Positions 1 through 57,259 of a DNA stretch of 57,259 nt are shown in pieces. This DNA is from a virus (taxonomy: Duplodnaviria > Caudoviricetes). The stretch is taken from IMG/VR virus record IMGVR_UViG_3300022074_000044, positions 1 through 57,259 of that record. One strand, written 5' to 3'. Made by a program: the position numbers and the translations under genes. Below the pieces are notes generated by a model. It was not told where the DNA came from. It did not search any database and worked only from the letters and a program-made list of their open reading frames with translations. Numbering within the stretch: position 1 is the stretch's first letter; each line of letters begins with the position of its first letter.

Positions 1-363
1 TCCCAATACTGAACAAGTATCAGAATGATAAATTGATGTATTTGTAAAAACTCTACGATGAAAAACTTTTTCCGAATCTACTAGATCTATATCTTTCTTA
101 AATGAATTATTGGCAGTCTTCTTTGCAAATTCTATTGCTGGTTCAAATTTATCTAATAAACTTATATGATCACAAACATTCATAGCATACATTCCATACC
201 CTATAAACCCAGGCCCACTACACCATTCTAATATATGATGGACTCTACCATATTGTTCGATAACTAAGTTTAAATATTCTGTAAAGAAATAATCTCCACC
301 ACCATTTGTTTGTGGCGTATAGAAAATATCACACCCCTTAACTCTAAAAATATATTCTATCAC
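1..363 (-). CDS. Class I SAM-dependent methyltransferase (3' end runs off the window; not in the ORF track)
   Basis: Manual translation from GTG at 363 (GTGA overlap with the upstream stop): MIEYIFRVKGCDIFYTPQTNGGGDYF...HILEWCSGPGFIGYGM...ISLLDKFEPAIEFAKKT, open to position 1. LEWCSGPGFIG is a SAM-binding motif I, followed by an acidic motif II. Confidence 0.8.
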   Translation of the reverse strand, partial: MIEYIFRVKGCDIFYTPQTNGGGDYFFTEYLNLVIEQYGRVHHILEWCSGPGFIGYGMYAMNVCDHISLLDKFEPAIEFAKKTANNSFKKDIDLVDSEKVFHRRVFTNTSIYHSDTCSVLG

Positions 364-572
364 TCTTCATCATCTTCAACTTCTACCATTTCTAAATCGT
401 GGATCATATCGTGAAATACTTCATGTTCACCAATTCGATAGAGGTGCTTCATCTCACCAGTGTTATCTTCTGATTCTCCTAAGTATGCGATATCTTCACA
501 TGTGTGTTCTCTTAGCCACGCCTGTAGCCTGAAGTGCATCAGATCTGCTTTGCTGGCGGTTAACTTGTCCAT
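360..572 (-). CDS. Small acidic hypothetical protein (70 aa)
   Basis: Strong SD (GGAGGAGG) before the ATG; its stop overlaps the next start; overlaps the 3' end of the kinase gene by 77 nt. Confidence 0.7.
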   Translation of the reverse strand: MDKLTASKADLMHFRLQAWLREHTCEDIAYLGESEDNTGEMKHLYRIGEHEVFHDMIHDLEMVEVEDDEE

Positions 573-1341
573 GTCCTCCTCCGAATAATGATTCTATGTC
601 ATCCTGATTTAGATAATAAGCGCCAGGATGTGTTACTGAAATTGCAGCAGCTCTATTTGCTAAATCAATAGACTTCTGCATGTTGGATGTTTTTAGAAAC
701 TCGTAAACTAAAGCGGCTAGAAATGTATCTCCAGCACCACAAACATCAAATACTTTGACTACCTGAGGCTTAAAGGTAAATCCACTCCACTTAACACCAC
801 GAGATCCAAGAGTGACAATCAGATGAGTGTCGTTAGGTAGATGGTTTTTGTCCAAGAGATCATATTCTTTCTTGTTTATTTTCCAGAATACATTATCTTT
901 ATGAAAAAGTCTACGCTTCTTAGTGTCTACGAACACTGGTCTGTTAAAATTGTGACACAGATGCCATAAATCATCATCAGTTATGTATCCTTTGTCATAA
1001 TCTGAAATAACAATTGCATCAGGATTCATGTGCATCATCGCCATCTTCACTTCAGCATTTGCAATCCTACTCACTTCTGGAGTTTCATCCAAACGCATCA
1101 ACTGATAACCACTATTTGTGTCTATGAATCTTGTTTTAGTAATCTCTTCCCTTTGTGAAAGTAGAACAGTATTAATACCAAATGCCTTGAGATTTAATTC
1201 AGTGTTTGCAGCCATGCCTGGCCTTTCTTCTATCTTAGTATGATCCAAGACAGGAACAGGTTGTTCTGGGCTGAGTCTATTACACTCCCCAAAAACGTAC
1301 TTATCTGTACACTTATCCCCTATAACAATTACGTTAGCCAC
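496..1341 (-). CDS. hldA: PfkB-family sugar kinase, HldE/RfaE kinase domain (heptose-7-phosphate kinase-like)
   Basis: VIGDxxxDxY...RLSPEQPVPV, ISDYDKG and the PfkB signature DVCGAGDTF; adjacent to the matching nucleotidyltransferase half. Confidence 0.85.
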   Translation of the reverse strand: MANVIVIGDKCTDKYVFGECNRLSPEQPVPVLDHTKIEERPGMAANTELNLKAFGINTVLLSQREEITKTRFIDTNSGYQLMRLDETPEVSRIANAEVKMAMMHMNPDAIVISDYDKGYITDDDLWHLCHNFNRPVFVDTKKRRLFHKDNVFWKINKKEYDLLDKNHLPNDTHLIVTLGSRGVKWSGFTFKPQVVKVFDVCGAGDTFLAALVYEFLKTSNMQKSIDLANRAAAISVTHPGAYYLNQDDIESLFGGGHGQVNRQQSRSDALQATGVAKRTHM

Positions 1342-1729
1342 GAATCTTTTTAATGATATCGGTTGTTGAATGATTTAGGCGAGGTAAGAACCTCACTTCT
1401 TTTGCAGCATACATACCAACTATGTCTCCACCTTTCCAATCATCACCCAGTAATAGTATATCAGGTGAATACAATTCTATCAACCCCTCTAGTTGTTTTC
1501 TATCATTGAAATATAATACTTCATCAATATATTTTATCGCTTGTAACATCGAAATTCTGTCACAAAGATTATTGACGGGCTTAGACGGACCCTTATCTTG
1601 ACGTATCTTTTCATCAGTATCCGTGGCGACTATGAGTTTGTCTCCTAAAGACTTTCCAACTTTGAATAATTCTATGTGGCCTGGGTGTAGGATATCGAAA
1701 GTTCCGTTGCACCATACTACTTTACTCAT
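1334..1729 (-). CDS. hldC: HldE/RfaE nucleotidyltransferase domain (heptose-1-phosphate adenylyltransferase-like)
   Basis: NGTFDILHPGH (HIGH-type motif), KGPSKP, PDILLLGDDW, STTDII. Confidence 0.85.
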   Translation of the reverse strand: MSKVVWCNGTFDILHPGHIELFKVGKSLGDKLIVATDTDEKIRQDKGPSKPVNNLCDRISMLQAIKYIDEVLYFNDRKQLEGLIELYSPDILLLGDDWKGGDIVGMYAAKEVRFLPRLNHSTTDIIKKIRG

Positions 1730-3210
1730 AATGTATCTACATGTAAAAGATATTCAGAATGAGGAACAGAGTTCTTCTGATTTTCTGGTAAAGTTTTGTT
1801 TATAAAGTTTTTAAGTCTTGGCAGACAACTCACATCTTTTTTCCAATATTGTTTTGGATTAATTTCACCAGTCATCAGTTGACATAACCAAACTTGCCAA
1901 TTAGTTCCATCAAAGAAAGAACCCACTTTACCAGTTTGAATAGTTTGTCTGTGTTGATCTTGAATTTCCTGTTCAAAGAAAATCTGTGAAGGAGTTTTTT
2001 TGTATTTAGATCTCACAAAATCCCAGAACTTACCTTTTCTCTGGCAGTATGAATAGTGCATACTTACATAATCAACAGCAGTTTCAAAACTAGCTTTCAT
2101 CTTAGTATGAAAGAAAGATGGATCTATCTTAGAATTATAACTACACCCATAAATGGATTCCTCAAGATACTCAACACCTCTTATCATCAGTGCAAGTCCT
2201 GTACTTTCTAATGGTTCAATGAATCCAGCACTTAATCCTATTGGAACTACATTACCTTTCCAAAAACTTTGACTATACTGTGGTTTCCAATCTAACAATC
2301 TCATGTCATCTGGTTTTATTCTTCCTTCCCAATGATCAGAGAATGCCTGTGCAACTTCATCTGGATCTACAACATCTTGATTGAAACAATATCCTGTACC
2401 AATTCTAGATCTAGTAGGAATCTTCCATATCCAACCATGTTCCTGTGCTGGGCAAGCAGTGTATGGGTGTTGTTCTCCATGATGTTTATATTCAACTCTA
2501 GCAGCAAGAGCTGCATTTATAAACAATCTATCACTACAATCAACATTTTTCTTTCCTATCAACATCTGTTTCCAACCAGTACAATCTATGAATAGATCAC
2601 CAGTAATTTTTGATCCATCATCTAATACCAATTCTTTTATATTAGATTCAGTTAAATCATCAGCATTTCCATCTCTAATAACATCTACAACATCGGATTG
2701 AATATATTCTTTCAAGTGTGGTATAGTATTCATTTGTAAAAATTGTACTAATTTACCACAGTCAATTTGAAAGGCATATGAGTCATGTATATAATCTGTT
2801 TCTATTCTATTTTTCATAGAAGAAACGTACATTGGAGATATTTTTTTTATATCATACTCATCTTGATATGATGACCAGAGATCATACAAAGGTACTTTAG
2901 TATCCCCTACACTTGTAAATGAAAATGGATGCCATATTGTCTTATCTTCCTTACCCCAGCCTGGAAATAAAATACCAGATTTAAATGTTGCATCTATTTC
3001 TTTCATCCAATCGTTAGGTTTGTATCCCATTTGTCTCATGACATTTGGAAAACTTAAAAGAGTTGCTTCTCCTACACCTACTCTCTCTGGTTCTGATTTA
3101 TCAATTACAACTACATCCATCATCTTTCCCCATCTACGAGAAAACCAAGATGCAGTAATCCAACCAGCGGTTCCGCCACCAACAATAACTAGTCTTTTAA
3201 TTCTCTTCAT
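1726..3210 (-). CDS. Flavin-dependent (tryptophan halogenase family) halogenase
   Basis: GGGTAG FAD motif, GVGEAT, ATFKSGI (catalytic Lys position), WIWKIP (WxWxIP), FIEPLESTG. Confidence 0.9.
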   Translation of the reverse strand: MKRIKRLVIVGGGTAGWITASWFSRRWGKMMDVVVIDKSEPERVGVGEATLLSFPNVMRQMGYKPNDWMKEIDATFKSGILFPGWGKEDKTIWHPFSFTSVGDTKVPLYDLWSSYQDEYDIKKISPMYVSSMKNRIETDYIHDSYAFQIDCGKLVQFLQMNTIPHLKEYIQSDVVDVIRDGNADDLTESNIKELVLDDGSKITGDLFIDCTGWKQMLIGKKNVDCSDRLFINAALAARVEYKHHGEQHPYTACPAQEHGWIWKIPTRSRIGTGYCFNQDVVDPDEVAQAFSDHWEGRIKPDDMRLLDWKPQYSQSFWKGNVVPIGLSAGFIEPLESTGLALMIRGVEYLEESIYGCSYNSKIDPSFFHTKMKASFETAVDYVSMHYSYCQRKGKFWDFVRSKYKKTPSQIFFEQEIQDQHRQTIQTGKVGSFFDGTNWQVWLCQLMTGEINPKQYWKKDVSCLPRLKNFINKTLPENQKNSVPHSEYLLHVDTL

Positions 3211-3722
3211 CTTTGAAAAAATAAACTCAATGTAAATCTAAATTTTGGTGCCCTAACAGATTGTGGTCTTATCGCATGAGGTATAGATCCATCAAATAAA
3301 ATAATCCTGCCTGGCACATATAAAGATGTATGTGAAATTTCTTTTACATTATTCGGATTATAGAATATAGTTTCACCATGCCATCCATCTCTCCAATCTA
3401 GATTAACATAATATAGAGCAACTTGCAGATCATGATGTATGTGCATGTAATGTACATCATCAGGTCTAATTAAATTACAAACAACTGATTGAAGATTTTT
3501 ATTTACGAACCAATCAGTCTCATTTATACACTTAGTAATATGGGGAAATACATTAGTTGATACCAATTCCTTAGCAGTCCACTCACTGTAAATATTAAGA
3601 TCATATTTTTCTGGCACATCAGTATCTTCCCAACCTAATTTGAAAGTTGAGTTGACACAAAATTCCCACAAAACATCTCTTATATCGAATGGAACTTTAT
3701 CATCAAAAACACTCAAATTCAT
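3207..3722 (-). CDS. 2OG-Fe(II) oxygenase (prolyl-hydroxylase-like)
   Basis: HIHHD...LYYVNLDWRDGWHGETIF...PGRIILFDGSIPHAIRP...RFTL matches the DSBH oxygenase pattern. Confidence 0.8.
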   Translation of the reverse strand: MNLSVFDDKVPFDIRDVLWEFCVNSTFKLGWEDTDVPEKYDLNIYSEWTAKELVSTNVFPHITKCINETDWFVNKNLQSVVCNLIRPDDVHYMHIHHDLQVALYYVNLDWRDGWHGETIFYNPNNVKEISHTSLYVPGRIILFDGSIPHAIRPQSVRAPKFRFTLSLFFQR

Positions 3723-4186
3723 ATTAGATTACCTGACAATACACATCTACCTTTATGATTACTAGGAGGTACACAATGTGGGAAATCACTATCCCATATC
3801 ACACAAATTCCTTGATTTGCATAGAAGAAAGTTGGTTCAATTGTTTCTGGATCTTCGCTAAAATGTAATGATGAACTACCCTCTGGAACCTGTATGTAGT
3901 AGGCAAATGAATATCTAAAATCTCCTTTATGTGTGTGCCATTTGATACCACCACCATCACGATACCAAACTCCCCATATACTTTCTAACTTAGTATCTGT
4001 TGTTTCTTCTATCCAGTTTATAAATTTTTGAACTGCTTGTGAACTTTCGACTCCTGTTGCTATGTGGCAATTATCTGATCTTTCTATGTAACTCTCTGTT
4101 ATAGTTGGTTGTGAATTAAGAATGGCCACCTTCAATTCACTGTTATCTTCTTGATATGGATATTCGTATTCTTTTATTTCTCTCAT
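3719..4186 (-). CDS. Putative 2OG-Fe(II) oxygenase (HxH type)
   Basis: WGVWY...WHTH...SFAYYI...WDSDFPHCVP...RCVLSGN; typical small phage oxygenase. Confidence 0.75.
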   Translation of the reverse strand: MREIKEYEYPYQEDNSELKVAILNSQPTITESYIERSDNCHIATGVESSQAVQKFINWIEETTDTKLESIWGVWYRDGGGIKWHTHKGDFRYSFAYYIQVPEGSSSLHFSEDPETIEPTFFYANQGICVIWDSDFPHCVPPSNHKGRCVLSGNLI

Positions 4187-5988
4187 CAGTTCTTTATTTC
4201 GATCATAAGACCGTACTCAGGTAGATAGAGGTATTCTATCAAACTATTTGCAAGAGTCCTTAGAGCGTCGTCTAGGGTCTCTACAAGAGGTTCTCCACCT
4301 AAGTTGAAAGATGTATTGAAAATTATAGGACATCCTGTCTTATCGTACCAAGCCTTAATTAAATTATAGTAATGAGGATTGACATCTTCTGTAACTGTTT
4401 GGATTCTACATGTATCATCAACGTGAATGATTGCTGGAATCTTTTCTTTGATTCCTTCCTGACATTTAACAGCATACATCATAAATGGTGTATCATCCAT
4501 ACCACGAAGATCAAACCATTCATGTACATATTCTTTCAATATTGATCCAGCAAACGGTCTGAAATATTCACGACGTTTGATAGTATTGACATGATCTTTT
4601 CCTTTTGGATCTCTAGGATCATACATGATAGATCTATTACCTAATGCACGAGGACCTGATTCTGATTTACCTTGGAACATTGCAACAATATTCTTTTTAG
4701 AAATCAGATCAATTGCATCTTCATGTGTAGCCTCGAAGATTCTAGTTGCATCGTAATAATTTGCAAGATCTGTAATATACTCAGGATCATATTCATGAAC
4801 AGGTCCGTAATATAGATCTTTCATGGGTGGGTGAACTTTCATATTCTTACTTACTTTCTGATAGTGCCAGTATGCAGCACCTATAGCTGTTCCAGCATCA
4901 TTACTTACTGGTTCTACAAATAAATTGATACCCTTTTCTTTCAGTTGAGGAAGATACCAATAGTTTGCAACACAGTTTAATCCATATCCACCAGAAAGAA
5001 CTACATTCTTTTCACCGCTTATCTCAACTGCTTTGAAGATAAGATCTAACACCATAGACTGTGATTCTGTTTGGATTGCATATGCCATATCTCTACGATT
5101 ATCTAACTGAGTTATATCTTTTACTGTACTTGGATCTTGAGGTTCTCTTAGTTCTAAGAATCTACCTTTGTTTACAACTGCACCATTAGGATAGGTAGGT
5201 ACAATAAGATCTCTATTAGTAGTGGCCCAATCACTTCTACCATCATAGTTTGTATAGATGTCTGGTATCTCACTATTCTCTTTTCCATATGGGAATAGTC
5301 CCATAGTCTTACCAGCTTCAATAGGAGCCCAACCACAGTATTGAGTAACTGCCTCATATGCTTTTACGATACCAGCAGAGTCATCTAATATTAATTCATG
5401 TGTTCCTTCTTCTCCTTCTCTGTCAGAAGTAAATTTATCAATTCTTACTGCACCCCAAGGACCTCTACCTCCTTGATGTTTATATAATGTCTTAAACTTA
5501 TCTGGATATTCACACTGGATGATAGTTTCCAACTCCCATGTCATTTCCTGTTCTCTATCAATCTCCATAGGGATAAATGTCCCTGCACCATCTACGATAA
5601 CAGATACAGCACTCTCAAATCCTGATCTAAAGAAAGCACAAGATGAATGGAGTTTATGGTGAATATGACTATAATCTACTACTTGTGGATGTTTGTAAAT
5701 ATCTGCTTTACGATCAATCAAACCTAGTTTTCTTGCAAGGGCAATGTAAATAGGTTCACCTGTAAAATCATTTGATCCAGCTTGATCGAGTGGCTGTGTA
5801 TGTGCAACCACAAGATAATCAAGTCTATCAGTATAGTCTAATATCTTGATCATGGATGCCAAAGGACCTCCATCATATTTTTTCCTAGATAACCTTTCTT
5901 CTTCAATCGAAAAGACCATCTCTCCATCTTTCAGTAAACAAACACCAGAGTTATGTCCTCTGGCAATTGCTGCAATCCACTGTGTCAT
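4186..5988 (-). CDS. O-carbamoyltransferase (NodU/CmcH family)
   Basis: GHNSG, EEERLSRKK, HHKLH, DGAG, GKTMGL, SGGYGLNCVAN, NDAGTAIGAA, GPRALGNRS, RPFA, NTSFNLGGEP. Confidence 0.93.
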   Translation of the reverse strand: MTQWIAAIARGHNSGVCLLKDGEMVFSIEEERLSRKKYDGGPLASMIKILDYTDRLDYLVVAHTQPLDQAGSNDFTGEPIYIALARKLGLIDRKADIYKHPQVVDYSHIHHKLHSSCAFFRSGFESAVSVIVDGAGTFIPMEIDREQEMTWELETIIQCEYPDKFKTLYKHQGGRGPWGAVRIDKFTSDREGEEGTHELILDDSAGIVKAYEAVTQYCGWAPIEAGKTMGLFPYGKENSEIPDIYTNYDGRSDWATTNRDLIVPTYPNGAVVNKGRFLELREPQDPSTVKDITQLDNRRDMAYAIQTESQSMVLDLIFKAVEISGEKNVVLSGGYGLNCVANYWYLPQLKEKGINLFVEPVSNDAGTAIGAAYWHYQKVSKNMKVHPPMKDLYYGPVHEYDPEYITDLANYYDATRIFEATHEDAIDLISKKNIVAMFQGKSESGPRALGNRSIMYDPRDPKGKDHVNTIKRREYFRPFAGSILKEYVHEWFDLRGMDDTPFMMYAVKCQEGIKEKIPAIIHVDDTCRIQTVTEDVNPHYYNLIKAWYDKTGCPIIFNTSFNLGGEPLVETLDDALRTLANSLIEYLYLPEYGLMIEIKN

Positions 5989-5989
5989 A

Positions 5990-7240
5990 TTAAATAGATT
6001 TTTTTTCTATAGTAATTGCGTCTTCTTTATCTGACTTTAAGAGATTTTTAATTTCAGATTGAAAACCTTTTTTATTTTTTGGTTTTTTCTTAGTTTCCAT
6101 AGTGAAACTAGGTTTAGGAGCTCCTGTGAAAGAAGGAGCATTTGATGTTGGAGACCAAGTAGGAGTTGGGGGTCCTTGTCTAGGAACATCAGTTGTTGGA
6201 GCTGGTGATGCAATTCCCTGTCCTAGTGCTGGTTGTTGTTGAGGCGAACAAGATTGTCCCTGATCTTGTTGTGGAGGAACGAAAGTACCAGTATATGTTT
6301 TTGGTTTACCTAATCTCTTTCTACAAGATGCAACAATCTCATCAACTTGTTTCTTACTCAACTCCATCGCTTCATCATTAAAACGATCAACTCTTTCATC
6401 CATAGTGATTCTGATTGGAGCATATTCTCTACGACCATCACCGACATCAATAATATCAAATTCCTTATGGCCAGGATAACTGATATTTTCTGGATATGTG
6501 GAACCAACCACGACAGTTGCAGTTTTATCAAATGCTCTCGCAATATGTTGACCCACACTATCACATCCTAAGAAATGATCTGCAACATCAATAACAGCAG
6601 CCCATACTCTCATATCACTTATCTGTGGTCTAGCGATAGGATACTTATCTTCATTCTCCTCAGTTGCAAAGTGATGTTCACTCATAATGATTACTGCATA
6701 ATCTTTTTTGAGTTGATTGACAATATCAATAGCACCTATAAGAGACATGCTTCTTGAAGTTGGGTCTGCAATAAACTCTCCTATTTGTTGAACTGATCTC
6801 CCAAATGGTTGAATGACAATTACTTTATCTTTCTTAGTTGTTGCTTTAATTTCTTCTACGACATTATAACCAGTAATGATCTCCATCTTATTGAGTTCTA
6901 CTCTTGGTTTAGGTAGTTCTCTAGGTTCATCTAATCCGTTGATTGCGATATCATATGCCTGTGCGATACTACATTTCTGATTGTAATAATCCCATACTCT
7001 ATATGGTTCTGGAGTCTCGCAGTCTCTCTGTATTATATGTTCTTGAAAAAGATTTTTATGCCAGTGATCATATACTTTACCATCTAGTGTTGGGTGTCCC
7101 TTGAAGAAGTCTGTACCACCCTCACATACAATAATAAAGTCATCATGGTTCTCTGCATATTTTTCAAATGCAGGGATTGAACTTATTACTCTGCCTGCAC
7201 CACCATTAACAAAAAACGCTTTCGATCTCATAGTTTTCAT
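5990..7240 (-). CDS. GT-B fold glycosyltransferase, GT9 (heptosyltransferase)-like, with Pro/Gln-rich C-terminal tail
   Basis: N-terminal GGAGRVISSIPA (compare GT9 GxGD), IVIQPFG, WAAVIDVADHFLGCDSVGQHIARAFDKTATVVVGST (GT9 DSgxxHxAxA motif). Confidence 0.7.
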   Translation of the reverse strand: MKTMRSKAFFVNGGAGRVISSIPAFEKYAENHDDFIIVCEGGTDFFKGHPTLDGKVYDHWHKNLFQEHIIQRDCETPEPYRVWDYYNQKCSIAQAYDIAINGLDEPRELPKPRVELNKMEIITGYNVVEEIKATTKKDKVIVIQPFGRSVQQIGEFIADPTSRSMSLIGAIDIVNQLKKDYAVIIMSEHHFATEENEDKYPIARPQISDMRVWAAVIDVADHFLGCDSVGQHIARAFDKTATVVVGSTYPENISYPGHKEFDIIDVGDGRREYAPIRITMDERVDRFNDEAMELSKKQVDEIVASCRKRLGKPKTYTGTFVPPQQDQGQSCSPQQQPALGQGIASPAPTTDVPRQGPPTPTWSPTSNAPSFTGAPKPSFTMETKKKPKNKKGFQSEIKNLLKSDKEDAITIEKKSI

Positions 7241-7258
7241 AATTCCTGTACTATATAG

Positions 7259-7921
7259 TCACATAAAAAATACCTGTGCCAGTCTGGGATATTCCTTAAA
7301 CATTGACCTGTTTAGGATAGCTCCATGAGTATGACGGCCTTCATATAATACCATTCTATTATATTTCATCTCACTTGTCCACTTTATGTCTTTTTTGATG
7401 TTGTAACCATTACCGTAGGGGTGATCTTCTATAAATTTATAGAAATCTGTGCCTCCATTACACTCATCTGGTTTGTTCAAATATACTAATGCAGCCCACT
7501 TAGTTTCCATATCATCTTTGTGGTGAGTATAACAAAATATATCTTTATTAAACTTTTCATTTATATCCTCATGTGTCGTATGGTTGACCATGAATTTCAT
7601 ATTGTCCCACCTATATTGGAACATTCCTTCAGAATATTCTATATTTTGCCACTCTTCATGTTGGCAGAGTTTGGTGAATACTGGTCGAAGATTGTCAATC
7701 ATCTCTTGATTTTCTTCTACCACTCTTGACCCTACAAGTCCACCACAATATTCTTTATCTGTTTTCAAATCACATGATAGAGCATAGTCTCTTATCTCAT
7801 CAGGATTTTTATAGAAGTCATCAATTACGAATACTTTTCGCCAACAATAACCAGCATCATTCCATCTAGAATGATCATAAACCCTGTATACCAAAGGATC
7901 TATAGAATTTATTTCAAACAT
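7259..7921 (-). CDS. 2OG-Fe(II) oxygenase-like protein (DUF6445-like)
   Basis: VIDDFYKNPDEIR N-terminus, HKD triad, WAALVYLN, GGTDFY, YNRMVLY, THGA, RLAQVFF. Confidence 0.75.
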   Translation of the reverse strand: MFEINSIDPLVYRVYDHSRWNDAGYCWRKVFVIDDFYKNPDEIRDYALSCDLKTDKEYCGGLVGSRVVEENQEMIDNLRPVFTKLCQHEEWQNIEYSEGMFQYRWDNMKFMVNHTTHEDINEKFNKDIFCYTHHKDDMETKWAALVYLNKPDECNGGTDFYKFIEDHPYGNGYNIKKDIKWTSEMKYNRMVLYEGRHTHGAILNRSMFKEYPRLAQVFFM

Positions 7922-7934
7922 AACCCCAGATAAT

Positions 7935-7960
7935 AAAAAAGATCCCCATAAGAGGATCTT
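7935..7960 (-). terminator. Intrinsic terminator-like hairpin
   Basis: Minus strand AAGATCCTC-TTAT-GGGGATCTT running into a T tract. Confidence 0.65.
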
Positions 7961-7987
7961 GAATTAACTTATATATAAAAGTTTACT

Positions 7988-8773
7988 TTACGCTGCGTTA
8001 GGTGGCATCCATGATTCTGCCTCTGTTGCATCTGCGTCTGGCTGTTTTGGTGGATCAGTGAAGTTAGGTTCAGCTGGGAACATTAAGTCAGCAAAGTTAG
8101 GGTGAACTCCAGCAGCTTGCATTTTGCTTGGAAGATCTCTTAACTGTTGACGATATGTTTTCCACTGATCTTTAAGTGAATCAGGCATATCTTCTGCAAT
8201 CTGACCATCACTATTAGAAAGAACATTGTTTCTATGAGCTCTAACGTGATCCCATGTTTTGTCTAGGTCAACACCATTTAACTTTTCTTTTGGTGTGAAT
8301 TCTTTTATAGAAATGTCATCAGGGCCTGCACTGCCTGGATTTGCAACTGTGATACTCTCGTAGTTGTAAATGTCATCTGGGAAGAGTGTTGAAGAATATG
8401 AGAATCTGTCATATCCATCAGAAGTTAGATCTGGAGATCCAGCATGGAATACATCACTTCCAGCACCTCTGTCTTCTTCCTTCTCGTTAACAACTGGGCC
8501 TCTGAGTTGACAGATGAGTGTGTGAAGATTTGATCTAGCACAGTCTACTTCGTACCACTGTACAACGTCTAGTGGCTTGGGACGACCATCTGCAATGTCA
8601 TCTTCTGTGAGAGGACCATAAAGTTCTTTTCCATCTGCACCAATTTGTAGATAGATTTTGTCTGGACCATCATAAGTTTGGTCTCTATACTTTCCATCAC
8701 TAAATGAGTGATCTGTTAGAAAGTCATTAGGTAATGACAGTTGCCATCCCTGTTCGATAATTTTAGTTGCCAT
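7988..8773 (-). CDS. Tail-fibre assembly chaperone-like protein
   Basis: C-terminal WDHVRAHRNNVLSNSD...WKTYRQQLRDLP...FPAEP matches the phage tail assembly chaperone motif (R..R+.LL..SD...W..YRQ.LRDLP); lies directly after the fibre-tip genes. Confidence 0.75.
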   Translation of the reverse strand: MATKIIEQGWQLSLPNDFLTDHSFSDGKYRDQTYDGPDKIYLQIGADGKELYGPLTEDDIADGRPKPLDVVQWYEVDCARSNLHTLICQLRGPVVNEKEEDRGAGSDVFHAGSPDLTSDGYDRFSYSSTLFPDDIYNYESITVANPGSAGPDDISIKEFTPKEKLNGVDLDKTWDHVRAHRNNVLSNSDGQIAEDMPDSLKDQWKTYRQQLRDLPSKMQAAGVHPNFADLMFPAEPNFTDPPKQPDADATEAESWMPPNAA

Positions 8774-8806
8774 TTTGGATTTCTTCGGGTTTTCTCCTTC
8801 GATTAT

Positions 8807-8814
8807 TATTTATA
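8807..8814 (-). promoter_or_regulatory. T4-type late promoter TATAAATA
   Basis: Exact consensus, intergenic, about 35 nt upstream of the ATG, with an AAGGAG between them. Confidence 0.8.
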
Positions 8815-8841
8815 AAAAAAGAGGGTCTATGACCCCCTTTT
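8814..8841 (-). terminator. Intrinsic terminator after the Cys-rich trio
   Basis: AAGGGGGTC-ATA-GACCCTCTT followed by a T run. Confidence 0.75.
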
Positions 8842-8861
8842 CAGATATTTTCTTGTTCGGT

Positions 8862-9650
8862 TTAGACGTATGTGATCTTAACAAGTCCAGATCCACCTTG
8901 TCCGCCTTGTCCACAACATCTACCACAGTAGTTACTGTTAGCACCTTGTCCACCGTGTCCGTATGGAACTGTCCAACAACCACAACGCATCCAACACTCT
9001 CTTTGTCCGTAGGAAACACCAAGAGTTCCGATGAATGGAGCACCTGTTGGTAATCCTTCGTTATAGAAGCAGTGACAGTTAAATCCGTCAGGTCTGTATG
9101 ACTCACCACCGTGGTTGCCCATTCCGAAGTCTCCTCCGTGAGCGCCAGGTTGCATACAACAAGTCTCGAATTCTGAGTAACAGTTTGCAGACCAGTCACC
9201 AGTTGCACAACCTCTAGGACCACCTAAGGCACAGAAGTTAGAGAGGTTGTATCCGTTTACATAGGAGTTACATCCGCAACACCCTGTACACTCTCTAGAA
9301 CAACAACGGTAAACACCAGCAGCACATACAGTGTATGAACATCCGCCAGTCGTTGAAATAGTTTTTGTATTATAATATCCACCACCAGCACCGTGCCAGT
9401 TTTGACATCTGTTACATGAACATGCACCGTGACCATTTCCTCCAGCACCCCATATTTCCCAAGTAATTCTTGTTACTCCAGTGGGAACTTGCCAGTTGCA
9501 ACAACAGCCAGGTGTGCAGTAACATGGATGACCATATACCCATTTTACGCACCAGTTAGAGAAAGATCCACTCTGAACCGCAGACGAAGGTATCGTCGTG
9601 TCAGTGATCTGAGTGTTTTCTATTCTTTTGTAACTCGAATAATTTGCCAT
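8862..9650 (-). CDS. Cys/Gly-rich virion (tail-tip/adhesin-like) protein, paralogue 3
   Basis: 30 Cys in 262 aa by manual count; Gly-rich scaffold WxVPTGV...WGAGGNG...GGGYY...GGQGGSGLVKITY. Confidence 0.7.
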   Translation of the reverse strand: MANYSSYKRIENTQITDTTIPSSAVQSGSFSNWCVKWVYGHPCYCTPGCCCNWQVPTGVTRITWEIWGAGGNGHGACSCNRCQNWHGAGGGYYNTKTISTTGGCSYTVCAAGVYRCCSRECTGCCGCNSYVNGYNLSNFCALGGPRGCATGDWSANCYSEFETCCMQPGAHGGDFGMGNHGGESYRPDGFNCHCFYNEGLPTGAPFIGTLGVSYGQRECWMRCGCWTVPYGHGGQGANSNYCGRCCGQGGQGGSGLVKITYV

Positions 9651-11031
9651 TGCTTCCCTTAGAAGTAAGTAATTTTAACTAGACCACCGCCACCAGTACC
9701 ACCTTGTCCACAACATCTACCACAATATGTAGTCATTGCGTTCTGTCCGCCGTGTCCATAAGGAACAATCCAGCAACCACAACGTACCCAACATTCTCTG
9801 ATAGACTGAGTGACTTGTGTACCAATCAAAGGTGCAGAGCCAGGTCTGTGACCATAGTGGTAACAGTGACACCAACCTCTGTAAGTATCATGTCTAGATG
9901 CGTTCCACACACCAGCATGATCTCCCATTCCAAAGTCTCCGTTGTTTGAGTTTGGACCTAAACAACAAGTATTAACTGATTGACAAGAGTTTGACCAACT
10001 TGGGTTGGCGTTTGCTCTACATCCACCGATAGCACAGAAGTTTGATAGGTTATATCCGTTCACATAAGATGAACAACCTGTGCAACCATAACATTCTCTA
10101 GAAAGACATCTATAAACACCAGCAGCACAAATACTGTATCCACAACCACCATTGGTTGTAATCATCTTGGAGTTATAGTATCCTCCACCAGAACTTGAGT
10201 AGTGTTGACATCTGTTACATGAACATGCACCAGTACCGTTTCCACCAGCACCCCAAGCCTGAATCCACATGTTCTGAACCCCTGTTGGGACTGACCAGTT
10301 ACAACAGCAACCAGCAGAACAACGACACATAATACCGAAAACCCATTTAACACCGTAGGTACAGTTCGGTGATTGACTGAAACTCGATGCCGATAAGACA
10401 TTCGATTCTAGTTGATCTCCGTGAACTTTTTTATATGATGAATAATTAGCCATTTTTTTTTAAATACCTAGACGTAAGTGATTCTTACAACACCAGAGCC
10501 GCCTTGACCGCCCTGACCGCAACAACGACCACAATATGTAGTCATCGCACCTTGACCACCTGTTGCATAAGGAGCAGTCCAACAACCACATCTCATCCAA
10601 CACTGTTCCAAGAGGTTTTCAACACCATTCGTTGACAAGAACGGAGCACCTGATGACATTGTGTTTGCAACCGCACCAGTACAGTGACAGTTCCAGTGAC
10701 CTGACCAACCTTTTTGGTGAGGAGCCATTGCAAAGTCTCCACCCCATGTTCCAGGCGATGCACAACACCAGTTAGTTGAACTACATCTAATAGACCAGTC
10801 AGGGTTTGCACAACCTCTTGCACCACCGTGAGCACAGAAGTTACTTAAGTTGTAACCATTAACATATGAATTACATCCATTACATCCGTTACACTCTCTA
10901 GAACAACAACGGTAAACACCACCAGCGCATACAGTATATGAACAACCAGCAGTCGTACTGATTGTTTTAGTATTATATGCACCACCAGAAGCACCTCTGT
11001 AGTGATGGCATCTGTTACATGAACATGCACC
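9406..11031. repeat. Exact 23-nt repeat CATCTGTTACATGAACATGCACC at 9406-9428, 10209-10231 and 11009-11031
   Basis: Read directly; encodes GACSCNRC in all three paralogues. A 32-nt exact repeat is also present at 9287-9318 and 10890-10921. Confidence 0.9.
9659..10453 (-). CDS. Cys/Gly-rich virion (tail-tip/adhesin-like) protein, paralogue 2
   Basis: 28 Cys in 264 aa; colinear with both neighbours (MANY start, GCCCNW, GACSCNRC, YVNGYNLSNFCA, CWxRCGCW, YCGRCCGQGG). Confidence 0.7.
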   Translation of the reverse strand: MANYSSYKKVHGDQLESNVLSASSFSQSPNCTYGVKWVFGIMCRCSAGCCCNWSVPTGVQNMWIQAWGAGGNGTGACSCNRCQHYSSSGGGYYNSKMITTNGGCGYSICAAGVYRCLSRECYGCTGCSSYVNGYNLSNFCAIGGCRANANPSWSNSCQSVNTCCLGPNSNNGDFGMGDHAGVWNASRHDTYRGWCHCYHYGHRPGSAPLIGTQVTQSIRECWVRCGCWIVPYGHGGQNAMTTYCGRCCGQGGTGGGGLVKITYF

Positions 11032-11253
11032 ATGTCCGTTACCCCCAGCACCCCAGACTTCGAGAGTTAATTTCTCAACTCCAGAAGGGACTTGCCAGTT
11101 GCAACAGCATCCAGGCGTACAGTAACATGGATGACCGTAGAACATCTTGACACAATAGCGAGGTGTCACCCCAGCTTCTAGCTTGTCGGGGTGAATATCA
11201 CCTGACGCTATTTGGTCAGATCTTACTTTTCGATATGATCTATAATTGGCCAT
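10468..11253 (-). CDS. Cys/Gly-rich virion (tail-tip/adhesin-like) protein, paralogue 1
   Basis: 29 Cys in 261 aa; same motifs; directly follows the tail fibre gene. Confidence 0.7.
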   Translation of the reverse strand: MANYRSYRKVRSDQIASGDIHPDKLEAGVTPRYCVKMFYGHPCYCTPGCCCNWQVPSGVEKLTLEVWGAGGNGHGACSCNRCHHYRGASGGAYNTKTISTTAGCSYTVCAGGVYRCCSRECNGCNGCNSYVNGYNLSNFCAHGGARGCANPDWSIRCSSTNWCCASPGTWGGDFAMAPHQKGWSGHWNCHCTGAVANTMSSGAPFLSTNGVENLLEQCWMRCGCWTAPYATGGQGAMTTYCGRCCGQGGQGGSGVVRITYV

Positions 11254-11307
11254 TTATGATCCTAAAATTTGCGTTGTAAAAAATATCATAATATAGAGGA
11301 TCTCAAA

Positions 11308-14300
11308 TTAGATGGAGAAGATTCTCCAACCGTATGTTGAACCAGAGTATACAAGACTAAACGCAGCACCCTCTGTGTTAACAGTTAGGTTAGCAGTGTC
11401 ACCTTGGATTGGTCTACCATTCCTTGAAACGACTAGTGCGTTAGAGTCAAATGTCTTAGCAACGTCATAGAATGTAATTGTTGCACCTGTGTTAGGAGAT
11501 GCAGGGAGTGTTGCAGTTACCTGTCCACCACCAGTGTTAACGAAGTAGTGTTCTCCAGCATTAGGACTGAAGTTAGATGAAACTGTACTGTATGAAGTAA
11601 CACCAGGCTGAATCCACTGAGTTCCATCATAGTACTCAAGAGCACCGAGGTCTGTGTTGAATCTTAAACAACCAGTGTTGAATTCATCGTCAATGCCGCC
11701 AGGTCTTTGAGCGGTTGTACCTACAGGAGGTGTCATCGCCTTAGTACCCATTGAACCACGAGTTACGAATCCCTTAACAGCAAATTCAGTAGGACACGCA
11801 CCGTTGGAGTTACCAGCAAGTGCAGGGTCAGAGGAGAATTCAGAGATCGCCTCACCGACCTGACCTCCAAGAGAACCAAGTCTCAATTCTGTCAAACCAG
11901 ATAGGTTGAACGCAGAAGCATCCAATGTCGCACGACCAGTCAACTGGTCAACGGAGAAGAAGTCTCCAACTCTGAAGTTACCACCTTGGTCGGTTGATAC
12001 GAAGAACACCTTACCAGGCCCGAATACGTTAGTCTCGTTACCTTGAATAACGTTTGCCAAATTAACATTTGGATAACCAGTTTCTGTTTTGTTACCAGTA
12101 CCAACTGCGAGGAAGTCATGTCCTGTTAGTCTTGCCTGTGAGAACAGTGTTCTGATTGTAATTGTAGATCCATAAGAAACGTTGTCCGCATCTATGTTTC
12201 TAGTATCCCATGTACCAGTTGCTTTCTCTGGTGAGATCGATAACGTAGCACGATTATAGAATATCGTTGCGATACCAGCCGTCGATCCAGCCTGCCATTC
12301 ATAGTAGGTCTTAGCAACAGCGACGTTCGTTATAGTGTTAATAATGAAGAATCTATCAGTTGCACCATAGAGTGTGGTTGAGAATCCGATAGCATCACCG
12401 ACCAGTAGGGTTCCAGAAGTCTGGTCAATTTCCATAATTGTTCCTTTCTGTCCTGTGACTGAACTTGCGGCCGCTCCGACTGCAATCGAACCAATACCAG
12501 AACTCTGTTCTGCACCAGCACCGAACCAGATGGTCTCACCATCTACGAAACCAGTGGTTCCGATTCCAGCATTACCGTATCCAGACTGATACTTGAAGTA
12601 AATCTTATCAGCAGCGATTTGGTCATTCAAGAACCATGCAGTTGCCTTGGATGTAGTACCGAACATTGTAGCACCGATTGCAAGTGTTCCGCCCTTAGTT
12701 ACACCTTGAACTGTCATCATGTCACCGAAGAGTTTTGCTTCTCTTGGTACTTCATCAGTTGAGAAACCAGATGAGATAACACCGTAGTCTCCATAAGAGT
12801 TGTTTCCACCAACACCCCTGATTCTTGATCCACCACCTGAGTAGTAACCCCACTTAGCGTAGTATGTGAAACAGGAAACGATTTCAGCGATTGCACCCTT
12901 ATCAAGAATGTAACCAGCACCATCAGATGCAACGTGCGTAAACGCATCGAACACCATTGATTTCGCACCGACATCGTGTACTCCACCATCGATGAATACA
13001 CCGACACCACCACCACCGAATCTTGCAGGGATTGCCTCTGTAGCAGGGTCTGAGAAACAAGTACAATCCTTAACGTAAGGTGACTTGTTATTAATTGGTG
13101 AGTCTGGGTTCAATGAGATGAATACACCAGCAGCAGTTGTACCAATACCAGTTCTTAGGTTTGTATTGTCAAGAACTAGAGGAGCGTTAGGATCATAGTA
13201 GAATCCTTCCATTCCTTTCATGGAGATCGCCTGAATTGTTGTTGCATCAGACATCTTGAACATATGACTCCTGTTATTAGGAGTTGTTGAATCATCAGAT
13301 GTTCCAATTTTAGGTAGAACCTGTGAACCTCTAAGTGCGTTACCAACGATAGAAGTGAAAGGAGGAACTGTAACTGGTAACTGTTCGTAGAACTGAGACG
13401 CAGATAGTTTCAAGATAGCAGGTGTTAGGTCTGTAACTGTACCGCCTTCAACGTATGTGTGGTTGATAGATGAGATACCAACGTTAACCTTGAATGTCTG
13501 TGTATCAGGAACTTCAAGAACCTCATAGTAAGACTTAGATACCTTATCGGGATACTTGGTTGTTGTTAAACCAACGAACGCAGTACCACCAGAAACATAG
13601 AGGTAATCAGTAGTTGAAACACCTACGTTTAGAGTGATTGAGTTAGAGTCGGGTACACCTTGAACAACGAACTCATAAGTACCTTGAGTATGTACAGCAG
13701 GGAACTTACCAGTGATTGTTTGGTCATCAGATGCAGTACCAACGTTAATTGTAATTGTGTTGGTTGTAGTTGATGTAATATTAAGAGCAGTGTTATATGC
13801 AGGGTCTGGGTTTCCGTCTCCAGCAACAGCACGAGGATATGGGTGATCAGTTGTATAACCGTCCATTGAACAACGGAATGTCATACCTTCTGTTTCTAGT
13901 CTTACAGATGTACCAACTGTTAGTGAGTGAGCACCGATTGTGCAAACCATGTCACCAGTGTTCTCGTTATAAGAAACAGCAGTTGGTTCATGGTTAACGA
14001 TTGGAGAAGATCCAACGTTTATAGTGAATGTATCAGTTGTTGTACCTGTAATTGCTAATTGTTGTCCTACAGCAGGGTCTTTTCCAGCACGAGGATAAGT
14101 CTTCTGTGTGGCGTTGTTGTTCATTGTACATGTGAACGTAAACGCATCGTTGGAAATAGTAACTTTATCAGAAGTTGATAGACTATGACCAGCAAGGGTC
14201 ATTACGAAGTTACCATTTGAAGGATCGTATGTCGCACTTGTTGGAGTTATACCTGATCCACCAACAACTTGAACACCGTTTGTTGCACAACTGTTGAATG

Positions 14301-15762
14301 TGTGAACGTAGTCACCACCAGATTGGATAGCGTTAGCTAATGCACTCTTGAATGTATGAGCGAATCTTGCAGAACCTGTGTACTGAACACTTAAGTTTCT
14401 GATTCTAACAGTCGCACCGATTCCAATTTCGGGAGCACCACCAAGACCGATAGCAGTTATAGTTGCAAGTCCAACAGCCTTGTTGTATGTCATACCCAAG
14501 ACGTTGAATACATTACCTCCAGATAGACACTCAAACTGAATATCTTGTAACTGAACGAATGTACCAGTGTTTAATAGACCGTGACCAGCCGCAGTAACCG
14601 TTGCCACACCAGTGGAAGCGGTATACACCATATCAGTGATCGAAGTTTGTGGACGTGCAGCAATACAAGCCCTCTTAATAGTCTTAAACGCCAAGTTAGG
14701 TGCAAGACCATTGTTTGTGTCAACTCCATCCTCAGAGTCAACGTAGTAAATTCTAGTCTGGTTTCCTACAATCTCGTAACCAGGCATTCCGTTTGCCTGA
14801 ACTGCAAGAGCGTAACCTGTAGATCCAATACCAATTCTTACGTTACCTGAGTTGTAACTTAGTAAGTCACCCTTAGTGTTAAGAGCAGCGGATGAATCTC
14901 CTGATGCAAGTACTTCCCAGAATGTTCCGATTCCAGCAGTAGGAATAACGTTCTGATGAGAGTTACCAACAGAAACATATGAATCTGAACCGTATCTTGC
15001 AACATGGCCTGGATGATAGTTGAAGGTAGTGGAGAAGCCACCTTTAAAATCAAATCCTTTAACAAGTAAATCCCATACTTGTTCACCATTGTATGCTTCG
15101 GGGAAGATAGATCCAACACCAATTTGGAGTGGAGAAACGTTAGTTGTAACACCTATTGTGTGACGGTAAATGTTACCACCATACTGGATGAGGTCGCCTC
15201 TGTAGTATGAACCTTCTGTATATGTTACTGCAGCACCAGCAAGACCGTCAGATAAGATACTCCATTTTGCAGAAGGGTCTGTAGAAACACCCAAATACTG
15301 TGGAGGTTGGAATCCAGCAAGTGAAGTTGTTAGAGCAACGTAAGATGAACCATTGTAGTTAACAACGTCACCTGATTGGTATTCATTGTTCTGATCCCAA
15401 GTTCCTTCGTTTTGAAATCCTTTTACATACTCAGTAACTTTCGTCTCGTCGATGAAAGTTCCTTCTGATGTATGTGCAGTTGTTACTCTATAAACAACGT
15501 TACCGTATTTTACAATATCGTTGATACGATAGTAAACTCCAGCAGCCCATTGTCCTTTTTGTTCTAGACCTTCTATGTGAACATTCCAGTTTCCAAGGTC
15601 GTTAGAATAAAAGTCACTGGCATTTGCGGTGGATGTGTGGTTTGTGATCGCCACATAAGTATTGCCACCAAACTTAACGATGTCGTCAATTAAGTAGCTT
15701 TTGGATACTGCCCAGTCACCTGTCCAGTTGAATTTTACTCTTCCAAGTCTAAACTCAGCCAT
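11308..15762 (-). CDS. Tail fibre protein (1484 aa) with N-terminal carbohydrate-binding-like repeats, beta-helix-like region and C-terminal fibre domain
   Basis: Repeats of G.W.....Y...D+V.YGG..Y; YYVDSEDGVDTNNG...AFKTIKRA / FYEQLPVTVPPFTSIVGNALR pectin-lyase-like start; PVGTTAQRP...LRFNTD...EYYDGTQW; C-terminal YFVNT...TLPASP...GWR. Confidence 0.8.
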   Translation of the reverse strand: MAEFRLGRVKFNWTGDWAVSKSYLIDDIVKFGGNTYVAITNHTSTANASDFYSNDLGNWNVHIEGLEQKGQWAAGVYYRINDIVKYGNVVYRVTTAHTSEGTFIDETKVTEYVKGFQNEGTWDQNNEYQSGDVVNYNGSSYVALTTSLAGFQPPQYLGVSTDPSAKWSILSDGLAGAAVTYTEGSYYRGDLIQYGGNIYRHTIGVTTNVSPLQIGVGSIFPEAYNGEQVWDLLVKGFDFKGGFSTTFNYHPGHVARYGSDSYVSVGNSHQNVIPTAGIGTFWEVLASGDSSAALNTKGDLLSYNSGNVRIGIGSTGYALAVQANGMPGYEIVGNQTRIYYVDSEDGVDTNNGLAPNLAFKTIKRACIAARPQTSITDMVYTASTGVATVTAAGHGLLNTGTFVQLQDIQFECLSGGNVFNVLGMTYNKAVGLATITAIGLGGAPEIGIGATVRIRNLSVQYTGSARFAHTFKSALANAIQSGGDYVHTFNSCATNGVQVVGGSGITPTSATYDPSNGNFVMTLAGHSLSTSDKVTISNDAFTFTCTMNNNATQKTYPRAGKDPAVGQQLAITGTTTDTFTINVGSSPIVNHEPTAVSYNENTGDMVCTIGAHSLTVGTSVRLETEGMTFRCSMDGYTTDHPYPRAVAGDGNPDPAYNTALNITSTTTNTITINVGTASDDQTITGKFPAVHTQGTYEFVVQGVPDSNSITLNVGVSTTDYLYVSGGTAFVGLTTTKYPDKVSKSYYEVLEVPDTQTFKVNVGISSINHTYVEGGTVTDLTPAILKLSASQFYEQLPVTVPPFTSIVGNALRGSQVLPKIGTSDDSTTPNNRSHMFKMSDATTIQAISMKGMEGFYYDPNAPLVLDNTNLRTGIGTTAAGVFISLNPDSPINNKSPYVKDCTCFSDPATEAIPARFGGGGVGVFIDGGVHDVGAKSMVFDAFTHVASDGAGYILDKGAIAEIVSCFTYYAKWGYYSGGGSRIRGVGGNNSYGDYGVISSGFSTDEVPREAKLFGDMMTVQGVTKGGTLAIGATMFGTTSKATAWFLNDQIAADKIYFKYQSGYGNAGIGTTGFVDGETIWFGAGAEQSSGIGSIAVGAAASSVTGQKGTIMEIDQTSGTLLVGDAIGFSTTLYGATDRFFIINTITNVAVAKTYYEWQAGSTAGIATIFYNRATLSISPEKATGTWDTRNIDADNVSYGSTITIRTLFSQARLTGHDFLAVGTGNKTETGYPNVNLANVIQGNETNVFGPGKVFFVSTDQGGNFRVGDFFSVDQLTGRATLDASAFNLSGLTELRLGSLGGQVGEAISEFSSDPALAGNSNGACPTEFAVKGFVTRGSMGTKAMTPPVGTTAQRPGGIDDEFNTGCLRFNTDLGALEYYDGTQWIQPGVTSYSTVSSNFSPNAGEHYFVNTGGGQVTATLPASPNTGATITFYDVAKTFDSNALVVSRNGRPIQGDTANLTVNTEGAAFSLVYSGSTYGWRIFSI

Positions 15763-15796
15763 TTTTTCTCCGTGTAATTATCTGAGGGGGATTTTT

Positions 15797-16201
15797 TTAC
15801 TTAGGTCCGATGCTGTTGTAAGCATAGTCGGGACCGTTGAATCTTATGACGAAAAAGCCATCATCATCTATGTAATAGTATAAGTTTCTGCGGTCAAAGC
15901 GAATCTGTTGGTATTTATCATTCGGATCATCTACAAGTTTTTTAACAGTTGCGATATCATTACGGATAACAGATGTTTTACCAACACCAACATCATATGT
16001 ACCATAATCTAAACCATCACCGAATTCTGGTATAGCAGTTCCATCGTTACGATAGAATTCTCCCATTTCTGTTGAAGCAGCACTAACTTTTGAAAATAAT
16101 AGCATGTCGTCTGCATCTCTTCTGAGTGCATACACGAAAAAACCCGACGATTCGGAGGGGTCAAAATTTCCAGAAATTGAGTTACTTAGCGTAAGTGCCA
16201 T
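15797..16201 (-). CDS. Hypothetical protein, probably virion-associated (134 aa)
   Basis: Clean ORF in the late operon between the Mtd-like gene and the tail fibre gene. Confidence 0.7.
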   Translation of the reverse strand: MALTLSNSISGNFDPSESSGFFVYALRRDADDMLLFSKVSAASTEMGEFYRNDGTAIPEFGDGLDYGTYDVGVGKTSVIRNDIATVKKLVDDPNDKYQQIRFDRRNLYYYIDDDGFFVIRFNGPDYAYNSIGPK

Positions 16202-16203
16202 TG

Positions 16204-16662
16204 TTAACTTGCCCTATTGTTGAATACTTTCCAAAGAGTTCCATTCCAAATAAAGGTCACTGACGCACCCGACACGTCCATGATGAAAGGTGAAGATTCT
16301 CTAACTAAGTGTCCATTTTCAAAACTGTAAACAGATGTCACACTAACAGGGTTGATACTGAAGAAATTCGCAAAGTCTTCGATCCATACCCAGTCACCAA
16401 CCGCACGAGGAGTTGGCATAGTTAGACTGTAACCACCAGATGTATTTTGGGAGTCTACTGTATACTTTTGGTTTGTACCAAGAGAATACGCTCCAGACAC
16501 GAAAGTCCATCTTGCTTTCGCAAGTTCAAATCCGCCAGGAGTTGATCCGTCGTGAACAACCGCCGTATTCTTGTCTGTATCTACCGTTATCTCTGCTAGA
16601 GCTCCAGTAAAGTTAAAGTGTTCAGCTGTCGTTCCTTTTCTGAATTGAACCTGCTTTGTCAT
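16204..16662 (-). CDS. Short fibre protein with major-tropism-determinant-like N-terminal domain
   Basis: QVQFRKGTTAEHFNFTGALAEITVDTDKNTAVVHDGSTPGG; its C-terminal domain resembles the tail fibre C-terminus. Confidence 0.75.
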   Translation of the reverse strand: MTKQVQFRKGTTAEHFNFTGALAEITVDTDKNTAVVHDGSTPGGFELAKARWTFVSGAYSLGTNQKYTVDSQNTSGGYSLTMPTPRAVGDWVWIEDFANFFSINPVSVTSVYSFENGHLVRESSPFIMDVSGASVTFIWNGTLWKVFNNRAS

Positions 16663-16694
16663 GAGCTAGATGTCAAATAGTTATGCTTCTCCAT

Positions 16695-19400
16695 TTATTT
16701 ATAGGAATTAAATAATGACAACATAGGTTCTACCTTCCTCAATGACTGCATACTCTGTTTGAGCAATACCGAAGGAGTTAACCTGACCAATACCAACGTA
16801 AGTTGCACGAGCTTGAGATTCCTTAGCTCCTGCAAGTCCCTTGAAGAATCCTTGAGTCGTGTAATTGCCTTTCGTGACTGATTCGAGAGCAGATCCACTG
16901 GTCTTGTAAAGAACTGCAACACCAATACCAATCGAAGGTGTGTAATCGACGAATGGATGTACAAGAGAAGTATTCGATATTGTAAATGTTCCTGATGGAA
17001 CGAAGTCTTGGAATACTTGGAAGTATCTGGTCGCTGCATCTCCAAATATAGTTGTGATACCAGATGTGCCTGGATCTCTGTCGTCTCCATAGTATCCGTA
17101 TACTTGATTGAGAGCGGTAAGTGCAGAAGCGCCTTTTGTGTCGAAGAGGACTGTACCCTCGACGGAATCGGCTGTAAATCTGACAACTGATGCACCAGAG
17201 AATGTAGCAATACCAACTCCAATCTCTCTGAAGAATCCTTTCTCGTCGGCAGTTCCAGATATAGTAACATTTCCAATACCAGTGTATGCTGGTGTGTAGT
17301 CGATATCTGGATGTGTAAGTTCTCCAGATATTGTGAATGTACCAGATGGAACGAAGTCTTGGAAGACTGCCAATGTTCTTGTGTCTGCATCTCCACTGAT
17401 TCTTGTAAGAATTGCACTTGCAGCAGATGGTTCGACTGTTGCCTCTGCAGCAGATCCAAGTGCAAAGAGAGAACCAGATCCAGTAGCTGACAGACGAACA
17501 CCAGATAGAACAACGTTGTCTCTTCTGAGTGTAATAGTTCCAGATCCATCGAACTCTCGTAGGCGGAAGGCGACACTTTCTCCAGATAGTGTAAGTGTTG
17601 CAGTATTCTCTGGAGTCTGAGCGATGAATGATTCTTCTGCCGTTCCGTTGAATATTGATGTACCAGCAACAAGTTCTGCACTTGTCTTGGTCTCCGATAT
17701 ACCACCGATTGCGAATAGAGATCCACCACCGACTTCGGAGAATGTTGTTGCTTCGTCTTGACCAGCACCACTGTAAGTGAATGTGCCAGATCCGACTTCT
17801 GGAACGACGAATTTCTCGATTGTGAGAATACCACCTTCCTGACGAACTGTAAATCCACCAGATGTGCCTGGATCGTTGTCGTCTCCATAGTATCCAAAGA
17901 CTTGAACTGGCCTTGCTTCTGCTCCAGTTGTCTGGAAGTCGAATAGGAGAGATCCAGCACCAAACTCGGTAGCGGGAACAAATCTTTCCTTCGCACCGAA
18001 TTCGACTCCTTCGAGATCTCCTTCCTCGTCTGGGCCTCCAACACCGTTTCCAGCAGTACCAATACCAAGAATGTAGATAACACCGTGAGTTGATATAGGT
18101 GCGTTTGTTCTGGATATTGAACGACCATCGAGTTTGAGGACAGGACCAACAGATGGATATTTCGGAATGAACCTTGTGGTAACAATGCCAGGATCTCCGT
18201 ATTCCCCTCCAGAACTTCCAGGCTTGAGTGTAAGTCCAGTCTCGATACCAATGTTCCTTTCGATACCATAATGAGGTGTGTAGTCGATATCTGGATGCTG
18301 TAGATCTCCGATAAGACGTAGAACAGCCTTCTCTGATTGTGAAGCGTAAGTAGCTTTGAGATCTGTGTATCCACCACCGTAGATGTGTAGGTAAGTTCCC
18401 TCTGGAGGATCGAAGCTGGACTTGACAACTGCACTGCCTCTGAATGTCTGAATACCAACAGGAGAAATGTGATCGATAACTCTTGCGTATGTTGATATTC
18501 CAATACCCCTTGTAAGAGGTAGAGTTCCAGATCCAACAAAGTCTCTTGTGCGACTGTAAGTGGTAATTCCAGATGTCTCGAATAGAACAGTTCCTTCTGG
18601 AGTCTGAGCAATGTATCTTTCTTTTGCACCACTAACGAAGTCGAATAGAGATGTTGTACTACTTGCAACAGCAACTTTCTCTCCGCCAGTTCCAGAAATG
18701 GTGATTGTACCAGAACCACGGTAGAATGGGAAGAATATTGGAACCCCTGATGTGATTCCTCCAGTGAAGTTGACACTTCCATATGGGAATATAGCTTCCT
18801 GTGGAGTGGTTTCATCGACCCAACCATAATCAGTGAATCCTCTATTAACATTCTGTTGAGTGAATCCGTTATCCCAAGGATATGTTCTAGTGTATGGACG
18901 ACCACCGCCAGAAGATACTCCAATAATTCCGTAATCTTCTCCGATTTCATTGGAACTAAAGTTGATGTTATATTGATTAGTTTTATCGAATGAAGGTACA
19001 AGACCAGTACCACTAACTGCCTCGTCGTATGTAAGACCACCAGTATTTTCATTATCAAAGGTGATTGCACCATCATCAAGAGACTCGACACTTGGCATAC
19101 CAGCTCCTTGCTGGTTGAATCCAAATCCTTGAGCAACATCAAGTTCACTAATGAGACCGTAATCTTCGTTCTCTGTTCCCCTAAAGATAGAGAATTGATT
19201 GTAGGAATCTGTATTCTTCTCAAAGATATCCTTACCACTGAAGAATAATGTTCCACCAAACTCATCTTCTGGGTGTTGGATAACTCGTGCATATGTCTGA
19301 CCCTCTTCTCTGCCAGTTGTAAGAGTAACATCGAGAGTGGATGATATATGTGGAGCAAAGTTGACGTTTGCAGCACCAGTAAGTGACTGATAAGAACCAA
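16695..19400 (-). CDS. Candidate overlapping gene in the +1 frame (901 aa), no recognisable homology
   Basis: 901 codons without a stop; TTG start with AAGGA 8 nt upstream; see findings. Confidence 0.4.
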   Translation of the reverse strand: MVLISHLLVLQTSTLLHIYHPLSMLLLQLAEKRVRHMHELSNTQKMSLVEHYSSVVRISLRRIQIPTINSLSLGEQRTKITVSLVNLMLLKDLDSTSKELVCQVSSLLMMVQSPLIMKILVVLHTTRQLVVLVLYLHSIKLINITSTLVPMKSEKITELLEYLLAVVVHTLEHILGITDSLNRMLIEDSLIMVGSMKPLHRKLYSHMEVSTSLEESHQGFQYSSHSTVVLVQSPFLELAERKLLLQVVQHLYSTSLVVQKKDTLLRLQKELFYSRHLELPLTVAQETLLDLELYLLQGVLEYQHTQELSITFLLLVFRHSEAVQLSSPASILQRELTYTSTVVDTQISKLLTLHNQRRLFYVLSEIYSIQISTTHLIMVSKGTLVSRLDLHSSLEVLEGNTEILALLPQGSFRNIHLLVLSSNSMVVQYPEQTHLYQLTVLSTFLVLVLLETVLEAQTRKEISKESNSVRRKDLFPLPSLVLDLSYSTSRQLEQKQGQFKSLDTMETTTIQAHLVDLQFVRKVVFSQSRNSSFQKSDLAHSLTVVLVKTKQQHSPKSVVDLYSQSVVYRRPRQVQNLLLVHQYSTERQKNHSSLRLQRILQHLHYLEKVSPSAYESSMDLELLHSEETTLFYLVFVCQLLDLVLSLHLDLLQRQQSNHLLQVQFLQESVEMQTQEHWQSSKTSFHLVHSQYLENLHIQISTTHQHTLVLEMLLYLELPTRKDSSERLELVLLHSLVHQLSDLQPIPSRVQSSSTQKALLHLPLSIKYTDTMETTEIQAHLVSQLYLEMQRPDTSKYSKTSFHQEHLQYRILLLYIHSSITHLRLVLVLQFFTRPVDLLSNQSRKAITRLKDSSRDLQELRNLKLVQLTLVLVRLTPSVLLKQSMQSLRKVEPMLSLFNSYK
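16696..16703 (-). promoter_or_regulatory. T4-type late promoter TATAAATA
   Basis: Exact consensus in the intergenic gap. Confidence 0.8.
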
Positions 19401-21348
19401 CGAGGTATTCCTTGACAGAAGCCTCTACCGCACCACCAAACTTGAATAGTGAACCTGATCCCTCTGGTATGAATGGAGTAATAGACTCATTACCAGTGCC
19501 AAGGATACTGAATTGACCTTCTTCACCGAATACTGTGTGTTGTGGAGCCTGACTGAACCAGTTTGCACCGAAGATGTTGATGCCAGCCTTGTATGTGGCA
19601 ATACCAGTAATACCAGAGGACTCGTATTGAATTGCAGCTGCAACATCGAGATCTTCTGAAAGTAGGAAGGTTGCCGTTCCTGTAACTCCAACAGTTTGTT
19701 TGGTAAATGAAGTTTCTCCAAGAGAGAATGTAATTTCTCTGTTGGGATAATGTTGACCACCAATCTGAGCGTAGTTGAAGTTTGGAAGTAAGAATCCCCA
19801 GTTCTCTGCTGACTTGGGTATAGTCTCGTCGTTTGTATTGATGACACCCCAATCTTCGTAAGACTGAGTTGGAGTGGCAGTAATAAGACCCCAATCGACT
19901 TCTTCTGTTTTTTGATCTCCAAGAGGTGATACCCAAGAAGGAGTGTAAACAGGAATACCCTGTTGCATCTCTCCAGAGATATCGAATAGGTTTGTATTCT
20001 CGTAATCCTTCGCAACTTGAATATTGGTTGCAGCACCACTAACATGTAAGGTAACTGTCTGTTCGTCACCCTGTTTAACAAGTTTGATGTCAGATACAGA
20101 ACCAGAAGGTCTGATAAGAGCCTTCCTAGTTGGAGGTATAGAAACTGCAGCATCCGAACCAGTTCCAGATATATCAAAGAGAACTGTACTGATGATACCA
20201 GCAGGGACGAATGATTCGTTTGCACTACCAGATGCAGTAATCGTATCACCGACACCGAATATTGTACTCTGTGGAGCCTGACTGAAGAAGTTGGTTCCAG
20301 AGAATGTTCCTGTACCAGATCCAGAGTATGCAAAGAGTGATTCTTCTGCCGCAGTGCCTTCTTTCTTGAATGTACCAGCACCAGCATATCCCCTGACGAT
20401 AGCATCTCTACCACCAACAAATGTTGACTGATACTCGTCAAGGAATATTCCACCTTGTAATTGTTGTTCTATTACACCGTAATCTTCAGCAGATGTAGGT
20501 GTGTCTAATATACTTCCGTAACTTACAAATTCAACCTGATCTTCGTCAGAGAATGATCTCTCCTTCGCAAGAGGATCTGTGATGGTCTCGTCAAATGTGA
20601 CATTGAGATCATCGAAGGACGCACCTTCCCTAACTGTAATTGTTCCGTTATCTTCTTTCTCGAATACGTCAGACTCAGATCTGGCGTAGTTGTATATGAC
20701 TTTCTCAACGTCAAACAGCCTGGTATCTCCACCCTTCGCTCTAAATGCGTTTTTAATTACAGGGAGATATGCCTGATCATAAGGTGTTGTAGTTGTACCA
20801 CTTAGAGTTACACTACCACTACCATTATAAGGATAAACTTGGTCTAGATCGGTTGCAGATACGCCTGACTTGGCAATCGTACCAACACCATCATAATTTC
20901 CTCTAGATATAGATTCTTCTGCGGTCCCAGATGGGATGAAGATGACAGCCCCTGCCGCTCCGAGATCTGGTATAACAATCCTTTCGAGACCAGAACCGAT
21001 CTCGTGAATTGTACCAGTACCAACCCAAGGAGTTACTGCTGACTCTAGTGCAGAGTCATTTACATCAAATAGTACGGTATTTGCGTTCTCTGGAATCCAT
21101 TGAGATCTAGATCTACCTAGTGCATCTCTTCCATCTACTACATTTATTGGGCCAAACGGTACTATATCTGCTGTAGCGGTGATAAGTCCGTGGTCATTTA
21201 CAAAGAACCAATCTCCATCTCTTTCTGGTTCTACATGTTGATTTATGTCGCCATAGTCAATATTCTCGCTAGATCCCACGGTGATATCTCCACCGTTAAA
21301 TGTAGTGAATACATCTATCTTTGCATTGTCGTAGGTGTATACGGTCAA
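16708..21348 (-). CDS. Large repetitive acidic virion structural protein (1546 aa)
   Basis: G/T/S/E-rich, with repeats EDYG.I, GSG.L...GG..E, HPDIDYTP, GYYGDD.DPGTSG; late-gene context; TTG start uncertain. Confidence 0.8.
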   Translation of the reverse strand: MTVYTYDNAKIDVFTTFNGGDITVGSSENIDYGDINQHVEPERDGDWFFVNDHGLITATADIVPFGPINVVDGRDALGRSRSQWIPENANTVLFDVNDSALESAVTPWVGTGTIHEIGSGLERIVIPDLGAAGAVIFIPSGTAEESISRGNYDGVGTIAKSGVSATDLDQVYPYNGSGSVTLSGTTTTPYDQAYLPVIKNAFRAKGGDTRLFDVEKVIYNYARSESDVFEKEDNGTITVREGASFDDLNVTFDETITDPLAKERSFSDEDQVEFVSYGSILDTPTSAEDYGVIEQQLQGGIFLDEYQSTFVGGRDAIVRGYAGAGTFKKEGTAAEESLFAYSGSGTGTFSGTNFFSQAPQSTIFGVGDTITASGSANESFVPAGIISTVLFDISGTGSDAAVSIPPTRKALIRPSGSVSDIKLVKQGDEQTVTLHVSGAATNIQVAKDYENTNLFDISGEMQQGIPVYTPSWVSPLGDQKTEEVDWGLITATPTQSYEDWGVINTNDETIPKSAENWGFLLPNFNYAQIGGQHYPNREITFSLGETSFTKQTVGVTGTATFLLSEDLDVAAAIQYESSGITGIATYKAGINIFGANWFSQAPQHTVFGEEGQFSILGTGNESITPFIPEGSGSLFKFGGAVEASVKEYLVGSYQSLTGAANVNFAPHISSTLDVTLTTGREEGQTYARVIQHPEDEFGGTLFFSGKDIFEKNTDSYNQFSIFRGTENEDYGLISELDVAQGFGFNQQGAGMPSVESLDDGAITFDNENTGGLTYDEAVSGTGLVPSFDKTNQYNINFSSNEIGEDYGIIGVSSGGGRPYTRTYPWDNGFTQQNVNRGFTDYGWVDETTPQEAIFPYGSVNFTGGITSGVPIFFPFYRGSGTITISGTGGEKVAVASSTTSLFDFVSGAKERYIAQTPEGTVLFETSGITTYSRTRDFVGSGTLPLTRGIGISTYARVIDHISPVGIQTFRGSAVVKSSFDPPEGTYLHIYGGGYTDLKATYASQSEKAVLRLIGDLQHPDIDYTPHYGIERNIGIETGLTLKPGSSGGEYGDPGIVTTRFIPKYPSVGPVLKLDGRSISRTNAPISTHGVIYILGIGTAGNGVGGPDEEGDLEGVEFGAKERFVPATEFGAGSLLFDFQTTGAEARPVQVFGYYGDDNDPGTSGGFTVRQEGGILTIEKFVVPEVGSGTFTYSGAGQDEATTFSEVGGGSLFAIGGISETKTSAELVAGTSIFNGTAEESFIAQTPENTATLTLSGESVAFRLREFDGSGTITLRRDNVVLSGVRLSATGSGSLFALGSAAEATVEPSAASAILTRISGDADTRTLAVFQDFVPSGTFTISGELTHPDIDYTPAYTGIGNVTISGTADEKGFFREIGVGIATFSGASVVRFTADSVEGTVLFDTKGASALTALNQVYGYYGDDRDPGTSGITTIFGDAATRYFQVFQDFVPSGTFTISNTSLVHPFVDYTPSIGIGVAVLYKTSGSALESVTKGNYTTQGFFKGLAGAKESQARATYVGIGQVNSFGIAQTEYAVIEEGRTYVVII
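17060..17895. repeat. Dispersed near-exact DNA repeats inside the 1546-aa gene
   Basis: 17060-17097 vs 17858-17895 (36/38 identical); 17291-17313 = 18275-18297 (23 nt); 16994-17013 = 17345-17364 (20 nt). Confidence 0.9.
19425..20453 (-). CDS. Candidate overlapping gene in the same +1 frame (342 aa)
   Basis: Same frame as the 901-aa ORF, separated from it by one TAG at 19425-19427. Confidence 0.3.
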   Translation of the reverse strand: MEYSLTSISQHLLVVEMLSSGDMLVLVHSRKKALRQKNHSLHTLDLVQEHSLEPTSSVRLHRVQYSVSVIRLLHLVVQTNHSSLLVSSVQFSLIYLELVRMLQFLYLQLGRLLSDLLVLYLTSNLLNRVTNRQLPYMLVVLQPIFKLRRITRIQTYSISLERCNRVFLFTLLLGYHLLEIKKQKKSIGVLLLPLQLSLTKIGVSSIQTTRLYPSQQRTGDSYFQTSTTLRLVVNIIPTEKLHSLLEKLHLPNKLLELQERQPSYFQKISMLQLQFNTSPLVLLVLPHTRLASTSSVQTGSVRLHNTQYSVKKVNSVSLALVMSLLLHSYQRDQVHYSSLVVR

Positions 21349-21362
21349 AGGGATTCCCGAAT

Positions 21363-21395
21363 AAAAAGACCCTGCCTTAGTTATAAAGCAGAGTC
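21363..21395 (-). terminator. 12-bp hairpin with T tract
   Basis: GACTCTGCTTTA-TAAC-TAAGGCAGGGTC followed by a T run (two G-U pairs). Confidence 0.65.
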
Positions 21396-21405
21396 CACAT
21401 ATTGA

Positions 21406-21412
21406 TATTTAG
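21406..21412 (-). promoter_or_regulatory. Late promoter variant CTAAATA
   Basis: TAAATA core in the intergenic gap. Confidence 0.55.
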
Positions 21413-21420
21413 TGTTTCTA

Positions 21421-22428
21421 TTAGTCGAGTGCGACGTTTAGAGTAATCTTGATTTGGTCTCCGTTGTTCTGAATGTTGTAAGGACCGTTTGTGAATCTTT
21501 CAGCGTACATGATAGAACTGTAAAGAGTCGCAGTGTTAAGTCCAAGAACACCGTTTGATGTAGCAGTCATAGATGGAGTTGTTACAAACTCATCTGCGTT
21601 TGGTACATTGAAGACAGTGTAAACATTAGATTCGAGAGTTGTATTACCAGTACCAGCGTTAACGTAAAGGATGTCTCCAGCCTTAAGTCCGTGGTTAGTA
21701 ATAGAAATTTTACCGAAACTGAATGTGACTGATGGGTCAGTCGCAACCTGTATGTTATCGACTAGAGGTTTGTCGAGGTAAATCGTTCTATACGCTCTGT
21801 CAATACCTATAATCTTCGTTCCTGTTGCAACACCAGCGTTACCAGCAACGAACTGTCCAAGAGTTAGATCATCGATACTAACCTGTGGGTCGATAGTGAT
21901 GTAAGAGTTACCAACAACACCGATAGTTGGGTCAGTGTTATTACCTTTAGTAACTGTAGTTCCAATACCAACACTTGCACCGTGTACAACACCCTGTACA
22001 GCAACAGGCATGTTATTTGCACGAGTCACATAGTAACCGTAGATGTTACCAGCAGGACCTGTGAAAGTGAAAGTTTGTTCTGGGTATGTTGCAGTTGTTC
22101 CAGATCCAACGTTCTTAATTACCCATCTTGCTCCGTTTAACAGAATACCGTACTGCTGGTTGTAATCCTGATCTCCTCTGTTGTTTACACAAACAGGATA
22201 ACCAGTATTTGCAGTAGTACCGTAACCATTAACGTTTCCGTCAATATATGGTTCAAAGTATGATGTTGCAGACGGAACATCTCCCTCGGCAGGGGTTGTG
22301 TTACTTGTGAAAAGTTTTAACACAAGATTTCGCGGTGATGTATCTTCTAAATCTGCGACAAAGTTATTCTGAGCGATCAGATAACGTAGCGACTCAATTT
22401 CACCAATATTAGGAACGAGTAATGCCAT
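21421..22428 (-). CDS. Virion structural protein (335 aa)
   Basis: MALLVPNIGE...LVLKLFTSNTTPAE...ATYPEQTFTFTG...IYGYY...AERF..GPY; own late promoter. Confidence 0.75.
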   Translation of the reverse strand: MALLVPNIGEIESLRYLIAQNNFVADLEDTSPRNLVLKLFTSNTTPAEGDVPSATSYFEPYIDGNVNGYGTTANTGYPVCVNNRGDQDYNQQYGILLNGARWVIKNVGSGTTATYPEQTFTFTGPAGNIYGYYVTRANNMPVAVQGVVHGASVGIGTTVTKGNNTDPTIGVVGNSYITIDPQVSIDDLTLGQFVAGNAGVATGTKIIGIDRAYRTIYLDKPLVDNIQVATDPSVTFSFGKISITNHGLKAGDILYVNAGTGNTTLESNVYTVFNVPNADEFVTTPSMTATSNGVLGLNTATLYSSIMYAERFTNGPYNIQNNGDQIKITLNVALD

Positions 22429-22471
22429 TGAAAAACTACCTCTAGGGGCTATAAGTCTTAAGAACTATTGT

Positions 22472-22479
22472 TATTTATA
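22472..22479 (-). promoter_or_regulatory. T4-type late promoter TATAAATA
   Basis: Exact consensus overlapping the upstream stop codon. Confidence 0.75.
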
Positions 22480-23149
22480 ATTTTAATTTTAGAGAGACTA
22501 ATATCCTTCTAATATTATTCACACTTACTACGTTAAAGTTGAGAATATCTCCAGCATTTATCGTAGTCGTCCAACTATTTAGGACATCATCAAAGTATTT
22601 ATCCGAATTGACTAATTGAACTCTCGCACCACTAGTAATACTAGTGAAATTCGGATAATCTGCGAAAGAACATTTAGATATATCAAAAACAATATCACCA
22701 GTCTGATCAGATAAAACTCTGACATTTTCTATGACTCCAGTGACATCTATTGTCAATTTTCCTTTATCTCCAGCTTGCATGGGGAGACTACCACTATCTA
22801 TAACATAGTTCACAGTCCTTGTTAAGTCTGCTGCTGCAGCAAGGGCAATCATTACTATATCATCATTTGCTGTTGGAGGAGTTGTAAATACAACTTTATC
22901 CCCAGAGATGGTATAGTCGTTTGATGGATCTAGGAAAAGACCATTCTTAGTCACAATAAGTTGTTGACTATTGTTGGGACTATATGGAGCTCCTTGATCA
23001 GTTAAGGAAAACGTTGTTTCAGTGCCGTCTTGTGCTGGTGTCTTACCAATAATGATGTTACCATATTGGATCGACTTCGAGGGAATCTCGTAGTCAACAC
23101 CGACATTGTATTTGCCAGGCTCGTTAAGGGTGACTAAGTAATCTGCCAT
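22475..23149 (-). CDS. Virion structural protein (224 aa)
   Basis: DG.ETTFSL...LIVTKNG...DYTISGDKVVFTTPP beta-sandwich repeat; TAATG coupling. Confidence 0.7.
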   Translation of the reverse strand: MADYLVTLNEPGKYNVGVDYEIPSKSIQYGNIIIGKTPAQDGTETTFSLTDQGAPYSPNNSQQLIVTKNGLFLDPSNDYTISGDKVVFTTPPTANDDIVMIALAAAADLTRTVNYVIDSGSLPMQAGDKGKLTIDVTGVIENVRVLSDQTGDIVFDISKCSFADYPNFTSITSGARVQLVNSDKYFDDVLNSWTTTINAGDILNFNVVSVNNIRRILVSLKLKL

Positions 23150-23487
23150 TATAATCGTGTTACGCCTGGAATTACAAGAAGGTTTCCTTGTATGGGTCTA
23201 GTCTTATACGCATTGGGCGAAGTTAGAACTAAATCATACACATATCTCCCACCTTCTATGACACTTGTGATTGTAGATGCCATAGCAACTTTTATCTGAC
23301 CATTCACCCTATTTGGGAATGAGACGACAAATGGAGTTGATTTAGATGCTTCTGGATGTTTCCGTAGTTGAGCAGATCCAGTGTATCCAGTCAGATTTAA
23401 AGAACTTGCATCTTCATTTCTGATAGTGAAAGTTGCTTCAAAGTCTACGCCCTGATCTAAAACTAGGTTTATGTTCCTTGCTGTCAT
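23149..23487 (-). CDS. Small Ig-like (BppU-N-like) virion protein
   Basis: NLVLDQGVDF...LNLTGY...AQLRK...GRYVYDL...QG...PGVTR. Confidence 0.7.
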   Translation of the reverse strand: MTARNINLVLDQGVDFEATFTIRNEDASSLNLTGYTGSAQLRKHPEASKSTPFVVSFPNRVNGQIKVAMASTITSVIEGGRYVYDLVLTSPNAYKTRPIQGNLLVIPGVTRL

Positions 23488-23506
23488 CTGTCAAAGGGGG
23501 TTTTAG

Positions 23507-23716
23507 TTATTTATCTAATTTACTTAAAATGAGTTTCATCATTGATTTTAACTCATCAACATCATCTTTCAACTTATCCATTTCGTTGACTTCTTGCATT
23601 TTTTTCTGCTTCAACTTTAGATAACTATCATACTCAGAGTCAGAACAATTTAAGATTGCACCAGATTGTTCGTCTCTATAAAGAGACCCACTATCTTTTA
23701 CCTTAATCTTATCCAT
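23507..23716 (-). CDS. Small coiled-coil hypothetical protein (69 aa)
   Basis: LYRDEQSGAILN followed by a heptad-like C-terminus; TAATG coupling to the upstream gene. Confidence 0.75.
   Translation of the reverse strand: MDKIKVKDSGSLYRDEQSGAILNCSDSEYDSYLKLKQKKMQEVNEMDKLKDDVDELKSMMKLILSKLDK
23508..23514 (-). promoter_or_regulatory. Late promoter ATAAATA
   Basis: TAAATA core about 20 nt upstream of the ATG at 23487. Confidence 0.6.
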
Positions 23717-26700
23717 TAGATTGATGCTATTGCTCTTAGGTCACGAATCTTAGGAACGTAAGCGTAGTTAGTTCCTGACATCACAATTTTGATTTGGAAT
23801 CCATTGAACTGTGGTAGGTTCTTAGCATTGAATTCGTATTCTTTATAATCACGTTCAGTAGATGAAGAAAGTATTCTCCTATCTGGTTTACCATTATTCT
23901 TAGCCGAATCTATGACTCTTCCTTCAGAATCTAGGTTTTCAAAGCCTGGGAATAGTTCAAATAACTGATACTGTGGTGGAGCATCTATTCTGAATATCCT
24001 GTAAAGAACTCTGATATCATTAGTTGAGTGTCTGTAGGCATCAAACATAACCTTCAATCCATCAGCTGACTTCTCTAGATTTACAATCTTAGATAAGTAG
24101 ATTGCAGCACTAGGATCTTGGTCAACAGAATTAACCCTACGATCTGAAGCATAATCTGATATCTTAGAGTTAAGTCTATCCATGACCGTAATCATGTTAA
24201 CTCTATCCAAGTCAATGAAAGGACTTACTTTAGGATCATCTGTAGTCAGAGTTGTTTGTAATGTAAATGACTTTCTGCCTGGGAAGTCAGTCAGTTTTTG
24301 AAGTTCATTTGTCTTAGATGCAACGACTCTTGGAGTTGTTAGATAATTATTACTGTTTAAAGATACATCTTCGTAACCCTGATCAACATATGCCTTAAGA
24401 CTTCCATCAGGACTGTTACCACTAAACGTTCTTACCTTAGCAGCAATCTCAGTTCCTTCTGGTAAAAGAGTAGCAACATTAGGTCTGACAATATTGAATG
24501 GGATATTCTGAGTTGCCATAGGACCGTATGCGTTACTTACTTGTACATATTGTTGATCGTAACTACCACCAGATTTATTCTCACTAAAGAATAGTTCTGG
24601 GAATCCATTAGCATTTCCAGTAGCTCTGTCTACTCCACGACTTGAAACTCCAACCTTAATCCAGTAATGATCGACATCAATAGGATACTTGGCATCATTT
24701 GTAGGTAAGAAACTATGAGATGCGTTGATTCTTCTTAGAGAAACTCCATTCAACTCATACTTAAATATCTTATCATTGATTGCATAATCACCAGCCTTAG
24801 TATCATCTATGGATCTAGTAATGTTATTCAGAGTAGAAGTTGTAGTTGTAACACCAGTGTATTTGATAATCTCATTTCCTAGTTTGACGTAGCCTGGGTT
24901 TGAAGTATTTACTTCTAAGTTTTCAAATGATGTAAAGATTCCAATTGCAGTCACAGTCATATCTTCTGTACTTGTGGAATCAACTGTGGATGTTAACTTC
25001 TCTGGTTTAACGTCAGCCTCAACACCAGATAGTATAACCTGATCTTCAGCAGAGTACATACCATGATTGGAATGTCTTACACGGAAATGTAATCCATCAG
25101 TCACGTTTTGTAAGTATGTAATAGGAGCTCCGTTTACAACACTTGTTCCACCACCACCAACATATACGATAGAAGATGAAGAATCCACTTTAGGTACACC
25201 TTGGATATTATCAAGAACTAAAGTGTTGAACGCACTAATAACACCGACATTGTTTGGAATTGTTAGTCTCAAGTCTTTTCCGAATCCACCTGTATTATCG
25301 GCAGATACAGTAAGTACGTCACCAGCAGAGTATCCTGTTCCACCAATGGAAACCGTTGCAGCAACAGCTACTCTGTTTGAAACAGTTAAGTTCACAGTTG
25401 CACCAGTTCCTTTACCGAACTGAGATATAAGAGGTATGTTAGGGTAAACAACGGATGTTGCAGCAAAACCACTACCACCGTTTGTAATTACTAGATCGCT
25501 ACCAATACCTATTGCACCAAGAACTTTATTTAAGTTTGCCTTAAAGTTTGGATTTGACTGTTGGTATATTGTAGTTCCTTCTGTCAGTCCAGCTTGTTCT
25601 GATACAGTCAAACTCTTACCTAAACCAACCACTGCGTTATAGGCAAGCATATCAATGGGGTTAGGTGCAAGAGAAACAATCTGTCTGTTTCCTATATCTA
25701 AATCTGGGTTATAGAAGTTGACTCTACCAGATGTTGATGTGAAGTTAGCCCTATAAAGATTGAACTTAAGATCTTCCAACTGACTAGGATCCCATGTGGC
25801 ACCGTTCTGTGATTTGAACAGTGAACCAAGTAAAGGTTGTTGAGATACAATTATCTTCTCAGAATCTGCAGCATTGACTGTTGTAATATCTTCTTCACCC
25901 ATCCTAGAGATGTAGACAAAGTATTCGTTAGATGCAGATAGAAGAACAAGTGCAAACTCTCCTCCACCCTCACAATATACGGGCGATGGGAATGTAAATG
26001 TAGTTGGTTTAGAACCATCAGCTGATAATACAACTTGATCAGGATCAAGAATACACTCACCAAATGGCAAGATTTCTTGAGTAGGTAAACCAGTTTGAAG
26101 TGTTCTTACTTGTAAGGTAACAGGTAATTCATTTGTGTCTTTCGCTTGGAAGTAAACGTCACATTTAGTAAGGAATACACCATTGATGTCGGGAACTTCA
26201 AATGATTGAGCAAGAGGGTCAACCCACCTAGTCTGAGTTGTAGATCTGTTTGCAAAGGTATTCTCAATTGTCAATCTCTTACTTTCGTCAGTCAGAGTTC
26301 TATCAGCAGACTGTGGTATTCTCTGTACATCTGCATTTCTTGTCCTAAGAGTTGAAGACTCTACAGTTTGTAATGTACCAGATGATGTGAAGTTAGCCTC
26401 ACCAGAACTATCTGTAAATCCAGAGATAGTTGAGTTTACAGGAGATGATGACAGAGTGAATGTCTTAGTACCAGTATTGAAAGATGGAGCAGATGGAATT
26501 GTAGGATCAGGTAAGAATAATGATCCGATAAGTGTTCCTGACTTATCTGTAATTAATCTAATTGCAGATACAGTTGCAATAGCACCACTAGACTGTCCAA
26601 TCAACTTCATACCAGTGGTGATGTATCCGTAGAAACCAGATGCAGACTGGAGTTCTAGAGATGCAGTATCTACATTTAATAATGAAGTGGTAGATGAATA

Positions 26701-29700
26701 TGTGGATGAGATACTAGATGCAGGGTCATATGGATTTTGTTTATAAACCTGATTAGGATTGTTATAAGGACCATATTTGTGATTCTGATTTGCCAATCTG
26801 AATCTAATTGCATCATTGTTAGAGTTAGCACGACTTCCTTCTACAATTTCACCAGCACCAAATGTACCAGATACCATTGTAATCTCGATAAGTTTTGGTA
26901 CAACAAACCTTGACATATCAATATTATCAAAGAATGGGTATAATCTTGTATTTGGCTTGAGTCTTCTAGTAACAAATTCAATGTTCCTAGATCTCATTGT
27001 AGCAATGACTTCTGTATTTACAACCTTATCACCAAGACTTGTAGTGTCAAATCTCTCACCAACACGGAACTGAATACCCTGTCTTGTTTGGTTTGTAGTA
27101 GTTGTGGTTGTTTGCTCTTTGAAATCGTATGTTGTATCAAGGAAGTTAGTTGTTGTAGTAATTGGAATACCACGCCTCTTAACATACTTTCCTCTCTTAG
27201 AACTCTTACCAGTAACTTCGGTATCAGTTCTACTGAATAAACTTGGTCCTGTATCGATACTTGATCCTGTCCAAGTTGTTTCCCATGATCCCCAATCAAT
27301 AGGTGAAAGACCAGTATTACTATCAGCGCCAGTAATACCCATAGTGGAATTGAAACTACCTTCTATATCATAAGTAGCAGCAGTTCTTCTAGTTTCTATC
27401 CATGTGTCAGTGCCTGGATTTAATTCAACCTGACCAATCCAGTTTACAACAGCGAATGGGTTTACGTTCTCAATACGAGTTGCAAAGTTGTTTTCTAAGT
27501 AAACAGTATCACTGTAATTCAAACAAACAACGTCACCAATTCTCTTGACGTTTGTATCACCAAGATCTTCTACAAATCTGTAATCAGCAGATGGATTTGA
27601 AGATGTTGCAGCACCCACAATCGCTTCTGATCCAAGTAAAAGATCAATAGATGTTGTGTAGTGTTGAGGTCTTAATCTACCTTCTATAGAGTCAATAGAT
27701 GATTTGTACTGACTATTGTTTATGTCACCACCAGTAACAGATTTAAAGTTATCTACGAAGAATCCAGACTTGAATCTTTCCAAGTTAGTCTGTGGATCAC
27801 GAAGAGACATGTTTGATGTCTCTACTTCAAGTAGTGATAGTGATGTGTAATATTCAATATTCTTAATTCTATTCTCAAGAGTCACGATATCTTTCATTCG
27901 GAATCTCTTGTGTTTAGCTACTGTAATACCAGCATCAGATGGATCAAATAAGTATGGTGGAAGTGAAATAGTAGCAACTTCTAAAGCATTATCAATGGTG
28001 TTTGGAAGTTTAGGTAATTCTGATGGAACACCCTGAGATAAAGTAAAGATACCTTCTTTACTTAAGAATAACTTGTCAATTCTTCCAAGATAGTATTCGT
28101 ATGATAAGTTAAATGATTTGTCTTTTGCAACGATATGTGATGAAGATGATGTGCCAGCATTGAACTGTCTCGCTTCAAATTCCCAAGGAGCTTTACCAGC
28201 AATAGTAGATGTAACTCTAGGTCTTAAGTCAATAACATCTGCAGCACTTCTACCATTGATGAATGGAATTGCAGCACCATATAAACTTCTTGCATAAGAG
28301 TTAACAGTTACGAAATCGCCTGGATCTGCCGCATCAATAACGAAGTTATTGTATACAACTGTGAGTCTTCTTGTTGGTGCCTCTGTTCCTTCTTTTCTGA
28401 CGATTGCAGAGAAATCAACGTAGTCTAATCTTTGGCCTGGATCAAACTCATAGTTATTTCTAATATCTCTATCGCCTGGAATGAAGGTCTGAACTGTACC
28501 AGCAACTTGAGTTTCTTCAAATACAACTTCTTCACCTATCTCAAAGGAGTTTTCATTTTGAGAAACAAATTCTACTTCGTTAGATCCATTAGTTGCAGTA
28601 AACACAGCAGCTGCACCAGATGTCTTACCGACTATAGTTTCACCAACTATAGCATTAAGAATGTTAGAGTTTAGATTTGTAAGTTGTAATATTGGGAACT
28701 GTGCATCATCAGTAGATGAAGATTCTAATACTGCAATAACCTCTGCAACATCACAAGCACCTAGAGATATTCTCTGATCTTGAACTCTGTTTCCGTATGC
28801 TGTATCATATGTCAAACCATCATTCAACTTCATCAATCCTGTCCCAGATTGAGTCTTATTAGACTTATTGATTGTATATGTTGTCGCTCTCTTAAATACC
28901 TTTGCCTTTGGTTTTACATTTATCTTCTTCCAAGTTACTGTCAATATAGCAGCACCTGATGCTGTATCTAATCCAGATAGAGTTACTGTTCTGCCACTGA
29001 CTGTAAGTTTTTGATTAGTTAAATTTTCTGTCTTACCAGATGTCTTAAATGAAAGGTTGTAATCCTCTTCATCAAATGGTTCTAAAGTTAAGTCTGCATC
29101 AGTTTCTAAAGTTCCACTGAAAGCATTACTTGCAACTGTTATACTGTATGACTTCTTGAATAGGATGTCAGCACCATTAGTATCTACAGTTGAAACAAAA
29201 GGTTTTGTAAGTTCACTGAATAAAAATGCTTTAGAGTTGTTTTGAACTTCTAAAGTAACTTTAAACAAGTCATTCACATTTGTATCAGATGTTGGTAATG
29301 CACCAGAACATACGTTTTCAACATCTACTGTTGCTTCTAGACTAATTCCAATAGCATTTGCAGCTGTAACTTTGTTGTATGTGGGAACTGAATTACCAGA
29401 CAAACTATACTGAATGATGTCACCTGTCTTGATACCAGAGTTAACAAAACTTGCACTGGGAGATGATATTGTAGATGCAGCACCAGATGCAGCACTTATA
29501 GTAAACTGTGTTGCAACAGGAGCAATCAAATGACCTAGACTTAGGATAGGATCTGCTGTAAATGGATAGTTAGTCATATCATTACTGACTAACTGTTTTA
29601 CATCATCTATGCCATAGTCTTCCACTTCTGTGATACTTCTATTCGCAGTAACACCGTTGATAAAGAACTCCTCACCTACTTGGAATTGACCAGATACCTG

Positions 29701-31233
29701 ATACAAAGTAAGTTGTGTAGATCCATTTGAAGATGTATAAGCATATCCAGAAGCATTACTGTTTTGTCCAACGATATATGCTGGGAGATTTACAGTCGCT
29801 TTTGTGTTTAGTTGTAGATATGTGAATGTCTGAATATCATATAAAGACGATTCAAATATTGTAGAAGAATCTGCATAACCAACATTCTTCAATTTCATAT
29901 CATATACTCTGGCAACACCAACTTGTTCACCGTTTGGTGTGCCTACAGTAGAAGTTCTTTCGTTGAATAGTTTTACATAAGAACTAGTGCTGACACCAAT
30001 TAGAGGTGAACCATAGACGTTATTAAGTTCTATCTGTCTACCTACACTGAATGGTAATGACTCGTTAACTATTTTTTGTGTAGTACGAGGTTTTGGAACA
30101 TCAACAGTCGTAGTGTTAAGTGTTTCTATCTCGTATCCCTTAACGTATGCTTTTCCAGGCCCTATAGACAAACACATCAAATCTTCTATCGGTGTATTGC
30201 CTTGTTGTGTTAATTGATTAGAATAGTAAGCACCATTATTTCCTATCCTGTCATTTAGACACTCTTTAGGTGATAGTGGGAATGGTTTGATATAATAATG
30301 ACCAGACTCATCAAATGTTCTTCTTGCTAACTCATCACGAATTAGATCATCAACTTTAGTTCCAGATTTTACAAACTTTCTGAGAATACCATTTTCAATT
30401 CTCATCAACTCTACAAAGTTTTCATCATTTAGATCAGTAAGAGACTTCTTGATTAGAGATGTAGAAATCTTGAGTCTATCAGCACCAGGCGCTGCAAAGT
30501 TTGAGAATCCTCTTGCATTATCATATAAGTCATTATCTGAGGAAGATGCTGTTACTAATTCTTCTTTGATTAGTAAACCTACTCTGTATGATGGTTTGTT
30601 ACTGTACTGATCCAAGATAACTGTAGAATCAGCAACAGTTACGAAGAATCCTCTAATGAAATAAACACCAGTAGCTATCTTTGCTGCAGCACCTGTTGCA
30701 GTCGCATTTGATATTAATGTTGTTGCAAAACTAGCCCCAGATCTAATACTTGATAGAGAATAATTCATATCCTCTTGTAGTAGTAAGTTCTCTCCGTCTG
30801 CAAAACTGTTTCTAGAGAAATCAGAATCACTAGAACTCTGATATTTGATGTATAAAGTATATGCCCCTTTTGTTGATTCTCTATTTGTAATATAAGTTTC
30901 TACCTTAGCAGTAACACCACTAGTTTCACCTTTAATTTTTTTACCTATTAAATTCTCTAGGTATATGGATACTGGAATACCTAAGTGACTGTCATCGATT
31001 TGAACAGCAGTATACTCAGAATCATAAGCAATCTGGCCTGGAATTACAACAGAACCCTCTTTGAAGAAGTGCTTACCAAATTTTTCAACCTGATTCTGTA
31101 GAATCGATTGAAGTGTTGTAAGTTCTCTAGACTGTACAGGTAAACCTGGCTTGAATAGTACCCTCTGATAATTCTTTAACTCATTAAAATCATCAAAGTA
31201 CGGAGATGAATTTAAGTTGGTATTTTGTGGCAT
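23716..31233 (-). CDS. Large virion structural protein, VrlC/DUF4815-like (2505 aa)
   Basis: MPQNTNLNSSPYFDDF...VLFKPG.PVQSRELT.LQS.LQ.Q, APGADR, LARRTFDESG, YYTSLSLLE, RFKSGFFVDNF, DPLAQSF, GSLFKSQN..TW...Q.EDLKF; follows gp8 as in cyanomyoviruses. Confidence 0.85.
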   Translation of the reverse strand: MPQNTNLNSSPYFDDFNELKNYQRVLFKPGLPVQSRELTTLQSILQNQVEKFGKHFFKEGSVVIPGQIAYDSEYTAVQIDDSHLGIPVSIYLENLIGKKIKGETSGVTAKVETYITNRESTKGAYTLYIKYQSSSDSDFSRNSFADGENLLLQEDMNYSLSSIRSGASFATTLISNATATGAAAKIATGVYFIRGFFVTVADSTVILDQYSNKPSYRVGLLIKEELVTASSSDNDLYDNARGFSNFAAPGADRLKISTSLIKKSLTDLNDENFVELMRIENGILRKFVKSGTKVDDLIRDELARRTFDESGHYYIKPFPLSPKECLNDRIGNNGAYYSNQLTQQGNTPIEDLMCLSIGPGKAYVKGYEIETLNTTTVDVPKPRTTQKIVNESLPFSVGRQIELNNVYGSPLIGVSTSSYVKLFNERTSTVGTPNGEQVGVARVYDMKLKNVGYADSSTIFESSLYDIQTFTYLQLNTKATVNLPAYIVGQNSNASGYAYTSSNGSTQLTLYQVSGQFQVGEEFFINGVTANRSITEVEDYGIDDVKQLVSNDMTNYPFTADPILSLGHLIAPVATQFTISAASGAASTISSPSASFVNSGIKTGDIIQYSLSGNSVPTYNKVTAANAIGISLEATVDVENVCSGALPTSDTNVNDLFKVTLEVQNNSKAFLFSELTKPFVSTVDTNGADILFKKSYSITVASNAFSGTLETDADLTLEPFDEEDYNLSFKTSGKTENLTNQKLTVSGRTVTLSGLDTASGAAILTVTWKKINVKPKAKVFKRATTYTINKSNKTQSGTGLMKLNDGLTYDTAYGNRVQDQRISLGACDVAEVIAVLESSSTDDAQFPILQLTNLNSNILNAIVGETIVGKTSGAAAVFTATNGSNEVEFVSQNENSFEIGEEVVFEETQVAGTVQTFIPGDRDIRNNYEFDPGQRLDYVDFSAIVRKEGTEAPTRRLTVVYNNFVIDAADPGDFVTVNSYARSLYGAAIPFINGRSAADVIDLRPRVTSTIAGKAPWEFEARQFNAGTSSSSHIVAKDKSFNLSYEYYLGRIDKLFLSKEGIFTLSQGVPSELPKLPNTIDNALEVATISLPPYLFDPSDAGITVAKHKRFRMKDIVTLENRIKNIEYYTSLSLLEVETSNMSLRDPQTNLERFKSGFFVDNFKSVTGGDINNSQYKSSIDSIEGRLRPQHYTTSIDLLLGSEAIVGAATSSNPSADYRFVEDLGDTNVKRIGDVVCLNYSDTVYLENNFATRIENVNPFAVVNWIGQVELNPGTDTWIETRRTAATYDIEGSFNSTMGITGADSNTGLSPIDWGSWETTWTGSSIDTGPSLFSRTDTEVTGKSSKRGKYVKRRGIPITTTTNFLDTTYDFKEQTTTTTTNQTRQGIQFRVGERFDTTSLGDKVVNTEVIATMRSRNIEFVTRRLKPNTRLYPFFDNIDMSRFVVPKLIEITMVSGTFGAGEIVEGSRANSNNDAIRFRLANQNHKYGPYNNPNQVYKQNPYDPASSISSTYSSTTSLLNVDTASLELQSASGFYGYITTGMKLIGQSSGAIATVSAIRLITDKSGTLIGSLFLPDPTIPSAPSFNTGTKTFTLSSSPVNSTISGFTDSSGEANFTSSGTLQTVESSTLRTRNADVQRIPQSADRTLTDESKRLTIENTFANRSTTQTRWVDPLAQSFEVPDINGVFLTKCDVYFQAKDTNELPVTLQVRTLQTGLPTQEILPFGECILDPDQVVLSADGSKPTTFTFPSPVYCEGGGEFALVLLSASNEYFVYISRMGEEDITTVNAADSEKIIVSQQPLLGSLFKSQNGATWDPSQLEDLKFNLYRANFTSTSGRVNFYNPDLDIGNRQIVSLAPNPIDMLAYNAVVGLGKSLTVSEQAGLTEGTTIYQQSNPNFKANLNKVLGAIGIGSDLVITNGGSGFAATSVVYPNIPLISQFGKGTGATVNLTVSNRVAVAATVSIGGTGYSAGDVLTVSADNTGGFGKDLRLTIPNNVGVISAFNTLVLDNIQGVPKVDSSSSIVYVGGGGTSVVNGAPITYLQNVTDGLHFRVRHSNHGMYSAEDQVILSGVEADVKPEKLTSTVDSTSTEDMTVTAIGIFTSFENLEVNTSNPGYVKLGNEIIKYTGVTTTTSTLNNITRSIDDTKAGDYAINDKIFKYELNGVSLRRINASHSFLPTNDAKYPIDVDHYWIKVGVSSRGVDRATGNANGFPELFFSENKSGGSYDQQYVQVSNAYGPMATQNIPFNIVRPNVATLLPEGTEIAAKVRTFSGNSPDGSLKAYVDQGYEDVSLNSNNYLTTPRVVASKTNELQKLTDFPGRKSFTLQTTLTTDDPKVSPFIDLDRVNMITVMDRLNSKISDYASDRRVNSVDQDPSAAIYLSKIVNLEKSADGLKVMFDAYRHSTNDIRVLYRIFRIDAPPQYQLFELFPGFENLDSEGRVIDSAKNNGKPDRRILSSSTERDYKEYEFNAKNLPQFNGFQIKIVMSGTNYAYVPKIRDLRAIASI

Positions 31234-31239
31234 TTGCTT

Positions 31240-32835
31240 TTAGAACTCCAGCACGATTTTGATGTCTTCTTTTTGACTTGCCGATCTAGGAATCGCAGTC
31301 CTGTTATCAATGTAAATTACTTCACCTGATTTAGTATTGAATTCTGCTGATGAAATACCAGAACTAAAACTCATACCAAGTTGATATACTTTATTATTTA
31401 TTGAGGTACTAACACCGTTATAGTTAGTATCAACAGAGAGAAGTGAACCAACCACAGATGAACCTTGAATGGTAACTCCATATCCAGTGTCAGGATTTGA
31501 AGTGAACGGAATAATCTTATATCCAGTTTCACTAGATGCAAGACCCATTGGTTGATAATATTTCAACACTCCAGTAACTTTATCCCATGCTGCTACATAT
31601 CCAACCGCAGTTGATCCTAAACCAACTGTTTGTGTAATTTCAGAGTCAACAGCGTAGGTTGTTGCTGTAGTGACCCCAGTTAATTTCAATGCTTTCAGTC
31701 CACTCACCATTGCGGTATCTAGTAATTCTGTACTACTACCAAACACGGTGGGGTTTTTTATTAGTCCAACCCTAGCAAAGTCATTGCCTTCAATTATGTC
31801 GGGGTTAGTTTCTAGTGTCTCAAATCTGGAATATAGTAATGCTCTGTATGCTCCTAATTCTCTGTAGATGTCATATCCATGTCCACCTTTAGGTGGGATA
31901 ATCACACTGAACCCAGCAACAGATGTAGTTCCTATTCCTGTATTGGTAAGGTTAGCAAGAACACCCCCAGACTCACTGCCAGGAGCGCCTGGAAAGAATT
32001 GTATAGATCCGTGGGTATATCCTTCTCCTCCATCAGTAACAAATACCTCAGATACCTTTCCGAAAGAATCAATCGTAATTGTTGCCTTTCCGCCTGCTCC
32101 ATCTCCGAGAATCGGAACATTAGCAAAAGATGTAGAGATCGGTTGATAGTTAGAGCCTCTATCATTAACAACAACAACTTCGATCTTTCCATCTATAGCA
32201 TTAGCCTTTGTTGCAACAGTCTCGCCTTCGTTGCCCCAGTTTTCGGGCACTGGTATGTATTCAATAGAGTCAAACTTAACGATTTCGGATGGCTTAATCG
32301 TATAAAGGTATTTCCAAACGTAACCATCGCCACTAGTGCCAGCTGCCCTTGGTTCAAGGTCAACAAATGTGGGTTGGTCATATGAAGGCCTACCCTTTGA
32401 GTTTTCAGGGTCTGATCCATTTTGTAGACAGATGTAAACTTTCAAGTCTTCATTCACTATGTAGTAATTTGAATCATACAAACTTCCCTGACTAGTAATA
32501 GGTGTGAGATTGTAGATATTATAGTCGTGTCTGTACATCTCATAAGTTGTACCAGCAACCCAACTAACTTTCCTGACAAGTCTGCGAACATCCTTATCAG
32601 TTACCTTTTTCATAGCAATGATAGATTCTTTTATTGAATACTCCTCTTCAAATCCATCTAGAGGAGAGGGAGTATCAGTTGCCCATGTGGCAGTACCACC
32701 CGCCTTTGGTTCTATGGAATTGGGTAATCCCATAAAAGCGTAGTATTTGTTAACAGTAGATCCGACTCCGACAAAACTTTTAACAAAGGTCTCGGCATTT
32801 AAAATTCTAAACTGTTCGGATATTATGGCAGGCAT
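31240..32835 (-). CDS. gp8: Baseplate wedge subunit gp8
   Basis: W..GTTYEMYRHDY, VYICLQNG, DGYVWKYLYTI, PPKGGHG, GEVIYIDNR..I.R...Q.EDIKIVLEF. Confidence 0.9.
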   Translation of the reverse strand: MPAIISEQFRILNAETFVKSFVGVGSTVNKYYAFMGLPNSIEPKAGGTATWATDTPSPLDGFEEEYSIKESIIAMKKVTDKDVRRLVRKVSWVAGTTYEMYRHDYNIYNLTPITSQGSLYDSNYYIVNEDLKVYICLQNGSDPENSKGRPSYDQPTFVDLEPRAAGTSGDGYVWKYLYTIKPSEIVKFDSIEYIPVPENWGNEGETVATKANAIDGKIEVVVVNDRGSNYQPISTSFANVPILGDGAGGKATITIDSFGKVSEVFVTDGGEGYTHGSIQFFPGAPGSESGGVLANLTNTGIGTTSVAGFSVIIPPKGGHGYDIYRELGAYRALLYSRFETLETNPDIIEGNDFARVGLIKNPTVFGSSTELLDTAMVSGLKALKLTGVTTATTYAVDSEITQTVGLGSTAVGYVAAWDKVTGVLKYYQPMGLASSETGYKIIPFTSNPDTGYGVTIQGSSVVGSLLSVDTNYNGVSTSINNKVYQLGMSFSSGISSAEFNTKSGEVIYIDNRTAIPRSASQKEDIKIVLEF

Positions 32836-32859
32836 TTTAAAAAACTAGTCTTTTTGTTT

Positions 32860-32866
32860 TATTTAG
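32860..32866 (-). promoter_or_regulatory. Late promoter variant CTAAATA
   Basis: TAAATA core about 25 nt upstream of gp8. Confidence 0.6.
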
Positions 32867-32869
32867 TGG

Positions 32870-35800
32870 TTAAGTTAATGGTTTGGTTCTGGAAACCACG
32901 GCAGCAGTAGATAATCCTACGTTTCCGTTCATAGTATTGACTAAGAAATTAGTTGGATTACCAGCACCACGATTCTGATAACCAAAGAATTTACCCCAAC
33001 TGTATTTACCCCAGAAGGTATCCATGTTTGATGTTACACCAAGACCAACTTGGATTGTATTATTTCCATAAGGTGTTGGGCCAGGTAAGAAAGCACATGT
33101 AACAGTAGCAAGTCCAGAGATTGCATCACCAACAGTCACTTCTTCTACTCTGAATACACCACCAAGATAATCACCAGAAGTTACCATACCGACAGGTTGA
33201 TTTGAACCACTTGAGGTTGTAATACCAGTCAGTGCATGGCCAACAACTAAAGAACTATCATAGATGGTGAAGAAATCACCTTTCTGAAGTCCAGTATATT
33301 CAACTCCTAGTGCGTTCAAGGAAGAATAACCATAACCTAAGTTTGAGTTATCGTTATACTGTGACTTGAGTGTAAATGCTAATCTAGGTAGTACACCAGC
33401 AGTGCCAGGTAGCCATGTATTTATTCCTACAATATCACCAAAGTCTCCGACTGCGTTGACCGAGAATATATCTTCTTTCTTAGTCCTATCTGCTTCGACT
33501 ATTACTGGAGGATTACTACCCACTTCATAACCAAATCCACCATCAGTGATACTAACACTTGTGATAACACCAGCAGTCACAGATGCAGTTGCAGTCGCTC
33601 TATTGATTACTGGATCTGCATAGAAAGTAGTTGTTCCTGATCCAACTGTGATAACTCTTCTACTTGAGAAATCGCCGTATGGAGTATCCACTAAGTCACG
33701 AATCTGATTAGGATGACTTATGGTTCTTAGGTTCCAATTAGCAAGATCAAATGAGTAGTATAGTTGACCTACTGTAGAAATACCAATATACAAGTTATCA
33801 AAGAACTTAATCTTAGCAAAGTCAAATGTAGCAGGGTGTTGTGTTCCAGCTGGTAACTGTTGACTCCAAGGTTGCCAGAAGTTCTTATTGGTTGAAATAC
33901 CAATCGTACCACTATCACCAACAACAATGAATCTATTACCGTCATAGATGATATCATTCAAGTCAAAGTTAGTGTTACTTGTTTTATCTCCCCATCCCGT
34001 TCCATCAGTGGAAGCAAGGATAACACCACCATTACCAACTGCAATGAACTCCGACTGACCATAACATACTGCATTTAGTTGTTGGAAAGTTCCTGAGTAT
34101 TGACTGAACGCAGCTGCTGTTGTAAGACCTACAGCAGTAAAGATTGATCCACCAGCACCAACAGAAACCCATGTATTTCTAGTTCCTTCCCAGATAGTGT
34201 CTTGGAAGTTACCTTCGTATGTACTGTCTAGTGTTTGAACTTGACCGATAGCAGGTATTTGTCTCTGTTCTAGTAGATCTATTGCAGTCCATGTACTGAT
34301 ACTGTTACCAATCGAAACTGCTCTTGCCATAGATCCAAAGTCACCAACTGCCATGATATGAACATCAGATGTTCCACTGTTACCAACACCAACTCCGTTG
34401 AATGTTATAGTTCCACCAAATCCAATTCTACCTCTTTCCCAGAATGTTCCACTCTTAGTATTGATGTAGAAACTACTTGCACCAACAGCAACATATGGAT
34501 CTTCCTTTGTAATCGCTCTGAACTCTACCGCTGATGTAATACCAGTAATTGCATCGAACTCCCATGCAGATATTGGATCTTTACGTCCTATCAATGCACT
34601 TGATATTGCAACAGTAGGATTAGTTAGATTTGCATATCCAGTTCCACCATCACTTATAGTCAAAGATGAAATACTGGATGATGTGGAAACTAGAGATGTT
34701 ATGATTCCAGGCTGAATAGTCAAGTCCTCAAATATTTGGATATTTCTTTCAGACTGTATTAATTTGTCTATAGCATTGAATACTGGGAAAGCATTATTGA
34801 CATAGAAACTATCGTCTAGTTGACCAACATTTTTAATGATTCTGGTTGTTGGTAGAACTCTACTCTTCAATGCTGGTCTAGACTTAGGAATTAGAACACC
34901 AGAAAGAACTTGATCTTTTCTCTGTTTCTCCCATGAAAGAGGTCTTTCTGCATCCTGAGCAGTGTTGACTCCAATACTGTTGTAAGAGAATGTTTCTAAT
35001 ACATCAGAAGCAACAATTCTCTTAGTTGTTCTATCAAACTGATCTGTGTCAAGTGGATCAAGTCTATTTTCATTAATCCTTACAATATCACCAGGCTTGA
35101 CTGATGCTACTGGTTCTACAGTTTCGACATCTCTCTTAGATCCTCTGAAGTAAAATACAGAACATTTAGAGTTAGCCTTAGGTGCTTCAGTAAAGATTAC
35201 TCTACTACCTTTGAATGTGTAAGATGAAATTGGAGTCTGTAAAATGTCATTGATGTAGATAAAGATATTGTTACTAATATCCATATCACTACCAGGCAAA
35301 GTCTTAAGACTTAGAATCTCTGTTACACCACTAGTTGTTACAGATAAAGTAAACTTCTTACGAATATCATTAAAGAATGGTGCTATATCATCAAACAAGA
35401 TGAACTGGCCTGGATAGAATCCAGAGAATTTGTCGTTCTCAAGTTCTTGAACTTTCAATGTAAATTCTGTATTGACACCTACTCTTGGGTCTGTAGCAAT
35501 ACCGCTGACTGTTAGTACATCATCAACCTTGTAAGCAATTCCTTCTTCAGTAAGGTTAAACTCACTAATATTACCATCTACATTGATGCGGAAATCAACT
35601 ACTGCATCTGTTCCAAGACCAGTAGAACCAGAAACATATTCTAGACCAGTATTGAAGTATGGATTTGGAGCAGCAATGTCAAGGTAAACTGGTTTATCCA
35701 ATCTACCACCTCTCTTGAAGAGAGCTTTTTCTGTAGTAACACCAGCGTTGATTCTGAATCTGGCAGCATCTAATTTCTCGATTACATCAAATCCAGAGAA

Positions 35801-38800
35801 TCCTTTTTCGATAGATGATGCAATTCTCTTACCTTGTTGTGAAATTCCAGCTCTAGCATAGTTGTGATCCACAGTTGAAATACCAACATTAACAACATAT
35901 GTCTTACTGTCAATAATCTTATCAACAAATGTACCACCAGCGGCAAAATCTTGACCACTGAGTGAGTTGTTTCTAAGTCTAGGTGCAAGTATAACACCTT
36001 GAATCTTACCACCAGAGTTATAGAAACTAGGTGTGGTAGATGGGCCTACCTGAGTTTCAATCTGAGTATTATTGATAACTCTAGTAATCAGTGAACCATT
36101 GTAATAAGGATCTCCGCCTTTTGGATAGAATTGTTTTGTGGCATAGTTGTCTTGTGAACAGGAGAACAATATTCCTTCAGTTTTCAACTTGACATTTCTA
36201 CCTACTCCAGCAGCAGTTGTAATACCATGAACTGATGGTAAGAACATAGTCATGATACCAATAGACTCATGGTAATCTGCATGGTTAATATTGTATTCTA
36301 CTCTGGTAGAAACTCCGACGTTAACAACTACATTATTAGATGTTACTGATATTGGGTATAATGAAGTATTGTGTGCAGGGTCTGTGGTTCTAGGATATGC
36401 GTGTTCAGTAGCGTTCTGATCCATGTCACATGTGTACACGAATCCATTTGTTGCCAATCCAATAGCTGTTGTAGTTGACAATCCATGAGATGAATCAGTC
36501 GTCATAGTCACTAATCCACTGTTAGGATCATATGTGGCATTAGTTACATTGAACTTGATTCTTGATGTGATACCTACGTTAATTGTGAATGTATCTATAG
36601 TTGAAGTTACAATGCCGACCTCTACATTGTGTATAGGATCAGTGATTCTAGGATATGTGTGATCTGTTGCATAGTTGTCCTGAGAACATCTCCATGTATA
36701 GGAGTCTGTTGCAAGACCTATTGTGTCTCTAGCAACTAACATTGAATCTAGGTCTGCGTTCTCGAATGTGTGTATGTAATTACCGCCACTGATAACAGAG
36801 TTGGCATTTGCAGAAACAAAGATGTGTGCTGATTGGTTAGATGACTTACCTACGTCCAGAGTAATTGTGGTATCTGTAGTAGAAGTAATCTTAACAGCAG
36901 TATTGTAAGCAGGATCTGGGCCAGATATGCCAGATTTCCTTGGGTAATAGTGGAATGACGCATGATTATCTAAAGCACAAGTAAATTTGAATCCATTTGT
37001 TTTAAGTTTTACGGAGGTTCCTTTTTGTAGTGTATGTGATCCAATGTCTACAGTCATCAATCCAGTGAAAGGATCATATGATCCACTTGTGGGACTATGG
37101 TAGACAAGGGGTGAGGTTCCTACGTTTACAGAGAACTTATCAAGGTCAACAGTTGTGACTGATAACCATTGTTGATCTGATGGATCTTTTCTTCTTGGAT
37201 AACTCTTGATAGTTTTCCTTTGATCCATTTGGCATCTGAATCTAATGGAATCTCTCTTGAATGTAACTCTGTTACCAGTTGTCAATCCGTGATTAGCAGA
37301 AGTAACTGTCATGATACCACTACCAGCATCATAAGTTGCAAACGTAACTATCTTATCATCTAATGCACCATTGAAACCATGAACATTAGAGAACACAGTC
37401 ATAATACCTGTGCTTGCAGTGTAGGCTGCAGTAGTAATTGCAGAGTTTACAATCGTTGATACACCAACATTGATTGTAATTGTAGTTGCTGAAGTAGATC
37501 CAATACCAACAGAAACATTACCACCTATAGGATCATCAGGACGAGGATATGCGTGTTCTGTTGCAAAATTATCTCTAGCACATGTGAAGTTGATAGATGC
37601 AGTATTGATACCAACAGTGTCTCTAGCCTTCTTAAGACCACCAGTAGTTGCACTTTGGAACCAATGTGTATTTACAATAGTGGATACACCAACAAATACA
37701 GAGAAGGTATTAACACCAACATTATAAATTGGCAACCACTCATTCAAGTATGGATCAGAATATCTTGGATATGCCTTGTCGGCAGTGTATCCATCTTTAT
37801 CACATTTGAATGTAATTGATTCTAAATCAAACTTGACGTACTCACCAGAAACAAAACCATGATTTGCAATAGTTGGTTCTAGTACACCAGTACTAGCATT
37901 ATAAGTTGCCGTCGAAATTGTATGAGCTGACTCATTGATGTATGAGTGTCCAGCACCAACATTAAGCACAAGTTCACCTGTACCAGCATTGTATGTGGAT
38001 GTTGATATGGAACGTTCTTCAATTGTAGATACACCAACCCTTACTTCAAAGGTGTTTGTTGTTGCAGAAACGATTCCAAGATTAGTATTGTATGCTGGGT
38101 CTGTATTACGAGGATAGGCATGTTCAGTTGCATAGTTATCCTTAGCACACTTGAATGTCAATGCACCCTCTGCTATTTGTATCTGTGTTGATGGTCTCTC
38201 TACACCATTTGTATTTGCAGAAACAAAAACATAAGGAGTATAATCTCCACCACCAGTAATAACTGCATCGGTTCCAATACCAGATAAACTATATGGATAA
38301 TCACCACCAGAGATAACTGCCTCAACAGCAACACCCTGATTAGGAACAAATTGGTATATGTTTGCTCCACCAGTAGATCCCACATCAACTGTAAAGGTTG
38401 TACCAGCAGAACCCACAATCTCTACTGGTTTATCGTAGTATGGGTCACTTGTTCTTGGATAGAAGTGATTAGTTTGATATCCATCCTGTTCACATTTGAA
38501 TACAATAGATCCAGGCTTGAACTTAATAGATTCTCCAACTTGGAAATTATGCAACCTTTCAACAGAAACGGTCATAATACCTGACGCTGGAGTGTAATCA
38601 GCGAATCTTATGTTATACTTAACAATAGTTGAGATACCAGCGTTGACTGTAATAGTCGTCCCAGCTACACCTGTGATTGGAACGGCAGTATTGTAAGTTG
38701 GATCTTTTGTTCTTGGATAATATTTTGTTACAGTATTTTGGTCAGCAGTACATGTAAATCCTAATGAATTAGGTCTAAACTTGATACTTTGTCCAGTCAT

Positions 38801-41800
38801 CAAATCATGAGTTCCAATACTCATAGTCATAACACCCACAGAAGGTGTGTAGTCCGCTCCAGATACTGTGTAATCCACTCTAGTGGTAATACCAGCAAAG
38901 ACCTCAAAAGTGTCTGTTGTCTTGTTTGAGATGGGTATCCAACTATCACTGATTGGATCTGTAGATCTTGGATAGTATTTGGTTGATGTAAATGCGTCTA
39001 ATGAACACTTCCAACCAATAGAACCATCTGCAATTTTAACCTGATCGCCATTTGAGAAACCATGACTAGGAATAGTCACAGTCATAATACCCACAATTGG
39101 GTTGTAATTTGCAGTTGTGATTGAATGTTGACTAGGCCCAGATAAACCATGATTCGCAATAGTCAAAACTAGTGAACCAGTGCTAGGAGTATAGTCAGCA
39201 TTTGTTGGAGTGGTTGTTCCACCACCAACTACAGTAATACCATTGGGAGTTGTTTTTGCAGGGACAAAGGTGTGTGCATAATCACCACCAACCTTGATTG
39301 TTTTCTCTTTAGAACTTACATAAGTGTGTGCATAGTCTCCACCAGAGAATGTTGATGTTGCAGTTGCACTGTAGAAAGCATGTAAGAAAGGTCCTCCAGT
39401 TAGTAAAGCACCTTCGGTTGCACGAACAAAAGTATGGTCATAATCACCACCATATATCAACGCACCGTTGATTGCCTCTTCAAATCTATGAACATATTGA
39501 TTCTTAACACGAGATATACCAACATCTATTGCAAGTGCAGTGCCAGCATAACCTGTGATAGGAAGTGAAGTATCATATGCAGTTGACCTACTTCTTGGAT
39601 AGTAATGATCTCTTGCACCATTGTCTATAGCACAGGTAAATGCAAGACCAGATAGTATCACATCTTTACCTACCTTGTACCCATGAGGTGCGGCAGTGGT
39701 TACAGTTAGAACTCCAGTTATGTTATCATATAATGCACTAGAAACTCCTAGTGCAGGGTCATAGTCGCAAGTAAAGGCAATACCAGAAAGTATTACACAA
39801 TCATCTTCTGTCAGATTGTGATTCTTTCTTGTAGTGATGGTTGCAATACCAGATGTTTCATCATACTCAACATGACCAACTTGAACGGAAGGAGCACTTG
39901 TGAATGTAACTGCAACACCAGTAACATTAACAAAGTCATCAGTTTCTAAACCATGACCATCAAAAGGTATGAACGAACCAACTCCAGCAGCTGCAGTGTG
40001 TATACCTGTTGTGGTCATTGCAGCACCAATATTCACACTAAAGTTAAATGCACTTATGATTCCTGTAACACCAAAATATCTTTGTGAATCTGATGGGAAT
40101 GTAATATCACCAATGCCTGTTTGGAATTGGATACCAGATAATTTAACAACATTTGCAGTTGTCAATCCATGAGCAGTGTTACAACTGATTGTTGCAATAC
40201 CAGAGAATGACTCATAAATTACTTCTCCAATGTCAATTGATGCACCAGTTGTTTGACCTATTGCAGTAACAGTGGTGATTCCCTCAGAAGGAGTGTCACT
40301 GAGGTATTGGATAGTTCTAGGTGCAAAGAAACCAGTTCCACCTTCTACAATACTAAAGTCTGTTATGATACCAGCTTCTGCTCTGTTTACTACACCACCA
40401 GTAACATACTGATGAGCAAATGTGGAGATACCAACAAACGTTCTGAATGTATTTGCAGTGTGACCACTTAATACATCAAAACCAGTTACGTTTCTACCTT
40501 CTAAGATTGCAGTGTCAACGCCTGCTTGCACCAATCCCCCGCTAACATAGGTTAATGGTTGCGTACTAACACCACAATCTATTAATACGTTAAGATTATC
40601 AATGACATCTACAATTGGATATGCGTCTTCTCTGAAAGTAAATGTAGATATTCCTTCGGTAACTTGAACCTGTTTTATAAGTAAATTTCTACTTCTATTT
40701 CTTCCTGTTCCAATATAATGACCACCTGTTACACCAATAGTTGTAATACCAGTGATATAGTCGTATCCAAAGGTATTGATATTCCTTAATGCTGATACTG
40801 GGGTGAATGTGAATCCAGCACCTGTGACTCTTACCCTATCACCTTCTACAAATCCATGAGAGTTGGCTGTAAAAGTACAGATACCAGCAATGTGGTTGTA
40901 ATCTGCTGTAGAAATTGCAACTGCACTACCAGCTGATGTTCCTAAAACTGCACCGATACTTGCACCATATCCCTGAGAAGATCTTACAGTAATTTCTGGT
41001 AACTCTCTATATCCTTGTCCCTTTCCTGTTAATTGAATAGTCTCAAGACTACCAGTTGATCCTACACCTACTCTTGCAGAAGCTTTAATTGGTAAGTAGT
41101 ATCCAGCACCTGTTTGTAGACCCACTTTATTGATTCTACCAGCTCTAGGAACTCCACTTAAAAAGTTAATCTTATTATCATCTGCATCAATTACTTCAAA
41201 ATCTAAGCCAGGAGTTTGAACAACATTATTGATTAATATGAATGGATTATTATTGATGTCTACGCCTGTGTTGACACTATTGTAAAGAGCAGTAACTACA
41301 CCTAAGTTTTCTGTTAGTGTAAATTGTGTGCCTGCAATACCTGTAAATTCTAAGGATATATCATCAAGAATTACGTTTTTATCTTTCTCATCAAATGGAT
41401 CTAATTTTCTAGAGAATAATCTACCAGAGAAAGAAGAACTTGTTTTTAATCCAGCAGGTCCTGCATTACCATAAGGTGCATCTGTAAAGAATATATTATC
41501 GTCTACAATATTGTAATCACCAGAAAATATTGAAGAAAGTCCAGTGCCATGACTTGTAGCAATACTACCAAAAGCACCTCTCTCCACAACAACCTGTGAA
41601 CTAGTGGTTGTACTGAATACTGGGTAATACCCAACACCAGAGTTAAAGATAATAACCTGAGATATTGTGCCGACACCACTGATTATAGGGTAAAACACAC
41701 CTTCTGTTTGAGGTGTTGCTGTACCTTCAATAGTAATCTTTGGGGGGTCTGTTTTAGCATACCCTGACCCACCGTCTAAAACTTCAATTTGGCTAACACC

Positions 41801-41863
41801 ATACGATGAATTAAAAGACGGTCTGAATAGAGCTCCTTCTCCTGGCGTTTCTCTAGTAGACAT
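32870..41863 (-). CDS. Giant virion structural protein (2997 aa), probably the C-terminal part of a split gp7-like protein; 12 YPR-type repeats and a beta-propeller-like region
   Basis: Position directly before gp8; DDIS..F.G modules shared with the gp7 gene; FxC..D....YP[RK]..DP repeats; AVG..G.I..S.DG..W blade-like repeats; ends ...GKYSWGK...RTKPLT. Confidence 0.75.
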   Translation of the reverse strand: MSTRETPGEGALFRPSFNSSYGVSQIEVLDGGSGYAKTDPPKITIEGTATPQTEGVFYPIISGVGTISQVIIFNSGVGYYPVFSTTTSSQVVVERGAFGSIATSHGTGLSSIFSGDYNIVDDNIFFTDAPYGNAGPAGLKTSSSFSGRLFSRKLDPFDEKDKNVILDDISLEFTGIAGTQFTLTENLGVVTALYNSVNTGVDINNNPFILINNVVQTPGLDFEVIDADDNKINFLSGVPRAGRINKVGLQTGAGYYLPIKASARVGVGSTGSLETIQLTGKGQGYRELPEITVRSSQGYGASIGAVLGTSAGSAVAISTADYNHIAGICTFTANSHGFVEGDRVRVTGAGFTFTPVSALRNINTFGYDYITGITTIGVTGGHYIGTGRNRSRNLLIKQVQVTEGISTFTFREDAYPIVDVIDNLNVLIDCGVSTQPLTYVSGGLVQAGVDTAILEGRNVTGFDVLSGHTANTFRTFVGISTFAHQYVTGGVVNRAEAGIITDFSIVEGGTGFFAPRTIQYLSDTPSEGITTVTAIGQTTGASIDIGEVIYESFSGIATISCNTAHGLTTANVVKLSGIQFQTGIGDITFPSDSQRYFGVTGIISAFNFSVNIGAAMTTTGIHTAAAGVGSFIPFDGHGLETDDFVNVTGVAVTFTSAPSVQVGHVEYDETSGIATITTRKNHNLTEDDCVILSGIAFTCDYDPALGVSSALYDNITGVLTVTTAAPHGYKVGKDVILSGLAFTCAIDNGARDHYYPRSRSTAYDTSLPITGYAGTALAIDVGISRVKNQYVHRFEEAINGALIYGGDYDHTFVRATEGALLTGGPFLHAFYSATATSTFSGGDYAHTYVSSKEKTIKVGGDYAHTFVPAKTTPNGITVVGGGTTTPTNADYTPSTGSLVLTIANHGLSGPSQHSITTANYNPIVGIMTVTIPSHGFSNGDQVKIADGSIGWKCSLDAFTSTKYYPRSTDPISDSWIPISNKTTDTFEVFAGITTRVDYTVSGADYTPSVGVMTMSIGTHDLMTGQSIKFRPNSLGFTCTADQNTVTKYYPRTKDPTYNTAVPITGVAGTTITVNAGISTIVKYNIRFADYTPASGIMTVSVERLHNFQVGESIKFKPGSIVFKCEQDGYQTNHFYPRTSDPYYDKPVEIVGSAGTTFTVDVGSTGGANIYQFVPNQGVAVEAVISGGDYPYSLSGIGTDAVITGGGDYTPYVFVSANTNGVERPSTQIQIAEGALTFKCAKDNYATEHAYPRNTDPAYNTNLGIVSATTNTFEVRVGVSTIEERSISTSTYNAGTGELVLNVGAGHSYINESAHTISTATYNASTGVLEPTIANHGFVSGEYVKFDLESITFKCDKDGYTADKAYPRYSDPYLNEWLPIYNVGVNTFSVFVGVSTIVNTHWFQSATTGGLKKARDTVGINTASINFTCARDNFATEHAYPRPDDPIGGNVSVGIGSTSATTITINVGVSTIVNSAITTAAYTASTGIMTVFSNVHGFNGALDDKIVTFATYDAGSGIMTVTSANHGLTTGNRVTFKRDSIRFRCQMDQRKTIKSYPRRKDPSDQQWLSVTTVDLDKFSVNVGTSPLVYHSPTSGSYDPFTGLMTVDIGSHTLQKGTSVKLKTNGFKFTCALDNHASFHYYPRKSGISGPDPAYNTAVKITSTTDTTITLDVGKSSNQSAHIFVSANANSVISGGNYIHTFENADLDSMLVARDTIGLATDSYTWRCSQDNYATDHTYPRITDPIHNVEVGIVTSTIDTFTINVGITSRIKFNVTNATYDPNSGLVTMTTDSSHGLSTTTAIGLATNGFVYTCDMDQNATEHAYPRTTDPAHNTSLYPISVTSNNVVVNVGVSTRVEYNINHADYHESIGIMTMFLPSVHGITTAAGVGRNVKLKTEGILFSCSQDNYATKQFYPKGGDPYYNGSLITRVINNTQIETQVGPSTTPSFYNSGGKIQGVILAPRLRNNSLSGQDFAAGGTFVDKIIDSKTYVVNVGISTVDHNYARAGISQQGKRIASSIEKGFSGFDVIEKLDAARFRINAGVTTEKALFKRGGRLDKPVYLDIAAPNPYFNTGLEYVSGSTGLGTDAVVDFRINVDGNISEFNLTEEGIAYKVDDVLTVSGIATDPRVGVNTEFTLKVQELENDKFSGFYPGQFILFDDIAPFFNDIRKKFTLSVTTSGVTEILSLKTLPGSDMDISNNIFIYINDILQTPISSYTFKGSRVIFTEAPKANSKCSVFYFRGSKRDVETVEPVASVKPGDIVRINENRLDPLDTDQFDRTTKRIVASDVLETFSYNSIGVNTAQDAERPLSWEKQRKDQVLSGVLIPKSRPALKSRVLPTTRIIKNVGQLDDSFYVNNAFPVFNAIDKLIQSERNIQIFEDLTIQPGIITSLVSTSSSISSLTISDGGTGYANLTNPTVAISSALIGRKDPISAWEFDAITGITSAVEFRAITKEDPYVAVGASSFYINTKSGTFWERGRIGFGGTITFNGVGVGNSGTSDVHIMAVGDFGSMARAVSIGNSISTWTAIDLLEQRQIPAIGQVQTLDSTYEGNFQDTIWEGTRNTWVSVGAGGSIFTAVGLTTAAAFSQYSGTFQQLNAVCYGQSEFIAVGNGGVILASTDGTGWGDKTSNTNFDLNDIIYDGNRFIVVGDSGTIGISTNKNFWQPWSQQLPAGTQHPATFDFAKIKFFDNLYIGISTVGQLYYSFDLANWNLRTISHPNQIRDLVDTPYGDFSSRRVITVGSGTTTFYADPVINRATATASVTAGVITSVSITDGGFGYEVGSNPPVIVEADRTKKEDIFSVNAVGDFGDIVGINTWLPGTAGVLPRLAFTLKSQYNDNSNLGYGYSSLNALGVEYTGLQKGDFFTIYDSSLVVGHALTGITTSSGSNQPVGMVTSGDYLGGVFRVEEVTVGDAISGLATVTCAFLPGPTPYGNNTIQVGLGVTSNMDTFWGKYSWGKFFGYQNRGAGNPTNFLVNTMNGNVGLSTAAVVSRTKPLT

Positions 41864-41870
41864 TTATTCC

Positions 41871-42893
41871 TTAAATGATGTTAATAGAACTACTGCAATA
41901 GACTCTGGTAACTCCAGTGCTATCACGGACGATACTAAACGTGAGTATATCGTCATTTGCAGTGGAAGGCGGAGGATTACCACCGACCCATTTTACTCCA
42001 GTTGCAATAGGAGAACCGTTTACTGTACATGAATCACCATAAGTATATCCGATTCCAGCATTGTTGATGATAGTTACTGTGGTTGCCTTACTGTTTTGAC
42101 CACTGACATTTGTAAATGCCCATGAAGTAACTGATGTAGATAGTCCACCCAACACAACAGATCCCTGCGAAACGTCAACTGTGAATGTACCACCAGCACT
42201 TACACTAAACGTATCACTAAAGTTTCCTAAGACCTTCTCTGTAATGTCGGAGTTGAAGTTTACCTGATCCATCAGGGTACTTGCACCACTGACTAAAATA
42301 TCACCCTGTACATCTAATCGACATGTAGGAGCGGTAGAACCAATACCAGTATATGCCTCATTAGTAACAACGAATGACTTAGAATCAGTTACTGCTGCAT
42401 CGGATACTCGTAATCCTTGTCCATTACCTTTAGCAACTGCCCAAATAGTTGGTCTTTCATTCGAGAATGATGCAACTTCTAGTTGTGAAGTAGGTAACGA
42501 TGTTCCAATGCCGACCATACCGTCTGCTTTGATTCTGAACATTGTTGTTGCAGTTCCAACCTCAATAGGGCCATCTGCAATCGCACCAGGCTGTTGAATT
42601 GTAATCTTACCAACATCTGCATAACTTGTTGTAACAACACCAGATGTATTGATATCAATGTTATCTGTAACACTGGATGCAAGACCAGCAAGAACAGAGG
42701 TTGATGCAATACCACAGTTAGTGGAATACCCAGCAGTGCTAGCAAAAGAAACAAAACTTACAAGGTTAGTACCATCTCCGAAAATATCATATATCTCGTT
42801 AAAGTTATTATTAATCTTAATAGTCCCTGCCAATAGGGTATCGCCCGTCCCATCATTAGGAGCCGAACCTGTACTAATCCCTTGTTTAGACAT
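41871..42893 (-). CDS. gp9/gp10-like N-terminal domain protein (short fibre or baseplate appendage)
   Basis: ISTGSAPNDGTGDTL...KINNNFNEIY is the T4 gp9/gp10 N-terminal motif; fibre repeats G.VGIGT..P...L.V follow. Confidence 0.75.
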   Translation of the reverse strand: MSKQGISTGSAPNDGTGDTLLAGTIKINNNFNEIYDIFGDGTNLVSFVSFASTAGYSTNCGIASTSVLAGLASSVTDNIDINTSGVVTTSYADVGKITIQQPGAIADGPIEVGTATTMFRIKADGMVGIGTSLPTSQLEVASFSNERPTIWAVAKGNGQGLRVSDAAVTDSKSFVVTNEAYTGIGSTAPTCRLDVQGDILVSGASTLMDQVNFNSDITEKVLGNFSDTFSVSAGGTFTVDVSQGSVVLGGLSTSVTSWAFTNVSGQNSKATTVTIINNAGIGYTYGDSCTVNGSPIATGVKWVGGNPPPSTANDDILTFSIVRDSTGVTRVYCSSSINII

Positions 42894-42914
42894 TACTTAA
42901 AAACGTTTTTTCTT

Positions 42915-42922
42915 TATTTATA
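42915..42922 (-). promoter_or_regulatory. T4-type late promoter TATAAATA
   Basis: Exact consensus immediately after the upstream stop. Confidence 0.8.
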
Positions 42923-42923
42923 G

Positions 42924-45900
42924 TTAATATGGAGGGTTATCATCCATAGTGACACTTGTATCGTCAATTCTAATAACAGAAGAGTTAGCTCTGTTGGTAT
43001 CATAGTAGAAAGCAGTAGCTACTGTATTTCTAGCAATAGCGGTCTTTGCCTGTGCAAATGTAGTGTCACCAATTTGTTTTACCTTCAGTAATTCATCATC
43101 TAATTTAATAATATCACCTTTGGTTATAGAACCTAAACCAACTGAGACATTCACCCCTTGGTCTGATTCACTAACTGAGTCAGCTATAACCACATTTAAC
43201 TTCTTGTTCTTAATAGGAGTTTGAATAATATTGTCAATCAAAATCAAAGCCTGTTTATTTGGATCTTGAACTTTAAGAACATGAGTTCCAGTTCCCAAAC
43301 TAGTAAATGTAAATGGAAGTGAAGTTGAGAATCCAGATATTCTGAATTTAACATCATCTAATTTTTGAACGAACAATTCATCAGGCATAACACTTGTTCC
43401 ACACTCCACAGGAGTTAATTCAATATTGTTGCCTGGGGTAGCACCACCGATGTATGTGCCTGCAATGGATATTGTGTTTGTAACAGCATATCCAGTTCCA
43501 CCAGTCACGACTTCAACAGTAGAAATATCTAAGTTAGCATCTCTAGTAACATTGAATGTTGCACCACTACCACCACCATTATTTGTCGATGGAACATTAG
43601 AATATGTACCTTGACTTCCGATTCTTGATCCTGTTGTTTTAGTAACAGGGAATAACAAATCATTAGCTGGTGATGCACCACCAAGGAATGTACCAGCAAT
43701 ACCTACAGTATCACCAACAATGTAACCACCTCCACCAACAGTTAGAGTTATTGCAGTTGATATACATTGACCTGTAGTTGGATCAAAGTCAAACTTAACT
43801 TGGAATCTAGCACCAGTTCCAGTTGTGGTAAAGCCTGGAACACCACCTTCTGCATTTCCAAATCCATATAATCTAAAGATTGAGCCTGGAGGATTCTCTG
43901 TTACAGCAATTCCTGTTACTGGGCCTGGAATTTGTTGGTTATATCCATTTTCAAATAGTGAACTTCCACCCACACCAGCAGTTACAACAGACATAACAAT
44001 GTCCTTATCTCCTGTAGTATGAGATGTAGTTGCAATACCAATCTTAGTACCACCCTGAGTATCTAATTTTACAGCCTGTCCAGTCTGGAAGTTATGATTC
44101 TGAATACTGAGTAAGTTAAGTCCAAGATCAACATTAGCAGTTGCAGCTGCATTGTATGTTTTCTTGAATACAGGTTCACCACCAACTGTAAGTCCGAACT
44201 GTTTACTACCAACCAGTGTTCCTGTTCTATCGTGTGATCCATTGAAACCAGAGGAAATATCATCAAGATTCAAAACCTTGTTGGTCTTGTTCATAATGAA
44301 ACTCTTAATGGGTCTACCTTCTGGGAAGAATATTCTTTGTACAGATCCATCTGGTAATGCGTCATCTTCAGTTACCATGGCAAAGTTATCTCTCTTACCC
44401 ATGTATATCTCATTATCGATATTGAGGATGAGATCAACTTTAGTATCTACTGCCTGAACCTTCATGTTAGTAGACTTAGCGATTCCTACAGTAGCAGTAT
44501 TAGCAATAGGATCACTCTCTATGATGAGATCCGAGAACTCTAAGAAACCTGATGGGTGAACAATAGATCTTACAGGTTCTTTCCATGTGGTATATGGTAA
44601 CTTACTCTTGATTGAATATGAGAACTTCTGGAAGTAGAAGTTGTCGGATAGTCTTTGGCTGAAGTCATTAAGAATACCGACATTCATGTCGTTCTTAGAA
44701 ACTTTGTCTCTAGTAGATCCTAGTGTAGTTCTAACACTAAATCTGTTTACATCTCTTACACGACCATTCAACTTAGATATCTGACCGAATAGATTATCTC
44801 CAGATCTTAGAGTTCCTATTGTATCTCTCAATCTAAGTTGACTGATATTGACATTCCAACCATTCTCAGCAACAAATCCTTCAAACTTAGATGATGTTAC
44901 TTTTTCACCAGATAAGAACTTAGCATCATTGATGATTGTCATATTGAACTTCGCCATATCGTTGAAGTTGACAATAGAACCTAATGTAAAGTCATCATCA
45001 TATGTACCTAATGTGACAGTAGAAATGCCAGGAGCATTTTCCATACTGAACGTGACAGTGGCATTTGAAGTGCTTACACCAGTGACATCATAGAATGAGA
45101 AGTCATAATCGGCAGAGTTAAAGTTACCCTGTCCAGCAAGAATTGAATCTGGTTTAAGTCTGCAATTCTCAACAAATACTTTATCACCTATAGCAAATGG
45201 TAACTTAGTTTCTGTAGATCCAAATCCAGTAGTTACTGGAATATTGAACTGTGCATCCAAAAGAAGTTCAACTGTGACATCTGTACCACTATGAGATACG
45301 GCATCAATGTCATAACCATTGGAGTTATTAGTTGTAATAATACTAAGTGGTTCACTGAACTCAAAAGCATTTTGAATAATATCAACTTTATCTACAGATC
45401 CACCTGATACAGTTGCAGAAATTTGTACACTGTCATTACCACGAACTGCAAGTGTAGGAGCTTGATTGTACCTTGTACCACCGTCTACCACTTGGATCTC
45501 ATCCATTCGTGCAATACCACTTACGTCAACAATGGCAGGGACACTTAGGAATGGTAGAAGTGTAGGATCAGTTGGATAATCAAATCCATCTTTAATCCTT
45601 TCTATAATATCAATCTTACCAATATCAGGAGATGAAACTTTTACAATAGCATCTTGACCCTGTGTGCTTGCAAAACCAATAACTCTAGGTAGGATAGTAT
45701 ATCCCTTGCCTGGGAAATTGATCTTAGTAGAGTTGATAGGCCCTCTTGCATTTGAAGACTGAGTACTATATGTGATTGTACTTACACCAGCTCTTGATAT
45801 AACTTTTTGTGGTTCAAGAGGTTTTTCTATTAGGTTGAAACTGAATGAAGTATCACTAGACTTAATAATCGAGTGATCTGTCTTAAGAACAACATCCTTG

Positions 45901-48900
45901 AAAGTAATGTTATTTCTACCAGTAACTTCTGCATCAGATGTTCCATATAACTTTCTAGCATCAGAAGGAACAACAGGAGTTAAATTATAGAATGATTTAC
46001 TTGGCCAACCAGTTGTTCTGATAGTTACTGTGGCATCTACATTTCCAGAAATACCATCTCTAGAAATATTGAATCCAGTATCGTTTGTACCGTTGACATC
46101 AAGTTTTTCTCTGAATGATGAATCTTCAAAGAAGTCAAGTCTCATATCCAATAGACTTTGATCAGATACATCAAATGTAACTGTATTACCACTAGTGAAC
46201 TCTAGAGGTGGATTGATCTTAGCAAGGTAACTTAAATTATTAGCAGATGCTTCAGTTACAGTAGATATCGATACTATGTTAGCCTCAAGTACATCTGACT
46301 TGTACTTACATAGTTTGATTGCATCAGTGTTTAATCTAAGAACAAAGTATGTCTCATTATTCACCAAACCAGCAATTGTATTTCCGCCATTGTAAAATAC
46401 AACCTTATCACCACTTTGTAGAGATTCATCTGGTATTGTAATTTCAGTCAAGTCTGATGAGAAGGCAGATACCGCAAATCCTATTTTACCTGTGGTAACT
46501 TTAGCAAGAACTGGATCATATCTTATTTCAGTTGTTTCGGTTGATTGTGGTATAGCATCTAGTGTTACTATGTCACCAGTTAGCAATCCGTGAGCAGAAG
46601 TAAGTCCTACATCACCAAAGAACCTTTCTACCTTTGTAGTTACTTTGGGGAAGTTAGTAGTAAAGGATTGTGCAAACCCAGAGTTGGATGCTACTTCGTA
46701 GAACCATATTGCATCTCCAGTTGTAGGAATACCAGTAGTTGATAATCCAATGAAGTCTGGTTCAAAATTTATTGCATATACGTCACTCTGATCAATAAGA
46801 ACTTCTGTACCAACACCAGATGTTGCACCAGCAGATACCTTCGCCCATACAAGTGAAGTTCCACCAATACCCATGTTATAAGTCAATTTCTGGCCAGTAA
46901 AGAAGGTATGATCTTTAATGTAAATTCTCTGTTGAGGAACGAACCTATTCTCAACTGTTTGTACTGTGCTTAATCCAGTAAGAGGTAAAGTATAGTGTGT
47001 TCCAGTAGAACCAACACCAACTGTCTGTTGAGGGTTGAAGAAGACGACTTTGTTCTCAAAAGTAAATCTGGTTATGGTTGAGAAACCAACTGGGAAAGTA
47101 AACTTGGTTGGTTTTAAATTAACGTTGTTTGTTCCAGCCGCATGAGTCATTGCAGCACCAACAAAGTTTTCTCTGTTTACAAACAGTCTATTGAACTGAG
47201 AATCAATGGCGGTGATAGTAAGTGACTCAGTTCCAATTCCAATGATGTCATTTGTTTCAAATCCTGTTACATCAGTAACAAAGATAGAAGTGTTTACACC
47301 AGTTGCAGTTACATTGTCTAAGTACTGAGAAAGACCAACTGATCTTTGTTTAACATTGACTTTCTTAGGTCCGTTGAACTCTGCAAAGGAAGAAGTGCTA
47401 ATACCACTAAGAATTAGTGTTTCTTGATCTGCAACTCCATGTGGAAAACTTGTAATACCAGTAATAGTGTTTTTTGTCTTTACAATCTCTGTATTAGCGA
47501 AAGTAGAGACTCCGATCTGCACTGAGGTGACAGGTTTACCTAAAACAGATCCAACTACGATATTTGCTCCGCTTCCATTGGTTCCTGTGTTGTCTAGAGT
47601 CAATGTATCGTCAACTTTGTATCCATCACCTCTAGAGAAGATAGTTACAGAAGAAATACCAGAACTCTTAGTCTTGATGACTTCAAATTCTTGTTTTAGG
47701 GCATCTTTAACATCGTCAATCAATTCATAGTCAGAATTACCAAATGAGAGAGAATATGGAGCTACGTTTCTTGTAAGTTCTCTAGATGATATGTCAATAT
47801 CCTGATTGAAGAAAGTTACGAAGTTTTCTTCGATAGGAGTGTCTTTAAATGAACCACCAAGCAGATATGGGAATTTTGGTTTAGCAACACCACTAGAATC
47901 AACATCTACACTGTAGAAGTAAGCATATACACCATCTGGGTACTGTGGAGTCACACAATAACGTCCACCATGCACGTCTAGGTCGCCTGAGTTGTCAAAA
48001 AGGTAATCATTGGTAAAGTATCCAAAAGCAAAGCCAGGTGGTCTTAAACCTGATCTAAGAGTCGTATCAAGAATGTATCCTGACTGCAATCTCTTGATTG
48101 CCCCTCCTGTTGCGTTCTGATATCCATAAGGACCGTAAATTGGGTTGCCGTCATAAGCAAATCCAAGTATAGGTGAGTGGAAAGCGTTTGGTGTCTCTAA
48201 ATTAGCAGAGTCAATGTTGTCTCCAAGTTGGAATCTAAGTTTTTGTGGAGGATAGATACCAATTGTCTGTAATTGGAAAGCAGGGTTCGTACTTGGCTTG
48301 GTAAGTAGAGAATCTTCGTTACTGATGATGGCATCATTCTTCTGAACTTGGTTTATCTTCCACTCTTTTACATCTGCTATGAATTTAGCAGATTTACCTC
48401 TGTTTTGTAAAGTTAGAGTTGTATCACTTGCGTTGTAATTGATACCACCGTCAAGAATAGTAACACCACTAATTTTGTCTCCAGTAATGATTGGTTTTAC
48501 GTCTGCAAAGCTACCAGTAGGACTTGTGATGATAATATCGGAGTCTTCACGGTATCCTTTACCAGAGGCGAGTATCTGAACATCTACTATCGATCCATCA
48601 ATGATGATTGGCTTCAAAAGAGCGTTAAAGACAACAGTTGAGATACCAACATCGGGTCTTCTATGGAAATCCATGATATTAGTACAACCATAACCAATAC
48701 CACCTTCTTCTAGGTAAACACTCTCAATACTTCCCAACACTAGAGGGTCAAGCTCAGGTTTGATGATAGTTGTGCTACCAATAGCAGATAAACTTTCTAC
48801 GTTTACTACTATAGGAGGATATTTTATAGTATGTTTTCCAGATCCGATTCCACGAATTACGACTGATTTATTTTTGTTATAATTCTTTAAATTTCTTTGT

Positions 48901-51900
48901 GAGGAAACACCAACATCACATAATCTGAATCTATTACTGTCAATTTTCTTAATAGCGTACTGTGTGGTTGTAGAAAGACCATTTGCAACTGTTCCATCAG
49001 TAGAGTATTCTACTATTTCTCCATTATGGAAATTATGGTTGTATGCTAGTATGTAATCATCAGATGTGCTAATACCAGACTGTGTATCTCCGTTTGTTGG
49101 TCTACCCTGAACAACTACCTTCTTATTTGAGTATCCTGAACCAGAGTTTTTAACATAAATCTTGGTTATGGTATTTTTAGCATTAAGTGAAGTAAACTTA
49201 TGGAAACCAAAACTGATATTACCAATATCAACAGTGTTGATACCAGCTTTAGCATCTTCTGGTGTTTTGTGTAACTTAATTTTCTTATCATTGATTACAC
49301 CAGCGAAATAAGTTGCACCATCAGTGACGTTAACAATAGGAGTGTTACCTCTAGAGTCATATACGATACCTTCACCTATTTCAAAGTTATGTCTTTCTGG
49401 AAAAGTGATACTTTCATCAAATGTGTCAACAGCTGATCCATCTGCTTTGAAATTGGCAACAATGCTTCCTCTAACTAGATTAGACTCAAGGACGGCACCA
49501 GTTCCGTTACCACCTTCAACAGTAATCTTGGGTTTTTCTTGATATCCGATGCCAGGAGCAACCAACTTAACTTCTCTGAATGATCCAGATACGTTAGCAT
49601 AAGCAACACCACCACTACCTTGTGCGTCGTTAATGACGAGTGGAGGTCCTGTGATAACATCATAATCTTTGCCTGGATTGGTGACTGTAATCTCTGTAAT
49701 ATCACCGTGGAAGATCTGTTCATCAAAAACGGTAGGTGGGAAGACCTCAACACCGTTTGCCATCAATCCTACGGCTCTGTTATTGACTAATCTTTCGTTT
49801 GGATCGTCAAAAAGATTTTTTTGTTTGTAGAAAGGATACTTTCTAAGAATCTTCTGGTTCTTGAGTGTTTTGTTCTCCCAACCAGACTTGTAGATGTACT
49901 GACCAGGCGTTCCTGTTCTAACAGCAATATATTTCTTAGCAAATACATCAGATCCACTAAATGAAAGATAAAACTCAGTTTGGTTGATTGCAGTTACAAA
50001 GTATATACCAGTATTGATTCCACTATTGGTTGTGTTGTCCCAATAGATCTTATCTCCAGTTACATAGTTGTGATTTAGGAGTGTACCAGCGGATGCTGCA
50101 GGGTCGAAGGCGGGGTCAAACGATTGAATGGTATAAGTAAACCCACCACCAAGTAAAGGTGTCCCAGAACCGTCTACAACCTCTGATGTACTAGTTTTTA
50201 CAAATACTTTATTGTCAGTTGCAAAAATAGGGTAGTTTGGTAAACCAGAAGAAGCGATGTAGAAGAATTCTTCTGACTTATCAAGGTAACTATTCTGTAC
50301 ACCAACAGGAAACGCATCTACACCTGTAAAGTAATTAGAATTATGTTCTGCCTTTGTAACAGTCTTTGTAATTGTAATTGCATTAGCTGGAAGTGTAGTA
50401 GCTGTCTGAACAACGATAGTATTAGCATAAACTTTAGAGAGATTGGTTGCATCATACTCAATATCTTTGATAGTGACTGTTGATGAATCTCCAAATTGGT
50501 TTTTAACAATTAATATCTCATCAACGTAGAAAACAACTGCATCAAATAAAACAATTCTGAAAGTATTGACGTTTACTTGGTTTACAGAAGCAATATTGTG
50601 AGTAGATGGTATGTTGTAAATCCAATTATTGAATTGTGGCGAATCTCCTAAGTCTCTACCGAAAGAAAGTAACTTAAGACTATCACCAACTTGCATATTG
50701 GTAGATGCACTTGTATCAACTTCATCAATAACATTAACAAGTCTGAATTCCATCAATGATGTCTGTCCGAATCCAGCATAAGCATATGCAAGCTTGTTTT
50801 CTAGAACATCAGCACCAAAAACTAATGATGTAGTAACACCAGATACTCCTAAGAACTGGTTTACTGTTTTGTCAGTGTAACTAAAGGTTAAAAAGTTAGC
50901 ACCTTCTCTAGGTCTTACTAATAGTGTTCCACTTTGACCAAATCCGACTGTAGAGTCAACTACAATACTGGTAGAGTTCTCTGGTGTGATTTCTAATGCC
51001 TTTGTTTTACCAGGCACAGAGAATGTACCATCAAATGATGTAGAGTCAAGAGACATCTCGTAGAAGTCAACCTGATTGATTGGTCTGTACTCAACATTGT
51101 AGATAGAAGCACTTACAGTACCAATACCACTAACGTCTTGATACAAGAAGTTACCAATAGACTCTAGAGGTTGTGCAGCTGGAGTTAAGTTCTCAAGTAG
51201 AACGTGTTTAGTTTTGAAATATACGTTTGCAGAAGGTACGATTGTTTGTTCAATCGGTTTTAAGAGTTCAATGTCTTCACCGTAGAGAAGTTTGAAAAGA
51301 ATCTGATATGAAGAGTCAGTTCCCTTTGACATATAGAAGTCTTTTGCCCTAGTCAGGATGTTTGTGATAGATGTTCCAGTTATGAAACTTCTATTTTCAA
51401 ATCCAGGCAAGAACTCTTCTTTGAACTTGGTGAAAAATGTTTGTAAGAAAAGATTACTTAAGTTAGTAACTACAGATCCAGATACATGTTGTGCAGCATT
51501 GGTGGATTGGAAGTTTAAGAACTCTGCATCGTCTTCTTTTGATATCTGATCGATACCACTGAATCCTCTAGAACATCCAGTAAACGATGTAGCAGTTTTA
51601 CCAGTATATGTGATTATCTCATCATCTATCTTAAGTAGACCATATGTATCTGGCCATCCAACAGTAGAAGCTACCTGTATTGTTCTGTCAGCAGCGAAAA
51701 CATCATCTGTAAGAGTCGTTGATGTAGCTAAAGTCTCTGAATTGAAAGCACCGATCTTTCGATACTCAGGAAGATTGTTCGCTAAGTCAGCTGTACCAGA
51801 TTTATGTTCCTGTGATTCGTAATATTGATTTAAAAAGCTCGCAAAAAGAGGTGATTCCTGATTTAGAAATTCTGGAATCTGAGATTGTATGACATGAGAG

Positions 51901-51926
51901 ACTTTTACTCTTTTAATATCTGTCAT
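42924..51926 (-). CDS. gp7: Baseplate wedge initiator gp7-like protein, N-terminal part (3000 aa)
   Basis: Follows gp6; QIPEF...F..FL.QYYES.E, KDFY.SKGT.SS..ILFKLLY, HSPILGFAYDGNPIYGPYG, DNFYFQKFSYSIKS...W...V...VHPSG. Confidence 0.8.
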   Translation of the reverse strand: MTDIKRVKVSHVIQSQIPEFLNQESPLFASFLNQYYESQEHKSGTADLANNLPEYRKIGAFNSETLATSTTLTDDVFAADRTIQVASTVGWPDTYGLLKIDDEIITYTGKTATSFTGCSRGFSGIDQISKEDDAEFLNFQSTNAAQHVSGSVVTNLSNLFLQTFFTKFKEEFLPGFENRSFITGTSITNILTRAKDFYMSKGTDSSYQILFKLLYGEDIELLKPIEQTIVPSANVYFKTKHVLLENLTPAAQPLESIGNFLYQDVSGIGTVSASIYNVEYRPINQVDFYEMSLDSTSFDGTFSVPGKTKALEITPENSTSIVVDSTVGFGQSGTLLVRPREGANFLTFSYTDKTVNQFLGVSGVTTSLVFGADVLENKLAYAYAGFGQTSLMEFRLVNVIDEVDTSASTNMQVGDSLKLLSFGRDLGDSPQFNNWIYNIPSTHNIASVNQVNVNTFRIVLFDAVVFYVDEILIVKNQFGDSSTVTIKDIEYDATNLSKVYANTIVVQTATTLPANAITITKTVTKAEHNSNYFTGVDAFPVGVQNSYLDKSEEFFYIASSGLPNYPIFATDNKVFVKTSTSEVVDGSGTPLLGGGFTYTIQSFDPAFDPAASAGTLLNHNYVTGDKIYWDNTTNSGINTGIYFVTAINQTEFYLSFSGSDVFAKKYIAVRTGTPGQYIYKSGWENKTLKNQKILRKYPFYKQKNLFDDPNERLVNNRAVGLMANGVEVFPPTVFDEQIFHGDITEITVTNPGKDYDVITGPPLVINDAQGSGGVAYANVSGSFREVKLVAPGIGYQEKPKITVEGGNGTGAVLESNLVRGSIVANFKADGSAVDTFDESITFPERHNFEIGEGIVYDSRGNTPIVNVTDGATYFAGVINDKKIKLHKTPEDAKAGINTVDIGNISFGFHKFTSLNAKNTITKIYVKNSGSGYSNKKVVVQGRPTNGDTQSGISTSDDYILAYNHNFHNGEIVEYSTDGTVANGLSTTTQYAIKKIDSNRFRLCDVGVSSQRNLKNYNKNKSVVIRGIGSGKHTIKYPPIVVNVESLSAIGSTTIIKPELDPLVLGSIESVYLEEGGIGYGCTNIMDFHRRPDVGISTVVFNALLKPIIIDGSIVDVQILASGKGYREDSDIIITSPTGSFADVKPIITGDKISGVTILDGGINYNASDTTLTLQNRGKSAKFIADVKEWKINQVQKNDAIISNEDSLLTKPSTNPAFQLQTIGIYPPQKLRFQLGDNIDSANLETPNAFHSPILGFAYDGNPIYGPYGYQNATGGAIKRLQSGYILDTTLRSGLRPPGFAFGYFTNDYLFDNSGDLDVHGGRYCVTPQYPDGVYAYFYSVDVDSSGVAKPKFPYLLGGSFKDTPIEENFVTFFNQDIDISSRELTRNVAPYSLSFGNSDYELIDDVKDALKQEFEVIKTKSSGISSVTIFSRGDGYKVDDTLTLDNTGTNGSGANIVVGSVLGKPVTSVQIGVSTFANTEIVKTKNTITGITSFPHGVADQETLILSGISTSSFAEFNGPKKVNVKQRSVGLSQYLDNVTATGVNTSIFVTDVTGFETNDIIGIGTESLTITAIDSQFNRLFVNRENFVGAAMTHAAGTNNVNLKPTKFTFPVGFSTITRFTFENKVVFFNPQQTVGVGSTGTHYTLPLTGLSTVQTVENRFVPQQRIYIKDHTFFTGQKLTYNMGIGGTSLVWAKVSAGATSGVGTEVLIDQSDVYAINFEPDFIGLSTTGIPTTGDAIWFYEVASNSGFAQSFTTNFPKVTTKVERFFGDVGLTSAHGLLTGDIVTLDAIPQSTETTEIRYDPVLAKVTTGKIGFAVSAFSSDLTEITIPDESLQSGDKVVFYNGGNTIAGLVNNETYFVLRLNTDAIKLCKYKSDVLEANIVSISTVTEASANNLSYLAKINPPLEFTSGNTVTFDVSDQSLLDMRLDFFEDSSFREKLDVNGTNDTGFNISRDGISGNVDATVTIRTTGWPSKSFYNLTPVVPSDARKLYGTSDAEVTGRNNITFKDVVLKTDHSIIKSSDTSFSFNLIEKPLEPQKVISRAGVSTITYSTQSSNARGPINSTKINFPGKGYTILPRVIGFASTQGQDAIVKVSSPDIGKIDIIERIKDGFDYPTDPTLLPFLSVPAIVDVSGIARMDEIQVVDGGTRYNQAPTLAVRGNDSVQISATVSGGSVDKVDIIQNAFEFSEPLSIITTNNSNGYDIDAVSHSGTDVTVELLLDAQFNIPVTTGFGSTETKLPFAIGDKVFVENCRLKPDSILAGQGNFNSADYDFSFYDVTGVSTSNATVTFSMENAPGISTVTLGTYDDDFTLGSIVNFNDMAKFNMTIINDAKFLSGEKVTSSKFEGFVAENGWNVNISQLRLRDTIGTLRSGDNLFGQISKLNGRVRDVNRFSVRTTLGSTRDKVSKNDMNVGILNDFSQRLSDNFYFQKFSYSIKSKLPYTTWKEPVRSIVHPSGFLEFSDLIIESDPIANTATVGIAKSTNMKVQAVDTKVDLILNIDNEIYMGKRDNFAMVTEDDALPDGSVQRIFFPEGRPIKSFIMNKTNKVLNLDDISSGFNGSHDRTGTLVGSKQFGLTVGGEPVFKKTYNAAATANVDLGLNLLSIQNHNFQTGQAVKLDTQGGTKIGIATTSHTTGDKDIVMSVVTAGVGGSSLFENGYNQQIPGPVTGIAVTENPPGSIFRLYGFGNAEGGVPGFTTTGTGARFQVKFDFDPTTGQCISTAITLTVGGGGYIVGDTVGIAGTFLGGASPANDLLFPVTKTTGSRIGSQGTYSNVPSTNNGGGSGATFNVTRDANLDISTVEVVTGGTGYAVTNTISIAGTYIGGATPGNNIELTPVECGTSVMPDELFVQKLDDVKFRISGFSTSLPFTFTSLGTGTHVLKVQDPNKQALILIDNIIQTPIKNKKLNVVIADSVSESDQGVNVSVGLGSITKGDIIKLDDELLKVKQIGDTTFAQAKTAIARNTVATAFYYDTNRANSSVIRIDDTSVTMDDNPPY

Positions 51927-53801
51927 TTACCTTGTGTAAATTGATTCGCTAGCGTAACTAGAGGTTGTGACGTATGCAGTAGCAGATGTATTCTCACCAG
52001 AGGATACAACATCAGGAAGTGCATTAACTGTACTGTTCGCAACGTCTAATTGAAGGTACAGATCTTTAAGTGCAATAACATCATTAGAATCAGGTATTGC
52101 TTCAACTTGAATCAATCCATTTGCTAATGTAGATCCTGTTATATTTACCACATCCAAATTAATCTCTCCGTGAACGTAATCCACTGTCCCAGCATCATTC
52201 TTAACGATAAGGGGAAGGTTGTTTACAAGTTTGAAGAAAACAAGTTTACCAAAGTCAGTTCCAGCGGTAGGAATATCGCCCAGATATAGAACTCCATCTA
52301 TACCACTCACAGTAAATCCTGTAGAACGTATGCCATATCCGTTTGGTTGGTCATAAAAGGCATTTCCGTAGCAAAGTTCATAAGTTGCAAAAGTATTGAG
52401 TTCAGGCGCAATGTCTCTTCTCATTTTAACTCTTGTAATGTTGGAAGTTACACCTCTTGCAGAGGCATCAATCAATCCAAGAACTTTACTGTACTTAAAT
52501 CTGCCACCAAAGTCATTGATGTCTGATGATTTGGAATATTGTGTAAGTGCTGTTGTTACTGATGTAAGTAATTCAGTTGTATCTGAAACTGAGTTCGTGT
52601 TATAGTAAACAGAAGTATCAACTTCAACGTAAAGATACTTGAGGTCAATAATCTCTGGTTTGATACCAGCGATTGAATATTGTTTGAGTTGCCTAGAGAT
52701 ATCATCCTTTGTAATCTGTGAAAGGAATGAACCGTTTCTTGGTTTGATGGAAATAAACACTTTTCCATACTCAGGTGGATCAAGTTCCTCTCCACCGTAG
52801 GCGGTCACAGACTCTACGTTAGGATATACGAATGGAATGATACCAGAGTAGTCACTTGCCGTTACTGCACGGTATTGTGAGGAGTATATACGAGGTGCAA
52901 GGTATTTGATGGAACTGATGTCTTCAATATTGTCTCCCATTGAAGCTCTGTTCGCAGTTGAGATAACTGAGATACCTTGAGTGATAGCTAAACTTTGGTC
53001 ATCCTGTAAAATACCAACAAATGAGAAATTCTTAGCATCATTTCCAAGTCTTCCGTTGGTTACAATGTAAGTTGCGGTAACAATTGCTCCAGCAGGCGGT
53101 TTTTTACCTAAAATTCCATCTCCAAACAAGATTTCATATTGTTCATCTTCGATTTCTTGAATTAAGAAGAGTTTTGACGTAGCATCAACTCTTAAAATGT
53201 TGTCATACAGCGTATAAATCTCAGAAGTCGTGGATTCAACTGTAACACGGATAGAAGTTGTGTCAATATTCGAGTTTGGAAGAATAAAACGCTGATTTGG
53301 TTGAGAATAATCAATCTGAAAAGTCTTTTGAAGGTAAACTCCTTCGTAAATATTCAAATTATTGAAAACTGCAATATTATTATCACCAGTTGTAGCAACA
53401 AAGTCGTCTGGAATTGAAAAAATGTAAGATCCACCGACTTGATTACCCAATGCAACCTGTCCAGCCTTCAAAGTTACGATTCTTGTGTCGTTAGTTCCTA
53501 AGTCAACGCTAAAATTAACAGTTGCCATCGCAGATCTGCTTGATCTTGGCACATATCCGATATTTCTAGCAAGTGAAACAACGTTTTCACGCAAAGTTGC
53601 ACTGTCAAGGAAACATTCATTGACTGCCATGTTGGTATTGTAGGCAGTAATGTAAGTATTGTATGCTAAAAGGTCAATCAGAGTCGAAAAGTTCGATCCC
53701 TCAAAGTCAAAATCAGCAAAATCACTGTTGACTCGAAGATAATCTTTAATTTGTGCTCTTAGATCTGCAAAATCTAAGTTTGTGAACTGGTTAAACGACA
53801 T
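51927..53801 (-). CDS. gp6: Baseplate wedge subunit gp6
   Basis: LDF..L...IKDYL...F.DFDFEGSN...LAYNTY...NE.FLDSATLRENVVSLA..IGYVP.S; FGDGILG; Q.RAVTA.DY. Confidence 0.93.
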   Translation of the reverse strand: MSFNQFTNLDFADLRAQIKDYLRVNSDFADFDFEGSNFSTLIDLLAYNTYITAYNTNMAVNECFLDSATLRENVVSLARNIGYVPRSSRSAMATVNFSVDLGTNDTRIVTLKAGQVALGNQVGGSYIFSIPDDFVATTGDNNIAVFNNLNIYEGVYLQKTFQIDYSQPNQRFILPNSNIDTTSIRVTVESTTSEIYTLYDNILRVDATSKLFLIQEIEDEQYEILFGDGILGKKPPAGAIVTATYIVTNGRLGNDAKNFSFVGILQDDQSLAITQGISVISTANRASMGDNIEDISSIKYLAPRIYSSQYRAVTASDYSGIIPFVYPNVESVTAYGGEELDPPEYGKVFISIKPRNGSFLSQITKDDISRQLKQYSIAGIKPEIIDLKYLYVEVDTSVYYNTNSVSDTTELLTSVTTALTQYSKSSDINDFGGRFKYSKVLGLIDASARGVTSNITRVKMRRDIAPELNTFATYELCYGNAFYDQPNGYGIRSTGFTVSGIDGVLYLGDIPTAGTDFGKLVFFKLVNNLPLIVKNDAGTVDYVHGEINLDVVNITGSTLANGLIQVEAIPDSNDVIALKDLYLQLDVANSTVNALPDVVSSGENTSATAYVTTSSYASESIYTR

Positions 53802-54217
53802 TATATTCTAGTTGATTGGAGAATGAAGTCTATATTTTGTCTGGGCGATGTGATTCCAACGATGTCGTAGGAAATTTCTACTGTTAAGTCGTTAGTATCC
53901 ATCGGATATATGATCTTAACACCTATATTTGTGACTCTGGGTTCAAAGTTATCAAGTAAAAGTTCAATATCATCCTCTAATTCCATGGCCATAGAGGAAT
54001 CTGCGACTTCAAACATCTGATCTTCGATTTTACTACCTACGAGTGGGTTGTAAAAGCGCTCACCAAGACGAGTTCTGACCAAATTCATGACAGCACGTTT
54101 GATAGAGTTCTCATTTGTGAAGACTCCAATGTCATCTGTAACAGGATGTCTAGCAAATGATAAGCTAATATCCTTAAAAGGTTGACTTTGATTCAGTTGT
54201 TCGTCAATACTTGGCAT
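53801..54217 (-). CDS. gp25: Baseplate wedge subunit gp25
   Basis: FKDISLSF..HPVT.D...IKRAV.NLV.T..GER...P..GS; FEPRV; immediately before gp6. Confidence 0.9.
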   Translation of the reverse strand: MPSIDEQLNQSQPFKDISLSFARHPVTDDIGVFTNENSIKRAVMNLVRTRLGERFYNPLVGSKIEDQMFEVADSSMAMELEDDIELLLDNFEPRVTNIGVKIIYPMDTNDLTVEISYDIVGITSPRQNIDFILQSTRI

Positions 54218-54357
54218 TAATCGTTAGATTCGTTTAAGTTTTGCTTCCTTTTACCATCGTTAGTATCGTCACCGACAACTTCACGCAATACATTCTCTTC
54301 TTTTTTAGGGTTAATGTAAAAATCTTCGTAAGATTTATCCCAATCCTCTAATCTCAT
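54217..54357 (-). CDS. Small hypothetical protein (46 aa; below ORF-track cutoff)
   Basis: MRLEDWDKSYEDFYINPKKEENVLREVVGDDTNDGKRKQNLNESND; TAATG coupling to gp25; late promoter upstream. Confidence 0.65.
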   Translation of the reverse strand: MRLEDWDKSYEDFYINPKKEENVLREVVGDDTNDGKRKQNLNESND

Positions 54358-54381
54358 CAGACTAATATACTATTCAAATTC

Positions 54382-54388
54382 TATTTAG
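54382..54388 (-). promoter_or_regulatory. Late promoter variant CTAAATA for the baseplate operon
   Basis: TAAATA core directly after a terminator. Confidence 0.65.
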
Positions 54389-54392
54389 ACAC

Positions 54393-54418
54393 AAAAAAAG
54401 ACCCTTTGAGGGGTCTTT
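54393..54418 (-). terminator. Intrinsic terminator
   Basis: AAAGACCC-CTCAAA-GGGTCTTT running into a T7 tract. Confidence 0.8.
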
Positions 54419-54437
54419 AGAGTTTTTTAGATGTTTT

Positions 54438-54593
54438 TTAACCAGCAGCGAGTGGAGATTGTGCTTCATTTGTGTTTGCGGCAGCTTTTTTTCTTGCTTG
54501 AGCACTCACATCATACTGTCCTTTTACACTTCCACTAGCAAATCCCTGACTTTCGACATTATGGGGTGCTAATTTTGGATTGGAATCTGCCAT
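54438..54593 (-). CDS. Small hypothetical late protein (51 aa; below cutoff)
   Basis: MADSNPKLAPHNVESQGFASGSVKGQYDVSAQARKKAAANTNEAQSPLAAG; flanked by its own late promoter and terminator. Confidence 0.7.
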   Translation of the reverse strand: MADSNPKLAPHNVESQGFASGSVKGQYDVSAQARKKAAANTNEAQSPLAAG

Positions 54594-54610
54594 TTTTAAC
54601 CGTTTTCTTT

Positions 54611-54796
54611 TTATTTATCTAGAACAGCTCTTAATCTATCCTTAGAAACACCTTCGCCAAGGTAAAATTCCAATCTAACCTTTGCATTTTCTTGAGATAG
54701 TCCTTTATCTCTTTTATCATCTTGAACTTCCCACCCCTGAGTGGTGAGTTCTTCAACTCGCCACACATTGAGTGCTCCAAATTGGTCTAAAGTCAT
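54611..54796 (-). CDS. Hypothetical protein (61 aa)
   Basis: TAATG coupling with the upstream gene. Confidence 0.7.
   Translation of the reverse strand: MTLDQFGALNVWRVEELTTQGWEVQDDKRDKGLSQENAKVRLEFYLGEGVSKDRLRAVLDK
54612..54618 (-). promoter_or_regulatory. Late promoter ATAAATA
   Basis: TAAATA core overlapping the upstream stop. Confidence 0.6.
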
Positions 54797-55554
54797 TAGA
54801 TAATCCTCGTTTTCTCGTGACCAACACGGATCTTAGGATCAATCCAGATCTCCATACCCGCTTCTTTTGCATCGAGACAGAATGAAACATCTTCTCCACA
54901 CATATCTTGTACTTCACCTGAGTCAAATACTTGCATCTTAGGTGCAAACCAAGGATACTTCATATCTTTGTGCTCGAATACACCGTTCTTGACGAGTAAC
55001 CAACCGAAACCAGTGTAGTCAACTGTGAATGGTTTACGTCTACGAGAGATAGACTCAATAGTTTCGTGATTCATCACTCCGCCATTCTTTGCAAAGTCCT
55101 CTTCTTCTAACCAGTGTGCAACAGATGTTGTCTTACCATCTTCTGTGCAGTACCAACCACCAGCGATATCCTTTTGCATCCATACTAAACGATAGAACTT
55201 CTCTGTATCGAATACAATATCAGAGTCGATCCATAACTGCCAGTCGTACTTAAGTTTTCCATCCCAAGGAATCTGATCTGGTCCTCTGAGAACGTTCGCA
55301 CCTAGGCACTTACACCTTGCGAAGTTCACCATTGAACTGTAGTCCTGTGAGATCTGAATGGAACTACCATTCTGAACTAGGTCAAAGCATAGTTGTACGA
55401 AGTTCTTTAGGAAAATATAAGAAACTCCTCGGCCTGGCAGGCAGAATACTATTGCTTTACCCTTTGCTAATGCTTTTGCTTCCTCTAGATTAAAGTCATC
55501 TTCAACTTTCTTCGCTTTCGGAGCATTAGCTTTTACTGTAAATCCTTTTGCCAT
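54796..55554 (-). CDS. GT-A fold (GT2-like) glycosyltransferase-like protein
   Basis: WIDSDIVF (DxD), TGFGWLLV...VFE, GEDVSFC, RVGHEK. Confidence 0.75.
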   Translation of the reverse strand: MAKGFTVKANAPKAKKVEDDFNLEEAKALAKGKAIVFCLPGRGVSYIFLKNFVQLCFDLVQNGSSIQISQDYSSMVNFARCKCLGANVLRGPDQIPWDGKLKYDWQLWIDSDIVFDTEKFYRLVWMQKDIAGGWYCTEDGKTTSVAHWLEEEDFAKNGGVMNHETIESISRRRKPFTVDYTGFGWLLVKNGVFEHKDMKYPWFAPKMQVFDSGEVQDMCGEDVSFCLDAKEAGMEIWIDPKIRVGHEKTRII

Positions 55555-55576
55555 AACATGTTGTAATTACATAGTA

Positions 55577-55605
55577 AGTATACCACGGTCAAACCAATTT
55601 GTCCA
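55577..55605 (-). promoter_or_regulatory. Sigma70-type promoter
   Basis: TGGACA-17 nt-TATACT with extended -10 TG, about 22 nt upstream of the ATG. Confidence 0.6.
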
Positions 55606-55626
55606 TAGTGTTATATTATATAGTCT

Positions 55627-55782
55627 CTAATTCTTAACAACTTTTATTTCTTGAGTACGGAGATCATCACTAGGATAATGGCGAAAGTATTCGGTTATGT
55701 ATTCTAGTTTATGTTTAATGTCAGTATCGGGAACTTTCTCCATAATTAAGTTCTCGCCAATGTAGACGTTATAGGTACTCAT
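55627..55782 (-). CDS. Small hypothetical protein (51 aa; below cutoff)
   Basis: MSTYNVYIGENLIMEKVPDTDIKHKLEYITEYFRHYPSDDLRTQEIKVVKN; overlaps the upstream gene end. Confidence 0.65.
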   Translation of the reverse strand: MSTYNVYIGENLIMEKVPDTDIKHKLEYITEYFRHYPSDDLRTQEIKVVKN

Positions 55783-55936
55783 CTTCCCATTCCGCAAGCA
55801 TATCTTCTAGATCTTTGCGAATATCAGGATGGTATAATAGATGATTATCATTTTCGAGGCGAAACTGAATTGATTCGTAGATGTATTCCAGTTCCTTGAC
55901 CTCTAGGTCTAGGTGCATTGTTTCAAGTTTTTCCAT
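55769..55936 (-). CDS. Small acidic hypothetical protein (55 aa; below cutoff)
   Basis: MEKLETMHLDLEVKELEYIYESIQFRLENDNHLLYHPDIRKDLEDMLAEWEDEYL. Confidence 0.65.
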   Translation of the reverse strand: MEKLETMHLDLEVKELEYIYESIQFRLENDNHLLYHPDIRKDLEDMLAEWEDEYL

Positions 55937-55992
55937 GTCACGCTATCTATAAAAATTAAATGTTCACTTTGAACGTTACGTTCGGATTTTTT

Positions 55993-56499
55993 TTATATTC
56001 CATCTATCTTCTTTCTGAATCTTCTGCGTCCATTGACCATCATTTCCATCTGTTGTTCACAATAACGATTATTATAATATCCCTGTTCCTCCAGCTTACG
56101 ACTCCCATTGTCCAAAACGGTAATTTTTTGAACCATGACTATCGTAAAAAGATTATCCATCTTCGGTACAACCCATAAGTCTCTTCCCATTGCATTAAGA
56201 AAAGAGTTCATTGCATCGACACTCCCTCCCATGTTGCCTGGATTCACAATCTCATAGTTCGTATGAGCTACAACAATATGAACATCACAACTGTCATCAA
56301 ACCCCTGTATGACTTCTGATACGGCATTCCAGTAATCATACGCAGAGAGATAGTCATATACCTTTTTAAACTTGAGACGTTTCTCTTCCCTAACCTTCTT
56401 TGCAAAAGGACACCGAAAGATACCACTCGGAGTTGGCTCCTGTAGGTGTTCTACCCACTTATCAATATATTCATCAAGTACATCAAGTGGGTGACTAAT
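55993..56499 (-). CDS. Hypothetical protein (168 aa, CPFA motif), probable ATT start
   Basis: The frame is open for 84 codons upstream of the tracked GTG; GAGGAG-7 nt-ATT overlaps the upstream TAG. Confidence 0.65.
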   Translation of the reverse strand: MSHPLDVLDEYIDKWVEHLQEPTPSGIFRCPFAKKVREEKRLKFKKVYDYLSAYDYWNAVSEVIQGFDDSCDVHIVVAHTNYEIVNPGNMGGSVDAMNSFLNAMGRDLWVVPKMDNLFTIVMVQKITVLDNGSRKLEEQGYYNNRYCEQQMEMMVNGRRRFRKKIDGI

Positions 56500-56695
56500 A
56501 ACTCTGCTCCTCTAACTTACACTCATCTCCCACACAAGAAGAGAACGACAAACTATCTGTATGATACGAACGATATAACTTCGCCCATATCAAATCAAAC
56601 TCTTCCTCAGTTAAGTTCTTAAACAAACACTTATCCTCGAAATAAATGTGATAAGACTTTACTCCTTTATCCGTTGTGGCACTTGAATAGTCCAT
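56495..56695 (-). CDS. Hypothetical protein (up to 66 aa; start uncertain)
   Basis: Fills the gap between coupled genes; 37-nt overlap with the upstream gene if the ATG is used. Confidence 0.6.
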   Translation of the reverse strand: MDYSSATTDKGVKSYHIYFEDKCLFKNLTEEEFDLIWAKLYRSYHTDSLSFSSCVGDECKLEEQSY

Positions 56696-56982
56696 GACCC
56701 TCCTTTTAAATCTACCATCTTGAACTTCTTCTTGTTACGCTCGATCTCCAATAACCAACTCTCATTCATTGTACTACCATACTCTATTGGATTCATACCT
56801 ACAAAATCAAGTATTGCAGTATCTACCATAAAGTATAAACTATCCCATGTCAGAGTATGCTGTAATGCACTCGCTATCTGTTCAACTTCATACTCAGATA
56901 GTTCCTGTCCAGTGACTTTTACTCGACATTCAACTAACTCAGTGAGATCAATAACAATCCTGTTATTCTTATATATCGCCAT
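56659..56982 (-). CDS. Hypothetical protein (107 aa)
   Basis: SD GAGGA before the ATG; same strand as all neighbours. Confidence 0.75.
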   Translation of the reverse strand: MAIYKNNRIVIDLTELVECRVKVTGQELSEYEVEQIASALQHTLTWDSLYFMVDTAILDFVGMNPIEYGSTMNESWLLEIERNKKKFKMVDLKGGSWTIQVPQRIKE

Positions 56983-57002
56983 AATGTCCTCTTTACAATT
57001 CC

Positions 57003-57242
57003 TTAATCAAAAGATATACCTTCTTCATCAGGAAGATCAAGTAGTTTCTCTTCAACCCAATGCTCTTTATTATCAATACCAGCTGCTTCTACATACCGCA
57101 TGATAGATCTATCCACTTGCTTGTAAATGGGATGTAAGTCAATATCCATTCTGATATCATGTGCTATCTCTGCCACTTGCTTCTCTGTTAAACAATGATC
57201 AGGATGAAGAAGATCACAACAAGGGATCCTCTTCTCAATCAA
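57003..57242 (-). CDS. Hypothetical protein (79 aa)
   Basis: Clean ORF; LTEKQVAEIAHDI...DL..IY.QVD..I resembles LSEYEVEQIASAL...TW..LY.MVD.AI in the next gene. Confidence 0.65.
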   Translation of the reverse strand: MIEKRIPCCDLLHPDHCLTEKQVAEIAHDIRMDIDLHPIYKQVDRSIMRYVEAAGIDNKEHWVEEKLLDLPDEEGISFD

Positions 57243-57259
57243 CTGATTAATGTTTATAC

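What the first reader, a model, noticed from the sequence alone, without database searches (positions are those of the whole stretch)
1..11253. Candidate virion-protein decoration system: tailoring-enzyme operon attached to three Cys-rich tail-tip genes
Seen: directly downstream of the tail fibre, three Cys/Gly-rich paralogues and a chaperone, there is a run of closely spaced or overlapping genes: oxygenase, GT9-like transferase, O-carbamoyltransferase, two more oxygenases, flavin-dependent halogenase, HldC, HldA, a small protein and a SAM methyltransferase. Established: HldE makes ADP-heptose; GT9 enzymes and the AAH/TibC adhesin heptosyltransferases use it; NodU/CmcH enzymes carbamoylate sugars. 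Inference: this looks like a natural-product tailoring cluster with no scaffold synthase, so the scaffold may be the adjacent structural proteins (glycosylation of Cys/Ser/Thr, then carbamoylation, methylation or hydroxylation of the sugar, and halogenation of Trp/Tyr). The usual reading, host LPS remodelling, remains possible.
Basis: partly seen in the sequence, partly recalled or inferred. Interest (0 to 1): 0.82.

Follow-up and report, generated by a model that had tools for sequence, protein, structure and literature searches.

The report
Cyanophage tail-fibre-linked carbamoyl-heptose gene cassette
A marine T4-like cyanophage carries, right behind its tail-fibre tip genes, enzymes to make the sugar ADP-heptose, attach it and carbamoylate it; these are the long-listed cyanophage "LPS genes", and whether they decorate the phage's own fibres or the host surface is still unproven.

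Summary
The window is a 57-kb contig of a T4-like cyanophage about 81% identical to Synechococcus phage S-SSM7. The methyltransferase is cut by the contig end.

The three Cys/Gly-rich paralogues fold like the receptor-binding fibre gp24 of cyanophage Pam3. The "GT9-like" gene has no Pfam hit of its own, but its fold clearly matches family 9 heptosyltransferases.

The conserved core is GT9-like enzyme plus O-carbamoyltransferase plus ADP-heptose genes, placed between the tail-fibre and neck genes. It recurs in three cyanomyovirus genera and, with other fibre types, in distant T4-like aquatic phages. The halogenase, oxygenases and methyltransferase are lineage add-ons.

Points for a phage-made target:
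- The GT9-like family was found only in phage DNA.
- It has its own T4 late promoter in 12 of 77 related loci.
- Marine Synechococcus LPS lacks heptose and Kdo.

Points against:
- The Cys-rich family is not linked outside the cyanophage clade.
- A terminator-like hairpin separates the enzymes from the fibre operon here.
- No glycan has been shown on any particle.

The genes were published in 2005-2010 as "LPS genes". This scan has reported the same cassette at least 16 times in other genomes. The target remains open.

The parts
16204..16662 (-). Tail protein with Mtd_N domain (start of the conserved fibre module); TATAAATA late-promoter motif at 16696-16703
   Evidence: PF18454 50 bits, phrog_9648; motif
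15797..16201 (-). Small conserved protein of the fibre module (T4-GC295 orthologue)
   Evidence: phrog_8997; orthologues in S-SSM7, P-SSM2, S-CAM1
11308..15762 (-). Long tail-fibre protein, 1484 aa, three CBM5/12 modules near the N-terminus
   Evidence: phrog_9851, PF02839; 87% tblastn identity to S-SSM7 tail fiber protein
10468..11253 (-). Cys/Gly-rich fibre-tip paralogue 1 (261 aa; TNF-like plus glycine-rich domain fold)
   Evidence: PF21722 34.9 bits, phrog_4205; model pLDDT 77.5, best PDB match Pam3 fiber 7ypx_A at E 2.5e-7
9659..10453 (-). Cys/Gly-rich fibre-tip paralogue 2 (264 aa)
   Evidence: phrog_4205; 55% identical to paralogue 1
8862..9650 (-). Cys/Gly-rich fibre-tip paralogue 3 (262 aa)
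   Evidence: phrog_4205; PF21722 21.8 bits, below cut-off; 65% identical to paralogue 1
8807..8814 (-). T4-type late-promoter motif TATAAATA, 34 nt upstream of the chaperone start
   Evidence: the same motif lies within 150 nt upstream of the chaperone in 35 of 73 related loci
7988..8773 (-). Tail-fibre assembly chaperone
   Evidence: PF16778 39 bits, phrog_9740/4912
7939..7960 (-). Terminator-like hairpin (9 pairs, then a T run) between the chaperone stop and the first enzyme gene
7259..7921 (-). DUF6445 / 2OG-Fe(II)-oxygenase-like protein (220 aa); labelled 'minor coat protein' in PHROGs and RefSeq
   Evidence: PF20043 35 bits, PF13640 weak, phrog_1644
5990..7240 (-). GT9-fold heptosyltransferase-like enzyme found only in phage DNA (416 aa; catalytic part 1-335, conserved disordered C-terminal tail)
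   Evidence: Model pLDDT 86; VIA Z 22.8 to 18.1 for GT9 chains against 11.9 or less for other GT-B; D-S-x-G-Q-H motif aligned to WaaF/WaaC; phrog_8954
4186..5988 (-). O-carbamoyltransferase of the NodU/TobZ type (600 aa)
   Evidence: PF16861 198 bits, PF02543 85 bits; TobZ, NovN, GdmN at E 1e-43 to 2e-46
3719..4186 (-). Small 2OG-Fe(II)-oxygenase-like protein (155 aa)
   Evidence: PF13759 25.8 bits (below cut-off), phrog_81
3207..3722 (-). Small 2OG-Fe(II)-oxygenase-like protein (171 aa), nearest to the FlmC family; labelled denV in S-SSM7
   Evidence: NF052475 E 1.3e-12, below cut-off; PF13640 weak
1726..3210 (-). Flavin-dependent halogenase (494 aa), same family as cyanophage VirX1
   Evidence: PF04820 279 bits; VirX1 6qgm E 3e-49
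1334..1729 (-). HldC-like heptose-1-phosphate adenylyltransferase (131 aa)
   Evidence: TIGR02199 E 3.5e-29 (below cut-off), PF01467, phrog_7878
496..1341 (-). HldA-like heptose-7-phosphate kinase (281 aa)
   Evidence: TIGR02198 E 5.5e-40 (below cut-off), PF00294
360..572 (-). Small conserved protein (70 aa), function unknown
   Evidence: phrog_2020
1..363 (-). N-terminal 121 aa of a methyltransferase, cut by the contig end
   Evidence: phrog_35227; S-SSM7 orthologue noted as PF05175

Best explanation
The region is the distal end of the tail-fibre module of an S-SSM7-like T4-type cyanophage, followed by a carbamoyl-heptose glycosylation cassette found only in phage DNA.

Inferred chemistry. 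Sedoheptulose-7-phosphate is converted to ADP-heptose. The steps here are the HldA-like kinase and the HldC-like adenylyltransferase. As in S-SSM7, GmhA, a cupin and an epimerase would lie beyond the contig end. The GT9-fold enzyme transfers the heptose to an acceptor, and the adjacent TobZ/NodU-type enzyme O-carbamoylates the sugar. The three 2OG-type oxygenases, the VirX1-family halogenase and the methyltransferase are lineage-specific extras that may tailor the product further.

Inferred target. The acceptor is most likely a late-made product of the phage itself. The best candidates are proteins of the fibre module: the Cys/Gly-rich receptor-binding tips or the long fibre. That would make the virion's host-recognition organ sugar-coated.

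What is shown and what is not. Gene identities, folds, synteny and promoter motifs are shown. The donor sugar, the carbamoylation of the sugar and above all the acceptor are inferred.
For: 1. Fold. The GT9-like model (pLDDT 86) matches GT9 chains at Z 22.8 (3tov), 20.3 (WaaF), 19.8 (TibC, a protein heptosyltransferase) and 18.1-18.6 (WaaC). Other GT-B enzymes score 11.9 or less. A profile of 68 homologues aligns its invariant D227/H232 motif to WaaF/WaaC. Distant homologues pass the Pfam GT9 cut-off (L156 33.3 bits; P0264 22.7 bits).
2. Conserved core. The carbamoyltransferase lies directly downstream in 57 of 57 near loci with enough flank and in 52 of 80 distant loci. HldC/HldA lie within 10 kb downstream in 29 of 36 near loci.
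3. Fixed place behind fibre genes. In near loci the chaperone is upstream in 69 of 71, the tail fibre in 39 of 40 and a Cys-rich gene in 55 of 56. In distant loci 30 of 54 have recognisable fibre or chaperone genes within 6 kb upstream. The same order holds in S-SSM7, P-SSM2 and S-CAM1. A homologue in Vibrio N4-like phage SBP1 sits between two tail genes.
4. Phage-only distribution. At least 600 IMG/VR stretches matched in each of two scans. In one genome each of 185,579 species only 20 loci matched, all on metagenome-assembled contigs of scattered taxa.
5. Late expression. TATAAATA lies 23-72 nt upstream of the GT9-like start in 12 of 77 near loci. I read it in L061 and L082; in L061 it follows a terminator-like hairpin. 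From the window's motif rate, my arithmetic expects about 0.2 such cases.
6. Host chemistry. LPS of marine Synechococcus WH8102 and CC9311 has neither heptose nor Kdo (review PMC4515613, passages).
7. Soluble enzymes only. By a crude hydropathy scan, none of the 18 window proteins has a transmembrane-like segment. Only 1 of 1045 ORFs within 6 kb of the gene in distant loci has three or more, and that one is a giant structural protein.
8. Candidate acceptors are fibre proteins. The Cys-rich proteins fold like Pam3 fibre gp24, which was detected in virions by mass spectrometry (PMC9608196, passages).
Against: - No glycan on any phage particle has been shown. Everything about the acceptor is indirect.
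- Here a terminator-like hairpin (7960-7939) lies between the chaperone and the first enzyme gene. No TATAAATA or ATAAATA lies inside 1-7987. Late co-transcription in this phage would therefore need read-through.
- Synteny within cyanomyoviruses can be simple vertical descent in a permissive site between modules.
- The Cys-rich family is absent from distant islands: 1 weak hit among 1287 ORFs.
- In the cyanophage clade the GT9-like enzyme ends in a conserved polybasic stretch and a short amphipathic motif (KGFKQE[IV]KNLLK). This could be a membrane-targeting helix, which would fit a lipid-linked acceptor.
- Companion enzymes in distant islands are families typical of LPS and other glycan assembly: GT25, GT1, a GT8-GT9 fusion, sulfotransferase and APS kinase.
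- Heptose genes T4-GC 304/305/307/308 also occur in S-SM2 (Sullivan 2010, PMC3037559, passages), which did not appear among the GT9-like holders.
- Pam3 gp24 assembles in E. coli with only its chaperone.
Confidence: 0.4

Rival explanations
1. Host envelope remodelling, the published reading. The cassette adds carbamoyl-heptose, and further sugars in larger islands, to the host's LPS or another surface glycan during infection. This would block superinfection, or stop progeny from sticking to debris.
For: - Sullivan et al. 2005 (PMC1079782, passages) and 2010 (PMC3037559, passages) call these LPS genes. A 2025 cyanophage paper still files such genes under cell-wall synthesis and modification (PMC12801897, passages).
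- The nearest solved folds include the LPS heptosyltransferases WaaF and WaaC.
- Distant islands carry GT25, GT1 and GT8 enzymes.
- The conserved basic amphipathic C-terminal motif could tether the enzyme to the membrane.
- A terminator-like hairpin separates the enzymes from the fibre operon in this window.
Against: - Marine Synechococcus LPS has no heptose and no Kdo, the usual acceptor of inner-core heptosyltransferases.
- The GT9-like family was found only in phage DNA and shares only about 10-13% identity with solved cellular GT9 enzymes, so it is not a recent host-derived gene.
- It is kept across T4-like phages that appear on contigs binned with very different host phyla.
- It has late promoters in 12 of 77 loci, whereas exclusion functions are usually early.
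- The islands hold no flippase, ligase, polymerase or transporter.
Confidence: 0.3
2. Narrow form of the first reader's idea. The three Cys/Gly-rich paralogues specifically are the scaffold. They would be glycosylated on Cys/Ser/Thr and then carbamoylated, hydroxylated, methylated and halogenated.
For: - There is tight linkage in the cyanophage clade: 55 of 56 loci and 16 of 17 phage records.
- The paralogues are virion-fibre-like by fold.
- A nearly invariant N-L-S stretch and many conserved Ser/Thr/Cys residues are present.
Against: - The GT9-like/carbamoyltransferase pair exists without this family in distant phages.
- The halogenase occurs in only 17 of 36 scorable near loci and the 220-aa oxygenase in 51 of 71, so these are optional.
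- No precedent or test for Cys heptosylation was found here.
- Linkage within one clade is not independent evidence.
Confidence: 0.15
3. Another acceptor: phage DNA, by analogy with the GT-B glucosyltransferases of T4, or a soluble metabolite or nucleotide-sugar made for signalling or counter-defence.
For: - T4-like phages are known to glycosylate DNA with GT-B enzymes (my knowledge; also raised for cyanophage glycosyltransferases in PMC12801897).
- The cluster holds a methyltransferase and 2OG oxygenases, enzyme classes also used in DNA hypermodification.
- All enzymes are soluble.
Against: - The oxygenases hit DUF6445, FlmC-type and 2OG-FeII_Oxy_5 families, not TET/JBP.
- DNA-modifying transferases of T4 are early or middle genes (my knowledge), whereas late promoters precede the GT9-like gene in 12 of 77 loci.
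- The island always lies in the morphogenesis region.
- Heptosylated DNA is unknown to me.
Confidence: 0.1
4. No current function: 'stuffer DNA' filling the head of large-genome cyanophages, one option raised by Sullivan et al. 2010.
For: Raised as a possibility in PMC3037559 (passages).
Against: - The frames are intact and the catalytic motifs conserved across more than 3000 protein clusters down to about 26% identity.
- Gene order is conserved in three genera and in distant clades.
Confidence: 0.03

Closest known systems
Cyanomyovirus 'LPS gene' string T4-GC 302-308 of P-SSM2, S-SSM7 and S-CAM1 (Sullivan et al. 2005 PMC1079782; 2010 PMC3037559)
   Same: These are the same genes in the same order. 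The window is about 81% identical in DNA to S-SSM7 over 95% of the region. The order GT9-like, carbamoyltransferase, HldC, HldA, GmhA, cupin, epimerase is shared.
   Different: The published reading is host LPS biosynthesis or stuffer DNA. The GT9-like gene is annotated only as hypothetical. The link to the fibre module, the late promoters and the phage-only distribution are not discussed in the passages I read. The window lacks the second, 369-aa carbamoyltransferase of S-SSM7.
Bacterial autotransporter heptosyltransferases TibC/AAH
   Same: They share the GT9-type GT-B fold (TibC Z 19.8, rmsd 3.3 over 265 residues). They take ADP-heptose as donor, as the PDB entry title of 4rb4 shows. They glycosylate a surface adhesin protein in the cytoplasm (my knowledge).
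   Different: Identity is only 12-13%. The match starts at TibC residue 90, so TibC's N-terminal part has no counterpart. Iron binding and the dodecamer were not tested. No autotransporter substrate is present, and no carbamoylation is known for that system.
LPS inner-core heptosyltransferases WaaC/WaaF (CAZy GT9)
   Same: The fold matches (Z 18.1-20.3). The C-domain D-x-G-x-x-H motif aligns. The gene is associated with an ADP-heptose pathway.
   Different: The window protein does not reach Pfam PF01075. The family has an invariant Arg in its N-terminal G-G-A-G-R motif. From recall, WaaC has its catalytic Asp about there; this was not aligned here. The host LPS lacks the Kdo acceptor. The family was found only in phage DNA.
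Pam3 tail fibre gp24 with chaperone gp25 (PDB 7ypx; PMC9608196)
   Same: The Cys/Gly-rich paralogues share the TNF-like plus glycine-rich domain fold (E 2.5e-7, 20% identity). Like gp24, they are followed by a fibre-assembly chaperone gene.
   Different: There are three paralogues with 10.6-11.5% cysteine. They come in addition to a separate 1484-aa long fibre. Pam3 is reported with no sugar enzymes or glycosylation (0 occurrences of 'glycosyl' in the paper).
Virion glycosylation in mycobacteriophages (Freeman et al. 2023, Cell Host Microbe; seen only as a reference in PMC12801897)
   Same: Phage-encoded glycosyltransferases sit next to structural genes and modify virion proteins (my knowledge of that paper).
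   Different: The transferase families and sugars differ. The targets there are the capsid and tail tube rather than fibres. The phage supplies no donor-sugar pathway. I did not read that paper.
VirX1, flavin-dependent halogenase of cyanophage Syn10 (PDB 6qgm; review PMC8407142)
   Same: The window's halogenase matches VirX1 at E 3e-49. It carries the GxGxxG and WxWxIP motifs, visible in the sequence.
   Different: VirX1's natural substrate is not given in the review passages I read. The activity and halide preference of the window's enzyme are untested.

Membership tests
CAZy GT9 / Pfam PF01075 heptosyltransferases | GT-B fold with GT9 members as nearest structural neighbours | tested here: met
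   Foldseek E 5e-10 to 2e-8 for 3tov, TibC, WaaF and WaaC. VIA Z 22.8 to 18.1 against 11.9 or less for other GT-B enzymes.
CAZy GT9 / Pfam PF01075 heptosyltransferases | Sequence match to the family model above its curated cut-off | tested here: inconclusive
   The window protein has no Pfam family at E 0.01 or better and NCBIfam TIGR02201 at E 6e-4, 18.9 bits against a cut-off of 170. Distant homologues pass PF01075: L156 33.3 bits, P0264 22.7 bits, cut-off 22.
CAZy GT9 / Pfam PF01075 heptosyltransferases | Conserved C-domain D-(S/T)-G-x-x-H nucleotide-sugar motif | tested here: met
   D227 and H232 are invariant in 68 sequences. They align to the DSGLMH motif of WaaF and the DTGLSH motif of WaaC (E 0.026-0.05).
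CAZy GT9 / Pfam PF01075 heptosyltransferases | ADP-heptose as donor and heptosyl transfer activity | not testable with these tools
   Inferred only from the adjacent HldA-like and HldC-like genes and the GmhA and epimerase genes in relatives.
TibC/AAH protein heptosyltransferases | Iron-binding N-terminal part and dodecameric assembly; autotransporter acceptor | tested here: inconclusive
   The structural match covers TibC residues 90-391 only. Iron site and oligomer were not tested. No autotransporter is in the window.
NodU/CmcH/TobZ O-carbamoyltransferases | Both Carbam_trans_N and Carbam_trans_C domains above cut-off | tested here: met
   PF02543 85.2 bits (cut-off 24) and PF16861 198.4 bits (cut-off 27). 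TobZ, NovN and GdmN match at E 1e-43 to 2e-46. The NodU equivalog model is far below its cut-off: 126 against 1000.
HldA / HldC (RfaE domains I and II) | Match to equivalog models TIGR02198 / TIGR02199 above curated cut-off | tested here: inconclusive
   137.4 bits against 345 and 101.5 bits against 181.5. These are the best-scoring families in each case. TagD-type cytidylyltransferase also scores for the second (76.9 bits).
Flavin-dependent (tryptophan-type) halogenases | PF04820 above cut-off, with GxGxxG and WxWxIP motifs | tested here: met
   278.9 bits against 21. GGGTAGW and GWIWKIP are visible in the translation. The GxGxxG motif is named in PMC8407142; the WxWxIP name is recalled.
Glycine-rich-domain tail fibres (PF21722; Pam3 gp24 type) | Family model above cut-off and the TNF-like plus glycine-rich fold | tested here: met
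   Paralogue 1 scores 34.9 bits against 24.3, paralogue 3 scores 21.8 (below) and paralogue 2 has no hit. The fold match to 7ypx_A is E 2.5e-7, and many BFVD glycine-rich fibre proteins match.
Phage tail-fibre assembly chaperones (PF16778) | C-terminal chaperone domain above cut-off, gene next to the fibre gene | tested here: met
   39 bits against 26.6 at residues 176-218. The gene directly follows the three tip genes.
Phage-encoded virion glycosylation systems | Glycan shown on a virion protein and dependent on the phage transferase | not testable with these tools
   No experimental data exist for this phage or its relatives. Virion proteomes exist only for S-SM1, S-PM2 and Syn9 (PMC3037559). 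Those phages did not appear among holders of the cassette.

The most novel reading that the evidence does not exclude
T4-like aquatic phages run their own glycosylation line for the virion. They make ADP-heptose from a pentose-phosphate intermediate. Late in infection a phage-only GT9 enzyme heptosylates the receptor-binding fibre proteins, and the sugar is then O-carbamoylated. In some lineages it is also hydroxylated, methylated, sulfated or halogenated. This would be the first viral protein heptosylation system. It would also give the orphan VirX1-type viral halogenases and the cyanophage 'LPS genes' a natural role in host recognition or particle protection.
Probability: 0.35. Interest if true: 0.85.

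Novelty: new variant of a known kind. Interest (0 to 1): 0.55.

Why it matters
Cyanophages of this type are abundant in the ocean. In the largest genomes (S-SSM7, P-SSM2) these sugar genes account for most of the extra genome size, yet their function has been open since 2005-2010.

If the target is the virion fibre, host-range determinants of marine phages would carry phage-made glycans. That would change how receptor binding, particle decay and grazing resistance are modelled. It would also add a new protein-heptosylation enzyme family.

If the target is the host surface, a lytic phage would be installing a sugar that its host's LPS lacks. That is also unusual.

Either answer is within reach with existing isolates and standard mass spectrometry.

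Tried and rejected
- Predicted complex. The GT9-like catalytic part (1-335, alignment A1) was folded with Cys-rich paralogue 1 (alignment A2). Result: no verdict, score 0.00, controls not run. This counts neither for nor against binding.
- Sequence search of the GT9-like protein against the PDB. The single protein gave only chance-level hits. The profile of the distant clade A4 also found nothing useful. Only the 68-sequence profile gave the weak WaaF/WaaC motif match.
- Locus scans. The scan with the full alignment A1 failed because no conserved stretch was found. The single distant protein P0221 found nothing and P0154 found only 2 loci. Sub-alignments A3 and A4 worked.
- Fused forms. No protein of 729-2080 aa with the GT9-like part was found (weak evidence). 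One GT8-GT9 fusion of 558 aa exists.
- Host gene content. I could not get a handle on a marine Synechococcus genome, so the absence of heptose genes in the host rests on a review. The control panel shows only that PF01075 occurs in Synechococcus elongatus, E. coli, Caulobacter and Bacteroides.
- Expression class. The P-SSM2 time course (Lin et al. 2016, doi 10.1111/1462-2920.13104) is not held. The supplement of PMC7238727 lists the carbamoyltransferase and HldC orthologue groups only in its general orthologue table. They are not among the periodically expressed genes of its Table 1.
- Literature searches. No paper was found for cyanophage + heptose + carbamoyltransferase (0 papers). Bacteriophage + heptosyltransferase + tail fiber + glycosylation gave 1 unrelated paper. 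Cyanophage + glycosylated + virion + tail fiber gave 6 papers, none on this by title and abstract start.
- GC content. The enzymes have lower GC (0.33-0.37) than the fibre genes (0.42-0.45). I rejected this as a sign of foreign origin. The rest of the window is also 0.35-0.40, and the fibre genes are rich in Gly and Cys codons.

Full report
**What the window is.** The window is the whole record held for this genome, a single 57,259-base contig. Its first 11.3 kb match Synechococcus phage S-SSM7 (Kyanoviridae, Lipsvirus) and S-SSM6a at 81% DNA identity over 95% of the length. All genes in the region lie on the minus strand. The rest of the window holds very large structural genes on the same strand.

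**Check of the observation.** In transcription order the run is:
- an Mtd_N tail protein;
- a small conserved protein;
- a 1484-aa tail fibre with three CBM5/12 modules;
- three paralogues of 261-264 aa;
- a fibre-assembly chaperone (PF16778);
- a DUF6445/2OG-type oxygenase;
- a 416-aa protein with no Pfam hit;
- an O-carbamoyltransferase (both Pfam domains);
- two small 2OG-type oxygenases;
- a flavin-dependent halogenase (PF04820, 279 bits);
- an HldC-like and an HldA-like gene;
- a 70-aa protein;
- the first 121 residues of a methyltransferase, cut by the contig end.

The three paralogues are 55-65% identical to one another. They contain 10.6-11.5% Cys and 15.7-18.3% Gly. RfaE domains II and I are the best NCBIfam families for the HldC-like and HldA-like genes, but both score below the curated cut-offs. 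In S-SSM7 the run continues with the rest of the methyltransferase, GmhA, a cupin labelled cysteine dioxygenase, a 2OG oxygenase, a nucleotide-sugar epimerase and a second DUF6445 protein. The neck genes gp13 and gp14 follow. The cluster is therefore truncated here.

**The GT9-like enzyme.**
- It has 3283 relatives in the large protein collection, nearly all unnamed. At 50% clustering there are 404 representatives with E at or below 0.001.
- A 68-sequence alignment shows invariant P79, Y80, D159, D227, H232 and Y255.
- The profile's best PDB matches are WaaF and WaaC over the D-S-x-G-Q-H stretch, but only at E 0.026-0.05.
- The AlphaFold model is confident for residues 1-335 (mean pLDDT 86) and disordered after that.
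- Foldseek ranks GT9 structures first: 3tov 5e-10, TibC 1.5e-9, WaaF 4.9e-9, WaaC 1.5e-8.
- The second aligner gives Z 22.8, 20.3, 19.8 and 18.1-18.6 for the same set, against 11.9 or less for all other GT-B enzymes.
- Distant members of the family pass the Pfam GT9 cut-off.

"GT9-like" is therefore confirmed by fold. The fold does not tell an LPS heptosyltransferase from a protein heptosyltransferase such as TibC.

**The Cys/Gly-rich paralogues.** The model of paralogue 1 (pLDDT 77.5) best matches the fibre of cyanophage Pam3 (7ypx_A, E 2.5e-7). Next come tail-tip chains of mycobacteriophage Bxb1 and the glycine-rich domain of ALK/LTK. Among predicted viral structures the best matches are proteins of S-CAM3 and P-SSM2, then many "glycine-rich domain" fibre and minor tail proteins. 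[quoted passage not shown] It was detected in virions by mass spectrometry and is assembled by the chaperone gp25. The three paralogues followed by a chaperone therefore look like receptor-binding fibre tips with their assembly factor.

**Co-occurrence and synteny in cyanophages.** In the collection of 50,697 phage records the GT9-like protein is found in 26 records: S-SSM7, S-SSM6a, Sf-FS3, S-CAM1, S-CAM3, P-SSM2, P-SSM5, four single-cell marine virus contigs, Aeromonas phage HJ05 and Vibrio phage SBP1. The Cys-rich protein is found in 17 records. Sixteen of these also hold the GT9-like gene. The 17th is another contig of the single-cell virus AG-345-E02, whose GT9-like gene lies on a separate contig.

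S-SSM7, P-SSM2 and S-CAM1 belong to three genera and share one order:
- Mtd_N tail protein, small protein, tail fibre;
- Cys-rich genes (one to three);
- GT9-like, carbamoyltransferase, HldC, HldA, GmhA, cupin;
- epimerase on the opposite strand.

In P-SSM2 and S-CAM1 structural genes follow again.

An IMG/VR scan with close relatives gave 80 loci, the best of at least 600. tblastn with the window's proteins gave these counts among loci with enough flank:

| Feature relative to the GT9-like gene | Loci with it | Loci scorable |
|---|---|---|
| Cys-rich gene upstream | 55 | 56 |
| Chaperone upstream | 69 | 71 |
| Tail fibre upstream | 39 | 40 |
| Carbamoyltransferase directly downstream | 57 | 57 |
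| HldC and HldA within 10 kb downstream | 29 | 36 |
| Halogenase downstream | 17 | 36 |
| 220-aa oxygenase upstream | 51 | 71 |

Of the 56 loci scored for Cys-rich genes, 36 have three copies, 4 have two, 15 have one and 1 has none detected. The invariant core is fibre, tip genes, chaperone, GT9-like and carbamoyltransferase. The halogenase and oxygenases are optional.

**Distant relatives.** A scan with a sub-alignment of distant homologues (31-41% identical to the window's enzyme) gave another 80 loci.
- The carbamoyltransferase follows the GT9-like gene in 52 of 80 loci, at a median distance of 15 nt.
- A profile of the Cys-rich family hits one ORF of 1287, weakly.
- Fibre-type or chaperone genes lie within 6 kb upstream in 30 of 54 scorable loci. 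These are Peptidase_S74 fibres, PF16778 chaperones and giant structural proteins.
- Neck genes gp13-gp15 lie within 6 kb downstream in 29 of 65.

A recurrent minimal form is: fibre, chaperone, GT9-like, carbamoyltransferase, HAD hydrolase, epimerase, cupin, PfkB kinase, gp13. Larger islands add GT1, GT25, sulfotransferases, an APS kinase, FkbM-type methyltransferases and 2OG oxygenases. In Vibrio N4-like phage SBP1 a homologue lies between two tail genes, without heptose genes.

The enzyme pair is therefore older and wider than the Cys-rich family. It keeps its place behind the host-recognition genes whatever their type.

**Distribution outside phages.** A scan of one genome for each of 185,579 bacterial and archaeal species found 20 loci. 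All lie on metagenome-assembled contigs labelled with scattered taxa, from Polynucleobacter to archaea. The family thus looks phage-only. Its identity to solved cellular GT9 enzymes is about 10-13%.

**Expression signals.**
- The exact T4 late-promoter motif TATAAATA occurs four times in the window, all on the coding strand. Two copies lie 34 nt upstream of the chaperone gene and of the Mtd_N gene. The total count is not above chance (4 against 3.99).
- All ten ATAAATA matches are also on the coding strand.
- None lies inside the enzyme run 1-7987.
- A terminator-like hairpin with a T run lies between the chaperone stop and the first enzyme gene.
- The motif upstream of the chaperone is kept in 35 of 73 related loci.
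- In 12 of 77 related loci, those where the GT9-like gene directly follows the chaperone, TATAAATA lies 23-72 nt upstream of the GT9-like start.
- In L061 the order is hairpin, TATAAATA, start codon. In L082 the motif lies about 35 nt before the start.
- From the motif's rate in the window I expect about 0.2 such cases in 77 stretches of 60 nt. This is my arithmetic. The 12 loci are related and represent roughly four or five architectures.

The GT9-like gene is thus very likely a late gene in those lineages. In this window late expression would need read-through of the hairpin.

**Host chemistry and the published reading.** Sullivan et al. 2005 proposed that the P-SSM2 clusters alter the host surface during stalled infection (PMC1079782, passages). 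Sullivan et al. 2010 wrote that it is not known whether the LPS genes of S-SSM7 and P-SSM2 are functional or stuffer DNA. They noted that T4-GC 304, 305, 307 and 308 co-occur in P-SSM2, S-SM2 and S-SSM7 (PMC3037559, passages). S-SM2 is not among the holders of the GT9-like gene. A 2025 paper still files such genes under cell-wall synthesis and modification, or DNA glycosylation (PMC12801897, passages). A review states that LPS of marine Synechococcus WH8102 and CC9311 has neither heptose nor Kdo (PMC4515613, passages). That removes the usual acceptor of inner-core heptosyltransferases. It also explains why the phage brings its own donor pathway. Virion proteomes exist only for S-SM1, S-PM2 and Syn9, which lack the cassette. 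My searches found no paper that tests or proposes heptosylation of phage fibres.

**Other observations that bear on the target.**
- A crude hydropathy scan finds no transmembrane-like segment in the 18 window proteins. Only one ORF of 1045 near the gene in distant loci has three or more, and it is a giant structural protein. The islands thus encode soluble enzymes only, with no flippase, ligase or transporter.
- Against the fibre reading, the cyanophage GT9-like enzymes share a C-terminal tail. It has a Cys motif, a Pro/Gln-rich linker, G-A-P-K-P-x-F-T, a polybasic stretch and K-G-F-K-Q-E-(I/V)-K-N-L-L-K. This could be a membrane-targeting amphipathic helix or a docking peptide.
- The halogenase matches VirX1 of cyanophage Syn10 at E 3e-49. 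The review passages I read give no natural substrate for VirX1 (PMC8407142).
- The carbamoyltransferase matches TobZ, NovN and GdmN, which carbamoylate hydroxyl groups of sugars or macrolactams (the substrates are from my knowledge).

**Verdict.** The genes and their arrangement are real and ordinary for this phage lineage. The gene set has been in GenBank since 2005-2010. The most likely chemistry is synthesis of ADP-heptose, transfer by the GT9-fold enzyme and O-carbamoylation of the sugar.

The acceptor is unknown. My odds are:
- about 0.4 for a late phage product, most likely a fibre-module protein (of which about 0.15 for the Cys-rich tips specifically);
- about 0.3 for a host envelope glycan;
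- about 0.1 for DNA or a soluble product;
- little for no function.

Its detailed chemistry on Cys, Trp or Tyr has no support.

The scan has reported the same cassette in at least 16 other genomes, with the same open question. Those notes are not independent evidence. I saw them after forming my own reading. One of them gave me the identifier of the Pam3 paper, which I then read.

Noticed in passing
window 5990-6235 (residues 336-416 of the GT9-like protein): The disordered C-terminal tail carries motifs conserved across cyanophage homologues despite variable linkers. The motifs are a Cys motif (SCSP/CCD/CPTCPP), GAPKPxFT, a polybasic stretch and a terminal KGFKQE(I/V)KNLLK. This may be a membrane-targeting amphipathic helix or a docking peptide. 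Distant clades (about 300 aa) lack it.
   Followed up: partly
window, whole length: All 10 ATAAATA and all 4 TATAAATA motifs lie on the minus (coding) strand, several just upstream of gene starts (8807, 16696, 22472, 42915). This fits T4-type late promoters, although the total count is not above chance.
   Followed up: partly
window 7259-7921 and 3207-3722; L001 (S-SSM7): Two database labels look wrong. The DUF6445/2OG-oxygenase-like protein is called 'minor coat protein' (phrog_1644, S-SSM7 SSSM7_119 and SSSM7_134). The FlmC-type 2OG-oxygenase-like protein is called 'DNA endonuclease V / denV' (phrog_274, SSSM7_124).
   Followed up: no
L001 15756-16865 (S-SSM7) versus window 3719-4186/3207-3722: S-SSM7 has a second, 369-aa Nol-like carbamoyltransferase between the two small oxygenase genes. 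The window lacks it, and several IMG/VR relatives vary in the same place.
   Followed up: no
window 16695-19400 (minus strand, alternative frame): A 901-aa open frame overlaps the 1546-aa structural gene 16708-21348 in another frame. Its Leu/Ser-rich translation looks like a by-product of the gene's composition, not a gene.
   Followed up: no
window 23716-51926: Three giant minus-strand genes of 2505, 2997 and 3000 aa lie upstream of the fibre module. They are probably baseplate or fibre structural proteins. They were not analysed.
   Followed up: no
L088-L167 (distant IMG/VR loci): Many distant islands combine the GT9-like/carbamoyltransferase pair with sulfotransferases, an APS kinase fused to DUF2061, FkbM methyltransferases, GT1 and GT25 enzymes, and RCC1-repeat proteins. 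This suggests a sulfated, carbamoylated oligosaccharide. A HAD hydrolase (possible GmhB) is present in 32 of these loci but was found in only 9 of the 85 earlier loci (L001-L085).
   Followed up: partly
protein P0264 (558 aa, from the representative library): This is a natural fusion of a GT8 domain (PF01501) with the phage GT9-like domain. It implies that at least two sugars are added to the same acceptor in some lineages.
   Followed up: no
L005 (Vibrio N4-like phage SBP1) and L004 (Aeromonas phage HJ05): Short homologues of the GT9-like enzyme (26-27% identity) occur in non-cyanophage podovirus-size genomes. In SBP1 the homologue lies between a tail-fibre gene and a tail gene, without heptose-pathway genes.
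   Followed up: partly

What the first reader, a model, noticed from the sequence alone, without database searches (positions are those of the whole stretch)
16695..20468. Hidden ~1250-codon +1 reading frame nested in the 1546-aa virion gene
From about 20468 to 16695 the +1 frame has only one internal stop (TAG at 19425-19427), giving ORFs of 342 and 901 aa. Stops in +1 arise from NTA codons followed by a purine. Here NTA codons are used about 43 times (counted as Tyr in the two shadow ORFs), always before a pyrimidine, versus once before a purine, although most codons of this G/T/A/D/E/V/I-rich protein start with a purine. The 5' ~290 codons of the same gene and the neighbouring genes have frequent +1 stops (CTA GAC, GTA ATA GAA, CTA ACT), so the switch is abrupt and local. 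The 901-aa ORF has AAGGA 8 nt before a TTG. Inference: selection keeps this frame open, either as a very long overprinted gene, a frameshift or read-through product, or a region in which slippage must not terminate. The shadow protein (L/S/V/Q/H-rich) has no motif I recognise.
Basis: partly seen in the sequence, partly recalled or inferred. Interest (0 to 1): 0.85.

Follow-up and report, generated by a model that had tools for sequence, protein, structure and literature searches.

The report
Stop-free shadow frames in cyanophage gene
A large tail-region gene of marine cyanophages has lost nearly all stop codons from its two unused reading frames, in every relative examined, so out-of-frame reading of this message seems to matter to the phage even though the out-of-frame proteins themselves are not conserved.

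Summary
In the 1546-codon gene at 16708-21348 (-), the +1 frame has 21 stops in codons 0-292 and then one (TAG 19425-19427) up to the gene end. The +2 frame also has none over codons 905-1506. A synonymous shuffle expects 28 (+1) and 96 (+2) stops against 1 and 43 observed. A codon-pair-aware null expects 53 and 112, and its longest open run is 216 codons against 904 observed. No other gene in the window, or in the whole S-SSM7 genome, shows this.

The trait holds in all 13 non-redundant full-length homologues, down to 42% identity, and in 39 further loci. Only TAA, TAG and TGA are purged.

The +1 frame is not a conventional gene. Synonymous change is not suppressed. Its peptide is no better conserved than the +2 peptide. 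Its codon usage is that of a shadow frame. It is interrupted in a viable isolate.

Best reading (0.5): selection against termination of out-of-frame ribosomes, strongest toward the 3' end. Why this gene alone is unexplained.

The parts
16708..21348 (-). Main gene, frame 0, 1546 codons plus TAA. The start is TTG at 21348. It is the homologue of S-SSM7 SSSM7_110 and Sf-FS3 gene 93 (both 'hypothetical protein') and lies in the baseplate/tail-fibre gene block.
   Evidence: ORF list and translation. 78.8% nt and 74% aa identity to S-SSM7. The TTG aligns with the ATG of distant homologues. Frame 0 has coding-type codon usage and the change pattern pos3 > pos1 > pos2. No Pfam hit; one weak PHROG hit of unknown function.
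20470..21348 (-). N-terminal 293 codons with ordinary off-frame stop density. This is the best conserved part of the protein.
   Evidence: Observed 20 (+1) and 27 (+2) stops against 22.4 and 28.5 expected. 88% aa identity to S-SSM7, against 71% for the rest of the gene.
20469..20471 (-). Last +1 stop (TAG, from GTA ATA GAA) before the long open stretch. This is the boundary.
   Evidence: The open stretch 19428-20468 begins just after it. The last early +1 stop falls at alignment column 479 or 480 in 10 of 13 homologues.
16695..20468 (-). +1 frame stretch of about 1258 codons with a single internal stop. It ends at a TAA 13 nt past the main stop.
   Evidence: Nulls. Conserved in homologues.
19425..19427 (-). 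The only internal +1 stop (TAG, from GTA GAG, Val-Glu of frame 0).
   Evidence: Present unchanged in contigs of runs X3, X14 and X17.
16826..18631 (-). +2 frame open stretch of 602 codons. Together with frame 0 and the +1 frame, this makes 1.8 kb of sense strand with no TAA, TAG or TGA in any phase.
   Evidence: 0 observed against 40 expected by synonymous shuffle and against 51.3 by the codon-pair-aware null.
16696..16703 (-). TATAAATA motif 7 nt after the main stop. It has the form of a T4-type late promoter (consensus recalled, not from a call). It overlaps the TAA (16695-16697) that ends the +1 frame by two bases.
   Evidence: The motif lies 5-21 nt after the stop in 12 of 12 loci examined.
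21367..21396 (-). Terminator-like hairpin (13 pairs, then TTTTTATT) between the upstream gene and the TTG start. No TATAAATA lies between it and the start.
   Evidence: (-21.8 kcal/mol, z -3.26). The same sequence stands upstream of a TTG in S-SSM7.

Best explanation
Frame 0 encodes the real protein, a fast-evolving structural protein of the baseplate/tail-fibre block. On top of that coding, selection removes stop codons, and only stop codons, from the +1 frame over the distal 1250 codons and from the +2 frame over mainly the last 600 or so codons. The out-of-frame peptides evolve freely. So what is selected is that a ribosome reading out of frame is not released inside the message and runs to its 3' end.

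Such ribosomes could arise by slippage. They could also start at the many NTG codons of the +1 frame (about 11-12 per 100 codons), while frames 0 and +2 have almost none.

Shown: the purge, its specificity for stops, its restriction to this gene family, its conservation, its 3'-weighted strength, and the absence of protein-level constraint.

Inferred: that translation is the agent, and that internal termination is costly. Possible costs are stable truncated or anchor-only fragments that poison assembly, or loss of ribosome cover on a weakly initiated 4.6-kb message. Why this gene alone is affected is not explained.
For: 1. The purge is specific to stops. In the off-frames TAA, TAG and TGA are depleted, while their one-letter neighbours are not. 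In +1, TAT is 30 against 10.1 expected and TAC 14 against 7.2. In +2, TGG is 109 against 68.8 and TGC 55 against 35.9.
2. It depends on frame in the middle zone: +1 has 1 against 13.6 expected, +2 has 38 against 53.2. The antisense frames carry 51, 72 and 133 stops.
3. It is specific to this gene. The 24 other open stretches in the window have |z| <= 2.5 against -7.3/-7.3 here. Of 132 open stretches in the S-SSM7 genome, only SSSM7_110 (z -6.6/-9.3) and the two open stretches nested in its own off-frames are strongly depleted; the strongest other gene reaches z -3.7.
4. It is conserved. All 13 non-redundant homologues, at 42-85% identity, show it. Their N part has z from -2.8 to +0.2. In the C zone +1 has 0-1 stops against 4-14.5 expected, and +2 has 0-21 against 40-52. 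It also holds in 39 of 39 further IMG/VR rows at 38-78% identity and in the isolate Sf-FS3.
5. There is no protein-level constraint on +1: no dS suppression, third positions change fastest, 54.7% against 53.8% identity, and shadow-type codon usage with LLR -0.64.
6. Selection is graded, not absolute. One to four +1 stops are tolerated in several lineages, including the viable isolate Sf-FS3, and in the window's own lineage across samples.
7. The gradient points to the 3' end. In 22 representatives below 90% identity, no +1 stop lies in the last 600 codons apart from terminal ones. All exceptions lie 611-1194 codons before the end. This is expected if the cost of a stop grows with the number of out-of-frame ribosomes gathered upstream.
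8. NTG codons sit almost only in the +1 frame, and 20 of them have an SD-like motif upstream.
Against: There is no direct evidence that the off-frames are read. The RNA libraries gave only contigs, which cannot show frame, strand or level.

The usual view is the opposite: off-frame stops are neutral or useful, and long frameshift products harmful. I saw this in the passages of 10.1101/2025.10.02.679949, in the abstract of 10.64898/2026.01.14.699446, and in the listings of PMC5909447 and PMC3700767.

A generic error cost should act on many genes, yet the 3000-codon neighbours show nothing. The gene looks weakly expressed, with a TTG start, a terminator-like hairpin upstream and no late-promoter motif. 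That weakens arguments based on the cost of errors.

SD-plus-start sites in +1 are neither enriched nor depleted (20 against 21.5 expected). In the C zone all three phases lack stops, so a factor that does not depend on frame cannot be excluded there.
Confidence: 0.5

Rival explanations
1. The +1 frame (and perhaps the 3' +2 frame) is a true product. It would be either an overprinted protein started at internal NTG codons or a transframe extension made by ribosomal frameshifting. Its length matters, but its sequence is barely constrained.
For: The ORF length and its conservation over deep divergence. Restriction to one gene family looks like a function, not generic error control. The +1 frame holds about 11-12 NTG per 100 codons, and 20 of them follow an SD-like motif, so no single conserved start is needed.
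Against: Synonymous change is not suppressed (observed/expected 1.03-1.07 against 0.80 in the N part). The second codon position of +1 is the fastest-changing site. The +1 peptide is no better conserved than the +2 peptide. Its codon usage is that of a shadow frame. No start codon or slippery site is conserved. The frame is broken into three pieces in the viable isolate Sf-FS3 and into two in the window's lineage. The tolerated stops lie in the 5' half, where they would truncate a full-length product most. The open +2 frame would require triple coding over 600 codons.
Confidence: 0.2
2. Tolerance of frameshift mutations for evolvability. The open off-frames would let indel mutants of a host-range protein stay full length, as proposed for PE_PGRS genes.
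For: The distal part evolves fast and is mosaic. Divergence ranks differ between the N, middle and C zones among pairs. The concept is in print for PE_PGRS (PMC13328622, passages seen).
Against: There is no trace of use. In 36 pairwise nucleotide comparisons of 9 homologues, every internal gap is a multiple of 3, except a 2-nt gap upstream of the start and one 2+1 pair within 11 nt. Off-frame translations hit no frame-0 protein of the family (26 queries against 13 subjects, best E 0.098), nor anything else in the window or S-SSM7. Slippery runs are avoided, not favoured (TTTT 0 against 24.6 expected). Second-order selection is unlikely to hold more than 150 sites. In PE_PGRS the depletion is described as largely passive GC pressure, whereas GC here is 0.43-0.44.
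Confidence: 0.07
3. A cause that does not involve translation, or a compositional side effect. This would be a strand-specific factor or mutational process that disfavours TAA, TAG and TGA in this stretch of DNA or RNA, or a codon-context habit of this gene that happens to remove stops.
For: Over codons 905-1506 no phase of the sense strand has a stop triplet. There a frame-blind factor would give the same picture. The gene has other odd habits, such as almost no TG inside codons.
Against: The middle zone depends on frame. One-letter neighbours of stops are not depleted, and several are enriched. A-ending codons other than NTA show no purine avoidance. The codon-pair-aware null from the same genome expects 53 and 112 stops. 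The first 293 codons of the same gene, and all neighbouring genes, are normal. The pattern is held at saturation of synonymous sites, which a neutral process would not achieve.
Confidence: 0.08

Closest known systems
Overprinted (same-strand overlapping) viral genes, and ORF-length tests for them (PMC8227390 and PMC6188560: search listings only)
   Same: A long alternative-frame ORF nested in a gene, far longer than codon-permutation nulls allow, and kept open in relatives.
   Different: Overprinted genes leave reduced synonymous change in the host frame and some constraint on the new protein. Here neither is seen. A second off-frame is open as well, and the ORF is broken in viable relatives.
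Ambush hypothesis / hidden stop codons (Seligmann and Pollock 2004, seen only in the reference list of PMC13328622; PMC5909447 and PMC3700767 as listings; abstract of 10.64898/2026.01.14.699446)
   Same: It concerns selection acting on off-frame stop codons through the fate of frameshifted ribosomes. The 2026 preprint's abstract reports that removing hidden stops stabilises a message in fungi.
   Different: The sign is reversed. Here the hidden stops are purged, in one gene family, by context-dependent codon choice. The eukaryotic decay route (NMD) does not exist in bacteria.
Frameshift-tolerant PE_PGRS genes of Mycobacterium tuberculosis (PMC13328622, abstract and passages)
   Same: Genes for variable surface proteins with few off-frame stops, so that reading goes on after a frame change.
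   Different: There the depletion is described as largely a passive result of high GC, and frame-changed alleles exist. Here GC is 0.43-0.44, the purge is active, and no frame-changed allele was found.
Alternative-frame ORFs kept open without clear constraint: HIV-1 asp, influenza A NEG8 (recalled from memory, not seen in any call)
   Same: A long ORF in a non-coding frame of a viral gene, preserved in a lineage, with a disputed or absent protein-level signature.
   Different: Those are antisense, a few hundred codons long, and limited to shallow lineages. This one is same-strand, about 1250 codons, and held down to 42% identity.
Programmed ribosomal frameshifting in phage tail genes (lambda G/GT type; recalled)
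   Same: A tail-module gene with an open alternative frame downstream of a defined point.
   Different: No conserved slippery heptamer or stimulator at the boundary. The open frame is 1250 codons of unconstrained sequence, not a short conserved extension.

Membership tests
Overprinted protein-coding gene (same strand) | Alternative-frame ORF longer than expected from codon content | tested here: met
   904- and 347-codon open runs, against a null maximum of 216. 1 stop against 28-53 expected.
Overprinted protein-coding gene (same strand) | ORF kept open in homologues | tested here: met
   13 of 13 non-redundant homologues and 39 of 39 further rows, with 0-4 interruptions per sequence.
Overprinted protein-coding gene (same strand) | Reduced synonymous change in the host frame, or purifying selection on the new frame | tested here: not met
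   Observed/expected synonymous differences are 1.07 (middle) and 1.03 (C) against 0.80 (N). pos3 > pos1 > pos2. +1 identity 54.7% against +2 53.8%.
Overprinted protein-coding gene (same strand) | Conserved start codon and ribosome-binding site | tested here: not met
   The first start after the boundary differs among homologues: GTG at +6/+7 codons in 5, TTG at +10 in 4, others elsewhere.
Overprinted protein-coding gene (same strand) | The product is made | not testable with these tools
   Only contigs of RNA libraries were available. No proteomics.
Programmed ribosomal frameshift product | Conserved slippery site (and stimulator) where the new frame opens | tested here: inconclusive
   No nucleotide motif is invariant across the 13 homologues at columns 466-544, apart from codons of conserved residues. 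Synonymous conservation there is unremarkable. No formal search for RNA structure was made.
Programmed ribosomal frameshift product | Constrained transframe polypeptide | tested here: not met
Frameshift-mutation-tolerant variable gene (PE_PGRS-like) | Off-frame stops depleted | tested here: met
Frameshift-mutation-tolerant variable gene (PE_PGRS-like) | Natural alleles with frame-changed segments | tested here: not met
Frameshift-mutation-tolerant variable gene (PE_PGRS-like) | Mutation-prone repeats or runs | tested here: not met
   TTTT 0 against 24.6 expected, AAAA 7 against 16.7. Only short, diverged internal repeats.
Phage tail fibre / baseplate structural protein (frame 0) | Sequence or fold match to a known fibre or baseplate family | tested here: inconclusive
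   No Pfam hit. One weak hit to PHROG 11522 of unknown function, E 1.8e-8. Atlas: no usable hit. AlphaFold model failed, pLDDT 26. The placement rests on synteny with gp6, gp7, gp8 and tail-fibre genes.

The most novel reading that the evidence does not exclude
Both shadow frames are really translated. Ribosomes enter the +1 frame at any of about 140 internal NTG codons, or by slippage, and run up to 1250 codons to a common end. This would make the gene the longest same-strand overlap known, and the first case in which an overlapping reading is selected only for being uninterrupted. The run-on traffic or its products would serve the phage, for example by shielding a weakly initiated 4.6-kb late message, or by preventing release of assembly-poisoning fragments.
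Probability: 0.2. Interest if true: 0.95.

Novelty: categorically new. Interest (0 to 1): 0.8.

Why it matters
Work on off-frame stops has asked whether they are enriched to catch frameshifted ribosomes, and the effects reported are small and disputed. This gene shows the opposite, and at a very large effect size. More than 150 codon junctions are kept free of hidden stops by context-dependent synonymous choice. The pattern is confined to one gene family and held to 42% protein identity.

This shows that out-of-frame reading can carry a fitness cost large enough to shape a 4-kb sequence. It also gives a natural system for measuring that cost. S-SSM7 and Sf-FS3 are isolated phages with named Synechococcus host strains (WH8109 and WH8102, as written in their records). 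If the shadow frames turn out to be translated products, the known limit on overlap length would rise several-fold.

There is also a warning for annotation. A very long conserved ORF need not be a gene in the usual sense. ORF length or conservation of the open frame alone would have given a false call here.

Tried and rejected
- **Internal DNA repeats** as the source of a copied stop-free unit. Only short, diverged repeats were found, up to 80 nt at 78% identity.
- **Cross-frame homology.** This would reveal a repeat unit not divisible by 3, frame-switched alleles, or a paralogue read in another frame. None was found.
- **Compensated frameshifts between alleles.** None found.
- **Conserved start or slippery site at the boundary.** None found.
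- **Enrichment of SD-plus-start sites in the +1 frame.** None found.
- **Coupling of the +1 stop to the downstream gene's start.** The +1 stop lies -5 to +52 nt from the main stop and does not coincide with the downstream ATG.
- **T-run and A-run avoidance, and SD-like avoidance.** These are present, but the giant neighbour genes share them, so they do not explain the trait.
- **Internal late promoter at the boundary.** No TATAAATA lies inside the gene.
- **Pfam on the two shadow ORFs.** Only one sub-threshold DUF6141 hit, E 0.029, 14.7 bits against a cut-off of 27.
- **Fold of the C-terminal 641 residues.** AlphaFold2 with 12 sequences gave mean pLDDT 26, which is unusable, so no fold search was run.
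- **ESM Atlas.** No usable hit.
- **RNA libraries X15 and X17.** They hold pieces of the gene as contigs only. This does not show transcription, strand or frame. Small indel pairs in one low-depth contig of a relative lie within 5 nt of each other and are not evidence of slippage.
- **Whole genome of the window.** The genome held is the 57-kb window itself, so the genome-wide control was done on S-SSM7 instead.
- **Literature.** Six searches found no description of this gene's shadow frames, nor of a gene-specific purge of off-frame stops in a phage. Supplements were not opened.
- **An automatic frame choice misfired.** In one search it picked the shadow ORF in 13 truncated loci; these were redone. 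In one search, the ORF taken from locus L091 has ordinary +1 stop density (54 in 1266 codons). I took it for a neighbouring gene, without checking, and left it out. L092 (38% identity) is open only in its last 540 codons and was also left out of the count of 22.
Full report
**What is there**

The window is a 57-kb contig of a T4-like marine cyanophage related to Synechococcus phage S-SSM7 (Kyanoviridae, Lipsvirus). All its long genes lie on the minus strand. They match the S-SSM7 order gp6, two 3000-codon gp7-like genes, gp8, a 2500-codon gene, small structural genes, the gene in question, a 'tail protein' and a 'tail fiber-like protein'.

The gene is 16708-21348 (-), 1546 codons.
- Its start is the TTG at 21348. 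That codon aligns with the ATG of distant homologues and with a TTG in S-SSM7.
- It has no Pfam domain and only a weak hit to a PHROG of unknown function.
- A structure prediction of its last 641 residues failed, with pLDDT 26.
- Calling it a virion or tail protein therefore rests on gene order alone.

**The observation**

The two shadow ORFs of 342 and 901 codons are in the +1 frame of this gene, exactly as reported.
- The +1 frame has 21 stops in codons 0-292, one at codon 640 (TAG 19425-19427), and none after it.
- NAA, NCA and NGA codons precede purines 56:32, 100:62 and 65:29.
- NTA in the first 293 codons is 19:11, and in two neighbouring genes 42:29 and 139:73.

Codons 905-1506 thus have no TAA, TAG or TGA in any phase of the sense strand. 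There, 0 of 214 T-ending codons precede AA, AG or GA, against 120 of 387 other codons.

**Is it more than chance?**

| Null model, codons 293-1546 | Expected +1 stops | Expected +2 stops |
|---|---|---|
| Synonymous shuffle, keeping the protein and the gene's own codon usage | 28.1 +/- 3.0 (minimum 20 of 1000) | 96.4 +/- 6.5 |
| Codon usage of eight neighbouring structural genes | 53.3 | 111.2 |
| Codon-pair-aware null, from 15,445 codon pairs of the window's other genes | 53.4 +/- 5.2 (minimum 36 of 1000) | 112.2 |
| **Observed** | **1** | **43** |

- In the codon-pair-aware null, the longest open runs are at most 216 (+1) and 100 (+2) codons. The observed runs are 904 and 602.
- The first 293 codons of the same gene are ordinary: 20 and 27 stops against 22.4 and 28.5 expected.
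- The gene's own codon usage has shifted. GTA makes up 16 of 27 Val codons in the N part but 9 of 85 afterwards.

**Specificity**

- Of all 64 triplets, the off-frame depletion concerns TAA, TAG and TGA, plus the homopolymers TTT and AAA. The giant neighbour genes avoid those homopolymers too.
- One-letter neighbours of stops are not depleted, and several are enriched as the alternative choice. In +1, TAT is 30 against 10.1 expected. In +2, TGG is 109 against 68.8, TGC 55 against 35.9 and CGA 47 against 30.9.
- The three antisense frames hold 51, 72 and 133 stops (I did not compute expectations for them).
- The other 24 open stretches of 150 codons or more in the window have |z| <= 2.5, against -7.3 and -7.3 for this gene.
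- In the complete S-SSM7 genome, of 132 open stretches of 200 codons or more, only the homologue SSSM7_110 (z -6.6 and -9.3) and the two open stretches nested in its own off-frames stand out. The strongest other gene is the 'fiber' gene SSSM7_028, at z -3.7 in +1 only.
- Internal DNA repeats are short and diverged and cannot explain the pattern.

**Conservation**

S-SSM7, at 78.8% nucleotide identity, has 1257 uninterrupted +1 codons and a 398-codon +2 run. A scan of IMG/VR gave 27 loci, of which 13 sequences, counting the window and S-SSM7, are full-length and non-redundant at 42-85% protein identity.

In all 13:

| Zone | +1 stops, observed vs expected | +2 stops, observed vs expected |
|---|---|---|
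| N-terminal part | z from -2.8 to +0.2 (both frames) | see left |
| Middle zone | 0-3 vs 5.3-15.1 | z from -2.5 to -6.9 |
| C-terminal ~600 codons | 0-1 vs 4.2-14.5 | 0-21 vs 40-52 (z from -6.6 to -10.2) |

- The last +1 stop before the open stretch lies at the same alignment column (479 or 480) in 10 of 13.
- A second scan gave 74 more loci. After removing duplicates and short pieces, 45 rows were tested.
- All 39 rows at 38-78% identity show the trait, with +1 z from -3.2 to -9.6 and +2 z from -3.9 to -11.4. Thirteen of them had to be redone in the right frame. These rows are not independent lineages.
- The 6 rows at 30-31% identity, a 1092-codon family, show it weakly (+1 z from -0.3 to -5.0; +2 z from -0.5 to -4.4).
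- The isolate Sf-FS3 (41.5% identity) has two +1 stops after codon 278 (z -5.8 and -6.4). The more distant S-SCSM2R gene 111 is weaker (z -4.3 and -4.1). Their neighbouring genes are normal.
- At these distances synonymous sites are near saturation. Codon identity at conserved residues is 0.45-0.53, against 0.37-0.43 expected from codon usage alone. The open frames must therefore be actively maintained.

**Is the +1 frame a gene?**

- Among nine close homologues (36 pairs), synonymous differences relative to each pair's average are 0.80 in the N part, 1.07 in the middle zone and 1.03 in the C zone.
- In every zone and pair, frame-0 third positions change most and second positions least. Frame-0 third positions are the second positions of +1 codons.
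- Between the window and S-SSM7, the frame-0 protein is 74% identical, the +1 translation 54.7% and the +2 translation 53.8%.
- A codon-usage log-likelihood trained on the window's other genes scores frame 0 as coding (+0.62) and the +1 frame as a typical shadow frame (-0.64; other genes' +1 frames score -0.18 to -0.72).
- No start codon is conserved after the boundary, and no invariant nucleotide motif suggests a frameshift site.
- The frame is interrupted in the viable isolate Sf-FS3.
- It is also interrupted in the window's own lineage. Contigs of two DNA runs and one RNA-library run from other samples carry the TAG unchanged.
- Triple coding over 600 codons would be needed to treat the +2 run in the same way.

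**Is it tolerance of frameshift mutations?**

No allele shows a frame change.
- All internal gaps in 36 nucleotide comparisons are multiples of three. The exceptions are a 2-nt gap upstream of the start and one 2+1 pair within 11 nt.
- Off-frame translations match no frame-0 protein of the family (best E 0.098) and nothing else in the window or S-SSM7.
- Slippery runs are avoided.

**A gradient**

In 22 representatives below 90% identity, no +1 stop lies in the last 600 codons, apart from the terminal ones 2-4 codons before the end.
- The 1-4 tolerated stops per sequence lie 611-1194 codons before the end. They recur at about 780-800 and 1100-1120 codons before the end, where CTA|A, ATA|A or ATG|A arise in conserved residue contexts.
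- In a 38%-identity relative only the last 540 codons are open.
- The +2 purge is likewise centred on the 3' part.
- A protein started near the boundary would be hurt most by early stops. A cost that grows with the number of out-of-frame ribosomes gathered upstream predicts what is seen.

**Other habits of the gene**

- In-frame ATG, GTG and TTG codons are almost absent: 3 in codons 293-1546, or 0.24 per 100, against 1.7-4.8 in 11 other genes. Cysteine is absent. All 12 homologues are alike, and so is the 30% family.
- TG thus sits almost only at codon junctions. The +1 frame therefore holds 42-117 NTG codons in the matched stretches of 306-947 codons, while frames 0 and +2 hold 0-6.
- Twenty +1 NTG codons follow an SD-like motif, which is as expected by chance.
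- The gene follows a terminator-like hairpin, starts with TTG, and has no TATAAATA upstream. A TATAAATA follows its stop in 12 of 12 loci.

**Reading**

Shown:
- a stop-specific, partly frame-specific purge;
- restriction to one gene family;
- conservation over deep divergence;
- graded strength, weighted toward the 3' end;
- no protein-level constraint on the shadow frames.

Inferred: the agent is translation, and release of out-of-frame ribosomes inside this message is costly. Two possible costs fit the other habits of the gene, but neither was tested.
- Partial forms of this protein may poison assembly. No internal in-frame starts means no anchor-less fragments, and no hidden stops means no cleanly truncated ones.
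- Run-on ribosomes may shield a weakly initiated 4.6-kb message.

Why the 3000-codon neighbours show nothing is unexplained.

**Comparison with what is known**

- Overprinted genes share the ORF signal but not the missing constraint.
- The ambush hypothesis concerns the same codons with the opposite sign. A 2026 preprint (abstract only) reports that hidden stops couple +1 frameshifting to message decay in fungi and human cells.
- A 2025 preprint (passages) argues that off-frame stops limit harmful long frameshift products.
- PE_PGRS genes are described as poor in off-frame stops, but largely through GC pressure (passages).
- Six literature searches found no report of a gene-specific purge of this kind in a phage. 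Supplements were not seen.

**Verdict**

The feature is real and strongly supported. It is not an ordinary overlapping gene, and its mechanism is open. Interest 0.8.

Noticed in passing
window 16708-21348 (-) and all homologues: In-frame ATG, GTG and TTG codons are almost absent (0.24 per 100 codons in codons 293-1546, against 1.7-4.8 in 11 other genes). Cysteine is absent, and there are only 2 Met in 1546 residues. The same holds in 12 homologues and in the 30%-identity family. TG is thereby confined to codon junctions, so nearly all NTG codons fall in the +1 frame.
   Followed up: partly
window 21367-21396 (-); L001 5940-5990: A terminator-like hairpin with a T-run sits between the upstream gene and the TTG start, with no TATAAATA in between. 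The same arrangement is in S-SSM7. The gene may be expressed only by read-through.
   Followed up: partly
L001 5987-5989 versus 6056 (S-SSM7 record 88177 versus 88246): The annotated GTG start of SSSM7_110 lies 23 codons downstream of a TTG that aligns with the window's TTG start and with the ATG of distant homologues. Protein similarity begins at the TTG. The deposited start is probably too far downstream.
   Followed up: partly
window 16696-16703 (-) and 11 homologous loci: A TATAAATA motif lies 5-21 nt after the gene's stop in 12 of 12 loci. It probably serves the downstream 152-codon 'tail protein' gene.
   Followed up: partly
window 23719-51926 (-): Three giant genes of 2507, 2997 and 3000 codons. 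The S-SSM7 counterparts of the two 3000-codon genes are annotated as gp7 'baseplate wedge initiator'. In all of them TTTT and SD-like motifs are strongly avoided and off-frame start codons are enriched relative to synonymous shuffles (z +8 to +11).
   Followed up: no
alignment columns 539-542 of the 13 homologues (window about 20300-20330): In the recurring G-S-G-T motif, the codons TCT GGT are invariant at all three positions in 13 of 13 homologues, even at 42% identity. The same DNA word recurs at least five times in the gene.
   Followed up: no
whole gene, pairs of homologues: Divergence ranks differ between the N, middle and C zones. For example, L006-L007 are closer in the C zone than in the N part, and L003-L007 are the reverse. 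This indicates recombination among alleles.
   Followed up: no
window 16695-21348: Near-identical sequence occurs in runs of 12 studies dated 2017-2025, mostly marine viral metagenomes. The lineage is widespread and persistent.
   Followed up: no
window 16204-16662 (-) and 11308-15762 (-): The 152-codon 'tail protein' matches PHROG 9648. The last ~95 residues of the 1484-codon tail-fibre protein match the same family. The Sf-FS3 counterpart of the small protein is annotated as carrying an Mtd N-terminal domain.
   Followed up: no
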